Source: Macrostomum lignano
Lineage: Eukaryota
DNA length: 64,000 nucleotides
Direction of reading: 5' to 3'
Assembly: GCA_002269645.1 (NCBI GenBank)
Contig: NIVC01000866.1
Span: 200,441 to 264,440 of the forward strand
How positions within the stretch are numbered: the first letter of the stretch is position 1; each line of letters opens with the position of its first letter. Shown here piece by piece: positions 1 to 64,000 of this stretch. Under the pieces are notes generated by a model. It saw only the letters and a program-made list of their open reading frames with translations, was not told the origin of the DNA and searched no databases. A program made the position numbers and the translations under genes.

Positions 1-189
1 TCTTCATCAAATATTAAGCGGGTGGCGGTGAGTCACGGCCACGCATTATGTGGGAAATATTCTAATTAAAAAATACGCTTCCAGAATACGAAATTCCCAG
101 ATATCTGAGCGAAAACTGAGGCGATTCTCAGGGTAGGATTTAAGACGATTTACCTTAGAGGTTGCATTGTAAAGCATATCTCATGGTAG

Positions 190-1315
190 ATCAAAAGTTG
201 ATTCTCAGGATGGATCTAAGGGCGATTCTCAGGATGGATCTAAGGGCGATTCTCATGATGGATCTAAGGGCGATTCTCAGAATGGATCTAAGGGTGATTC
301 TCAGGATGGATCTAAGGGCGATTCTCAGGGTGGATCTAAGGGTGATTCTCAGGGTGGATCTAAGGGTGATTCTCAGGATGGATCTAAGGGCGATTCTTAT
401 GGTGGATCTAAGGGTGATTCTCAGAATGGATCTAAGGGTGATTCTCAGGATGGATCTAAGGGTGATTCTCAGGATGGATCTAAGGGCGATTCTCAGGATG
501 GATCTAAGGGTGATTCTCAGGATGGATCTAAGGGCGATTCTTATGGTGGATCTAAGGGCGATTCTCAGGATGGATCTAAGGGCGATTCTCAGGATGGATC
601 TAAGGGTGATTCTCAGAATGGATCTAAGGGCGATTCTCAGGATGGATCTAAAGGTGATTCTCAGGATGGATCTAAGGGCGATTCTCAGGATGGATCTAAG
701 GGCGATTCTCAGGATGGATCTAAGGGTGATTCTCATGATGGATCTAAGGGCGATTCTCAGGATGGATCTAGGGGTGATTCTCAGGGTGGATCTAAGGGTG
801 ATTCTCAGGATGGATCTAAGGGCGATTCTTATGGTGGATCTAAGGGCGATTCTCAGGATGGATCTAAGGGTGATTCTCAGGATGGATCTAAGGGTGATTC
901 TCAGGATGGATCTAAGGGTGATTCTCAGGATGGATCTAAGGGCGATTCTCAGGATGGATCTAAGGGCGATTCTTGGGGTCTGGGGTGGATCTAAGGACGA
1001 TTCTCAGGATGGATCTAAGGGCGATTCTCATGATGGATCTAAGGGCGATTCTCAGAATGGATCAAAGGACGATTCTTGGGGTGGATCTAAGGGCGATTCT
1101 CAGGGTGGAGCAGGGCGATTCTTGGGGTGGATCTAAGGGCGATTCTCAGGGTGGAGCAGGGCGATTCTTGGCGTGGAGCAGGGCGATTCTTGGGGTGGAT
1201 CTAAGGGCGATTCTCAGGGTGGAGCAGGGCGATTCTTGGGGTGGATCTAAGGACGATTCTTATAGTAGATCTAAGGCCGATTATCATAATAGATTGAAGG
1301 GCGATTCTCAGGATG
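190..1315. repeat. 24-bp minisatellite (AGGATGGATCTAAGGGCGATTCTC)n in a Sin3 intron
   Basis: Direct reading. Confidence 0.95.
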
Positions 1316-1441
1316 GATTTGTGGGGGATCCCCAGTTGTTAATCTGAGTGTCTTAAGACTTCAGGGTTCAGCGCAAAGGAAAGGACTGAAAGCAATCTGT
1401 GCACTGCGAATGCAATTTAAAAACAAAAGCTACAAGCGCAC

Positions 1442-1722
1442 CTCTGTATGGCCTTGCGCAGCAGCACACCGGAGCTGGAACCTAAGTCGTCGCCCAGCCG
1501 ATAATGAGCCTGCTCTTCCTGGCTGGGCAGCCTGTGCAACTGTTTAAGCACAGCCTCCAGAGCTCTGATTGCTGAGCAGTTCACTTCTAGCACCATGTCT
1601 AATTCGTAGCGCTCGTCCTCGACTCGGTAGCAGGCCTCTTCGAATTGATTCTTACGGGAGCTCACGTACTGCGTGTCCTCGCTTGACCAGCTGGGGAAGC
1701 TCACTAAACTGTCGTTTAGCAC
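1442..1722 (-). CDS. Sin3: Sin3 exon: HDAC-interaction domain; the gene continues beyond the left edge of the window
   Basis: [46 protein letters not shown] matches the Sin3 HID; acceptor tag, donor GTGCGC. Confidence 0.95.
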
Positions 1723-1789
1723 CTATGAGCAGTTTTGGGGGAGATAACTGCACTGTAGATTTATGGCTAGCGATGGGTGTATGATGAGA

Positions 1790-2550
1790 TGGGTGCAGTG
1801 AGATGAGTGCAGGGAGATGATGCAGGGAGATATAGGCAGGGAGGTGATGCAGGGAGATGATGCAGGGAGATATAGGCAGGGAGGTGATGCAGGGAGATGA
1901 TGCAGGGAGATGATGCAGGGAGATATAGGCAGGGAGATGATGCAGGGAGATAATGCAGAGAGATATAGGCAGGGAGATGATGCAGGGAGATATAGGCAGG
2001 GAGATGATGCAGGGAGATATAGGCAGGGAGATGATGCAGGGAGATATAGGCAGGGAGATAATGCAGAGAGATATAGGCAGGGAGATGATGCAGGGAGATA
2101 TAGGCAGGGAGATTATGCAGGGAGATAATGCAGGGACAAGGGTGCAGGGAGATGGGTGCAGGGAGATGGGTGCAGGGAGATGGGTGCAGGGAGATGGGTG
2201 CAGGGAGATGGGTGCAGGGAGATGGGTGCAGGGAGATGGGTGCAGGGAGATGGGTGCAGGGAGATATAGGCAGGGAGATGATGCAGGGAGATATAGGCAG
2301 GGAGATGGGTGCAGGGAGATGGGTGCAGGGAGATGGGTGCAGGGAGATGGGTGCAGGGAGATGGGTGCAGGGAGATGGGTGCAGGGAGATGGGTGCAGGG
2401 AGATATAGGAAGGGAGATGATGCAGGGAGATATAGGCAGGGAGATGGGTGCAGGGAGATGGGTGCAGGGAGATGGGTGCAGGGAGATGGGTGCAGGGAGA
2501 TGGGTGCAGGGAGATGGGTGCAGGGAGACGGGTGTAGGGAGACGGGTGCA
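1790..2550. repeat. 13-14-bp GCAGGGAGAT-based minisatellite in a Sin3 intron
   Basis: Units GCAGGGAGATGAT / GCAGGGAGATATAG / GCAGGGAGATGGGT. Confidence 0.95.
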
Positions 2551-2586
2551 GTCATACAGGTCAACAAGAGCACCAGAAAAGCGTAC

Positions 2587-3347
2587 CTCCTGGCACACGG
2601 GCAGTTTCTCCCGGCCACTGCACCTAGGCGGAGCGTAGCCCGCGGGCAGCATCCGGTACGAGTTGCCACACCTTTTCAAAGTGTTGAAGTCAATATCCAA
2701 ATGGTGCCTGCCGGGCTCCCGGTCCACGTCCGACGCGACCGACGCCGCCGCAGCTGCCGAAGCCGATGAAGCGACAATGCCGACGCCTCGATCTTCAATA
2801 ACGATGCCGGCAGGCCCGACCGTGGTAGACGAGGCCGCAGTCAAGCTAGACCCGGTGGCAGCGGCCGGCGTCAAGCGGTTGCCGGAAGACTCGGAGTGCA
2901 GGGCGTCCTTCAGAGCCCGGTAGAGCTGCGGGTGAGGCCTGAGCGGCCCGGCGGCCCGCGCCAGCAGGTCGGCCTTGCCGATCCGGCCGTTGTTGTACAG
3001 GTGCACGCAGTGCATGAACCCCGCGTACACGTCCGCGTCCGGCATCGCCGCTTGCAGCCGATCGAAGAGGCCGGTCTCTCTAACTGGATTTGTCTCCACC
3101 GCTCGCTGCTGCTGATGAGGCTGCACGTGATGCTGGGCACTTGCAACGCGCGCCTTTTTAGCGGAGGTCGGCGCCGATGCGGCCAAATTTTCGGCGCCGC
3201 CGCTTCCAGCCGACATGGAGGCTTCGGCGGCGGTTAGCGAGGCGGCAGCGGCGGTCAGGGAGGTCGGCCTGGCGCGCTTCACGCCGGCGGCGGCGCCAAC
3301 AGCAGACGGATGCGTGCCGCTCTGGGGAGAGCCGCTGCTGGCCTTGC
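2587..3347 (-). CDS. Sin3: Sin3 exon: PAH3 and start of the HDAC-interaction domain
   Basis: ETGLFDRLQAAM...HPQLYRALKDAL (divergent PAH3), IDFNTLKRCGNSYRMLP...PRCSGR...CQE (HID start); acceptor ccgcag phase 1, donor GTACGC phase 0. Confidence 0.9.
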
Positions 3348-3462
3348 CTGCGGAATTTCCACCGAGAATTCGATTGTTTACCTTGACAACCATTAGATTA
3401 TCTACCAGATCAAGTTGGTTTTAATTGAAAATCTAGGGGTTACAGTTTATGTTAGATTGCTT

Positions 3463-4745
3463 AGGTTGGGTTTGAGTTGGGGTTTATGTTTGAGTTGGGG
3501 TTTATGTTTGAGTTGGGGTTTATGTTAGGGTTGGGGTTTATATTTGGTTTGGGGTTTATGTGTGGGTTGGGGTTTACGTTGGGTTTGGGGTTTATGTTGG
3601 GTTTGGGGTTTATGCTAGGTTTGGGGTTTATGTTGGGTTTGGGGTTTATGTGTGGGTTGGGGTTTATGTTGGGTTTGGGGTTTATGCTAGGTTTGGGGTT
3701 TATGTTGGGTTTGGGGTTTATGCTAGGTTTGGGGTTTATGTTTTGAGTTGGGGTATATGTTTGAGTTGGGGTTTATGTTTGGTTTGGGGTTTATGTTTGA
3801 GTTGGGGTTTATGTTTGAGTTGGGGTTTATGTTGGGTTTGGGGTTTATGTTTGAGTTGGGGTTTTTGTTTGAGTTGGGGTTTATGTGTGGGTTGGGGTTT
3901 ATGTTTGGATTGGGGTTTATGTTTGAGTTGGGGTTTATGTTGGGTTTGGGGTTTATGTTGGGTTTGGGGTTTATGTGTGAGTTGGGGTTTATGTTTGGTT
4001 TGGGGTTTATGTGTGGGTTGGGGTTTATGTTTGAGTTGGTTTATGTTTGGTTTCGGGTTTATGTTGGGTTTGGGGTTTATGTTAGGTTTGGGGTTTATGT
4101 GTGGGTTGGGGTTTATGTTGGGTTTGGGGTTTATGCTAGGTTTGGGGTTTATGTTTGAGTTGGGGTTTTTGTTTGAGTTGGGGTTTATGTTTGGTTTGGG
4201 GTTTATGTGTGAGTTGGGGTTTATGTTTGGTTTGGTGTTTATATTTGGTTTGGGGTTTATGTGTGGGTTGGGGTTTATGTTTGAGTTGGGGTTTATGTTG
4301 GGTTTGGGGTTTATGTTGGGTTTGGGGTTTATGTGTGAGTTGGGGTTTATGTTTGGTTTGGGGTTTATGTGTGGGTTGGGGTTTATGTTTGAGTTGGTTT
4401 ATGTTTGGTTTCGGGTTTATGTTGGGTTTGGGGTTTATGTTAGGTTTGGGGTTTATGTGTGGGTTGGGGTTTATGTTGGGTTTGGGGTTTATGCTAGGTT
4501 TGGGGTTTATGTTTGAGTTGGGGTTTATGTTGGGTTTGGGGTTTATGTTTGGTTTGGGGTTTATGTTTGAGTTGGGGTTTTTGTTTGAGTTGGGGTTTAT
4601 GTGTGGGTTGGGGTTTATGTTTGGATTGGGGTTTATGTTTGAGTTGGGGTTTATGTTTGGATTGGGGTTTATGTTTGAGTTGGGGTTTATGTTTGAGTTG
4701 GGGTTTATGTTTGGTTTGGGGTTTATGTTAGGTTTGGGGTTTATC
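3463..4745. repeat. 18-bp GT-rich minisatellite (GAGTTGGGGTTTATGTTT)n in a Sin3 intron
   Basis: Direct reading. Confidence 0.95.
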
Positions 4746-4820
4746 TGTGGGGTGGGGTGTATAGGGCTGGAATTTGCGCCAGCCTATTTTCGTAGACCCA
4801 TGGCAACTCGATAGACCCAC

Positions 4821-5376
4821 CGTGCTCCCGTAACTGTTGCGTCACCGGGGCTATAGAATACTGCGGCAGAAATTGTGAGAACTCCTCTAGAAGGTCAGGT
4901 TGGCCAGCGAACAACCGTTCCACCTCGCCTAGCACCTGCTCTTCGTTGCTATGCGCCTCTCCCGCCCGCTGCTCCTTCTGGTACTTGTGCAGAATGTCCA
5001 GAAACTGCTTGTAGACAGGCGACCTGCCGGCGAACCGAGATTTAATTTTGTTCACGTAGGAAATCGCGTGATTGAACTCCTCGTATTGATCGCCTCCGGC
5101 TCCGCTGCCGCCAGCAGCCGCCGCGGAGGACTGCAGGATGTTGGCAGCTGCGGCAGGACCCGGCAGCTGCTGACTTTGAGCCGAGGTGACTGGGCCGGTG
5201 CCGCCGCTGCCGCCAGGTCCAACCAGGGTCACCGGTGGCCTGTTCGGCTGCAACAGGGATATTGTCTGATTGTCCGAGCTGGCCTTCATCTTGTAGCCGC
5301 TGGGCAGGAAAGTATTGAAGCCCAGTATGAGGTCCGAGTGGCCTTGGAAGAAATTTTTTACCCGGTTGATGACCTC
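4821..5376 (-). CDS. Sin3: Sin3 exon: end of PAH1 and all of PAH2
   Basis: EVINRVKNFFQGHSDLILGFNTFLPSGYKM (PAH1 end) and EEFNHAISYVNKIKSRF...YKQFLDILHKYQKEQ...LFAGQPDLLEEFSQFLP (PAH2); acceptor tttcag, donor GTGGGT in phase 1. Confidence 0.93.
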
Positions 5377-5459
5377 CTGAAATTTGAGTTGAAATTGAAA
5401 TTTACTTCAACCTGAATGCTTGAAAATGTAAAAAAACTTCAGGAAAGGATAAGTTGTAG

Positions 5460-5975
5460 ATTAACGGAAGTAGATGGCACGTAACGGGGTAGATGGTAGA
5501 TTGGAGGGTAGATGATTGATTTTAAGGGTAGATTGTAGATTCGAGGGTAGATAGCACATTGGAGGGTAGTTGGTAGATTTGAGGTTAGATGGTAGATTAG
5601 AGGGTAATTGGTAGATTTGAGGTTAGATGGTAGATTAGAGGGTAGATGGTAGAATACAGGGTAGATTTGAGGGTAGATGGTAGATTCGAAGGCAGACGGT
5701 AGATTGTATGGGTAGATAGTAGATTAGAGGATATATAGTAGATCGGATGGTAGTTGGTAGATTGTAGGGGTAGATAATAGATTACAGGGTAGAAGGTAGA
5801 TTCTAGATTAGTGGGTATATAGTAGATTGGAGAGTAGATAGATTGGAGAGTGGATAGTAGATTAGAGGGTAGATAGTCGATTAGAGGTTAGATAGTATAT
5901 TGGAGGGTAGACAGTAGATTGTAGGAGTAGATGGTAGATTAGAGGGTAGATGGTTTATTGTAAGGGTAGATAGCA
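5460..5975. repeat. Degenerate GGTAGAT-rich repeat in a Sin3 intron
   Basis: Recurring AGGGTAGATGGTAGATT. Confidence 0.85.
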
Positions 5976-6087
5976 GATGACATGAGTAGATACTATAACA
6001 AATGACTGCAGGAAATTAAATGGTGGGTCACTAAAAATAAGTAGTAGAATGAGCTGGGCGATATAAAATTCAGTGGGTTAAGCTCAC

Positions 6088-6294
6088 CTGAGTGTCAATA
6101 GAAGCGGCTTTAAAATCGCGCATAGTGTCCAAGAAGTTATTATAAACGGCCGGGTGCTCGCTGAATCGCAGTTTCACCTGATCTAAATAGGACAGCGCGT
6201 CCTCCACCTTTAGGCTCTGCGAAGCGGCGCTGTTGGACTCGGCCGCAGCCGCCGCTGCCGCGGCCGCTGCTGCTGCTGAGACGCCGCTGCCCAA
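6088..6294 (-). CDS. Sin3: Sin3 exon encoding the PAH1 N-terminal half
   Basis: [42 protein letters not shown] matches the Sin3 PAH1 consensus; acceptor ttccag, donor GTGAGC, 207 nt, phase 0/0. Confidence 0.95.
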
Positions 6295-6597
6295 CTGGAA
6301 TGAAATAAATTATGTGCAAAATGTCTAATTCAGCTACTGTAAGTAGCAATATAAAAATATGCAGTTAAAAAATTCGTAGGAGCTATAAGAAAAAGCACGG
6401 TGTAAAGTTTAAATTAGAAAAAAACTAATTTCATTCTCGCAGCTGCTAACAGACTGGTAAACTTTCTAAATCATCTACAACAATGCACGTCATCGGGTTA
6501 GCAGGTAGAAAGGCCAAGGACTACTCAAGAAGAAGGATAGGAAACTAGGTTTCTTGGAAAAATGTTCTGTAGTCCCTGAGAAAGGTGTTTACAGCAC

Positions 6598-7488
6598 CTG
6601 GACGGGCGAAGCGGCCGTGACGGAGACTCCAACAGACACGACCGGGGGAGCAGCCGAAGATCCCACGGTAATTGGGACGATAGGCTTTTGCTGCTGCTGC
6701 TGGGCTTGCTGATGCTGGGCTTGCTGATGCTGATGAGGCGCAGGCGGAGGCTGGGCCAGGGTCGGGGCAAGCAGGTGGCTGGCCTGCTGTTGGTGCAGGA
6801 ACACGTGCTGCGGCTGCTGGGGTTGATGGTGCTGCTGATGATGCGATACGGGCGGCTGAGATTGAGGCGGCGGTGGCAGCGGCTGCTCAGGCGGAGGGAA
6901 CGGAGCCAGCTGAACAATGGCGGCACTCGCTGGATGATGATGATGATGCTGGGGATGCTGATGAGGCGCTAAGCCGGTGACGGACGCGGCAGATACGGAA
7001 TTCGGAGCCGCAGCCGATGTCGGCTGCTGCGGCGGCAGCTGCTGGGCCTGCGAGATGGTGGCCTGCTGGAAGGCGCAGGCGGGGTAGACGGCGAACGGCC
7101 CGGTTGGCGGCCGGCTGGCGGCGGCTGCGGCGGCGGCGGCGGCGACTTGAAGCAGTGCTGTCGAGCCCGGCGGTGCCGGCTGAGCAACTCCAGCCGGAGC
7201 AATGATGTGGGGCTGCTGCTGGTGATGCTGAACAGCTGCCGAGGTGACTGAGCTAGAGCTCACAGCGATGCCAGATGCTGGAGCTACGGGCTGAGTGGCC
7301 AGGCCACTCTGCTGCTGCTGCTGCTGCTGAGGAGTCGGGATAGCGGCAGCGGCTGAGGAGGGCTGATGATGCTGCTGGTGGTGATGATGAGCAGGCAGGT
7401 TGACGCTGATGATGTTGGCACTGCCTGGATGGTTGGCGATGCCACCGACGGTAACCGCCGGATGTGCAGCGGGCAGACGGTCGGTCAT
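6598..7488 (-). CDS. Sin3: Sin3 first visible coding exon: low-complexity His/Gln/Ala/Pro N-terminus (MTDRLP...SPVQ)
   Basis: ATG at 7488 just after a CAG acceptor (7500-7498); donor CAG|GTGCTG at 6598/6597; phase 0 joins the PAH1 exon. The true start codon is not certain. Confidence 0.7.
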
Positions 7489-10400
7489 TCGGTTTAGCTG
7501 TTGCAAGTTCAAGTTAAAATTGTGTTGTTGAGACTGTCAGCTTTGTTTAAACAGCACTGTCTGCAAATAGAGCCAATAATTTAATTAAGTACCGAATTTG
7601 TTAATGGACATTGAAGTAAAGCATTGAGATTGGGTTGGTGATTTACTGTATATACTATATATATCTTGAATTGTAGTCCCACTTCTAAATCTTATATATA
7701 CGAGTATATGCTAAAAATGGTTTGCACAAAGAATCTAACGTATGGAACAATCTGCCAGAAAATTGCACTACACAGCCTGTGTATGGCATAGCTATTAGTG
7801 TACAAATGACCAAAAATATTGTAATGCAAGAAAGGGTCCTGTAGACCTTTATGGTCACAAAGCAAAAAAAGTCTTTTATTGTTGCAACACAAAAAAGTTC
7901 TTTATTGTTTCAATGCCTTTTTAATAATGTCTGGCATATTTATATTACAGGTAAGTTTGTTTTTTAGTATAAACTTGAATTTATAGTATAGAAGGTCATT
8001 AACACTTTCTTGTGTACTTATGTAACAGATTTGAGAGTATAGAATTGTAGGCCTGAAAATTTTCATTTCAGATAAAATGACCAAGTTAGCAAACAAAATG
8101 ACTCTCTATGAATATTAATACAAAAAGTTGGCAAAAAAATGAAAGAGATAACATCAATAAATAATCACTATCAACCATAATATAATATAGATTAAAGAGA
8201 ATTATAATTGGTGTTTTATCATTCTTAGATATTTATTTCTCATTATTTATAGGTTTGTAAATTATAAATTTTCATGTCAGAGACTAGGCTTAAGACTAAG
8301 AGTACTTATTCCTATACATACAATAGCATTTTCTTGTATAATCAAATTATTTTAATATTTTTTGCATTCTATGCAAGTTCTCTTACCATTTTTCTTTCTA
8401 CTATAATCTAAAACTGCTTACTTTTATTTAATCTAGACTCCATAGTTGGGATCATGCTAGATGCAGGCCTAAACAAAAATTGAAGAGTTACAAATATATG
8501 CAAAAAATCAGTATATACCTCGACTCTCAAATCTAGGCCAGTTTTGACCTGTTTCAACTGATAATTTAGTTGATTATTTATCTTCTTTGTCTTTACTATT
8601 TTTAAAGCAGAAAATCAATATGCACAAATTTTATCAATGCATTATTGATATAATGAGCTTAAAAGCAAGAAAATTTAAAATTTGTACTAATACATAAACA
8701 TTTTTTTATCTTTCTTTTATTTAATACCCATACTCAGGAAGGTGTCACATGTGCATGGGAATATATTTCAGCATATTTTTGGAATGTGCGCTGTGTGCAA
8801 AGCTAAATATGAATTTGTGTGCCAAGGCCTACATTTGTTTATTGACAAATACATAGCTAGAGTACTAATGTGCCATAGCAATAAAAAACCTGGTAAAAGT
8901 CTGATTAAAACAAAAGTAAAAAAACAGATAAATTTTCATACCTTTTGTAGGCTTCTTTCAACTCAAAACTTTGTGCTTTATTTTAGCTCACGTAGAAAAT
9001 TGCCAAAAGAGTTAGATTAAACTTTATGGTAAAATCCCATTTTGAATTTTATTATTTGTTTCACTTACCAAAAAAACAATTTTTTAATTTATATGCTTAG
9101 AAAAAATGGAATCTAAAAGCTTATTTTATGCACTGCATATGCAGATTATACATTTAGGTGACTCATTGTAAGTTAAGCTAAATCAGCTTTTGCTATATGC
9201 CACTATTCACTTAAAATTTCTACTAAGCCATTGTTGTGCACTGTGTGTGCCACTTCGCACACCTTTTTTGTTGATATGCGCCAGAATTTTCTGCCATAAT
9301 GTACACCTTCCTGAGTGTGGCTTAATACTAACTTTTCCACTTGATTCTATAAAGTGCATGCCATGTATACATATATACTACTTTCTTAAAAGTCATGCAG
9401 TCCAACTGTGAATGCCTAAATTTAGGTATGCAAAGGCCAATGTATGCCTAAATTTTTAGGCATATTTTATATGATCTCTATACACTATAGTCAGGAAGAT
9501 GGCCTTTTTGCATGGAAAATTTGGATACAAAAAGGGGTTAGATGTGTGCTGCGCCAGTGCATTCTGGTGCAACAGCAAGCAAGGCCAAAGGAGAAAAATC
9601 TAACATAGTATGGCGAAAGAAAAAAATTGCTACAATTTGGTATAAGACAAAAATTCCAACAAGACAATATTTTCTTTGATAGAAAATTAGCATGTAACTT
9701 CTTTTTATTAGCACTAGATATAGCAATAGATAATAGCAATAGATTTTTTTATTAGAAGCAGGGGGGTTGTGTGCAGCCTGGCGCACTTTAAGTGACATAG
9801 GCATACAACCCGCAAGAAGCATTACTGCCCATTCCACCAACTCCCCTGAGCAGGCACACAAGCGCGCAGATACGTACGCAGGCACACACACACAGGAGTG
9901 TATAGCGGCCCTAACTTTATATTATTGTTAGGCATGTACACTTCACTGCGCCTTGGGGGGTTGGCTCTCAAGGCCATTAATTGCACAAGCAGAGCCAAGC
10001 TGAGATTCCAATTCAGCCCCAAACTAATGTGTCTGCACTTGGAATCAAGCCTGGGTCGCTGGCACACCAGAGCAGCTGCGCTACCGCTGGGCTATGGCCC
10101 CCTAATAGCAATAGATACATTAACATTGCATTTTCTATGAAACAGATTCAAAACAAGTTTTATTGACTAGTATTTTTCAAAAAGAAAATTATTGATTTTT
10201 GCATTTTTTTTAAAACTAAAAGTTGCAATATACAATGGGAGCATAATTTTTTAATAGGAATAGTTCTAGCGCACAGCACAATCAAACTTTTTTGATAGGA
10301 TTCTTTCTGGCATAGGTTTGCCATGTCAGCCATGATGATGATCCTAACTATGAGTCTATGACATGAACTGAAATGTGGTCTAGGCTCAATGTGTCTAAAG

Positions 10401-12499
10401 ATGTCTTTCAAGGCACCTCACGGGCCACGGCCTTAGCTTAGCATTTGTCATGTCAACAAGAAAGAAATATGTTCTGCCAAATTAGACACTCAACTTAAAA
10501 AATTAACAATAACATAGCATAGGCTACACTTCTATCCTACATTACAATCGGTTACATACACTCAAAAAGAGCAATGACAATGCAATCCATGAAAACTTAT
10601 GTCTAACGCCTAGTCTAGTTAACATTTGAACGCGGAATACACATTAGAGTCAATTTTGAGGCCTATCAACAGAAGTTGGAGAACCATCATTTACACTAAA
10701 CCAGATACTGAGATAGGACAGTTAAAACATGAACCATAAAATTGTCTATTGATTAATTGAAATAATTTTGGTAAAAAAGATCTAAATAGCGAAGAATAAT
10801 ATTACCGCATTTGGCAATCTCTTGCGGAATATTTAATCGGATGTCAATGGTTGTAAGTCGATATTTTTCGTAAAGGTGAGACGGATAACAGTCGTAATAG
10901 AGGCCGAATAAATAAAATACCCCAAAATTTTTTTTCTATATTTTAAATTTTCTTGTACAATATTGTTTCTATACTGTATTTTTATAAATCCACACTAAAT
11001 ATCTGTTTTTATACCAAAATACATAAAATAATGTTTTATGAACAGGTAAATATATTCTCCTATAAAAACTTTTGCTATACTTTTTCTTTACAAATATAAT
11101 AAATCCGTAAATACTCCAGTTTCTTGATTGCTTTTGGGCCAGACTTTCCTAATTATCTTATTAATCTTAAAAAATGGATTGACGGTTTATAATTTTACGT
11201 CTAGATTTGAATATACAGGAACAAGGACCACTGTATGCATACGAATACAGCTATTATACAGTGGTCTTATTAGTATTACAGGAATTCAATAGACAGACTA
11301 AGGAGTAGGATTGTTGGTTTAAGGATTTGGATCTAATATAACCTGTGGATTTGAATCCCAACCTGCATTTACAGGATTTATACTATGTATGTAAGTGCCA
11401 GTAGATCGGCAGTTTAAGGGATTGAATTGGCCAGGTTTAATGATTTGAATTCGGCTTAAGCAAGGGCGCAGCTTCGCCAGTTATGATAGGGCCCGCCAAA
11501 TCTTGTGACCCGTAATGGAAATAAAGAACGCTGTTTCAGGGCGCCAAAATAATGAGTTTCTGCGACGCCAATCTCAGTACTTAGAACGCCGATTTCCAAA
11601 ATAATATAGGAATTTTCGTTTCGGATTCGCGGTTTTGTCCTCCCAACCATTAAAATCCATGGTGACACCGCTGCATCAAATAGAAATCAAATATACCTTC
11701 TTGTAGCACGAACGCAAAGTACGCTAATTAGTTGGCTGGGGATCAAAAGGATGTACACTTACTTCATCTCCAAGTCTCAGCAGGACCGTAGGTAAAAACT
11801 GACAGACTCCATCGGCATCAATTGATGAATGAGCCTTTTGTCTTGCCGACAGAAATTGAAAAGGAATTCCTGCGAGGATCACGATCATTATTCATGTGAT
11901 CTCTGCCAGGCCGCGGCCGCTATCAAGTATAGAAGACGTTTGTTCATGGTGTAATTTTCTGCAGAGCGGCTCGATTGATTTATGATGGCCTGTCGCTGGG
12001 GCACCGCCGTTCGGGATGGTGGGAGGGGGGTCAATAGTTGTAGCAATTCTGACCAGCGCGAATAGTTTTGGCGCCGGACTCGTAAATCAAGCGGTGGGGA
12101 GTTGAGCGCGCGGGGTCCAGAGGGGATGGGGTCAGCTCTCCATCTCCCTGGCGGCCGGAACCGAATGCCAAAAACAGAAAATGGCGCTTCGTGCAACCAG
12201 CAACAATTTGCGCCGATCGTCACGTGTTGCGCATAATGCATGGCATTACTTCTTCTGCTTCTGCGCGTTGTGTCTTGACCTCTTGTATAGGCATCATCAT
12301 CATGTGGCGTTTGTGGGCCGACTTTCTAAATTTAGGTCTCGAACCACTTCTGCTTGCTTGTAAGTGCAAATTTAGTTACATAGGGCAATTCTTTTTTGCA
12401 CGTGACGCTGTGGGGATGCACTCCAAGAGGCTGCCTACTTTGTGAGTGAGGTTGAGAGTTGGAGGGGTTTCCTCTCTGGCGTTCAGAGGCGATTTGCTC

Positions 12500-13300
12500 A
12501 TTTCTACTCTCCACTTTCTCCACTCCCTCCTCTCTCTCTCCTCTTTCCCCTCTCTCCCCTCCTTCCCCTCTCCTCTCTCTCCCCTCCTTCCCCTCTCCTC
12601 TCTCTCCCCTCTTTCCCCTCTCCTCTCTCTCCCCTCTTTCCCCTCTCCTCTCTCTCCCCTCTCCTCTCTTTCCCATCTCTCTCTTCTTTCCCCCCTCTCC
12701 TCTCTCTCCCCTCCTTCCCCTCTCTCCCCTCCTTCCCCTCTCCTCTCTTCCCCTCTATCCCCTCTCTCCCCTCCTTCCCCTCTCTCCCCTCCTTCCCCTC
12801 TCCTCTCTCTCCCCTCCTTCCCCTCTCCTCTCTCTCCCCTCTTTCCCCTCTCCTCTCTCTCCCCTCTTTCCCCTCTCCTCTCTCTCCCCTCTCCTCTCTT
12901 TCCCATCTCTCTCTTCTTTCCCCCCTCTCCTCTCTCTCCCCTCTTTCCCCTCTCCTCTCTCTCCCCTCTCCTCTCTTTCCCATCTCTCTCTTCTTCCCCC
13001 CCTCTCCTCTCTTTCCCCTCTCCCCTCTCTCCCCTCCTTCCCCTCTCCTCTCTTTCCCCTCTCTCCCCTCCTTCCCTTCTCTCCCCTCCTTCCCCTCTCT
13101 CCACTCCTTCCCTTCTCTCCCCTCCTTCCCCTCTCTCCACTCCTTCCCTTCTCTCCCCTCCTTCCCCTCTCTCCACTCCTTCCTTTCTCTCCCCTCCTTC
13201 CCCTCTCTCCACTCCTTCCCCTCTCTTCTATATCCCCTCTCTCCTCTCTCTCCCTCTCTCCTTTCCTCTCTCTTAGGCCTCTCTCACATCACTTCTACTC
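12500..13300. repeat. Polypyrimidine (CT-rich) low-complexity tract
   Basis: Almost exclusively C/T on the plus strand. Confidence 0.95.
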
Positions 13301-13784
13301 TTTCTTCTACTTTACTTCCCTTTTCTCTACCCCAGCTAATGGCATTCTCATCTCCCTCTTTTGTCCCCGTATCTCTCCTCACACCTCTCTTATCGCCCAT
13401 ACTGGTTTTCTCCCCTCCATCATCTTCCAGTCTCCCCTCTATTTCTACCTGATTCTGAGCTCCATGTCTCACTTCCATCTGCATGTGTTCCCTTACATTA
13501 TAAGCTTAAAGTTACTCACAGAAAAATCATGCATTAGATCCAGGCCAAAATGAATTTCCATAGTCATAATTTTTCAATCCTCCGATGTTGCTGCAGCGGG
13601 TCACGTGGACAGGGCAATCATGTTCTCAACCCCAATGCCTGCGTGACTGTTGGCCAGGCCTTGGCAGGACAACTGAAGACAATAAAATATGATTTGTTGC
13701 ACCACTGGTAGAGGGACCATGGGACGGGTCATTGTGGGACGAGAAAACCTTTTGAACGAGAATTCTGGAATGCCTAGTCTTCTT

Positions 13785-14016
13785 TTAGCTAGCATCTATC
13801 TAGCTATAGCATTTATCTAGATAGCATCTATCTATAGCTAGCATCTATCTAGCTAGTATCTATCTAGCTAGCATCTATCTAGCTAGCATCTATCTAGCTA
13901 GCATCTATCTAGCTAGCATCTATCTAGCTAGCATCTATCTAGCTAGCATCTATCTAGCTAGCATCTATCTAGCTAGCATCTATCTAGCTAGCTAGCATTT
14001 ATCTAGCTAGCTAGAT
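13785..14016. repeat. 15-bp array (AGCTAGCATCTATCT)n, inverted relative to the 14.56-17.65 kb array
   Basis: Reverse complement of AGATAGATGCTAGCT. Confidence 0.9.
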
Positions 14017-14559
14017 AAGACCATGACCAATCGAACCAATGTTAGGCTGCTACATTAGAGAACCGAAGTGAAATGATGTGTCTGGATTTCTATTTACTGC
14101 TCCAGCTAAAGTTCAACCATAGACAAAATGTTTGCCCGAAAAATCTAGGCATGATAAAAACTGCTTCTCTGCGTGGGTCAGCAGGGCAGTGCTGGCCATA
14201 GACTATGGCTGTTAATTCAGCACTCTTTCTATATGCAAAACACTAAGCCTTGCTGTGCTTTTGTCTGGGAAACACCCAGTTTTCCGCGTTAGCCCTGGGC
14301 TCGCTTAAGCACGTGGCCGTCTAGAAAAGAAGGATAGCTTGAAACCCAAACCCAAAAGCAGACAAGGTTGTACCCTCGTAAATCAATTGCTGCGTTGCTT
14401 TGCAGGCAGAACCGGCAGTGACTTTACAGGGGCAGGGGCGGGGTTGGCAGAATTTTATAGTTTAACTATGGCTGCTATGAGTGGCAACCGCCCTATGCAG
14501 ATGACGGTAAAAAGGGACCAAGTCGATTTATCTATCTAGCCACAGAAATAAATGCTGGA

Positions 14560-17500
14560 TGCTAGCTATACTCGTAGATAGATGCTAGATAGATAGATGC
14601 TAGCTAGATAGATACTAGCTGGATAGATGCTAGCTAGATAGATGCTAAACAGATAGATGCTAGCCAGATAAATGCTAGCTAGACAGATGCTAAATAGATA
14701 GATGCAAGCTAGATAAATGCTAGCTAGACAGATGCTAAATAGATAGATACTAGCTAGATAGATGCTAAATAGATAGATGCTAGCCAGATAGATGCTAGCT
14801 AGACAGATGCTAAATAGATAGATGCAAGCTAGATAAATGCTAGCTAGATAGATGCTAGCTAGATAGATACTAGCTAGACAGATGCTAGCTAGACAGACGC
14901 TATAGCTAGACAGATGCTAGCTAGACAGATGCTAGCTAGACAGATGCTATAGCTAGACAGATGCTATAGCTAGACAGATGCTAGCTAGACAGATGCTAGC
15001 TAGATAGATGCTATAGCTAGACAGATGCTATAGCTAGACAGATGCTATAGCTAGATAAATGCTAGCTAGACAGATGCTATAGCTAGACAGATGCTAGCTA
15101 GACAGATGCTATAGCTAGACAGATGCTAGCTAGACAGATGCTATAGCTAGACAGATGCTAGCTAGACAGATGCTATAGCTAGACAGATGCTAGCTAGACA
15201 GATGCTATAGCTAGACAGATGCTAGCTAGACAGATGCTATAGCTAGACAGATGCTAGCTAGACAGATGCTATAGCTAGACAGATGCTAGCTAGACAGATG
15301 CTATAGCTAGACAGATGCTAGCTAGACAGATGCTAGCTAGACAGATGCTATAGCTAGATAGATGCTAGCTAGACAGATGCTAGCTAGACAGATGCTAGCT
15401 AGACAGATGCTATAGCTAGACAGATGCTAGCTAGACAGATGCTAGCTAGACAGATGCTAGCTAGACAGATGCTAGCTAGACAGATGCTATCGCTAGATAG
15501 ATGCTAGCTAGATAGATGCTAGCTAGACAGATGCTAGCTAGACAGATGCTATAGCTAGACAGATGCTAGCTAGACAGATGCTAGCTAGACAGATGCTAGC
15601 TAGACAGATGCTATAGCTAGACAGATGCTAGCTAGACAGATGCTAGCTAGACAGATGCTATAGCTAGACAGATGCTATAGCTAGACAGATGCTATAGCTA
15701 GACAGATGCTAGCTAGACAGATGCTAGCTAGACAGATGCTATAGCTAGACAGATGCTATAGCTAGACAGATGCTAGCTAGACAGATGCTAGCTAGACAGA
15801 TGCTAGCTAGACAGATGCTATAGCTAGACAGATGCTAGCTAGACAGATGCTATAGCTAGACAGATGCTAGCTAGACAGATGCTATAGCTAGACAGATGCT
15901 AGCTAGACAGATGCTATAGCTAGACAGATGCTAGCTAGACAGATGCTATAGCTAGACAGATGCTAGCTAGACAGATGCTATAGCTAGACAGATGCTATAG
16001 CTAGACAGATGCTAGCTAGACAGATGCTAGCTAGACAGATGCTATAGCTGGATAGATGCTAGCTAGACAGATGCTATAGCTAGACAGATGCTAGCTAGAC
16101 AGATGCTATAGCTAGACAGATGCTAGCTAGACAGATGCTAGCTAGACAGATGCTAGCTAGACAGATGCTAGCTAGACAGATGCTATAGCTAGACAGATGC
16201 TAGCTAGACAGATGCTAGCTAGACAGATGCTAGCTAGACAGATGCTATAGCTAGACAGATGCTAGCTAGACAGATGCTAGCTAGACAGATGCTAGCTAGA
16301 CAGATGCTATAGCTAGACAGATGCTAGCTAGACAGATGCTATAGCTAGATAAATGCTAGCTAGACAGATGCTATAGCTAGACAGATGCTAGCTAGACAGA
16401 TGCTATAGCTAGACAGATGCTAGCTAGACAGATGCTATAGCTAGACAGATGCTAGCTAGACAGATGCTATAGCTAGACAGATGCTAGCTAGACAGATGCT
16501 ATAGCTAGATAGATGCTAGCTAGACAGATGCTATAGCTAGACAGATGCTAGCTAGACAGATGCTATAGCTAGACAGATGCTAGCTAGACAGATGCTATAG
16601 CTAGACAGATGCTAGCTAGACAGATGCTATAGCTAGACAGATGCTAGCTAGACAGATGCTATAGCTAGATAGATGCTAGCTAGACAGATGCTATAGCTAG
16701 ATAGATGCTAGCTAGACAGATGCTATAGCTAGACAGATGCTAGATAGACAGATGCTATAGCTAGACAGATGCTAGCTAGACAGATGCTAGCTAGACAGAT
16801 GCTATAGCTAGACAGATGCTAGCTAGACAGATGCTAGCTAGACAGATGCTAGCTAGACAGATGCTAGCTAGACAGATGCTATAGCTAGATAGATGCTAGC
16901 TAGACAGATGCTAGCTAGACAGATGCTAGCTAGACAGATGCTATAGCTAGACAGATGCTAGCTAGACAGATGCTAGCTAGACAGATGCTATAGCTAGACA
17001 GATGCTAGCTAGACAGATGCTAGCTAGACAGATGCTATAGCTAGACAGATGCTAGCTAGACAGATGCTAGCTAGATAGATGCTAGCTAGATAAATGCTAT
17101 AGCTAGACAGATGCTAGCTAGACAGATGCTATAGCTAGACAGATGCTAGCTAGACAGATGCTAGCTAGACAGATGCTATAGCTAGACAGATGCAAGCTAG
17201 ACAGATGCTAGCTAGACAGATGCTATAGCTAGACAGATGCTAGCTAGACAGATGCTAGCTAGACAGATGCTATAGCTAGATAGATGCTAGCTAGACAGAT
17301 GCTAGCTAGACAGATGCTAGCTAGACAGATGCTATAGCTAGACAGATGCTAGCTAGACAGATGCTAGCTAGACAGATGCTAGCTAGACAGATGCTAGCTA
17401 GACAGATGCTATCGCTAGATAGATGCTAGCTAGATAGATGCTAGCTAGACAGATGCTAGCTAGACAGATGCTATAGCTAGACAGATGCTAGCTAGACAGA

Positions 17501-17655
17501 TGCTAGCTAGACAGATGCTAGCTAGACAGATGCTATAGCTAGATAGATGCTAGCTAGACAGATGCTATAGCTAGACAGATGCTATAGCTAGACAGATGCT
17601 AGCTAGACAGATGCTAGCTAGACAGATGCTAGCTAGATAGATGCTAGCTGGATAA
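14560..17655. repeat. ~3.1 kb satellite of mixed 15-bp (AGATGCTAGCTAGAC) and 17-bp (AGATGCTATAGCTAGAC) units
   Basis: Direct reading. Confidence 0.97.
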
Positions 17656-18104
17656 ATGCTCCTTTTTCTCGATTTTTACTGGCAGTTGGAAAGTAAAAAT
17701 GGAGTGCAGAGAATTGATTTAATTTTCCTTGCTCAATAAAATACCGAAGGCCCAGTGGACTTCCAATCCAGATAGCTGAATACCGGCAGTCCATGAAAAC
17801 TGCGCCAAAGCGGCTGACTGATTTATGCCCCGACAGCCGCCCAGGTACAAAAAGCTGCAACCACACGCGGTCTATTTGAATAATTGGCCCGCCGTTCCGC
17901 AGTGCTGCAGAGCCGTCTCCGCTTTGACAGGCCCGGATGCTAATAAAAAACCTCCCTGACCCCGATAGAGCGGCATAAATCAAAGGGAATTTGGATGGTA
18001 TTGAGGGGGCTACGGGGTTGGCGGCAACAACTGTGCTCGCATCTGCGATTACCTTTACCTGGGCTTGACGGCATGGAGCTGATATTGCAGTTCATTTGCA
18101 TAGT

Positions 18105-18545
18105 TAGCGCCAGTGTGCATCCAAGTTGGATGGAGTTAGCGCCAGTGTGCATCCAAGTTGGATGGAGTTGGCGCCAGTGTGCATCCAAGTTGGATGGAGT
18201 TGGCGCCAGTGTGCATCCAAGTTGGATGGAGTTGGCGCCAGTGTGCATCCAAGTTGGATGGAGTTAGCGCCAGTGTGCATATAGTGATTGGAGTTGATTT
18301 GCAATGTACATCTAGTAATTGGAAGTGGCCCTGCAATGTTCATCTAGTGATTGGAGCTGACGCCAATGTACATCTAGTGATTGGAATTGACGCCAATGTA
18401 CATCTAGTGACTGGAGTTGACGCCAATGTACATCTAGTGATCGGAATTGACGCCAATGTGCATCTAGTGACTGGAGTTGACGCCAATGTACATCTAGTGA
18501 TCGGAGTTGACGCCAATGTACATCTAATGATTGGAGTTGGCGCCA
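18105..18545. repeat. Two related arrays: a 32-bp unit with internal palindrome CATCCAAGTTGGATG, then a 30-bp unit GACGCCAATGTACATCTAGTGATTGGAGTT
   Basis: Direct reading. Confidence 0.9.
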
Positions 18546-19076
18546 TCGCTGTGGCAGCAATGTGCCAATGAGAAGAAGGAACATGTCTATTAATTAATTA
18601 GCAATCGCAACTATTAACAACAGTGCCGCAAAGGCTGCAAAAATTTATTTGAAGAGAAAAGCGCAAATTTTGTGGCGTCCGGAAATGAATACGGAGTCAA
18701 AGATGGCGGCTCCCGATTCAGCGCAGGTACAAATTTTTAGATGCAGAATAGCTTATGACAGTAATTAGCGATTAGAGAGAAAAGTAGCAAATAATTAGAC
18801 AGACAATTTACTAATTTGCTTGGCAATTATATAGCAGCTCTGTTTTGATTAAGGCAAAGGTGAAATAAACCAATCAGCTATATAGACATAAAAACTATCG
18901 AGTGGGGACAATTTTGGCGCGAATTTAAATTGAATTTCACGACGTTTTGTTTCTCTTATTTATCTTGGCGGGGATTTAAACTTTGACTTTATATCGTGTT
19001 GAATAACCAGATCAACTGTTAAGTTGGCTGCAATATGACATTGGAGAGCGGGAGAGTCAGATAGCAGGTTAATTAG

Positions 19077-19172
19077 TCACCACCAGATCGGCTTGGTACC
19101 GGCTGCCGCAGCTGCTGCTCCTGCACCGAAGAAATACTCGAAGAAAGCCAGGCTGCTTGGAGGCTGCTGTTG

Positions 19173-19215
<43 letters not shown>

Positions 19216-20705
19216 AACGCCGCAGATCCCCGGCCACCTCTGCCGCTGCCGCCGCCTCCACCAGGGCACTTGCCTTTGCTCACGTGCAGCCTCACCTGGC
19301 CTTTATTGGCGAACGGCCTGCTGCAGAACTGGCAGCGAATCTTCTTTTTCGTCTGGGATTGCTGCTGCTGCTGCTGCTGCTGCGGCGTCGGCGGCGACGG
19401 AGACGCCTGGGCTGCTGCCGGCTCGTCGAACGCTGCCGCCGGATCTTCGCTAGCGATCGCCATCACGGATGCCGCCTCCGAGGTCGACGAAGTGGACGCC
19501 GCCGATGGCGATGCCGCAGCTGCCGCTGCTGTCGACGATGCCGGAGCTTCTGAGAAGCCGGCAGTTTTGTCGACAAGCCGCTGCAGGCAGTACAGCGGAT
19601 TGGAGTCACCGTTGCTGAGACCGGCCGGCGTTGTCGGGCCTGACGGAGCCAGGAGGTCCGGGCAGAGATAGGCCGGCTGTTTGGGGGAGTCCCCGGGCTG
19701 CGGCTTTGATAAAGAGGCTGGGGCTGGGGGCGGTGCGGCAGGGTTCAGCGCCGCTGCTGTTCCGGAGGCCGCGGCCGCTGGATCAGCGGCGCTGCTGATG
19801 ATCTCGGCGTAGTGCCGGCTGCGCACCATGTGCATGGTGAGCTCCGGCAGGGTGCGGAAGCTTTGCCGGCAGCGGATGCAGCGCAGGATCTCCCTGGTCT
19901 GCTCTGTCTCCGAGTTGATCCACATGTCCTGGCCGCGGACCAGCTTGGGCTGCTCGCGGGCCGGCGGACTCGTTGTCTTCGGCGGCCGCGGCGGCGGCTC
20001 GACAACAGCAGCGGAAGCCGCCAGGGCGTCCGTCGAGGCGGAGAAGTCGCCGTGCCCCGCGGCCCGCATGTGCACCGTCAGGCCGACAAGGTTGGCGAAG
20101 CGGCGGCCGCAGGAGCAGCGGAAGTCCGTCTCGCCGCTGCTCGGCCGGGCAGCCTCGGCTACAGGCGTCGGCAGCGGCGGCGGCGCAGGCGGCAGCAGAC
20201 GCGGCGGAGGCGGCGGCGGCATGATGGAGCTGAGGTAGGACGTCAGGCACTGGGCATACATCGCTGCAGCTGCTGCTGCTGCCTGCCATTGACTGTCAGC
20301 GGACGGGCCAGCAACTGAAGACGATGGGTTGAGCTGCAGCATCAACTGAGAATGCTGGTGAGCTGCCAGCAGCGGCGACAGGTCCGGCGTCAGGCTGGGC
20401 GTCGGCAAAGGCTTCGCTGTCAGGTCCAGCGGCGGCGAGGCAACAGCGAAGGATTCGCTGCACTCCGGTGACTCCGGCAGTCGAGGCCGCTTCTTGGGCG
20501 GCACGCAACTGCTGATCCTTGTTGCTGCCTGGTGGACGACGCCATCAGAGCCGGCTGGAGACTGCGGCTGCGGCACCGGCCTCTTCTGGCACTGCTGATT
20601 GGCATTGGCGATCATCCCGGCTGAGGTCTGGGGAAGTGGGGCGATGGAGTTATGCAAATACAACTGCTGCATGGCAGGCTGAATGTGCTGCTTTTGGTTG
20701 GGCAT
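19077..20705 (-). CDS. tsh: Teashirt/tiptop (TSHZ) family C2H2 zinc-finger protein, 542 aa, intronless ORF
   Basis: KLVRGQDMW...EQTREILRCIRCRQSFRTLPELTMHM...HYAEII is the teashirt signature; other fingers FRCSCGRRFANLVGLTVHMRAAGH and CQFCSRPFANKGQVRLHVSKGKC; PLDLT CtBP-type motif; NPLYCLQRLVDK block. Confidence 0.9.
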
Positions 20706-21384
20706 TTAAATGTATCCTCAGCAAGACCCCGGCCAGCCAACCACAGTAACTCTCCTGACTGCAATCTGATTCGTTCGTTCGTTTTTTTTAGTGAAGCAGC
20801 AGACCAGAGGAGAGAACAAGCGACTTCTGTCCCTGGGGCGGCGGTGCTCCGGCGGTCTCTTTCATCTTCTAGTCCAACCCCCTGCCCCCATTTGCCTTAT
20901 CGAGCAGACAGAGGGACTCGCGCGGCGGCAGCGGGGGGGGGGCGACCGCTGCTGTCAAAAACTGAAACCCCCTCTTTGTGTTGCCTCTCGGGCCCGGCTG
21001 ATATATGACAGAATGGAATTAATTGTTAACTGGCTTGCAAATGCTGGGGCCAAGCGAAAAAAAACTGACCAAAGCAGACAGAGAACAGAGTTAAAAAATG
21101 CTCAAAGCCCTGCTCTCCGACAGTCAACAAGCTGCGGTACTGAAGGGGTTGGTCATAAATCAACTTGGAAATTCTTCTTTTTTTCATGGTCGACAGAAAG
21201 CAAAGCAACTTTTGTGTTGCCCTGTCTACTCGGCTCGAGGCGGTGCTGTGCTGGTACAGTTAAATTAATGATTAAACCACGGATTTGGTGTTGTCTGGCG
21301 TTGTCTGAGTTTGCAATTCAATTTTAAGATGCTGGAGCGAGGCGCGCACCTTAATAAGGTAGCGGGTATCCGGGTTAGAATTTT

Positions 21385-22375
21385 TTGTGGCATGGAAATC
21401 GGTGTTTTGGCATAGAAATCGGGTGCTTGTGGCATAGAAATCGGGAGTTGTGGCATAAAAATCGGTGTTATGGCATAGAAATTGGGACTTGTGGCATAGA
21501 AATCGGGAGTTGTGGCATAGAAATCGGGAGTTGTGGCATAGAAATCGGGAGTTGTGGCATAGAAATCGGGAGTTGTGGCATAGAAATCGGGAGTTGTGGC
21601 ATAGAAATCGGGAGTTGTGGCATAGAAATCGGGAGTTGTGGCATAGAAATCGGGAGTTGTGGCATAGAAATCGGGAGTTGTGGCATAGAAATCGGGTGCT
21701 TGTGGCATAGAAATCGGGAGCTTGTGGCATAGAAATCGGGAGTTGTGGCATAGAAATCGGGAGTTGTGGCATAGAAATCGGGAGTTGTGGCATAGAAATC
21801 GGTGTTGTGGCATAGAAATCGGGTGCTTGTGGCATAGAAATCGGGTGCTTGTGGCATAGAAATCGGGAGCTTGTGGCATAGAAATCGGGAGTTGTGGCAT
21901 AGAAATCGGGAGTTGTGGCATAGAAATCGGGTGCTTGTGGCATAGAAATCGGGAGCTTGTGGCATAGAAATCGGGAGTTGTGGCATAGAAATCGGGTGCT
22001 TGTGGCATAGAAATCGGGAGTTGTGGCATAGAAATCGGGAGTTGTGGCATAGAAATCGGGTGCTTGTGGCATAGAAATCGGGAGCTTGTGGCATAGAAAT
22101 CGGGAGTTGTGGCATAGAAATCGGGAGTTGTGGCATAGAAATCGGGTGCTTGTGGCATAGAAATCGGGAGTTGTGGCATAGAAATCGGGAGTTGTGGCAT
22201 AGAAATTGGGTGTTGTGGCAAAGAAATCGGGAGCTTGTGGCATAGAAATCGGGTGCTTGTGGCATAGAAATTGGGTGTTGTGGCATAGAAATCGGGAGTT
22301 GTGGCATAGAAATCGGGAGTTGTGGCATAGAAATCGGGAGTTGTGGCATAGAAATTGGGTGTTGTGGCAAAGAAA
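21385..22375. repeat. 21/22-bp minisatellite (GGCATAGAAATCGGGAGTTGT)n
   Basis: Direct reading. Confidence 0.95.
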
Positions 22376-22824
22376 TCCAGGATGAATGTTGCATGATGAT
22401 GCATGAAAAGCAGTTATTCATGGAACAGATCTTGTCCACAAAATGTTTGCACTGAGAGAAGAATTAGGTCAAGCATTGTGTTTCTGTGACACTCGGGCAA
22501 AGGCTGGTGCACCAGAAGTGAAGCTGCAGGATCCAATCACTCCACACATTCAGTCAGATCGTGAGAAAAGTCTGTCAGCACGAACTGTCTGCACGGCATG
22601 GCAGCTATTCGCCAGCAACTCGAATCTCTTCATCCGCCAAGCATCCCCCGGGGTTCCCACGCGTATAACAATGCGATGCGACTGACTTCTGCATGGCTTT
22701 GTTTGTTTATGAATGTTGACTCTGCTTTTGCCTGTGACTGCGACTGTAGAACCCAGATAGAGAGTTTGTGTGTCCGGCTTCATGCTTACATTTGATTTAG
22801 GTGTAAATTAGGGGTAGATTGTGG

Positions 22825-24045
22825 AAGACTGGGTGGATTGTGAGAGATTGGGTAGATTGGGAGAGATTGGGTAGATTGGGAGAGACTGGGGTATATTGTG
22901 GGAGAGACTGGTAGATTGGGAGAGACTGGGGTATATTGTGGGAGAGACTGGTAGATTGGGAGAGACGGGTATATTGTGGGAGAGACTGGTAGATTGGGAG
23001 AGACTGGGGTAGATTGGGAGAGATTGGGGTAGATTGGGAGAGACTGGGTAGATTAGAAGAGACTGAGGTAGATTGGGAGAGACTGTGTAGATTGGGAGAG
23101 ATTGGCTAGATTGGGAGAGATTGGGTAGATTGGGAGAGATTGGGTAGATTGAAAGAGACTGGGTAGACTGGGAGAAACTGGGGTAGATTGGGAGATATTG
23201 GGGTATATCGGGAGAGACTGGGTAGATTGGGAGAGACTGGGTAGATTGGGAGAGATTGGGTATATTGGGAGAGATTGGGTAGATTGGGAGAGATTGGGTA
23301 GATTGGGAGAGACTGGGTAGATTGGGAGAGATTGGCTAGATTGGGAGACATTGGGTAGATTGGGAGAGATTGGCTAGATTGAAAGAGACTGGGTAGACTG
23401 GGAGAAACTGGGGTAGATTGGGAGATATTGGGGTATATCGGGAGAGACTGGGTAGATTAGAAGAGACTGAGGTAGATTGGGAGAGACTGGGTAGATTGGG
23501 AGAGACTGGGTAGATTAGAAGAGACTGAGGTAGATTGGGAGAGACTGGGTAGATTAGAAGAGACAGAGGTAGATTGGGAGAGACTGGGTAGATTAGAAGA
23601 GACTGAGGTAGATTGGGAGAGACTGGGTAGATTAGGAGAGACTGAGGTAGATTGGGAGAGACTGGGTAGATTAGAAGAGACTGAGGTAGATTGGGAGAGA
23701 CTGGGTAGATTGGGAGAGACTGGGTAGATTAGAAGAGACTGAGGTAGATTGGGAGAGACTGTGTAGATTAGAAGAGACTGAGGTAGATTGGGAGAGACTG
23801 GGTAGATTAGAAGAGACTGAGGTAGATTGGGAGAGACTGGGGTAGATTGTGGGAGACTGGGGTAGATTGGGGTAGACTGTGGTAGATTGTGGGAGAGACT
23901 GGGAGATTGGGAAAGACTGTGGGTAGATTTTGGGAGACTAAGGTAGATTGGGAGAGACTGGGGTAGACTGGGGAGACTGGGGTAGTATATTGGTAGGCAG
24001 AGGTAGATTATTAGGGAGTAGATTGGCAGAGACTGGGGTAGATTG
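22825..24045. repeat. ~19-bp minisatellite (GGGAGAGACTGGGTAGATT)n
   Basis: Direct reading. Confidence 0.92.
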
Positions 24046-24569
24046 TTAAACTATTAAATTATTTTCTTCGTATCAGTTTCATATTGAACTGAAGTATATT
24101 TTAGCATATCTTTAACTGCAAACACCCTACGCTTGCACTTGCGAGCGGGCTCCGCAGTTTTATGACATGATTGCTCAAAATGCCTCCAGCCACTACTGTT
24201 TGCGGCGCTATGGCTCCTGTCCTTATCTATCAAAGGCGTGCCGCGCTGTTTTAAATTGATTACAGCTGTGCAGAGAAGTGTTTGCGTGCGCATAGAGGGT
24301 AAACAGGCGAAGTTCTCTGCAGTGTCTACTCTCGTAATTTCAAGTATGTTCTGTCAGGCTGCAGAGATTCACAAAATTCCTGTCTGTATAGAAATCTTAT
24401 CATATTGGTTGAGAGCCGAAGCCATGCTATAATTTACGATGCGCTTGACAATTTTGCGACTGGCTCAAAAGCACTTTGACCGGCAGGCAGGTTGTGAATG
24501 TACCGTACGCAAAAATAATTTATCTTTGGTCATTGGGACTGGGTGCTGAATCGAAACAGATGCAGAGAC

Positions 24570-27608
<3,039 letters not shown>

Positions 27609-27850
27609 GCACGCGAAGGCGTATTCAGCATGCCAGTGAAGTATGAGACAGACTAGGCCCATGGGCTAAGGTCTGCGATGCTTCACGCCTGCCCCTATCT
27701 TCAGCAGGTCAAGGCTGGTGGGAGGTCTGCACCCTCTATTTGCCTCTGGCAGCCGCAGACCCCCCCCCACGCTGTCTCGCAAGTCGACCCAGGGTACTCG
27801 TCCCCGCGTGTGTTCAAGGCAGTCCCTAGGGCTGCTGGACAGACTGGGCT
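27609..27850 (+). ncRNA. HDV-like (nested double pseudoknot) self-cleaving ribozyme at the 5' end of the retrotransposon
   Basis: P1 GCACGCG 27609-15 / CGCGUGU 27805-11 (G1.U wobble); P2 CCCA 27788-91 / UGGG 27845-48; P3 GGG 27792-94 / CCC 27802-04; L3 UACUCGU; P1.1 C27797-G27812 and A27796-U27813; P4 27814-39; J4/2 CAGAC with candidate catalytic C27840. Confidence 0.85.
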
Positions 27851-28126
27851 CCGGCGCTGGCGACCCTATCCAGTGGCTTCGGCCGAATTTGGGTATGCGG
27901 GTCTGGCTCGCCAACCTGCAGGCCGTGGTACTGCTCAACGTACTCTCTAATGCCTAAGGTGTTGACCGTGCCGATGGGCTGGAAGGCCGGGGAGTAGTCC
28001 GGTCGCAAGCGGTCCCCCTCCTGGTGTCGGGCCAGCCTTGAGGGTGCTATTGGCCTACTGCCCGGTCAGGTGGAGCGGCCGGGTGGGTACCGCGCCCCTT
28101 TGAGGGTAGCCCACCAACCTTTTATC

Positions 28127-29647
28127 ATGGCCTTCGAGCCGACTATGGATAAACAAGCTATTTCTAGGGACGGGGACCCTTCTAAACCCCAACCTCAGTC
28201 CGAAGGACCGGCCGGCCCTGCTGGCAGATCCCAACCGACTGATTCAACTGTGGCAAAGGAAGGACCGGCTGGCTCTGCTGGCAGATCCGACCAGAGCTAC
28301 CAAACTCAAAATACCCTAAGACCTGCCAGCTCCGCTGGTGGATCTAAGGGAACCGCGAGCTCTGAGCCTAAAGGACCGGCCAAATCTGGCAGATCCGATG
28401 AAGCTCAGCGGGCTCGGCTTGAGCGCAAACGCGCTAAATAACGCGCCAAATGGCAGGCCAAGAAGGGAGCTGCGGGGGCCAAAGCGGCGGCGTCCACCAT
28501 GGATGCTGAAGCGACTGGAGTCCCAAGGCAACCAGGCGGGCCGGCCGGTGGAAGCTCCAGTAGTTCAGCGGCGGCGCTCCCTGGAGCTGCTGCCGCGGCT
28601 GCTGAGGCCGAAACCACGGCGCAACAAATGGCCACTGCCAACAAGGAGGTTCCTTCGGGAGCTACCTTTGCGGCGAAGGCCAAGGCCAAAATCCCGGGAG
28701 TGATCATCCAAGGTCGCGACCAGGACTGGACCACTGATCAGCTTCAAAAAGTGTGGAGTGCTATTGACTCCTATCTGATTGAGCTGACTGTCGAGGAGGG
28801 AATCTCCATCGGCGTTGAGCGGATGGTGCTGCGAAGCACATTCGTTCTTATTGCTCCTAGCAGCGAGGAGGACGCTCGGCGGCTGCTCCAGCGGCTACCG
28901 ACGGTCTCCTTGGATGCTGACCTTGGTGGAGCTCTTTTTCTTCGCGAGGGCCAGCGTCCAAAGACGATACCCTATGTGGTTTTCGTCCCTGCTAAGAGCA
29001 CCGCAGCTGGACCAGACGTTATTCGCCGGGTCCTACTGCGTCTGAACCCCGACCTCCCTGCTAGTGGACTGGTGTATCACCGCAAAGTCCGCAGGGGGGA
29101 GACGGGCAACTCAATTGTCCTCGGCCTTTCCAGCACTTGGGCGAGTCGGTACCCTAATGGATCCTCTTTCCAGCTGGGTGCCCTCAAGCTCAAGTTGCGC
29201 CGAGGAAAGTCTGCCAAAGGGAAGGCTACTGCCAACCCCGGCATCTCCGGCAAGAGCGGGGCGCAGTCTAAGGCCCAAGGAAAGGCGCAAGCCGATCCCA
29301 AAGCCAAAGCTGCATCTCGCCCCTCTGCTAGCAGCAGTTCGGCGACCGCGGTAACGGCTCCGGCCGAGCCCCGGGAACCAAACCTGCCAGTCGGAGAAGG
29401 AGTTGAGGACGAGGCCGGGTCTTCGGAATCCGAGCTCTCCTCGGCCACCTTGGTGGGGTCTGAAGGTAAAGATGCAGGTGAGGAAGCTTCCTCCATCCTG
29501 TCATCGGAGCCTGAGGACTCTGCTGGGGGGCCGGTGGGGGTGAGGAGGCCATGGACGTCGACCAACTCCCATCTCCCAGTCAAGCCCCAGCGGCCTGGGA
29601 CGAGGACGATCTGTTGTCCAAGTCTCCTTGATGGCCCTGGGCTCTAG
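28127..29647 (+). CDS. Retrotransposon ORF1 (gag-like), interrupted by an in-frame TAA at 28439-28441
   Basis: Track ORFs 28070-28441 and 28499-29647 share a frame; KRAK*RAKWQ suggests AAA>TAA; globular core (KVWSAIDSYL...YVVFVP...LRLNPDLP) resembles LOA-type ORF1 (inference); no CCHC knuckle seen. Confidence 0.7.
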
Positions 29648-29670
29648 CCAGATATTGCATTTAATACAGT

Positions 29671-32600
29671 ATGACTAAGCTCCACGCTGCCAAAGGAGCG
29701 ACATTCTGTCTGCAAATAAATTTACAGCATTGCGTATCTGCGTCAGTAAATCTGATGAAGATTGCTGAGCTGTACAGGCCAGGCCTCATCCTGATCCAGG
29801 AACCCTGGATGCGCAACGGTAAGTTGCCCAACATTCCCTCTGGCTACTCTGATTTTTATGTGTGTGGCCCGGGGAACAGCCGCCCTAGAGCGGCTATCCT
29901 CGCTGCTAGCCATCTCCAGGCTTGGCTGAGGACTGATCTCTCTGATGGAGACCTTTGCGTCATCCAATCTAATCATTTCTCTCCGCGTACGTGTCTTGTT
30001 GCCTCGGTTTATATCCCAGGCGACAGAGACCCTGCTCCCGAGAGTTTACTGCGCCTTGCGCAGTACTGCGAGTCCCAGAACGCTGAGCTGTGCTTAGGGG
30101 GCGACCTCAACGCGCACCACAAGCACTGGGGCAGCAAAGATACCAACACTAGAGGAGAGGAGCTTCTGGCCCTCATCTCTAACACAAACCTCATGCTCTG
30201 CAACCGCGGCAGCACTCCTACCTTTAATAATGGCAGATGGACCGAGGTCCTCGACGCCACACTCGTTACCCCAAGACTCTTTGACAGAGTCAAGGAGTGG
30301 AGAGTCTGGTCTGAGGAGCCCTCCCTGTCTGACCACTGCTTTATCGCCTTTAATATCGCGGACACTAAAACCCAGTCTCCGATCACTTGGAGACGCAATA
30401 TCCGCAACACTGATTGGGCGGCCTACAAGGCTGCCCTTGATCTGCACCTGCAGGAACTCACGGACTTACGTCCGATTGAGACCTGCGAGGATGTGGATCA
30501 TATGGCTGAGACGCTGACAGGTTGCATTATTGCAGCCTACGAAGCGGCTTGTCCTGCTCGCGCCTACAGAGGCAAGACCTCGGCGCCGTGGTGGAACCCG
30601 GAGCTGGGGAAACTCAGGCGGAAGGCCAAAAGCCTTCATCGCCGTGCCATGAAGACCGGAAACCCGGAGGACATGGAGCTTTTCCGGCAAGCCTCCCGCA
30701 ATTTCAAATCTGAAGTGCGCAAGGCCAAGGAATGTAAGTGGCGCCAATTCTGCAATGAATTGGATCAAGACAGACCTACTTCTAGGCTTGTCAAGGCCCT
30801 TACAATGGACAAAATGTCCAAATTAGCCATGATAAAAAAGATGATGGCTCTCTTACTAAAGACCCTGAAGAAGTGCTTCAGCATATGCTTAGCACATTCT
30901 TCCCGAGGGTACCTACTGCTAGACCGGAGCCCAACCATTCGATGGATGGAGCCACCCTAGCGGCGGGCATTGTCACTGAAGACCTAATCGCTCGTGCGGT
31001 CAGAACCTTCAAACCCTTCAAATCTCCTGGACCTGATGGTATCTACCCTGTTCTCCTTCGTGAAGCAGCCAAGATACCCTCGTTCCTGAGACTCACCCGC
31101 AATCTTATGCGGGCCTCTATCCAGCTGGGATACGTTCCCAAAAGCTGGACTGAAGCTCGAGTAGTCTTTATTCCCAAACCTGGGAAGGGTGACTACCAAA
31201 GCGTCAAGGCCTTCCGGCCAATTAGCTTAACGTCAGCAATGCTTAAGCTCACTGAGAGGCTTATTCTCTGGCGGCTGCTCTCCTGCGAGCTGACAGCGAT
31301 GCCCCTCAGCAATAATCAGCACGCCTTCCGTACCGGGAGGTCGACTGACAGCGCCCTGCATGCGATTGTCGAAAAGATTGAACGGGCGGTACTGGGTGAC
31401 GGTTACGCCCTGGCTCTCTTTCTTGACATTGTTGGCGCCTTCGACAACGTTATCTTTGAAGCGCTTCAGAGGGCCCTTCAAAATCGCAAAGCTCATGCTA
31501 CCCTCATACGGTGGATCATGTACATGATCTCCAACCGTACGGTCACTGCCCAACTTCTTGGGCAAACTGCCTCCACCAGAGTCTGTAAGGGTGGACCCCA
31601 AGGCGGAGTCCTCACCCCGACGCTCTGGAACCTGGTCATGGACGCTCTTCTGAGTGACTCCCGACCTGACCCCGTCTTCAAAGTCGGGTATGCTGATGAC
31701 GTCACGGCCATTGTGGCAGGACCGTCTCCCAGCACGCTCAGGGATCTGATGCAGAGCTTTATCCGCAAAGCAGAATCCTGGGCCAATGACAATGGTTTGG
31801 AACTCTCTGAGCCCAAAACCGTTGCCATTATGTTTACCAGCAGACTACGCTGGAACATACGTCCTCTGCAGCTCTACGGCAGAGATATTGCCTTCGCGCA
31901 CCAGACCAGATGTCTCGGGGTCACACTTGACCACCGGCTCAACTGGTCCTTCCACGTGAAAGCAAAAGCTAAGCGTGCCTCAGCCATCCTGGCCCAGCTC
32001 CGACGAGCACTTGGCACTTCTTGGGGTCTATCCCCAAAGCGGCTTTGGTGGATCTATACTTCCGTAGTTAGACCTGCCATTACGTACGCCTCTGTTGTCT
32101 GGGTTAGCGCTACCCAGGTCAAAAGCCATGCAGACCTGCTCAACACGATCCAAGGCAGAGCGTGTAGGCTCATCTGCAACGCCACCAGGTCCACGCCCTT
32201 TGCTGGCATGGGGGCCTTTCTTAATCTTCCGCCTCTTGACCTCTTCATCAGGGGTGAGGCGGCTAGAACGACGCGGCGTCTAATTGATGCCGGCGTCAAA
32301 TTCATTTACATGAGAGCACCTGCTAAGCGGAACCTTGTCCCGCATAGCGATCTGTGCCTCAACTTTCTCAACGAGTGTCAGGCCAATCGCGTCTTCACCG
32401 ATGGCATTGCCTCAACGCTCAACCTGAGACAGCGCTACTCCGTAGCTATCGACTCGCGCGATAACATCAATGACCATTGGAACCCTGGTGAGCTTCATTG
32501 CTACACCGACGGTTCTAAGCAGTCAGCCAACACCGGCTTTGGTGTTGGAATCTTTCTGAACGGGAGGGTCATCGCTACCCACGCTCAATACACTGGGGTC

Positions 32601-33409
32601 AACTCCAGTGTTTTCCAAAATGAAGTTCTGGCCATCAGCTCCTGCACTGCAGAGCTTCTCGCCACTGGCGTTACTGGTAAGAACATCATTTTCCATTCGG
32701 ACAGCCAAGCTGCCTTGCACGCATCAGTGGCTGCAGCACCAACTCTGCTACAGTCCTTGACTGTATCAAACTCCTCAATGTGTTGGGTTCCGCCAACAAA
32801 ATTACCCTTAAGTGGGTTCCGGGGCATGTGGGGATCCGAGGAAATGAGTTGGCTGACACCCTTGCAAAAGTTGGTGCCTCCGGCTCCTCTCTCGGCCCCG
32901 AACCTCTTGTCCCGATCCCTGGCTGTGTCATCGACTCGCGCATCAAAGCGTGGATCAGGACTCAGCACCGCTCGACTTGGGCGAACCGCACGAACTGCAG
33001 GCAATCCAGAGGCGCTGTCCCTCAGCCCTCTCACCAGCTCCGGAAGCTCCTCTTGCGCCTCTCGCGCAGAGACATCCGGGCTGCCACCATGACCCTCTCT
33101 GGTCACGGCTGCTTCTCCAGGCACCAGTACCTGCAGGGCAACGCCACCAACGCCACCTGTAGTTTCTGCAACTCAGGTGACGAAACCGCTGAGCATTTCG
33201 TCAGCATCTGTCCCGCCTTCACGCGGGCCAGACTCACTTACCTCGGGCCACACACATCTATTACTAAAGCGTGCAAACCCGAAAACTTTAATCAGCTCAT
33301 GCGCTACCTTCGGGCCACCCGCAGGGCTGAACTCTCCTTTCCAGAGAGCACCATAGCTGCTGGCGACACTGGGGGACCTCCCTGGGCGGCGCCAACCCTC
33401 CGTCCATAG
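29671..33409 (+). CDS. Retrotransposon ORF2: AP endonuclease, reverse transcriptase, RNase H, C-terminal zinc knuckle; two apparent 1-nt deletions
   Basis: APE: IQEPW, GGDLNAHH, TPTF, LDATL, SDH. RT: SPGPDGI, FRPISLTS, QHAFR, FLDIVGAFD, QGGVLTPTLWN, GYADDV, CLGVTLD. RNase H: YTDGS, QNEV, SDSQAAL, WVPGHVGIRGNELAD. Knuckle CSFC...H...C. Frameshifts at ~30834-39 (A6 run) and ~32722. Confidence 0.93.
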
Positions 33410-34619
33410 CGACGCGTCGGCCGTTCAGGGACTAGCGGAATGGGCGCCCGCGCCTTCCCGCTGTGTCCCCTCCGGGACAGCCCTGCAGCTAAGTCAAGTA
33501 AGTCAAGACACTAAGGCAGACACTAAGACAGACACTAAGACAGACACTAGGACAGACACTAAGACAGACGCTAAGACAGACACTAAGACATAATTCTACC
33601 ACGGGAAGTGGGTTAGAAGGGCAGATCCATCATACTCGTACATGGGCGGGGACGGGTGGAGCCCTAGAAGGAGGCAAGGATCATCAGTAAACTGTTTGCA
33701 TTGGAGTGTTTCGAATTTTTCATCAAAGACTTTCCATCCGCAAGAACACTCACTCACCTCTTTCTGTCGAGTTGTGTTTTTTTAAATTAATCCGAAGTCA
33801 GAAAATCAAATATTCAATCTTTGAGTTAAAACTGCAAACTGGTTACAGCGCTTGAGCTGTAAAAAATTTTAATCTAAAGACTGAGTACCAAAGCGCTAAA
33901 ATAGTGAAATAGGAGGCAGTTAGTTATGGTCGGCATGGCGGTTTTAAAGACACACAGGGCCGGGTCCTTATTGGGTGTCCCCGGTCCACTGCATGGGCGG
34001 TAGAGATCAATCGCCAACCCCAGCCAAGGAGGCCGAGAACCGGAATCTGGAGACGCATCCGATCCAGCTACATTTTCAGACAAGAGGTGTTAGCCAAACT
34101 TCATGTTGATAAATAATAATGAGTTGCTGCTCCAAGTTCTGGTTGTGGGGCTCCATGGCTCTGCTCCCCATTACCCTTACTCCTTCCTCACTGACAGCCA
34201 CTTGTTCCCGCGTGTTTCGTCATGTCCCGTCTGTCTCTCCGCGGGTACCCGGGGTTGGCTTTATGACCAGTTCACCGCATGTATACTGCCATATATATTA
34301 CTTCTGGAAGGAGGTTATCAATTTGGAGGTTGGGGTGGGTGAGTGATTTATGATTTATGATGCCGCCTCCACCTCCCCCCCGTGTGCTGTCTGCGCGCCT
34401 CCGCGAATGCCGCTATTAAGATCGTAAAACCGTAAAGCCCCATGCTCTTAGCGCAGCTATTTTCAAGTTTGAGAACTTGAGAAGTCACTTCTCTCTCCGG
34501 GGGCCATTATTTTTAGTTTTTATGATAGATTGCAAGCCATAAATGTTCATAGGACTTACTCACACAGCATTAGCGTTAGCGCGCATGAAACAGCTGTTTA
34601 TGCAGAAGCAAGATGAACT

Positions 34620-35300
34620 CAGAAGACTGCGTGAGAACTCTCTGGCTACAGGAGAACCGATGCAGTTGTTGAGAGATTCTCGTGAGATTTATTGAGAGAT
34701 TCTCTTGAGATTTGTGAGGAGAGAGTGTGTGGGGATTCTGAGTAGAGTGTGTGGGAGATTCTGAGTAGAGTGTGTGGGAGATTCTGAGTAGAGTGTGTGG
34801 GAGATTCTGAGTAGAGTGTGTGGGGATTCTGAGTAGAGTGTATGGGAGATTCTGAGTAGAGTGTGTGGGGATTCTGAGTAGAGTGTGTGGGAGATTCTGA
34901 GTAGAGTGTATGGGAGATTCTGAGTAGAGTGTGTGGGGATTCTGAGTAGAGGGTGTGGGGATTCTGAGTCGAGTGTGTGGGAGATTCTGAGTCTCTCTGG
35001 CTACAGGAGAACGGATGCAGTTGTTGAGAGATTCTCGTGAGATTTGTATGGAGATTCTCACGAGACTAATAGTAAAATTCTAATGAGATTTGGGGGAGAT
35101 TCTCATGAGATTTGTGAAGAGATTCTCATGAGATTTGTGGGGAGATTCTCTTGAGATTTGTGAGGAGACATGCTCACAAGATTTGGGGAGATTCTCGTGA
35201 GATTTGTGGAGAGAGTGTGTGGGGATTCTGAGTAGAGTGTGTGGCGGATTCTGAGTAGAGTGTGTGGGGATTCTGAGTAGAGTGTGTCGGGATTCTGAGT
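34620..35300. repeat. 22/23-bp array (GATTCTGAGTAGAGTGTGTGGG)n with a duplicated ~55-bp flank and GAGATTCTC-rich segments
   Basis: Direct reading; CTCTCTGGCTACAGGAGAA..ATGCAGTTGTTGAGAGATTCTCGTGAGATTT occurs near 34640 and 34995. Confidence 0.85.
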
Positions 35301-35997
35301 GCATCTGAGAGCTGCTTCCCAAATTTTGGGAAGTCCTGTCCTATGAAACTTCGCACTGCAAATATTTCTATTAAGACAAAGTATTTGTTTACATACGAGC
35401 AATCATGGGCAGAGAGAACTTCCATCCAATATTTAGCCCGCGCTACACCTCGACTCTCCGCGGGTGGCATCAAAAGACGCGGGCCGAATTCAAAAATGGA
35501 AAGTGAAATGGCACTTTGATCAAACAGAAGTTTTTTTATTGCGCATTATAGATTGGCAGCTAAGATAAGATTGAATGCCCCCACTGCAGTCTGAGGTAGG
35601 CAGAGAAGGAATTTTCAGGGATTCGGTAGGTTTAGGCCGTTAAATTGGGGTGCTGAAATTGCTGAACTAGAGGGTGACTCACTCAGGCATATTCGCGCGA
35701 AAACCTTGGCTTGAAGTTTATCAGCTGTCTGCGGTTGCATTTATAAATACTTGCTGTACGTTGTAAGTAATTCTTTAGCACAAATTGCAGTGCAGGCGAG
35801 GTGTTTACATACAATTTAACGCCGTTCTTTAAAGTCTAAATTGATCCTATGTTTGCCATTTCTAAAGAAGGCGATCGGAAACAGAAGGTCGTGTTTTATG
35901 AGCTATGACTAGCCTGAGGCTACTAAATTTTATTTTGGCACTTAAACAATCACTTTGGCGACTAAATAATCACTTTGGAGCCAAAATAATCACTTTG

Positions 35998-38131
35998 ACA
36001 ACAACAACAATAACAACAACAAAATACGCGACCCGCATGCACAGTCGCAGATAGAGCAGGGCGCGTCAGATGGCGCGCCGCAGAGCCTGGGAGCGAACAA
36101 AGTCCGCTCCGTTGGCAGTGTCGGGCGCCCCAGCGTCGCACAGCAGGCAGTCCACGTATCGACGGGTTTGGGCCTGACCCCGCCTGAACAGACCCTGCAA
36201 GGTGAGCAGCAGGACGTCCTGAACAGGTTGGGGGCATTAGCCCTCGGCCCTGATCACGTGACCCGCCAGTTGAGGTCGCCGCCGGCGCAGGATGGTGGAC
36301 GGGCGCTGCAGCTTGGCCCGATCGTACAGGGCCTCGGTCCCGACGCTCTCGTCAGCTCGAAAGGCCGCACGGAGCAGCCCTGGAGTGCGCCGAGTCCAGC
36401 TGCCGCTCTAGCGTAGCCGTCAGCGTCCACGTCTCGGCGTTGTATAGCAGGACGGTTTTGACCAACGCCTGCCACAGCCGAGCCCTCTGGCGGTCGGGCA
36501 GCGCTTCGGACTGGAGGACGGCTCGGATCGAACGAAAGGCCGCCCAAGCAAGTCCTCTGCGCCGCCGGAGGTCCTCTTCCACGTGGGGCACCAGACCGCC
36601 GAGGTAGGTGAACCGCTGGCAGCGTGTGAGCGTGGTCGTCTGCCCGTCTGCGAAGCGACATGTCAGGTCCGCTGGGATGTTGGCCGGCACAGTCAGCACC
36701 TCGGTCTTCAGCGTGTTGACGATCAGAACGACGCTCGATGCCACCTCGACCAGCCTGTTGATCTGGCGCTGGGCGCCTTCAACGGACGAGGACAGGAGGG
36801 CGAGGTCGTCAGCGTAGCCAAGTACGCTTAGACGTTTTTCGCCGTGGCGGTGACCGATGCGTCTGCGCAGCAGGAAGCCGTCATTAGCCGAGGGGAGTGC
36901 GGTCCGAAGCACCCAGTCGGCGCTAGCGTGTCGCCCTGCAGAACTCCTGATGAAGTATCGAACAGGTCAGACAGGCCGTCCGCCGTCACCACATGAGCTC
37001 GAGTATCGCAATATAGCGCCATGACAGCGTCTCGATACCAGGTGGCTCGAAGGACAAAGGGAAGCGCGGCTCTCAACACCGAGTCAAACGCCTTTCGAAA
37101 GTCAACGAAGACAATGATCAGCGTAGACTGGCGGATGCGCGCCTCCTCGATGCCACGGCGGAGTGGGATCTGTGTCACTGTACCGCGTTGCGGCCGGAAT
37201 CCGTTCTGCTCGTACCGCAGGTACGGGTCCAGCACCGACTGCAGACGATTGAGCAGCAGCCGGTTGAAGAGCTTCGCGGTGCAGGACATCAGCAAGATCC
37301 CGCGGTGGTCTTCCTTCCGCGTTGTCCCTGCCTTCTTCGGGATCGGCACGATGTGCGCGACGGTCCACTCGGTAGGCGCAGGAGCGCCGGCGAGCACGCG
37401 GTTCATGACGCCTGTGACCTGGGAGGCCACACAGCGGAGCCGCAGCGCTTCGACCGGGACTTCGCCGGGGCCGAGCGCCTTGCCGCCTGATGTTTTCCGA
37501 GCGTACAGCACAACGTCCTCCGTGGTGACTGGCCTGGTGCAGAAGTCCTCCTCAGCTGGGAGCGGCGTGTCCAGTGGGAGCGCAAAGCTGGCGGGCAGCG
37601 GCGACGCGGGCGCGTTCACGATGCCGGCGAAGAAGTCGCGCAATTCATTCCTGCGCTCCTCGGGGGTGTCGCCGGCCAGGTTCAGCGCCACGCGCTTTTT
37701 GCGCCCCGTCAGAGTCCGGACGGCCGTCCACACTGCGCGGCTCTTCACGTCGGGGCCGGCTGCAGTGATGGACCTAATGGCGTCGTCGACAGCGGCCTGC
37801 TGCCGCTCGTCAAGAAGGCGCTCAAATGCGTCTTCAGCGTCGCCTGTGGGCCTCCGGTTTCCGCGGAGTCGCTCGATGTTGAGCCGCGCCTGCCTGATGA
37901 TGGGGTCGCTCTGCCAGACAGGCAGCGATTTCTGCGCTGGCCGCATCAGCGGGACCGTCTGCTCTGTAGCGGCTCTAACGGCGGTGCTGATGTCGGAATA
38001 CTCCGCCTCGCGCTGGTCTCCAAGCGCGCCGACGAAGGCACCCGCGAATTGACGCTTCACGCGGGTGTCCAACAGTGCGCGATAGTAGCGCCGTGGCCGC
38101 TGCTTTGGCGGTCGGTGGACACACTCGGTAG
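35998..38131 (-). mobile_element. 5'-truncated, degenerate RTE-like non-LTR retrotransposon (RT and C-terminal region)
   Basis: RT motifs KALGP, RGILLMSCTAKLFNRLL, EQNGFR, VDFRKAFDSV, GVLQGDTLAP, GYADDLALL, FTYLGG, LLYNAETWTLT; (TTG)n tail at 35998-36020; TSD ATCACTTTG at 35989-97 and 38132-40; deletion after GDTLAP and further frameshifts. Confidence 0.88.
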
Positions 38132-38590
38132 ATCACTTTGGAGCCTAAATATTCACGTTGGCGCCTAAATAATTACTTTGGCGCCAGAAAGAATCACTTT
38201 GACACCTAAATAAACACTTTGGCGCCTAAATAATCACTTTGGAGCCTAGATAATCACTTCGGCGCCGAAACTCTCACTTTTTGGCGCTTAAATACTCATT
38301 TTGGCGCCTAAATACTTACTTTGGCGCTTAAATACTCACTCACTTTGGCGCCTAAATAATTACTTTGGCGCCTAAATAATCACTTTGGAGCCTAAATACT
38401 CACTTTGGAGCCTAGATACTCACTTCGGCGCCGAAACTCTCACTTTTTGGCGCTTAAGTACTCATTTTGGCGCTTAAATACTCACTTTGGCGCCTAAATA
38501 ATTACTTTGGAGCCTGAATACTAACTTTGGCGCCTTAATAATCACTTTGGTTCCTAAATAATCATTATGGCGCCTAAATAATCACTTTGC
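38132..38590. repeat. ~21-bp minisatellite (AATAATCACTTTGGCGCCTAA)n; the left part at 35945-35997 is split off by the RTE insertion
   Basis: The same unit occurs on both sides of the LINE. Confidence 0.9.
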
Positions 38591-39189
38591 TTTATCGTGC
38601 ATTTATTGACAGGCTGATATTTCAGTTCAATGCCGTACAAACTGTGCATTAAAAGGGCCTTTCGTCGATCTACTTTGCCTAGAGATGCTTGTGCATTTCA
38701 ACAGTCAAGTCTGACATTTTTGATGACGCAGTACCAGGAGATAGGAGATGGTTTCTCTCCCCGACAATCAACATCGCCATGATTCAGTGTAGCTTTCATG
38801 GTGAATTTCGATAAAGTTTTGAACCCAGAACTTTATAAATGTCATCGAAAAAAGACGAGCCAGCGCCTCATCGCTACATATTTTATTTCTTGCTATAATT
38901 CTGCTTATATTATTGCCCTGTCTGGCAGTAAACTTACAGTAAACAGAAACTGCTTTCAAAGTTTTCTACGGAGTTTAAAAAGATGCAGAAAAAAACGTGA
39001 ATATGCGCATCGAACTGCCCCTCGAAACTTTGGAATTGCGAGTTTCTGTCTATATTGTACTGTTGCACTCGATAAGCACCTGTAGACAATCTTAGTCCTT
39101 TATAACCGAGCATTGACTGCGCGCGAACCTCCTTTAATTAGCTGCTTTACAGACCCCCTTTCGCACCATAGATAAATCAAGTCCACTCA

Positions 39190-39820
39190 GCCCAATACCT
39201 CATACCCAGTCGAATACCCAATACCCAGCCCAATACCCAATACTCAGCAGCCCAATACCTAAGCCCAATACTCAGTCCAATACCCAAACCCAATACCCAG
39301 CCCAATACCCGATACTCAGCAGCCCAATACCTAAGCCCAATACTCAGTCCAATACCCAAACCCAATACCCAGCCCAATACCCGATACCCATCACAATCCC
39401 CGATACCCATCCCAATACCCAGCCCAATACCCAGCCCAATACCCAGCCCAATACCCAGCCCAATACCCAGCCCAATACCCAGCCCAATACCCAGCCCAAT
39501 ACCCAGCCCAATACCCAGCCCAATACCCAGCCCAATACCCAGCCCAATACCCAACCCAATACCCAGCCTAATACCCAATCCAATACCCAGCCAATACCCA
39601 GCCCAATACCCAGCCCAATACCCAGCCCAATACCCAGCCCAATACCCAGCCCAATACCCAGCCCAATACCCAGCCCAATACCCAGCCCAATACCCAGCCC
39701 AATACCCAGCCCAATACCCAGCCCAATACCCAGCCCAATACCCAGCCCAATACCCAGCCCAATACCCAGCCCAATACCCAGCCCAATACCCAGCCCAATA
39801 CCCAGCCCAATATCCAGCCC
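39190..39820. repeat. 12-bp satellite (CCCAATACCCAG)n
   Basis: Direct reading. Confidence 0.96.
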
Positions 39821-40370
39821 AAGATTCAAATCGTTTCTCAGCATCGCAGAAAAACAAGCCCAAGCCCGTGCAGCTATCAATCAGTCAACCAGTCAGTCAG
39901 TCAGTTAAATAATGCCACTCCATTGGGTAGATGGCTGAGCTGATCTCATTCAGTCAGCTGGCAGGCAGTTTAGAGGGAATCAATGCGCTGATCCGCTATT
40001 CCCAAATCCCCAATGCAGTGTCCAGAACATGGGCAGCAGCATGCGCAGGCGGGGAGGGACCGACCATCAAAGGAGAAGCCGCCGTCAGTTTATTGACAGA
40101 GAGGGCGCGGTGAGGGCAGAGGCGCGGTTGCCTCTTTTGTGTGGTAGCACTACACGCCGGTTATGACGGCCTCACGTGACGGGCCGCGGGTGGTTATTTA
40201 CGATCCGCTTTCGGTCAGTCCCACCGTGTGCAGTGACACAATTGGGGTGGCGGCACTGCCGGTTGTAGTTATCTGCATAAGGGGCGGCTTCAGTTGCACG
40301 CCTGTGATATGTGATTGATTAGGGGGGTGCGACCAGCGTGTCAGTTGGTGGATTATGCTAGGCTTGTGCT

Positions 40371-40387
40371 AGATAGATAGATAGATG

Positions 40388-40470
<83 letters not shown>
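40371..40470. repeat. (GATA)n microsatellite
   Basis: Direct reading. Confidence 0.98.
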
Positions 40471-40471
<1 letters not shown>

Positions 40472-40899
40472 CCGCAGAGGGACAATGGCAGCGCCAGTCG
40501 TAATTAATGGTCAGTCGGCTCGTAAAATGAAGCCACGGGCGTGCTTATGCAGGGGTTAAGAGACTGGAGCCAGTGAGAAGCAGAAGAATGATGAAGGAGC
40601 GGCCATAATCTGTCATATACGGGGCAACAACATTTCTTTTATAGTCAATTTTATGGTCTTCAGCATTAAAAAACCGGACCCCCTGCGCCAAACAACTGTT
40701 GCAGAAAGATACGGCATATGTTATATTCTGCATAACGATATCTAGCTAGCGCATAAATCATATTTCTGTACTCGCATTGTGGCCGCATTCCCATTGCAAA
40801 GTGGCAATCAATTTCAAACAGAATTCTCGCCTGTCAAGAGAGGGAGGGCCTGAGAGGGGGTGTAGGTAGCAGCGGGTGCACACAAAATGCGCTTGCTTA

Positions 40900-43454
40900 C
40901 CCTAGATGAAATCGTCATTCCATTTCTTAGCAGATCTGTCTGGATCTTCTCTCTACGTTCTTGCAAGAACGTAACAGATCTGCACTATTAAAATATATAG
41001 GCAGAACTTACAAGATCTGCAGGAAGATCTTGCACGGTCTGCACGAGCAGATCTTAGGAGATCTGGGCAGATCTTGTAAGATGTATTAAGCTTTACCAAT
41101 TGAATGCATTGTCCGTCTTATCAAATCTTCCAAGATCTGTTTAGTAATCCATTTATAAAACCCCAATGCACTAATTTAATTCCAATAAAGAACACGAGTT
41201 ATGACAGGACTTTCTTATTTGATTCTGCACTTTTAGTATTGTGCTAGTAAGCTGCCAGAACATAAGCAAATGTCATTGAACAATTAAAATAAAGTAGACA
41301 TATTTATTTGTGAAAATGTAAACAAATACACATATATGCTCATGAAATAAAACTTGTATGCACAAGGGAAATAGCACAAGCAAAAAATAAGTCAACTTCA
41401 AAACAAAAGTTAAGTACACATTCAATAGAAAAAATACTAATGGTACAATGGACTAATAAAATTAGGGTGAGCAATACTTTTAGAAACTAAAAAATAGAAG
41501 CAGAATCATTTGAAAAAAAACCAGGTGCATCTTTTACTACAATGTACAATTAAATTGGTTTGCAAATAATTGAAACTGAAAGAGTCCAGTACTGAAAGAT
41601 TTTAAAGTCAATATTGCTAGAAAGCTTACTTTGTTATCAATAAAAGTAGGTCTATAAGAGCTCTTAGTAATACTTTAGGGCTCTTTATCATGTTGCATTT
41701 TTACTTTAGGCTGGCTTCATTTTTTCTTTTAGCAATCATAGGATGCTTGCCACTTCGCCATTTGGTATAAAGACAAGCTTGGAACCCATAAGTAGCGATG
41801 CCATATTGTCCATGTAAAGTAGCATGCATGAAAGGGAAAATTGTAGTAAAGTTCTGGGATTTTTAACATCAATATTCAATTCAAAATAACTAAAACATAA
41901 AACAAATATCATTGTTATGTTTTTAAATAGTCAGAGTAATAACTTTTGTAAAAGTTCTTTGGTCTAATTAAATTTAGACCTGTTTTTCTTCTATTCTATA
42001 TTTTTCATATTATTTATCTAGGCCTATCTAGTATAAATAATTTTAGATTTTGCTATGCCCATCTATATTCCTCAAATAGTAGGTCAAGGCTTAAGATAAC
42101 TTTCTAACAACCACAAGCCTATATTTAAGCATCCAGGTTTAATTCTAATTCAGAAAAACTATACCCTATTATATAGCAATTACAATTTTTAGTAGAGTAG
42201 GGCCTATTTTATTTTAAAATTAAAATGATAAGCCTAGTTATAACACTATTTACTAAAAATAGACATTACACTCTTAACCTAAGTGTTTAAAATCAAGGAG
42301 GGATTAAAACCAAGTTTTACAGATATGTCAGTCTACCTATTTATAAATCTAGATAAGCATATATAAAACAAACAAAAACAGAATAGACCTATTTAATTAA
42401 GATTTACTTACTAACTAGGTCACTAGAACTAGCCTAGCCCTAGCCTAGGGGCTAGAACTAGGTATGTATATATAAATATAATATAATGAAATGCAAAAGA
42501 CTACAAAAATACTGATCTATGTATGTAACTGAATTTCTGAATTATTAATGGATTAATGAATTATTAATGGAAAACATTACTAGGTCTAGACATGCATTCT
42601 GTTTCTATTAAAGCATAGAACAAAGTCATAGGCCTAGGCCTACTCATACTTATAGGCCTGGGAGTAGGAAACAAGCCTAGATATATATATGATATAGATA
42701 TATATATATAGCATATCATACATTTTATAGTCAGTCTGTCAATTATGTCAAATTTTTTTAATTGATGACGCGATCTGCTCTTCATTTAAAGCCATAGCTA
42801 TACTTAATCAAAAAAGTTATTATGGCTAAAAAAGTAAAAAATAGTGATACTACACTATGAAACAATTTAAGGAATTAAAAATTACGTATTCGGCCAAGTC
42901 AAAAGAAAGAACTGAGATGATGGATATTGCAAGAGCGAGAATTCAAACTATAAGGGTCCACTATGTTCAGAACTGCGGAAAGAATATTTAAACAAATTCA
43001 TTTACTGTTGGCTGCCAGAAGAACAACTAAAATAAATACAAATCATTAAAAAACGTAATTACTATTATGTTAAATATTTTGTGGAAAAAAACAATTCAGA
43101 CACTTTTCAAAACTGGTCTGTACAGATCTGCAAGAACTGATCTGACAAGATCCAGCAGAGAAATGTGAAAATATACGAAAGTCTTTTTTCTGATATACAG
43201 TTAGAAATTTTGTTTTCTCTTTACCTCATAAGTATTTTCTAAAAAATCACGAATGTTTTTTACGTACCAAACAATAAAAAATGGCTTGCAAAGATTTGTA
43301 AGATCTTGTAAGACAAAAGCAGATACAGATCTGCTAAGAGATTTAAGTAAGAACAGATCTGTTAAGAATGTGTTAACCAAAATTCACAGATCTGTTAAGA
43401 AATTTAAGAAAGAACAGATCTGCCAAGAATGAGTAAACAGAACTTCATCTAGGG
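40900..43454. mobile_element. Non-autonomous DNA transposon with 11-bp TIRs (CCCTAGATGAA), flanked by TA, with subterminal CAGATCTG repeats
   Basis: TA|CCCTAGATGAA at 40898-40910 and TTCATCTAGGG|TA at 43444-43456; many AGATCT/CAGATCTG motifs clustered near both ends; AT-rich interior with no recognisable ORF. Confidence 0.65.
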
Positions 43455-45937
43455 TACTGACTGCCGACAAAAAGAAGAGAAAGACTGACCGACAAAAGAA
43501 ATACTACGAATGGGAGATGGAGTGGAAGCACTCAGACTCATGACAGCTCCTAAGGTTTAGAATTGGTATGGTGTGGTCCATGATATAGATATTATATACA
43601 CACACTCGATTTTCTTACTAATTAGAACGTATATTTGTCGCTAGTGCATTTGATGTGCTCAGCTAGCTAGAGAGATCAACATTTTCCTGTGCGGGATTTT
43701 CTCGCATCCCGCAGATTTTCCCGGAAATTCGAAATACTTCTATATTTTTGTCCGTTTCGGATTAGGCATCCAGCTAGAATACCGGTAGTTATAAAATCCA
43801 TCTACGTGTATATATGTAGTTTGCGATGTCCGTCTGTTTGGATCACTCTGGTTACTTGCTTAACGCAAATAATCACAATAAAAAATACAAATAAGGAGAG
43901 CCTCTGCGCTGTTTAAGCTGGCGTAAAAGTTCAACTGAGGCTAATCCGGCTCCCGATCTCATGTCTCATGCTATATAAGTTATTACATTAAGCCTCAATA
44001 TAAAAATTAATTTTCTGAATTTCTTTTTGAGTTTTGATTTTTTAATGTTTTTAACTTAAATTCAATATGTATTAATATTCTGAAATTAGACACAAGCCAA
44101 GCAACTAATTTTTTGTTATGGCCTTAAAAGGTTAAAAATCAAACATTTGCATTCCACGAAACGATAATAATTTAGCCTCACTCCGCGCGAACTCGAACTC
44201 ATCATCGACGTTAAAATTCGAATACTGTCTGCGACATGGTCATGAACCGCTCAAAATGCCCTCCATCGTTGAAAAGCTTTGAGTATCGAATCTTTTGGCT
44301 TACCAATACAACAGATTTGCCCGGGTCAATAATCTGCTGCTCTATTTTTTAGAATACATATGGCAATTCAGCAATTACATAATTACATTATTATATTTGA
44401 ATTGGCGCAGGACTAAGACTGCTACAGCTATTATTGGCTACTGGTATTAAGGGGGAACTACAAATCTTTTATCATTGCTATTCCTCTCATTAGGCCTAGT
44501 CAAAGGTTCCTCTCTCGCAGGCTTGTCCTGCTAGCTCTCCTACCTAGCCACTTATCTTTTTTCTAGCACCATTCTCTAACAAATTGAGCCAAATCCCTCT
44601 CCTAGCTCCTAAGTGTGGCAGTCTTGGTGTGTGGCAGTCTTGGTCCTATACCATTAATCTAAACTATAAGTTCTTTAAATGTTACGTGATAGACTTGCCT
44701 AAACCTAATGCTGGGTTTTACCTAAGAAGTTATGTCAATTTAAAATCTTTAGGCCTATGCTATGGCTTATTTTAAGGTTAAAGACTTTAGCCTTGGCTTT
44801 AGTAAGGGTCCTGTGATTTGCTAATATTTGCTAATTTGCAAATTTGTTAATTTGCTTGTCAATAAGTCAAATATAAACTGGAAAAAAAAAATTGTCATGG
44901 AGATTAAACTTTAAAAAATATTTTATTTCGTATTCATTAAGAAGTTGGCAGAGATTTTGTCTATTGCATTTTATTTGCTATCTTTTTTATTTGTTATATA
45001 CCTATCTGTTAATATAAAGAGTCATTTCTTTTACTAATTTGCTATAGTCTAGAAGAAGACATATATGCCAGAAGTTTCTAGGGTATACTCAAGAAATTTG
45101 GTAGGCCTATACAATACATATTGATATAAAAAAGTGATTTTGGGCTTTTTGTATATAGGCCCTATGCTATGTTTAATATTTTAATATATGATATATACCA
45201 AAAATAGATAGTACAATATTTATATATACATTATAATGTTAAAATTTGATATCTAGGCCAGTATAAAGCAAAACTGATTTTCATGTTTTTAAAAGGTAAC
45301 AATTTAAAATTTTAACAAAGATGTACTCATTTTGTTTTTTTTCTTTGTAATAATATATATAAAACATTGTATAATAATAATTATTATTTTTAATTTTTAA
45401 CTTTATCTTGGCTAATTGAAATTAAATATCAAAATCACTAGTCTAGGCCTACTAGTACTGTTAAATAGAAGCAGGCTTTTATTAAATTAAAATTTTAAAA
45501 TTTTGAACAAAATCAAATGCACAATTGTACAAATTAATTTTCTTAAAAATATCCTATAAAGAATTAATATTTGCTTTAAAATTGTTTGTAATCTGATGCA
45601 ACACATTTTCCTGACTTCTATAAAATAAAAGCTACAAGTGTACCAATAGTGTACAGGCATGCATTCATAACACATGCTCACACAGGGTGCACTTTCTAGA
45701 TATGCACAACTCCCAAGCCAATTTTTGTGTAAAGGCCCCAATGAAATGTGGCCATATATGGTATCAGACTTAAAAGTTCATGTTGCAAAAGTCAGATGCA
45801 TTTAACACTAAGCTGCTCTCCCCTAACTAACAGACCAACTAGTTGATAGTTAAATTTTGACAATCATATAAATTCATATTTCTTTCTTCTATGACATTGA
45901 TTTTTTCTGTCACTTTCAGCCAGTTAATTGATTGGCA

Positions 45938-46324
45938 ATGGCGGCCAGTTCGGCAGGACAGAGTGTGCAAGAGAGCTCTTCCGGCACACTCAAGTCCTCA
46001 ATGGCTCGGTTAGCCCGACTGTTTCTAGGCAGAAAGTCTGGCTCTTCTAGGCAGAAGAAAGCCAAGCAAAAGCCGAGTGAAAAGTTAACAGCAGAGTCTG
46101 GTGTTGGTCGCTATGGAAGCTTGGCTAGGCAGCCTGGCCTGTGTCATGATGAAGGAGCCAGCGGCTGCCAAGTTCGGGCTCAAGCACGGAGCTGGCGCAG
46201 TCAGGAGAGTCTGGCATCCGGGGATGGGTGCAGTGATGCCGAATCGACCAACAATTACTACTGTGGCAATTCTCTGATGTCGCGTTCGGTGCATGCCGAC
46301 CTGGCTATTGCTGCTGGAGATGAG
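45938..46324 (+). CDS. LZTS/Fez1-family gene, probable first coding exon (MAASSAGQ...AGDE)
   Basis: GC-rich 129-codon ORF with ATG after a cag acceptor; donor GTCAAT is weak; linkage to the downstream exons is inferred from position and strand. Confidence 0.5.
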
Positions 46325-46434
46325 GTCAATTTTGATTTTGAATTTATTTCAATGAGTTGCCACTGAATGATTTGTGGAGGGGGTCTATGCCCACTTTATG
46401 GGATGCTTCCGTCTGAACTGAATAATCCAGAGAA

Positions 46435-46997
46435 ATACCCGCTGAAGAATCAGGGCATGGGAAATACCCGCTGAAGAATCAGGACATGGGAAATACCCGC
46501 TGAAGAATCAGGGCATGGGAAATACCCGCTGAAGAATCAGGGCATGGGAAATACCCGCTGAAGAATCAGGGCATGGGAAATACCCGCTGAAGAATCAGGG
46601 CATGGGAAATACCCGCTGAAGAATCAGGGCATGGGAAATACCCGCTGAAGAATCAGGGCATGGGAAATACCCGCTGAAAAATCAGGGCATGGGAAATACC
46701 CGCTGAAGAATCAGGACATGGGAAATACCCGCTGAAGAATCAGGGTGGATACCTGCTGAAGAATCAGGGCATGGGAAATACCCGCTGAAGAATCAGGGTG
46801 GATACCCGCTGAAGAATCTGGGTAGGGGAATACCCGCTGAAGAATCAGGGTGGATACCCGCTGAAGAATCAGGGCATGGGAAATACCCGCTGAAAAATCA
46901 GGGTGGATACCCGCTGAAGAATCTGGGTAGGGGAAATACCCGCTGAAGAATCAGGGTGAATACCCGCTGAAGAATCAGGGCATGGGAAATACCCGCT
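46435..46997. repeat. 29-bp minisatellite (GAAATACCCGCTGAAGAATCAGGGCATGG)n in an LZTS intron
   Basis: Direct reading. Confidence 0.95.
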
Positions 46998-47000
46998 AAG

Positions 47001-47339
47001 GAATCATCCGGGATACCCGCTGATTTGCAAGCTCCGCCCCCACCACAGCCCGCACTGCCGAACGTTTCCCACTCTGTCGACTGGTTGGCATCGCCTGCGA
47101 CCTCCGCGACGCCTGCGGCTCCGCTGTGTCGCCCCGGTCGCATCGTCGTGATGGATGCCGCCGCCGCCGCGGACGTCGCCGAACAAGCGCGGCCGCCTCC
47201 CCGACGGTCGAAAATCCAACTGGCCGTGGCGGTCAGAGCCAAGGAGCTCGAACTGGAGCAGCTGCGTCGGACGATGGAACAGAACGAAGCCGCGCTGCAG
47301 CTGGTGTTCGAGGAGCGCCGGGCCGAACTGAAGGCCAGG
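47001..47339 (+). CDS. Lzts: LZTS-family exon (coiled coil: RAKELELEQLRRTMEQNEAALQLVFEERR)
   Basis: Resembles the LZTS ELxQLR...NE...QVxEE block; donor AGG|GTGAGT; the acceptor position is uncertain because it lies at the end of the 29-bp array. Confidence 0.7.
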
Positions 47340-47524
47340 GTGAGTCGCCTCTCGTCCGCTCTTGATTAAGGCTTCTGTTTTATGGTTGAAATTTTCCTGT
47401 CAGACCTTGGCATGCCTTTGCTCCTGCTTCTTTAATTGTAATATGGGTCTGTTCGTCTATGGTTTCTTTCCATTTTTTACCTGCCTAACCGTTTTTACCT
47501 CCTTTTCTTTACCCGCTTTACCCT

Positions 47525-47755
47525 CTTTTTAACCCGCTTTACCCTTTTAACCCGCTTTACCCTCTGCTAACCCGCTTTACCCTCTGTTAACCCGCTTTAC
47601 CCTCTGCTAACTCGCTTTACCCTCTGTTAACCCGCTTTACCCTCTGTTAACCCGCTTTACCCTCTGTTAACCCGCTTTACCCTCTGTTAACCCGCTTTAC
47701 CCTCTGTTAACCCGCTTTACCCTCTGTTAACGCGCTTTACCCTCTGTTAACCCGT
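47525..47755. repeat. 20-bp minisatellite (TAACCCGCTTTACCCTCTGT)n in an LZTS intron
   Basis: Direct reading. Confidence 0.95.
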
Positions 47756-47782
47756 CTTACCCTCCGCCCTCAATTCCTCCAG

Positions 47783-48193
47783 TTGGAATCCGAGCGGGCC
47801 ATCGGCGCCGAATTGGCGCCAGCCGTTTCCCAAGCGAACCGGCGCGCTCGCCAATCTGACCAGGCCGCTGCAGAGCTGCGCGCCGTCTCCGAGCAGCGCC
47901 AATCAGAGGCGCGCGCTCTCCGGTTGCGCCTTGGTGAGATCGAGCTGGAGACGCGCGAGAAAGCCGAACTGGAGCGCCGGCTTCAGCTGCAGCTGGCGGA
48001 GTGCGCCGAGTCGCTGGAATCGGCAACGCAGCGGTTGAGGCAGCGGCCGGGCTCGCCCAGGGACGCCGACGGTGTTGCAAGCCGCGCCTGTCAGACCGGC
48101 TGCGAATCCGCGGCCGACTGCGAGCCCCAGTTGGCTGCTGACGAACAGCTGGAAGCCGAGATTGCCGCAGCGAAACTGGCTTTGGAGGAGCAG
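47783..48193 (+). CDS. Lzts: LZTS-family exon (leucine-zipper / coiled coil)
   Basis: Acceptor cctccag|TTG, donor CAG|GTAGGA, 137 codons phase 0/0, heptad-like Leu/Glu/Arg composition. Confidence 0.75.
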
Positions 48194-48214
48194 GTAGGAC
48201 TGGGCTTGAGCTGG

Positions 48215-48630
48215 ATAGGGATTCCCCGCTGCATAATATGGATGAGGATTTCCCGTTTCAGAATCTCGATAGGGATTCCCGATTTCAGAATCTGGATAGG
48301 GATTCCCGATTTCAGAATCTGGATAGGGATTCCCCGTTTCAGAATCTGGATGGATTCCCCATTTCAGAATCTCGATAGGGATTCCCCGTTTCAGAATCTG
48401 GATAGGGATTCCCCATTTCAGAATCTTGATAGGGATTCCCTGTTTCAACATTTGGACAGGGATTCCCCATTTCAGAATCTTGATAGGGATTCCCTGTTTC
48501 AACATTTGGACAGGGATTCCCCATTTCAGAATCTAGATAGGGATTCCCCATTTCAGAATCTTGACAGGGACTCTCTGTTTCAGAATCTCGAAAGGGATTT
48601 CCCGTTTCAATATCTTAATAGGGATTCCCC
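48215..48630. repeat. 27-bp minisatellite (GATAGGGATTCCCCATTTCAGAATCTT-like) in an LZTS intron
   Basis: Direct reading. Confidence 0.9.
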
Positions 48631-48757
48631 AGACAATTTAGTATGTTTATGGATATTTCTCTGACTCATAAAAGTGGCAATTCTGATTATTTTGTCTTAC
48701 GCGAAACCCTTAGCAACTAGTTTGCATCCTCAGTCGCTGTCCTTTTAACATTCTCAG

Positions 48758-48979
48758 ATCCGCGGCTTCAGCGCGGAGCGACACCGCTGGCTCTACGAGA
48801 AGCGGCAGGTGCTGGCCTACCAGAAGCAGTTGCAGCTCAACCTGGTTCAACTGCGCTCCAAAACCACCCGCCTAGCAGCCGATGTTGAGCAGCTGAACTC
48901 CGAGCTGGCTGAGAAGGAGACGCTGCTGATGCGACTGCGGGGCCAGGCGGCTCTGTCAGGAGGGGTGTCCGAGCGCTGA
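48758..48979 (+). CDS. Lzts: LZTS-family last exon with the Fez1 C-terminal motif
   Basis: ERHRWLYEKRQVLAYQKQLQLNLVQL matches the LZTS W.EEKEKVIRYQKQLQL motif; acceptor ttctcag, TGA at 48977-79. Confidence 0.85.
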   Translation: MRGFSAERHRWLYEKRQVLAYQKQLQLNLVQLRSKTTRLAADVEQLNSELAEKETLLMRLRGQAALSGGVSER

Positions 48980-48989
48980 CTCAAGGATT

Positions 48990-49670
48990 CTGACACCTCA
49001 AATCCCTCTCCCTGACACCTCAAATCCCGCATCCTGGCACCTCAAATCCCGCATCCTGACACTCCAAATTCCGCATCCTGGTACCTCAAATCCCATACTC
49101 TGACACCTCAAATCCCTTATTATCCTGACACCTCAAATCCCGCATCCTGACACCTTAAATTCCGCATCCTGACACTCCAAATCCCGCATCCTGACACCTC
49201 AAATCCCGCATCCTGACACCTCAAATCCCGCATCCTGACATCTCAAATCCCGCATCCTGACACCTCAAATAGCGCATCCTGACGCCTCAAATCCCATACC
49301 CTGACACCTCAAATCCCTTATTATCCTGACACCTCAAATAGCGCATCCTGACGCCTCAAATCCCATACCCTGACACCTCAAATCCCTTATTATCCTGACA
49401 CCTCAAATCCCGCATCCTGACACCTCAAATTCCGCATCCTGACACTCCAAATCCCGCATCCTGACACCTCAAATCCCGCATCCTGACACCTCAAATCCCG
49501 CATCCTGACATCTCAAATCCCGCATCCTGACACCTCAAATAGCGCATCCTGACGCCTCAAATCCCATACCCTGACACCTCAAATCCCTTATTATCCTGAC
49601 ACCTCAAATCCCGCATCCTGACACTCCAAATCCCTCTCTCTGACGCCTCAAATCCCTTATCCTTACACCG
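48990..49670. repeat. 22-bp minisatellite (CTGACACCTCAAATCCCGCATC)n starting just after the LZTS stop codon
   Basis: Direct reading. Confidence 0.93.
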
Positions 49671-50669
49671 CAAATCTCGCATCTAAATATAAAACTTTTA
49701 ACGGTTGTGAAGCCCAACTAAATGATTCACCATAATCTCATCTCATGATTCCGTCAAATTGACATCTCAGCTTAACCAAAATTTATTTAGAATGTGTAAT
49801 ACTTATTTATTTTTTATAGATTTGGGTCCAATTTTTTCTTACAACTCGGTCCACCTCAGAGTCTAGTCGAAATATTAAGCATCTTTTTGATGAAGTCGCA
49901 TTGTGCAACTCATCCGCAATTATTGATATAGTTGCACTGTAACTGATAAGCAAATTACAGTTATAATATTCGCGTATTGTACTTCTAGTTGCAGCCGTTA
50001 GTAGTCATGTATAAGTATGAAATTTCGTTTTTACAAAAATCAGCAAATACAAAATTTAACTGTGCAATCCTTGTAATAATGCACTGTGTGGCTTACAGGT
50101 CTTCACTGAGATCATTCCCCCTAATGTTTGTGTCTGTTGGCATGATAAAATTCAGTTAGTTAAGCTTGCTGTTCCAGCCGCTGTATTTATTCCTTCAATT
50201 CCACCGACTTCCTTTGCCAAGGATGCTCAATAATGTCTTTGTGTCTACTTGATTTACTATTTACATAAGACTTTGTGTTATTAATTTATTGCATGTTTTA
50301 CACATCTCTAGGATCTAACCAATTCACACGGGCTATTTATTTTCCTGGTTGCCGTGTGTAATACCTTAATTATATTTTTTCCAGTTCCAGTTTTCCGAAA
50401 ATACATGTAGAAACTCTGTCAGGTTATTGATATTTTGTTGTTTCAAAAAAGTATTTATCGCTTTTTTTTCTGATACAATGTCGCTTCGCTTTATCTAAAT
50501 AAAAATACATAACCCGTTGTTTACCGCTGTAAATGCTTGTATTGTTGAGTTTTTGAAATGAATTTTGGTATTGAAATTTAAATCATAATTTTTTTATTTG
50601 CATTAAATAATTATTTTCTCAAAGGAAATCTAATCGAGGGGATTTGTTTGTGAAAATTTCGAAAATGCT

Positions 50670-51046
50670 TAGAAAGCTTAATATCAACATTTGAATATGA
50701 TTGCAATTTCTAACAACTTCAACGCGTTTCGCACGCCATGGTGCATCGTCAGGATTTTATTAGAACGATTTGAGAAATTGAGATTGAAAGCGATTGATTA
50801 AATATTGGTTTTTGTAACGTACACAGGTAAGGAGGGTAAGATTGAAAGATTGAAGGAGGGTCAATTGTTTTCAATCTTACCCTCCTTACCTGTGTACGTT
50901 GCAAAAACCAATATTTAATCAATCGCTTTCAATCTCAATTTCTCAAATCGTTCTAATAAAATCCTGATGATGCACCATGGCGTGCGAAACGCGTTGAAGT
51001 TGTTAGAAATTGCAATCATATTCAAATGTTGATATTAAGCTTTCTA
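50670..51046. mobile_element. Near-perfect 377-bp palindrome (178-bp arms, 21-nt spacer), MITE-like, with TA at both ends
   Basis: 50670-50847 is the reverse complement of 50869-51046 with only about 2 mismatches by eye. Confidence 0.75.
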
Positions 51047-51556
51047 TTTATTCTTCTCGCCAAGCGAGCGACTCTACCAGCATTCGAAAATGCTCTATTG
51101 TCTTTTGGACAATCGGATTTTGGTATTTGGTTTGGGAGCGCCGAAAATAGCGCCGTGACGCCCGTCTAAGCTGAGTGATGAATTCTTCCTTGATGAGCAA
51201 GGGAGTTGGTCCTAATCGCAAAGAGCTCGACAATCGAGTCAAATACAACAAATTGTTTTGTAGACACAAGTAGTATTTGATTGCTTGATAGTAATCAAAA
51301 TGGAGTAAAACTATCAAAAGGCTTATGCTATTTGCCTATTTTGTATAGAATAAAACATATAGTTATAGTTGAAACAATATAGCGAAGACAATCACGTGAA
51401 CTATTTAAAAAAACAGTTTTCCGCGAATCTTATAAACTTTTGAGCACCACCACGGAAATTTTACCAGTTAATTATTTACGTTTCTAGTTTTCACTGCACT
51501 CTTTTCTAATAATAAAATTAACTTCTGGTTAACGAAACAGTATTAATTTTGCAGAA

Positions 51557-51640
51557 ATGCTTTATCGCAAAGGACTTGTAATGCAGCTCCCGCTGCTCTT
51601 TTCTTCTCTGTGTATGCGCCAACCTGTGTCTAGGGCAATG
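51557..51640 (+). CDS. GPx4: GPx exon 1: N-terminal leader MLYRKGLVMQLPLLFSSLCMRQPVSRAM
   Basis: ATG 2 nt after a tttgcag acceptor; donor ATG|GTAAGA in phase 0 joins exon 2 in frame. Confidence 0.6.
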
Positions 51641-53100
51641 GTAAGACACTAAAAACAATGATGCCATTTAATGATAATTATGTAATTATAGGTTAGTTCT
51701 TATATTAATGGTTGAATTTTTATTACATTGCAGGCCTATCTAGTCTACATATCTAATGTTTTTAATTTTACAACAAGGCTAAATAACAAATATATGGCAA
51801 GTTGCCAATATATTACTTTACTGCATTCAATTATAGCCTAGTATGCCTAGCTATAGGGCCTATTTACTTGAAACTATTTCCAAAGAATATGTGAAATCCA
51901 AAATTATATTAATTATTATTTCATTGTTGTTTTAAATTTAACAGTTTTTTAATTTTTAGAATAATCTTTATTTTTAATGCAATCAGGGGCAGAGGAGGCT
52001 AATATTTTAGGGGGGCACTGAGCACAGGGCAATGGGGGCACAGGTACCTTTGTAACTGCTAATTAAAGCTTAAAATCAGAAAAAGCATTAAAAATTACTG
52101 TATGGACTCATTTTCTAGGAGGGAGGGCACATGCCCCTAGTGCCACAAGCTCCTGCTGCCCATGAATCACAATGAATGCAATGCAATATTATAATTAGGC
52201 CTACAATGTTTAAGATATTTGCTTATTTTTGGCTAAAGTATTTCATTTTTATAATTTTCTATAATTTTAAATGATTTTTTTTGCATTTTATCATTTAAAA
52301 GGGTGATTTCATAATGTAGTAACTTAGGATAGTTAATCAGTGGCAAATCTAAGATTTTTAATATAATGGAAGAAGCAGATTGACCCAACTTTTTGGGCTT
52401 ATAATCCTATCCTCTTTTATGCAAGTTTAGCCATGGCAAATGAAGGGTTGCCTCTCTCCCTTAGGCGGAGACCTAAAAAATCAAAGGGGGGACCAAGTGA
52501 ATTTTTTCCAAAAACAGAGCCACCCCTCCACCCTCCTCTTGGGACTTTACCCTCCAGAATCCGCTGAATGCTGAATCAGGTCTATTTTTAGAACAACTGT
52601 TCAATAGGCCTAGGCCAAAAGACAAAGGCCAGGTGGGAGAGGCCAGAGACAGGTTAGCTCTTTTCAAGGTTTATTTTCTTGTATATATAGCAATTTTATT
52701 AAAAATGGCAGACAGACTCAAACAAATGTAGGCAAGAAATATATATGTTGCATGCATAATAAGATGAAGCAATGTAAAGGAATATTTAATGAGTAATGCA
52801 GCTATACCAAGTCTAAGGCAAGCATGATAAGGCAGTAATGAATGATACTAAATAACTATTGCTAAACAATCACCACTACATCAATCTAAAAAAGTTTTAT
52901 AAAGAGTTTTTATTACTTATATTTAATATTATATGATATGTGATTTTAGTCTATATCATATATTAAATTGATATTTACAGTAGTTTTTGATTCTTTATTA
53001 ATTTATTTAAGGCTTATTGATAAAAAAATTAAATGAAAAGTTTTTATTTAGCTTGTTTTGTTATTCTAACTAATATATTTTATTTTTATATCATGCATGT

Positions 53101-53256
53101 GCAACCTTTGGAATCACCTGGCCATTTCTATTGGCAACACACATATGTAAGTCGCTATTGGCTGAGAACAGTCACGTGACTACTATTCCATCCAATAGTG
53201 ACTTACATGTGTGTGTGTGTTGCCAATAGAAACAGCTGGGTGAATCCCTAGGTTGC
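53101..53256. mobile_element. Small imperfect inverted-repeat element (~60-bp arms) in GPx intron 1, with central palindrome GTCACGTGAC
   Basis: TTTCTATTGGCAACACACATATGTAAGTCGCTATTGG pairs with CCAATAGTGACTTACATGTGTGTGTGTGTTGCCAATAGAAA. Confidence 0.55.
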
Positions 53257-53412
53257 GCCCAAGCATGTTTTATACTTTGTCTTTATAGGTTAAGTCTATT
53301 TATTTTATGTTGTTCCATGTTTTTTTAGATAAATCAAGGTATGAAAAACTGATTAAAAAATAAATAATTTCAAAACTGCAGTGTTGCTTGACTTGCTCAC
53401 CTTATTTTTCAG

Positions 53413-53492
53413 GCCTCATCTGCTTCAGGAACAGTGTATGACTTCTCTGCCAAAACCATTGATGGAGACATGGTTTCACTAAGCAAGTACAA
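53413..53492 (+). CDS. GPx4: GPx exon 2 (ASSASGTVYDFSAKTIDGDMVSLSKY)
   Basis: Typical GPx4/PHGPx N-terminal motif YDF.AK.IDG..VSL.KY; acceptor tttttcag, donor GTGAGT in phase 2. Confidence 0.9.
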
Positions 53493-53974
53493 GTGAGTGA
53501 ATATTTTTGCTATCTATTCCTTTTTGTTTCGATAAATAACCATAGAATATTTTGCATACTACTGGTGGGAATTTCTAAGTAGTGTTTTGCAATGATGACT
53601 CAATTTAGTAAGCGTGGATAGCAATGGGCCATGCGAGTAAATAAAATGCACTCTCCTACACCCCTGGATACTGGATTAAGCTGAATATTATGTTTATTCA
53701 AGGCCTGCGTTGACTGATTAATTAAGTAGCAATTGCATTGTTCCATGCCTTTGTATGCATAACTGCAGTGTGATTGCGCTACCTATCAATTTTGCCTTCG
53801 ATTCCTCGTTACCATGGTATCACTCGCAAATCAAGTAGATTGCATTAGAACTGCGTGCTGACTATTAGCGGGTTCTGCTATAGATTATATCTGTACACCT
53901 ATAGTGGCTGGAAAATTTGCCTTTGACTGATGAATGCACCGTTTTTATTATTCTGCGTAGAAAGATGAGAGACA

Positions 53975-56390
53975 GGGATGCTAGAGAAGATGGGAGACAG
54001 AGATGCTAGGGGAGATGGGAGACAGATGCTAGGGGAGATGGGAGACAGAGATGCTAGGGGAGATGGGAGACAGATGCTAGGGGAGATGGGAGACAGAGAT
54101 GCTAGGGGAGATGGGAGACAGATGCTAGGGGAGATGGGAGACAGAGATGCTAGGGGAGATGGGAGACAGAGATGCTAGGGGAGATGGGAGACAGAGATGC
54201 TAGGGGAGATGGGAGACAGAGATGCTAGGGGAGATGGGAGATAAAGATGCTAGGGGAGATGGGAGACAGAGATGCTAGGGGAGATGGGAGACAGAGATGC
54301 TAGGGGAGATGGGAGACAGAGATGCTAGGGGAGATGGGAGACAGATGCTAGGGGAGATGGGAGACAGAGATGCTAGGGGAGATGGGAGACAGATGCTAGG
54401 GGAGATGGGAGACAGAGATGCTAGGGGAGATGGGAGACAGATGCTAGGGGAGATGGGAGACAGAGATGCTAGGGGAGATGGGAGACAGATGCTAGGGGAG
54501 ATGGGAGACAGAGATGCTAGGGGAGATGGGAGACAGAGATGCTAGGGGAGATGGGAGACAGAGATGCTAGGGGAGATGGGAGACAGAGATGCTAGGGGAG
54601 ATGGGAGATAAAGATGCTAGGGGAGATGGGAGACAGAGATGCTAGGGGAGATGGGAGATAAAGATGCTAGGGGAGATGGGAGACAGAGATGCTAGGGGAG
54701 ATGGGAGATAAAGATGCTAGGGGAGATGGGAGATAAAGATGCTAGGGAGATGGGAGATAAAGATGCTAGGGGAGATGGGAGACAGAGATGCTAGGGGAGA
54801 TGGGAGATAAAGATGCTAGGGGAGATGGGAGACAGAGATGCTAGGGGAGATGGGAGATAAAGATGCTAGGGGAGATGGGAGACAGAGATGCTAGGGGAGA
54901 TGGGAGACAGATGCTAGGGGAGATGGGAGACAGAGATGCTAGGGGAGATGGGAGACAGAGATGCTAGGGGAGATGGGAGATAAAGATGCTAGGGGAGATG
55001 GGAGACAGAGATGCTAGGGGAGATGGGAGACAGAGATGCTAGGGGAGATGGGAGACAGAGATGCTAGGGGAGATGGGAGACAGAGATGCTAGGGGAGATG
55101 GGAGATAAAGATGCTAGGGGAGACAGAGATGCTAGGGGAGATGGGAGATAAAGATGCTAGAGGAGACAGAGATGCTAGGGGAGATGGGAGATAAAGATGC
55201 TAGGGGAGATGGGAGATAAAAATGCTAGGGGAGATGGGAGATAAAGATGCTAGGGAGATGGGAGATAAAGATGCTAGGGGAGACAGAGATGCTAGGGGAG
55301 ATGGGAGATAAAGATGCTAGGGGAGATGGGAGACAGAGATGCTAGGGGAGATGGGAGACAGAGATGCTAGGGGAGATTGGAGATAAAAATTCTAGGGGAG
55401 ACAGAGATGCTAGGGGAGATGGGAGATAAAAATGCTAGGGGAGACAGAGATGCTAGGGGAGATGGGAGACAGATGCTAGGGGAGATGGGAGACAGAGATG
55501 CTAGGGGAGATGGGAGACAGATGCTAGGGGAGATGGGAGACAGAGATGCTAGGGGAGATGGGAGACAGAGATGCTAGGGGAGATGGGAGACAGAGATGCT
55601 AGGGGAGATGGGAGACAGAGATGCTAGGGGAGATGGGAGATAAAGATGCTAGGGGAGATGGGAGATAAAGATGCTAGGGGAGACAGAGATGCTAGGGGAG
55701 ATGGGAGATAAAAATGCTAGGGGAGACAGAGATGCTAGGGGAGATGGGAGATAAAGATGCTAGGGGAGATGGGAGATAAAGATGCTAGGGGAGATGGGAG
55801 ACAGAGATGCTAGGGGAGATGGGAGATAAAGATGCTAGGAGAGACAGAGATGCTAGGAGAGACAGAGATGCTAGGGGAGACAGAGATGCTAGGGGAGACA
55901 GAGATGCTAGGGGAGATGGGAGACAGAGATGCTAGGGGAGACAGAGATGCTAGGGGAGACAGAGATGCTAGGGGAGACAGAGATGCTAGGAGAGACAGAG
56001 ATGCTAGGGGAGACAGAGATGCTAGGGGAGACAGAGATGCTAGGGGAGACAGAGATGCTAGGAGAGACAAAGATGCTAGGGGAGACAGAGATGCTAGGGG
56101 AGACAGAGATGCTAGGGGAGACAGAGATGCTAGGGGAGACAGAGATGCTAGGGGAGACAGAGATGCTAGGAGAGACAGAGATGCTAGGAGAGACAGAGAT
56201 GCTAGGAGAGACAGAGATGCTAGGAGAGACAGAGATGCTAGGGGAGACAGAGATGCTAGGAGAGACAGAGATGCTAGGAGAGACAGAGATGCTAGGGGAG
56301 ACAGAGATGCTAGGAGAGACAGAGATGCTAGGAGAGACAGAGATGCTAGGGGAGACAGAGATGCTAGGGGAGACAGAGATGCTAGGGGAA
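53975..56390. repeat. 23/25-bp then 18-bp purine-rich satellite (GGGAGACAGAGATGCTAGGGGAGAT)n in GPx intron 2
   Basis: Direct reading. Confidence 0.96.
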
Positions 56391-56503
56391 AAAGAGATTC
56401 CAGCAGAGACAGAGATGCCACCAGGAGACTCGCGATGACAATATGCTGGACAAGCCTCCCAATGCCCCTCTCCACCCAACCCCACCGCAAATCCCGCTCG
56501 CAG

Positions 56504-56882
56504 AGGTCGCGTCCTTGTCGTGACCAACGTGGCGTGCCTCTGAGGCGCCACGGAGAGCAACTACGCCCAGCTGGTCGACCTGCACACTCGACTAGCGGGC
56601 CGGGGTCTCTCCATCGCCGCGTTTCCCTGCAACCAGTTTGGCAGTCAGGAGCCGTGGCCCGAGGCTCAGATCAAAGAGTTCGTTGTTAGCCGTTTCGGCG
56701 TTAAATTCGACCTGTACGCCAAAGTTGACGTCAATGGCGACGGGGCGCATCCGTTGTTCGCGTTTCTGAAAGCTCAACTGCCCGGCACGCTCATGGATTT
56801 CATCAAGTGGAATTTCACCAAGTTTCTGATTGACAGGCGAGGCGTGCCAGTGAAACGATACGGGCCCAATGTGCCGCCCAAG
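56504..56882 (+). CDS. GPx4: GPx exon 3, catalytic core with selenocysteine (TGA at 56541-56543)
   Basis: GRVLVVTNVACL-U-GATESNYAQL...AFPCNQFGSQEPW...KVDVNG...HPLFAFLK...IKWNFTKFLIDRRG.PVKRYGP; splice phases match exons 2 and 4. Confidence 0.96.
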
Positions 56883-57014
56883 GTGAGCTGCTGGGATGTG
56901 GGACAATAGTGGGCTGGTGAACTCTCGAAGTATAAGTCACTCTAACGGTCTAAGGGCTCTATATATTCTATACTTCGAGTATAATCAATTCTGCAAATCC
57001 CACTCTGTTAATTC

Positions 57015-59620
57015 CCATTCTACAAGTCCCACTCTGCAAGTCCCACTCTGCAAGTCCCACTCTGCAAGTCCCACTCTGCAAGTCCCACTCTGCAAGTCCC
57101 ACTCTGCAAGTCCCACTCTGCTAGTCCCACTCTACAAGTCCCACTCTGCAGGTCCCACTCTACAAGTCCCACTCTACAAGTCCCACTCTACAAGTCCCAC
57201 TCTACAAGTCCCACTCTACAAGTCCCACTCTACAAGTCCCACTCTACAAGTCCCACTCTACAAGTCCCACTCTACAAGTCCCACTCTACAAGTCCCACTC
57301 TACAAGTCCCACTCTGCAGGTCCCACTCTACAAGTCCCACTCTGCAAGTCCCATTCTACAAGTCCCACTCTGCAAGTCCAACTCTGCAGGTCCCACTCTA
57401 CAAGTCCCACTCTACAAGTCCCACTCTGCAAGTCCCACTCTACAAGTCCCACTCTGCAAGTCCCACTCTGCAAGTCCCACTCTGCAAGTCCCACTCTACA
57501 AGTCCCACTCTGCAAGTCCCACTCTACAAGTCCCACTCTGCAAGTCCCACTCTACAAGTCCCACTCTGCAAGTCCCACTCTGCAAGTCCCACTCTACAAG
57601 TCCCACTCTGCAAGTCCCACTCTACAAGTCCCACTCTACAAGTCCCACTCTGCAAGTCCCACTCTACAAGTCCCACTCTGCAAGTCCCACTCTGCAAGTC
57701 CCACTCTACAAGTCCCACTCTGCAAGTCCCACTCTGCAAGTCCCACTCTACAAGTCCCACTCTGCAAGTCCCACTCTGCAAGTCCCACTCTACAAGTCCC
57801 ACTCTGCAAGTCCCACTCTACAAGTCCCACTCTACAAGTCCCACTCTGCAAGTCCCACTCTACAAGTCCCACTCTGCAAGTCCCACTCTGCAAGTCCCAC
57901 TCTACAAGTCCCACTCTGCAAGTCCCACTCTGCAAGTCCCACTCTACAAGTCCCACTCTGCAAGTCCCACTCTGCAAGTCCCACTCTACAAGTCCCACTC
58001 TGCAAGTCCCACTCTGCAAGTCCCACTCTACAAGTCCCACTCTGCAAGTCCCACTCTACAAGTCCCACTCTGCAAGTCCCACTCTGCAAGTCCCACTCTA
58101 CAAGTCCCACTCTGCAAGTCCCACTCTGCAAGTCCCACTCTACAAGTCCCACTCTGCAAGTCCCACTCTGCAAGTCCCACTCTACAAGTCCCACTCTGCA
58201 AGTCCCACTCTGCAAGTCCCACTCTGCAAGTCCCACTCTGCAAGTCCCACTCTACAAGTCCCACTCTACAAGTCCCACTCTGCAAGTCCCACTCTGCAAG
58301 TCCCACTCTACAAGTCCCACTCTACAAGTCCCACTCTGCAAGTCCCACTCTACAAGTCCCACTCTGCAAGTCCCATTCTACAAGTCCCACTCTGCAAGTC
58401 CCACTCTGCAAGTCCCACTCTGCAAGTCCCACTCTACAAGTCCCACTCTACAAGTCCCACTCTGCAAGTCCCATTCTACAAGTCCCACTCTGCAAGTCCC
58501 ACTCTGCAAGTCCCACTCTACAAGTCCCACTCTACAAGTCCCACTCTGCAAGTCCCATTCTACAAGTCCCACTCTGCAAGTCCCACTCTCCAAGTCCCAC
58601 TCTGCAAGTCCCACTCTGCAAGTCCCACTCTGCAAGTCCCACTCTGCAAGTCCCACTCTGCTAGTCCCACTCTACAAGTCCCACTCTGCAGGTCCCACTC
58701 TACAAGTCCCACTCTACAAGTCCCACTCTACAAGTCCCACTCTACAAGTCCCACTCTACAAGTCCCACTCTACAAGTCCCACTCTACAAGTCCCACTCTA
58801 CAAGTCCCACTCTACAAGTCCCACTCTACAAGTCCCACTCTACAAGTCCCACTCTACAAGTCCCACTCTGCAGGTCCCACTCTACAAGTCCCACTCTGCA
58901 AGTCCCATTCTACAAGTCCCACTCTGCAAGTCCAACTCTGCAGGTCCCACTCTACAAGTCCCACTCTGCAGGTCCCACTCTACAAGTCCCACTCTGCAAG
59001 TCCCATTCTACAAGTCCCACTCTGCAAGTCCCACTCTGCAAGTCCCACTCTACAAGTCCCACTCTACAAGTCCCACTCTGCAAGTCCCACTCTGCAAGTC
59101 CCACTCTACAAGTCCCACTCTACAAGTCCCACTCTGCAGGTCCCACTCTACAAGTCCCACTCTGCAAGTCCCATTCTACAAGTCCCACTCTGCAAGTCCC
59201 ACTCTGCAAGTCCCACTCTGCAAGTCCCACTCTACAAGTCCCACTCTACAAGTCCCACTCTGCAAGTCCCATTCTACAAGTCCCACTCTGCAAGTCCCAC
59301 TCTACAAGTCCCACTCTACAAGTCCCACTCTGCAAGTCCCATTCTACAAGTCCCACTCTGCAAGTCCCACTCTGCAAGTCCCACTCTGCAAGTCCCACTC
59401 TACAAGTCCCACTCTGCAAGTCCCACTCTGCAAGTCCCACTCTACAAGTCCCACTCTGCAAGTCCCACTCTGCAAGTCCCACTCTACAAGTCCCACTCTG
59501 CAAGTCCCACTCTGCAAGTCCCACTCTACAAGTCCCACTCTGCAAGTCCCACTCTACAAGTCCCACTCTACAAGTCCCACTCTGCAAGTCCCACTCTACA
59601 AGTCCCACTCTGCAAGTCCC
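57015..59620. repeat. 14-bp satellite (CAAGTCCCACTCT[A/G])n in GPx intron 3
   Basis: Direct reading. Confidence 0.97.
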
Positions 59621-60306
59621 TCTCCTTTTTTATTCCCTCTCTGAGCCTGCAGTTTTTACTTCAGTACTAATCCTCAAATGTAGCAGATTCCCAGCAACAA
59701 CAAAGCAGTGACTCCTCACCATGTATTATTGTAACCATAGTAACAATCTGATCCCTAAATACTGAATAGAGGTGGCAAATTTTGTAGACATAAACCTTTA
59801 CCTAACTAATTATCAATTTGTGTCAACACTCAATCCGTGCAAACAGCTGTTCGGGTTGGCATGGCAACGCTAATTGACTCCAGGGAGTCGCGGCTAATTA
59901 ATTTAATTACACAAATGCAGTAGCTGCACTATCGATTCATAGAGTCAACCCTAAAGACACTGTGTGACAATGAGAATTTCAAGTCAATGCCACTGTACAT
60001 CCTGTGTGAGTGCTTGCCGGCGTACCTATGCGTGTTGTGTGCTCAGGGTCAGCAAAACTGGACATATCGCCTTTAACCTGCATGTATAATGGGACAGAGG
60101 AGTTCTATAAATAGATTTATAGCTTTATAGAAGTATTCGATTATAAATGAGAGCATCCAAGTTGTAGTATTGACCATTGACAACACAATTACTATCAAGC
60201 CAGTGGATATTTTGTTATTTCCCTAGCTAGCATCTGGACTGGAGACGAAAATTGTACAATCACATTATCACATCTTGTTTTAAACGTTTCATTCACTATT
60301 TTGTAG

Positions 60307-60354
60307 GACATGGAGGCGGACATCCTTGAGCTACTCAAAAAGGACGAATTGTAG
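60307..60354 (+). CDS. GPx4: GPx last exon DMEADILELLKKDEL*
   Basis: Acceptor ttttgtag, phase 0; resembles the GPx4-type C-terminal helix (DIE.DI..LL); followed by the SECIS. Confidence 0.85.
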   Translation, partial: DMEADILELLKKDEL

Positions 60355-60460
60355 AAGTTGATGTTGAGTAATTTTACTGAGACAATTTAATTATTACTCG
60401 TTATAAATCAAATTACTTGGCTTGACCTCAGACTCTCAAAACTCTTATTAAGAGCACTAG

Positions 60461-60518
60461 ATGAAGCGCGATCTTGAAAAAATCGATTGCTAAAATTGAT
60501 TGGAGATCGATTGCTGAT
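60461..60518 (+). promoter_or_regulatory. SECIS element (form 2) in the GPx 3' UTR
   Basis: AUGA core at 60461-64 opposite UGAU at 60515-18; helix II GCGCGAUCUU / GGAGAUCGAUUGC with a 2-nt bulge; unpaired AAAA at 60477-80; apical mini-stem AAUCGAUU / AAUUGAUU. Confidence 0.9.
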
Positions 60519-60844
60519 TGATAAATTAGCCCAGACTTAGATGTTGAATTTATTATTCCAGTGTGCAATTGCATCTTTGTTTGGGCTAGCCTTGATAAGA
60601 GATTGAAGGTCTGTGGCCGGTTAGCAAATATTTTTCATCTTTTAACAATAGCTCAAAAGAAACAAAATTAAACTGTTTTTTTCATTCGAATACTAAATTT
60701 TTTAGTTCTCGTTAATGTCTTCCCGACGATATGCTTGATTAAGATTTTGATTTGAACACTGGCTTTACTGTTAGTTCTTTGGTTTTGGAACTCGTCCTAA
60801 ATGATTGGCCAGAGGAGTCATATCAATGAAGAAAAGTAATTGAA

Positions 60845-61462
60845 GAAAGTTAATTGGTCGGGGAGGGGCACGGGTTGAGGTTGTGGGGTAGGAATAAGTG
60901 TGGAGTTAAAGAGGGATGAGAGTTGGGGAGGGACTGGGGTTGAGGCGGCGGTCAGTGGGGGTAGGATTCGTAGGAATGAGTGCGGTGTTGAAGAGGGATA
61001 AGGAATGGGAAGGGACTGTGGGTTGAAGTGGCGGTCAGTGGGGGGCAAGAATGAGTGCGGGGTTGAAAAGGGAAGAGGGTTGGGGAGGGACTGGGGTTTA
61101 AGGCGGCGGTCAGTAGGGGTAACAATGAGTGCTGGGTTGAAAGGGACGAGCGATGGGGAGGGACTGGGGTTGAAGCGGCCATCAGTGGGGGGGGGGTAGG
61201 ATTGAGTGCGGAGTTGAAGAGGGACGAGGTTTGGGGAGCGACTGGGTTTAAGGCGGCAGTCAGTGGGGGGTAGGAATAAGTGCGGAGTTGAAGAGGGACG
61301 AGGGGTGGGGAGCGACTGAGGTTGAGGCGGCAGTCAGTGGGGGGTAGGAATAAGTGCGGAGTTGAAGAGGGACGAGAGGTGGGGAGCGACTGGGGTTGAG
61401 GCGGCGGTCAGTGAGGGTAAGAATGAGTGCGGAGTTGAAGAGGGACGAGGGGTGGGGAGCGG
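60845..61462. repeat. Degenerate G-rich ~60-75-bp repeat (GAGGCGGCGGTCAGTGGGGGGTAGGAATAAGTGCGG...)
   Basis: Recurring blocks; a similar unit resumes at ~63038 after the foldback element. Confidence 0.8.
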
Positions 61463-61467
61463 GATAG

Positions 61468-63031
61468 CGACGTTTGCCTGCGGGACGTTTGACAGCCGAC
61501 GTTTGCCTGCGGGACGTTTTCCAGACGACATTTGCCAGCCGACGTTTGACAGCCGACGTTTGCCAGTGGTACGTTTGCCAGCCGAAGTTTGCCTGCCGGA
61601 CGTTTGCCAGCCGACGTTTGCCTGCGGGACGTTTGCCAGCCGACATTTGCCAGCCGACGTTTGCCAGCCGACGTTTGCCAGCGGGACGTTTGCCAGCCGA
61701 AGTTTTCCTGCTGGACGTTTGCCTGCGGGATATTTTCCAGCCGACGTTTGCCAGCCGACGTTTGCCTGCCGGAAGTTTGCCAGCCAAAATTTGCTAGCCA
61801 ATATAAAGCCAGTCAGTGAAAAATTTGATACTGAAATATTCGCAGTTTAGCGGTTTGACAAAAACCATTTTTACTCCAACTTTTTGACGGTTATTCGCAT
61901 GTACACAAGTTTGAAAGCAAAATATATAAATTATGCAGTTCATCAGTCTAACGTCTAATATCTAGTTTAACAACGATTTTGGCACAACATATCAAAAGAT
62001 GAACATTGGGTTTGCCTCGTATGAAAGCAATAACAATTGTTGTGCTGAAAAGATGAAAACTTCCTATCTCCCTATGGCCTTCAAAACATTTTTCATAGAT
62101 TTCGAGTGCTGCGTACTACTACTTTAGTAGTCCTTGGCATGACTAAAGCTTTGCATACGTAGTGTCTAGCGCTTGCTATTCTACTAGCTTGCTACTGGCG
62201 GCTTGTCTGGCTATTCAGCTATATAGCTTACTATAAAAACGTACCGCATTCGACTCGTCTACACATGTACGTTGAGATCGCGGTTTCCTGGCTTACTTGA
62301 ATAGTAATACAACAGAATTGGAATCAATTTGCTTACTTTTGGATCTCCCAATGAACTGAGAAATATATGAGCCAGAATTACCGCTCAGCAGCTTTTTTTG
62401 TTTGCCTCATAACTTAATCGCTGGAGATTCCCGTTGTAATCTGCGCGTCTTCTTTCGCACATCAAGAATCAAACATCTCAAACTGGGAAAAACGATACAC
62501 AATTGTCAAAAGTAAACAATATTTTCACATTTAAAGTGAAATCCTATCTATCTATCTAATATTTTCACATTCAAACTTGTATATATGCGAATAACCGTCA
62601 AAAAGTTGGAGTAAAAATGGTTTTTGTCAAACCGCTAAACTGCGAATGTTTCAGTGTCAAATTTTTCACTGACTGGCTTTATATTGGCTAGCAAATTTTG
62701 GCTGGCAAATTTCCGGCAGGCAAACGTCGGCTGGCAAACGTCGGCTGGCAAACGTCCGGCAGGCAAACGTCCGACTGGCAAACGTCCCGCTGGCAAACGT
62801 CGGCTGGCAAATGTCGGCTGGCCAATGTCGGCTGGCAAACGTCGGCTGGCAAACGTCGGCTGGCAAACGTCGGCTGGCAAACGTCCCGCAGGCAAACGTC
62901 CGGCAGGCAAACTTCGGCTGGCAAACGTCCCACTGGCAAACGTCGGCTGGCAAACGTCGGCTGGCAAATGTCGGCTGGCAAACGTCCAGCAGGCAAACGT
63001 CGGCTGGCAAACGTCCCGCAGGCAAACGTCG
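61468..63031. mobile_element. Foldback-type non-autonomous element: ~450-bp TIRs made of a 14-bp tandem array plus a ~125-bp unique segment; 3-bp TSD TAG
   Basis: Left arm 61468-61915 ((CGACGTTTGCCAGC)n then AAAATTTGCTAGCCAAT...AAGTTTGAA) mirrors the right arm 62570-63031; TAG at 61465-67 and 63032-34. Confidence 0.8.
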
Positions 63032-63764
63032 TAGACCCGTGGGGAGCGAATGGGTTTGAGACGGTGGCCAGTTTTTTTTTTAAGGTTTGCTACATTGATT
63101 TTTGGTGTTTTATATCTAGTAAAAGTGCGAAAATGAAACGGCAGGGATAAGGGAACGATTTGACATTGGAATATGGATTTTTTGGCGGCTAATGTCCAAA
63201 ACAGTACAACTGCTTTGTTCTCTATAGCCGATGGGAAATTGATTAAGACCAATTAACGTACCTATCTATCCACTTTAGTATCCTGAAGTCACCAAAGTCA
63301 CTTACGCTGGTTAATCAATTAGGGCATTTGACAATTGTGTGTCAATAAACTTTCCATGGTGCTTTGTGTCAGTAATTTTGCTGCCTATTATTGAATTGAA
63401 TTCTCTGGCAGTTTAGCTTTTAGTGCGGCGGAGAAATTAATGAATTCGTTGGGCCTGGTGCGGAAGTAGCAATGGCTTTTGGAATCTAGTAGACTGATCT
63501 TCATTTAGCTGAGGTCTATTGTTTCAGGCGGACAAACCGCCAGTATGTCAGGTTATAAGCGGGCTGTCTCTACCAGTGTGCTCACCTGTGCGCTCTCCTG
63601 AGTGCTCAGAATTTACGATAACCTTATTTGGGATTTGTTGAGAATGGCATTGTCTGCGTGATTTCGTCTCCAGTTTAATTTAGGAAGAGATCAGTTATAC
63701 CGGTGCTGCTCGGTCTTTTTTACGAGCCGATCGTAGCTATACATTGTCAGTTGTCTAGGTGAGG

Positions 63765-64000
63765 TCAGTTTGGAATTTGGATATTGAGTCAGTTATCATT
63801 TTGAGTCAGTTTGGAATTTGGATATTGAGTCAGTTATCATTTTGAGTCAGTTTGGAATTTGGATATTGAGTCAGTTATCATTTTGAGTCAGTTTGGAATT
63901 TGGATATTGAGTCAGTTATCATTTTGAGTCAGATCGGAATTTGGATATTGAGTCAGTTATCATTTTGAGTCAGTTTGGAATTTGGATATTGAGTCAGTTA
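63765..64000. repeat. 41-bp tandem repeat (GAGTCAGTTTGGAATTTGGATATTGAGTCAGTTATCATTTT)n running off the window
   Basis: Direct reading. Confidence 0.93.

What the first reader, a model, noticed from the sequence alone, without database searches (positions are those of the whole stretch)
27609..27850. Complete HDV-like self-cleaving ribozyme whose cleavage site coincides with the 5' junction of a LOA-like retrotransposon
Seen in sequence: every element of the HDV fold can be assigned. P1 is 7 bp, G27609-G27615 with C27805-U27811, including the hallmark G1.U wobble. P3 is GGG/CCC closing a 7-nt L3 UACUCGU (canonical U-N-C-U-C-G-Y). P1.1 has 2 bp, with a compensatory A-U pair where HDV has C-G (A27796-U27813, C27797-G27812). 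P4 is UC-AA-GGCAGUCC-CUA-GGGCUGCU-G-GA. J4/2 is C-A-G-A-C, fitting the CNRA consensus. P2 is CCCA/UGGG, extendable across bulges. The ~170-nt J1/2 is itself fully hairpinned (AGGCGU/ACGCCU, AGCAU/AUGCU, GGUCUGC/GCAGACC). The predicted scissile bond lies 5' of G27609, exactly at the TSD/element boundary that was defined independently. Established knowledge: HDV-like ribozymes process the 5' ends of R2, R4, RTE, SART, Baggins (LOA) and L1Tc/ingi elements. Inference: this element needs no promoter of its own and is cut out of read-through satellite transcripts. I do not know of such a ribozyme described for a LOA-like element in a flatworm, but I cannot search to confirm that.
Basis: partly seen in the sequence, partly recalled or inferred. 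Interest (0 to 1): 0.88.

Follow-up and report, generated by a model that had tools for sequence, protein, structure and literature searches.

The report
HDV-like ribozyme heading a flatworm LINE
The first 240 bases of a dead LOA-like retrotransposon copy in the flatworm Macrostomum lignano fold into a hepatitis-delta-type self-cutting RNA whose cut site is the element's 5' end; this is a well-supported new example of a device already known from R2, Baggins, RTE and L1Tc elements.

Summary
Pairing alone is weak evidence, because a descriptor with a long J1/2 hits hundreds of places in the window. Anchored at element base 1 it matched 0 of 5000 dinucleotide shuffles. The decisive evidence is one diverged relative, Logan contig L001 (ORF2 58% identical). 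It starts exactly at the base aligned to G27609 and keeps the whole fold: 80 pairs, 99.4% paired, 24 compensatory changes against 1-2 in slid controls. The pseudoknot helices P2 and P1.1 were not in the search model and still covary. The host is M. lignano (98% protein matches). The element has APE, RT and RNase H domains and is Lian/LOA-like. This copy is dead: one stop in ORF1 and two ORF2 frameshifts. Rfam finds nothing. Catalysis, the lack of a promoter and satellite read-through are untested. Verdict: new member of a known kind, moderate interest.

The parts
24566..27608 (.). Upstream flank: a 12-mer satellite (AGACACTAAGAC)n. Its last 11-14 nt (27596/98-27608/09) are the upstream copy of the target-site duplication.
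   Evidence: TRF. Flank comparison.
27609..27615 (+). P1 5' strand (GCACGCG). The predicted scissile bond lies 5' of G27609, the first base of the element.
   Evidence: L001 starts at the aligned base. Two compensatory pairs plus G.U to G-C.
27616..27787 (+). J1/2 peripheral domain, 172 nt. Closing helices: 27619-21/27778-80 and 27626-29/27771-74, with inner stem 27632-34/27713-15. Conserved long hairpin: 27636-27686. Second hairpin: 27687-92/27704-09. Third hairpin: 27716-30/27755-69, with tip 27740-44/27748-52.
   Evidence: Independent minimum-energy folds of the window and L001 give the same architecture. 14 compensatory pairs. The 27641-27681 block is 88% identical to L001 33-73.
27788..27791 (+). 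P2 5' strand (CCCA).
   Evidence: Pairs with 27845-48. One compensatory C-G to U-A change in L001. This helix was not part of the search model.
27792..27804 (+). P3 (GGG/CCC) closing L3 (UACUCGU). A27796 and C27797 are the 5' partners of P1.1.
   Evidence: P3 is invariant, and the L3 C-G dinucleotide is kept in L001 (UCUCCGU).
27805..27811 (+). P1 3' strand (CGCGUGU).
27812..27813 (+). J1/4 nucleotides G and U, which form P1.1 with C27797 and A27796.
   Evidence: Both pairs change on both sides in L001 (C180-G196, U181-A195). This helix was not in the search model.
27814..27839 (+). P4 hairpin. The 'NCAA' at its 5' foot is conserved in L001.
   Evidence: five compensatory pairs.
27840..27844 (+). 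J4/2 (CAGAC). C27840, in the first position, is the candidate catalytic cytosine.
   Evidence: Sequence. The position rule comes from PMC10879173. The L001 counterpart is ambiguous; C228 is the likeliest.
27845..27848 (+). P2 3' strand (UGGG). This is the 3' end of the 240-nt ribozyme.
27849..28126 (+). Remainder of the 5' UTR, with short blocks conserved in L001.
28127..29647 (+). ORF1, about 506 codons, interrupted by an in-frame stop at 28439-28441.
   Evidence: 98% identical to M. lignano proteins.
29671..33409 (+). ORF2 with APE endonuclease, reverse transcriptase and RNase H. It is split over three frames, with frameshifts near 30819-30900 and 32708-32792.
   Evidence: Pfam. tblastn against the intact relative P0002.
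33410..33507 (+). 3' UTR ending in TAAGTCAAG x2. The blocks TAGCGGAATGGGCG and CCCTGCAGCTAAGTC are shared with L001.
33508..33590 (.). Downstream flank: the same satellite resumes. Its first unit, ACACTAAGGCAG, is the downstream copy of the target-site duplication.

Best explanation
Window 27609-27848 encodes a 240-nt HDV-like (delta-type) self-cleaving ribozyme. It forms the extreme 5' end of a 5.9-kb LOA/Lian-like non-LTR retrotransposon of Macrostomum lignano, inserted in a 12-mer satellite.

Proposed mechanism:
1. Any transcript entering from upstream folds into the nested double pseudoknot (P1, P2, P3, P1.1, P4).
2. The large J1/2 insert folds on its own into a closed multi-branch domain. 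This holds the distal ends of P1 and P2 together.
3. C27840, at the start of J4/2, acts as the general acid/base.
4. The RNA cuts itself 5' of G27609.
5. The released element RNA starts precisely at its first base with a 5'-OH, which explains why copies have that exact 5' end.

Shown here: the fold, its conservation with compensatory changes in a relative that shares 58% ORF2 identity, and the coincidence of the cleavage site with the 5' end in both elements.

Inferred: catalysis itself, the identity of the catalytic C, dependence on upstream transcription, and any IRES or protein-binding role.

This particular copy is coding-dead, although its ribozyme pairing is intact.
For: - All helices are present at the stated coordinates.
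- An anchored descriptor match at nt 1 occurred in 0 of 5000 shuffles for each of the two elements.
- A covariance model built from the window sequence alone finds L001 1-239 over the full model, starting at nt 1, at 68.8 bits and E about 1e-19.
- In 525 kb of 83 other related loci the next best score is 12.6 bits at E 0.07.
- On the window + L001 alignment, 80 pairs are 99.4% paired. 24 pairs change on both sides, against 1-2 when partners are slid by 1-3 columns and 0 of 500 shuffles reaching that value.
- P2 (1 compensatory pair) and P1.1 (2 of 2 compensatory) were not in the model, so they are an unbiased test.
- The J1/2 domains of the two elements, folded independently, give the same architecture.
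- The element is a real retrotransposon: APE, RT and RNase H domains, a target duplication and a satellite flank.
- Literature precedents: P1 of 6-7 bp, and a P1-P1' separation of 23 to over 700 nt in R2 ribozymes (PMC3774820). J1/2 helices activate large HDV-like ribozymes (PMC4908430). Baggins and RTE elements carry such ribozymes (PMC6765202).
Against: - No Rfam HDV-family model matches, at gathering score or at E<=10. The models probably cannot span a 172-nt J1/2 insert.
- There is only one comparator sequence, and no other genomic copies could be retrieved.
- P2 is only 4 bp in the window, whereas R2 ribozymes usually have at least 5.
- P1.1 contains an A-U pair.
- In L001, P1 is 6 bp and the cleavage-site pair is G-C, not G.U.
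- In the model alignment the L001 column under C27840 is U229. A catalytic C is kept there only if C228 is left unpaired.
- The copy is degenerate.
- Self-cleavage was not measured.
Confidence: 0.82

Rival explanations
1. Ribozyme relic. The fold descends from a working HDV-like ribozyme, but this copy, or this whole lineage, no longer cleaves efficiently. The structure persists by recent descent or for another role.
For: - The copy is coding-dead: a stop in ORF1 and two ORF2 frameshifts.
- P2 is only 4 bp and P1.1 has an A-U pair.
- L001 lacks the G.U wobble, and its catalytic C assignment is ambiguous.
Against: - Every pair of the core is intact in the window.
- L001 has intact ORF1 and ORF2 and still keeps the fold through compensatory changes, which implies selection on pairing.
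Confidence: 0.1
2. The precise 5' end is set by an internal RNA polymerase II promoter that starts at G27609. The conserved 5' structure serves transcription, translation (IRES-like) or binding of the element's proteins, and the HDV-like pairing is secondary or redundant.
For: - The most conserved stretch is not the catalytic core. It is a hairpin inside J1/2, 27641-27681, 88% identical to L001.
- L1Tc combines a promoter and a ribozyme in the same 77 nt (PMC3383444).
- The R2 protein binds its ribozyme region, and IRES-like roles have been proposed (PMC6765202).
Against: - This does not explain covariation in the pseudoknot helices P1, P2 and P1.1, which join bases about 200 nt apart in exactly the HDV order.
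- It does not explain the anchored-shuffle result.
- It is also not exclusive of the ribozyme reading.
Confidence: 0.06
3. Chance match. A GC-rich 5' UTR happens to satisfy a permissive pseudoknot descriptor.
For: - The bare descriptor with a long J1/2 hits hundreds of sites in the window.
- About 11 anchors per strand remain even with an L3 constraint.
- There is no Rfam hit.
Against: - 0 of 5000 shuffles matched when anchored at nt 1, in two elements.
- 24 compensatory pairs against 1-2 in slid controls.
Confidence: 0.02

Closest known systems
HDV-like ribozymes of Baggins (LOA clade) and RTE retrotransposons (Ruminski et al. 2011, as summarised in PMC6765202)
   Same: A delta-type double pseudoknot sits at the extreme 5' end of an APE-type, non-site-specific LINE. 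Cleavage defines the element's 5' end. These elements are thought to be expressed by read-through.
   Different: - The host is a flatworm (Macrostomum), not an insect.
- There is no detectable sequence similarity, and Rfam models do not match.
- J1/2 is a 172-nt conserved multi-branch domain.
- I could not read the primary paper, so a feature-by-feature comparison with Baggins was not done.
R2 ribozymes, especially those of silkmoths (PMC3774820)
   Same: - Same fold.
- P1 of 6-7 bp.
- Very long J1/2 loops (216-498 nt in silkmoths; P1-P1' separation of up to more than 700 nt).
- P3/L3/P1.1 is the most conserved core.
- A planarian R2 ribozyme has been predicted, so the fold is known in flatworms.
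   Different: - R2 is site-specific for 28S rDNA, uses a restriction-like endonuclease and is co-transcribed by Pol I. Many R2 elements cleave upstream, in the 28S sequence.
- Here the element is APE-type, sits in a satellite, and cleaves at or within 1 nt of the junction.
- Silkmoth J1/2 shows little conservation, whereas here it is structurally conserved.
drz-Agam-2-type large HDV-like ribozymes with a P1.2 peripheral helix (PMC4908430)
   Same: A helix in J1/2 closes the gap between the outer ends of P1 and P2 (the 'pinch'). Here the closing helices 27619-21/27778-80 and 27626-29/27771-74 are flanked by linkers of conserved length: 3 nt on the 5' side and 7 nt on the 3' side in both elements.
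   Different: Here the domain is a branched structure of about 170 nt with three hairpins, not a single helix. Its effect on rate is untested.
L1Tc Pr77/L1TcRz of Trypanosoma cruzi (PMC3185411, PMC3383444)
   Same: An HDV-like ribozyme lies at nt 1 of a dispersed APE-type LINE. It may combine with other 5' functions, and its P1.1 is non-canonical.
   Different: L1Tc packs everything into 77 nt, with a 1-bp P1.1 and a demonstrated promoter. Here the ribozyme spans 240 nt and no promoter is known.
Twister-variant ribozyme of Perere-3 (RTE) in Schistosoma mansoni (PMC8501958)
   Same: A flatworm LINE with a 5' self-cleaving ribozyme next to the target-site duplication.
   Different: It is a different ribozyme class (twister, not HDV-like), and part of its P1 comes from the target duplication.

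Membership tests
HDV-like (delta) self-cleaving ribozymes | Nested double pseudoknot in the order P1 - J1/2 - P2 - P3 - L3 - P3' - P1' - P1.1 - P4 - J4/2 - P2'. | tested here: met
   Coordinates verified. The same order is conserved in L001, with 24 compensatory pairs overall.
HDV-like (delta) self-cleaving ribozymes | P1 of 6-7 bp beginning at the cleavage site. The first base is G, usually in a G.U wobble. | tested here: met
   Window: 7 bp with G27609.U27811. L001: 6 bp with G1-C194, so the wobble is not kept. The 6-7 bp range is from PMC3774820..
HDV-like (delta) self-cleaving ribozymes | A 3-bp P3 closing a roughly 7-nt L3 with conserved C and G residues. | tested here: met
   The window has GGG-UACUCGU-CCC and L001 has GGG-UCUCCGU-CCC. 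The importance of the L3 C and G is from PMC3774820. The exact published consensus could not be checked here.
HDV-like (delta) self-cleaving ribozymes | P1.1: one or two pairs between L3 and the nucleotides just 3' of P1. | tested here: met
   The window has A27796-U27813 and C27797-G27812. L001 has C180-G196 and U181-A195. Both pairs are compensatory, and the helix was not in the search model.
HDV-like (delta) self-cleaving ribozymes | Catalytic cytosine at the first position of J4/2. | tested here: inconclusive
   In the window, C27840 is first in J4/2 after the U27814-A27839 pair. In L001 the aligned column is U229, and C228 qualifies only if the G197-C228 pair is open. The rule is from PMC10879173.
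HDV-like (delta) self-cleaving ribozymes | Match to a curated covariance model (Rfam HDV, drz and related families). | tested here: not met
   No hit at gathering score or at E<=10, for the window or for L001. The 172-nt J1/2 insert is the likely reason. This is a detection criterion, not a structural definition.
HDV-like (delta) self-cleaving ribozymes | Divalent-ion-dependent self-scission that yields a 2',3'-cyclic phosphate and a 5'-OH, and is abolished by C to U at the catalytic site. | not testable with these tools
   Needs in vitro transcription and cleavage assays.
Ribozyme-terminated non-LTR retrotransposons (R2, R4, RTE, Baggins, L1Tc type) | The ribozyme cleavage site coincides with, or lies just upstream of, the element's 5' junction. 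| tested here: met
   The satellite/element junction is at 27608/09 or 27609/10. L001 starts at the aligned G.
Ribozyme-terminated non-LTR retrotransposons (R2, R4, RTE, Baggins, L1Tc type) | Expression by co-transcription from an upstream host promoter, with no internal promoter. | not testable with these tools
There are no transcript data and no eukaryotic promoter test.
LOA clade of non-LTR retrotransposons | ORF1 plus an ORF2 with APE endonuclease, RT and a C-terminal RNase H. | tested here: met
   Pfam: Exo_endo_phos_2, RVT_1 and RNase_H.
LOA clade of non-LTR retrotransposons | Phylogenetic placement of the RT within LOA (with LOA, Lian, Baggins, Bilbo). | tested here: inconclusive
   The only clade-informative name among 120 listed hits is 'Lian-aa1 retrotransposon protein', at 36% identity. 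No reference set was available for a tree.

The most novel reading that the evidence does not exclude
The 172-nt J1/2 insert may be more than a spacer. It is a conserved, closed multi-branch domain. Its 41-nt hairpin core (27641-27681) is more conserved than the catalytic centre, and its linkers to P1 and P2 are fixed at 3 nt and 7 nt. It could be a second functional module built into the ribozyme: a binding site for the element's ORF1 or ORF2 protein, an IRES-like entry site for the uncapped cleaved RNA, or a regulator that gates cleavage. That would make this a composite 5' module specific to a Macrostomum LINE lineage.
Probability: 0.3. Interest if true: 0.55.

Novelty: new member of a known kind. 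Interest (0 to 1): 0.36.

Why it matters
It adds a free-living flatworm and a LOA-like LINE lineage to the list of retrotransposons that use a delta-type ribozyme to make their own 5' end. No Rfam model catches it. It therefore shows that standard annotation misses large-J1/2 variants. Macrostomum lignano has transgenesis (PMC5730564), so 5' processing, translation of an uncapped LINE RNA and the role of the conserved J1/2 domain could be tested in vivo. The two sequences also give a seed for a covariance model to census this family in flatworm genomes.

Tried and rejected
1. Rfam scans of the window at gathering score, of the region at E<=10, and of L001 gave no HDV-family hit, only chance matches to unrelated families.
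2. A pure pairing descriptor proved too permissive to mean anything on its own. I replaced it with an anchored shuffle test.
3. A search for other copies of the element in the window found none.
4. Exact-protein look-ups of the window's ORF1 and APE ORF, and of an M. lignano UniRef protein, found nothing on record.
5. ORF1 homologue searches returned only UniRef entries without DNA.
6. The contig for P0001 has no DNA available.
7. Among 80 metagenome loci of LOA-like elements and three further contigs, there was no sequence match, no descriptor match except L001 and one doubtful site in L023, and no covariance-model match. The metagenome loci are about 28-36% identical in ORF2 to the relative used as query; the three further contigs encode proteins 38-45% identical to the window's RT region.
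8. A pattern scan for the conserved J1/2 hairpin found nothing in viral contigs and three chance hits in bacterial genomes. A protein scan of viral contigs found nothing.
9. MAFFT alone misaligns the core. I therefore used an alignment made by the covariance model and tested the pseudoknot helices left out of that model.
11. The primary Baggins paper (PMC3308841) is not held.

Full report
**What is at the coordinates**

The 12-mer satellite (AGACACTAAGAC)n runs from 24566 to 27609 and resumes at 33506. Between the two stretches lies a 5.9-kb insert made of:
- a 5' UTR;
- ORF1, 28127-29647, with one in-frame stop at 28439-41;
- ORF2, which carries Exo_endo_phos_2, RVT_1 and RNase_H domains. It is split over three frames, with shifts near 30819-30900 and 32708-32792;
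- a short 3' UTR ending in TAAGTCAAG x2.

Both flanks carry the minority satellite unit ACACTAAGGCAG, which makes up 15 of 135 units. This suggests a target duplication of 11-14 nt, with a chance probability of about 0.11. G27609 fits both the satellite phase and the element, so the junction is fixed to within 1 nt.

ORF1 is 98% identical to Macrostomum lignano UniRef proteins, and the RT region is 79-96% identical over parts of its length. The only clade-informative name among the hits is Lian-aa1, at 36% identity. 'A LOA-like LINE of a flatworm' is therefore right on host and architecture, but the clade is only provisional. This copy is coding-dead.

**Checking the fold**

- P1: 27609-15 with 27805-11, 7 bp, with a G.U pair at the cleavage site.
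- P2: 27788-91 with 27845-48, only 4 bp.
- P3: GGG/CCC, closing L3 UACUCGU.
- P1.1: A27796-U27813 and C27797-G27812.
- P4: 27814-39.
- J4/2: CAGAC, with C27840 first.

Rfam finds no HDV-type family, at gathering score or at E<=10.

**Is it more than chance?**

On pairing alone it is not. My own descriptor, allowing a long J1/2, hits 567 times on one strand of the window. About 11 anchors per strand remain with a mild L3 constraint. The claim, however, is anchored at element base 1. In 5000 dinucleotide shuffles of the first 400 nt, no match started at nt 1, and only 2 started within nt 1-3. The same test on the relative gave 0 and 1.

**Comparative evidence**

The RT search found an intact relative, P0002 (ORF2 58% identical), on Logan contig L001.
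- The contig begins exactly at the base that aligns with G27609.
- A covariance model built from the window sequence alone contained P1, the J1/2 domain, P3 and P4, but not the pseudoknot helices P2 and P1.1. It finds L001 1-239 across the whole model at 68.8 bits, E about 1e-19.
- In 83 other LOA-like loci totalling 525 kb, the next best score is 12.6 bits at E 0.07.

On the resulting two-sequence alignment I scored the full structure, pseudoknots included:
- 80 pairs, 99.4% paired.
- 24 pairs changed on both sides, against 1-2 when partners are slid by 1-3 columns.
- 0 of 500 shuffles reached the observed values.

By helix:

| Helix | Result |
|---|---|
| P1 | 2 compensatory pairs, plus G.U to G-C |
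| P2 | 1 compensatory pair |
| P1.1 | 2 of 2 compensatory |
| P4 | 5 compensatory pairs |
| P3 | invariant |

P2 and P1.1 were not in the model, so the alignment cannot have been fitted to them.

Differences in L001:
- P1 is 6 bp, which is within the 6-7 bp range reported for R2 ribozymes (PMC3774820).
- There is no G.U wobble at the cleavage site.
- P2 can extend to 6 bp.
- The column under C27840 is U229. A catalytic C at the first J4/2 position (the rule stated in PMC10879173) is kept only if C228 is unpaired. I regard this as unresolved.

**The J1/2 insert**

Folded independently, the 172-nt window J1/2 and the 163-nt L001 J1/2 give the same closed architecture:
- two closing helices;
- a long hairpin, 27636-27686, whose core is 88% identical between the two elements;
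- a second hairpin that differs in sequence but sits in the same place;
- a third hairpin, GGUCUGC/GCAGACC.

The linkers to P1 and P2 are 3 nt and 7 nt in both elements.

A closing helix in J1/2 is known to speed up large HDV-like ribozymes by bringing P1 and P2 together (PMC4908430). J1/2 loops of 216-498 nt occur in silkmoth R2 ribozymes (PMC3774820).

**Mechanism**

The best-supported reading is a delta-type ribozyme that cuts 5' of G27609 and so produces the element's exact 5' end from any longer transcript.
- Shown: the fold, its conservation, and the coincidence of the cleavage site with the 5' end in two elements.
- Inferred: catalysis, the catalytic residue, the lack of an internal promoter, and transcription through the satellite.
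- Rivals: a relic that no longer cleaves; a promoter, IRES or protein-binding structure that only incidentally looks like HDV; and chance. All three are less likely. The second is not exclusive of the ribozyme reading.

**Comparison with what is known, and novelty**

- HDV-like ribozymes at LINE 5' ends are established for R2, R4/Dong, Baggins, RTE and L1Tc (PMC3774820, PMC6765202, PMC3185411).
- A planarian R2 ribozyme has been predicted (PMC3774820).
- Schistosoma Perere-3 uses a twister variant instead (PMC8501958).
- I found no paper linking Macrostomum to a ribozyme of this kind.

This is a new member of a known kind. The identification is sound and is missed by Rfam, but it would not surprise a specialist. 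The conserved J1/2 domain is the one feature that could hold something new.

**Limits**

There is only one comparator. No further copies of the family could be retrieved. No experiment was possible.

Noticed in passing
window 28439-28441; about 30819-30900; about 32708-32792: The element copy is coding-dead. ORF1 has an in-frame stop, and ORF2 has two frameshifts relative to the intact relative P0002. The ribozyme pairing is nevertheless fully intact.
   Followed up: yes
L001 1 and L001 5955-6492: The Logan contig starts exactly at the predicted cleavage-site G, yet runs about 540 nt past the element's 3' end into unique sequence that carries an antisense ORF. This asymmetry would fit an RNA-derived contig that is 5'-processed and reads through at the 3' end. 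I could not find out what type of run it is.
   Followed up: no
window 27641-27681 (L001 33-73): A 41-nt hairpin core inside J1/2 is 88% identical between elements whose 5' UTRs are otherwise barely alignable. It is more conserved than the catalytic core, and its function is unknown.
   Followed up: partly
window 27890-27894 with 27787-27791: An alternative 5-bp P2 (ACCCA/UGGGU) would place a different C (27883/27884) at the start of J4/2.
   Followed up: yes
window 33433-33507; L001 about 5890-5950: The 3' UTR blocks TAGCGGAATGGGCG and CCCTGCAGCTAAGTC are shared with L001. The window copy ends in a tandem TAAGTCAAG x2 instead of poly(A). This is possibly the RT recognition and slippage site.
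   Followed up: partly
window 28050-28090 (L001 515-555), and blocks such as CCGGGGAGTA-TCCGG near 27980-28000: Short conserved blocks lie in the 5' UTR downstream of the ribozyme, just before the ORF1 start. They could be translation-related structure.
   Followed up: no
window 36828-38072 (- strand): A second, unrelated reverse-transcriptase fragment (RVT_1, E 5e-13) lies in a 65% GC stretch. It is another retroelement remnant.
   Followed up: no
window 19077-20705 (- strand): A 542-aa ORF with weak C2H2 zinc-finger matches. It may be a host gene or a transposon-derived protein.
   Followed up: no
whole window: The tandem-repeat load is extraordinary: 87 TRF rows and at least a dozen distinct minisatellite arrays of 0.3-3 kb, for example 14575-17660 (15-mer), 53963-55844 (25-mer) and 56990-59624 (28-mer).
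   Followed up: no
L023 157-433: This is the only other descriptor match with a GC-only P3 among the 84 related loci: P1 GGGCGCG/CGCGCCC and L3 GCCACGU, about 1.7 kb upstream of ORF2. It could be a ribozyme of a different LOA-like lineage or a chance hit.
   Followed up: no
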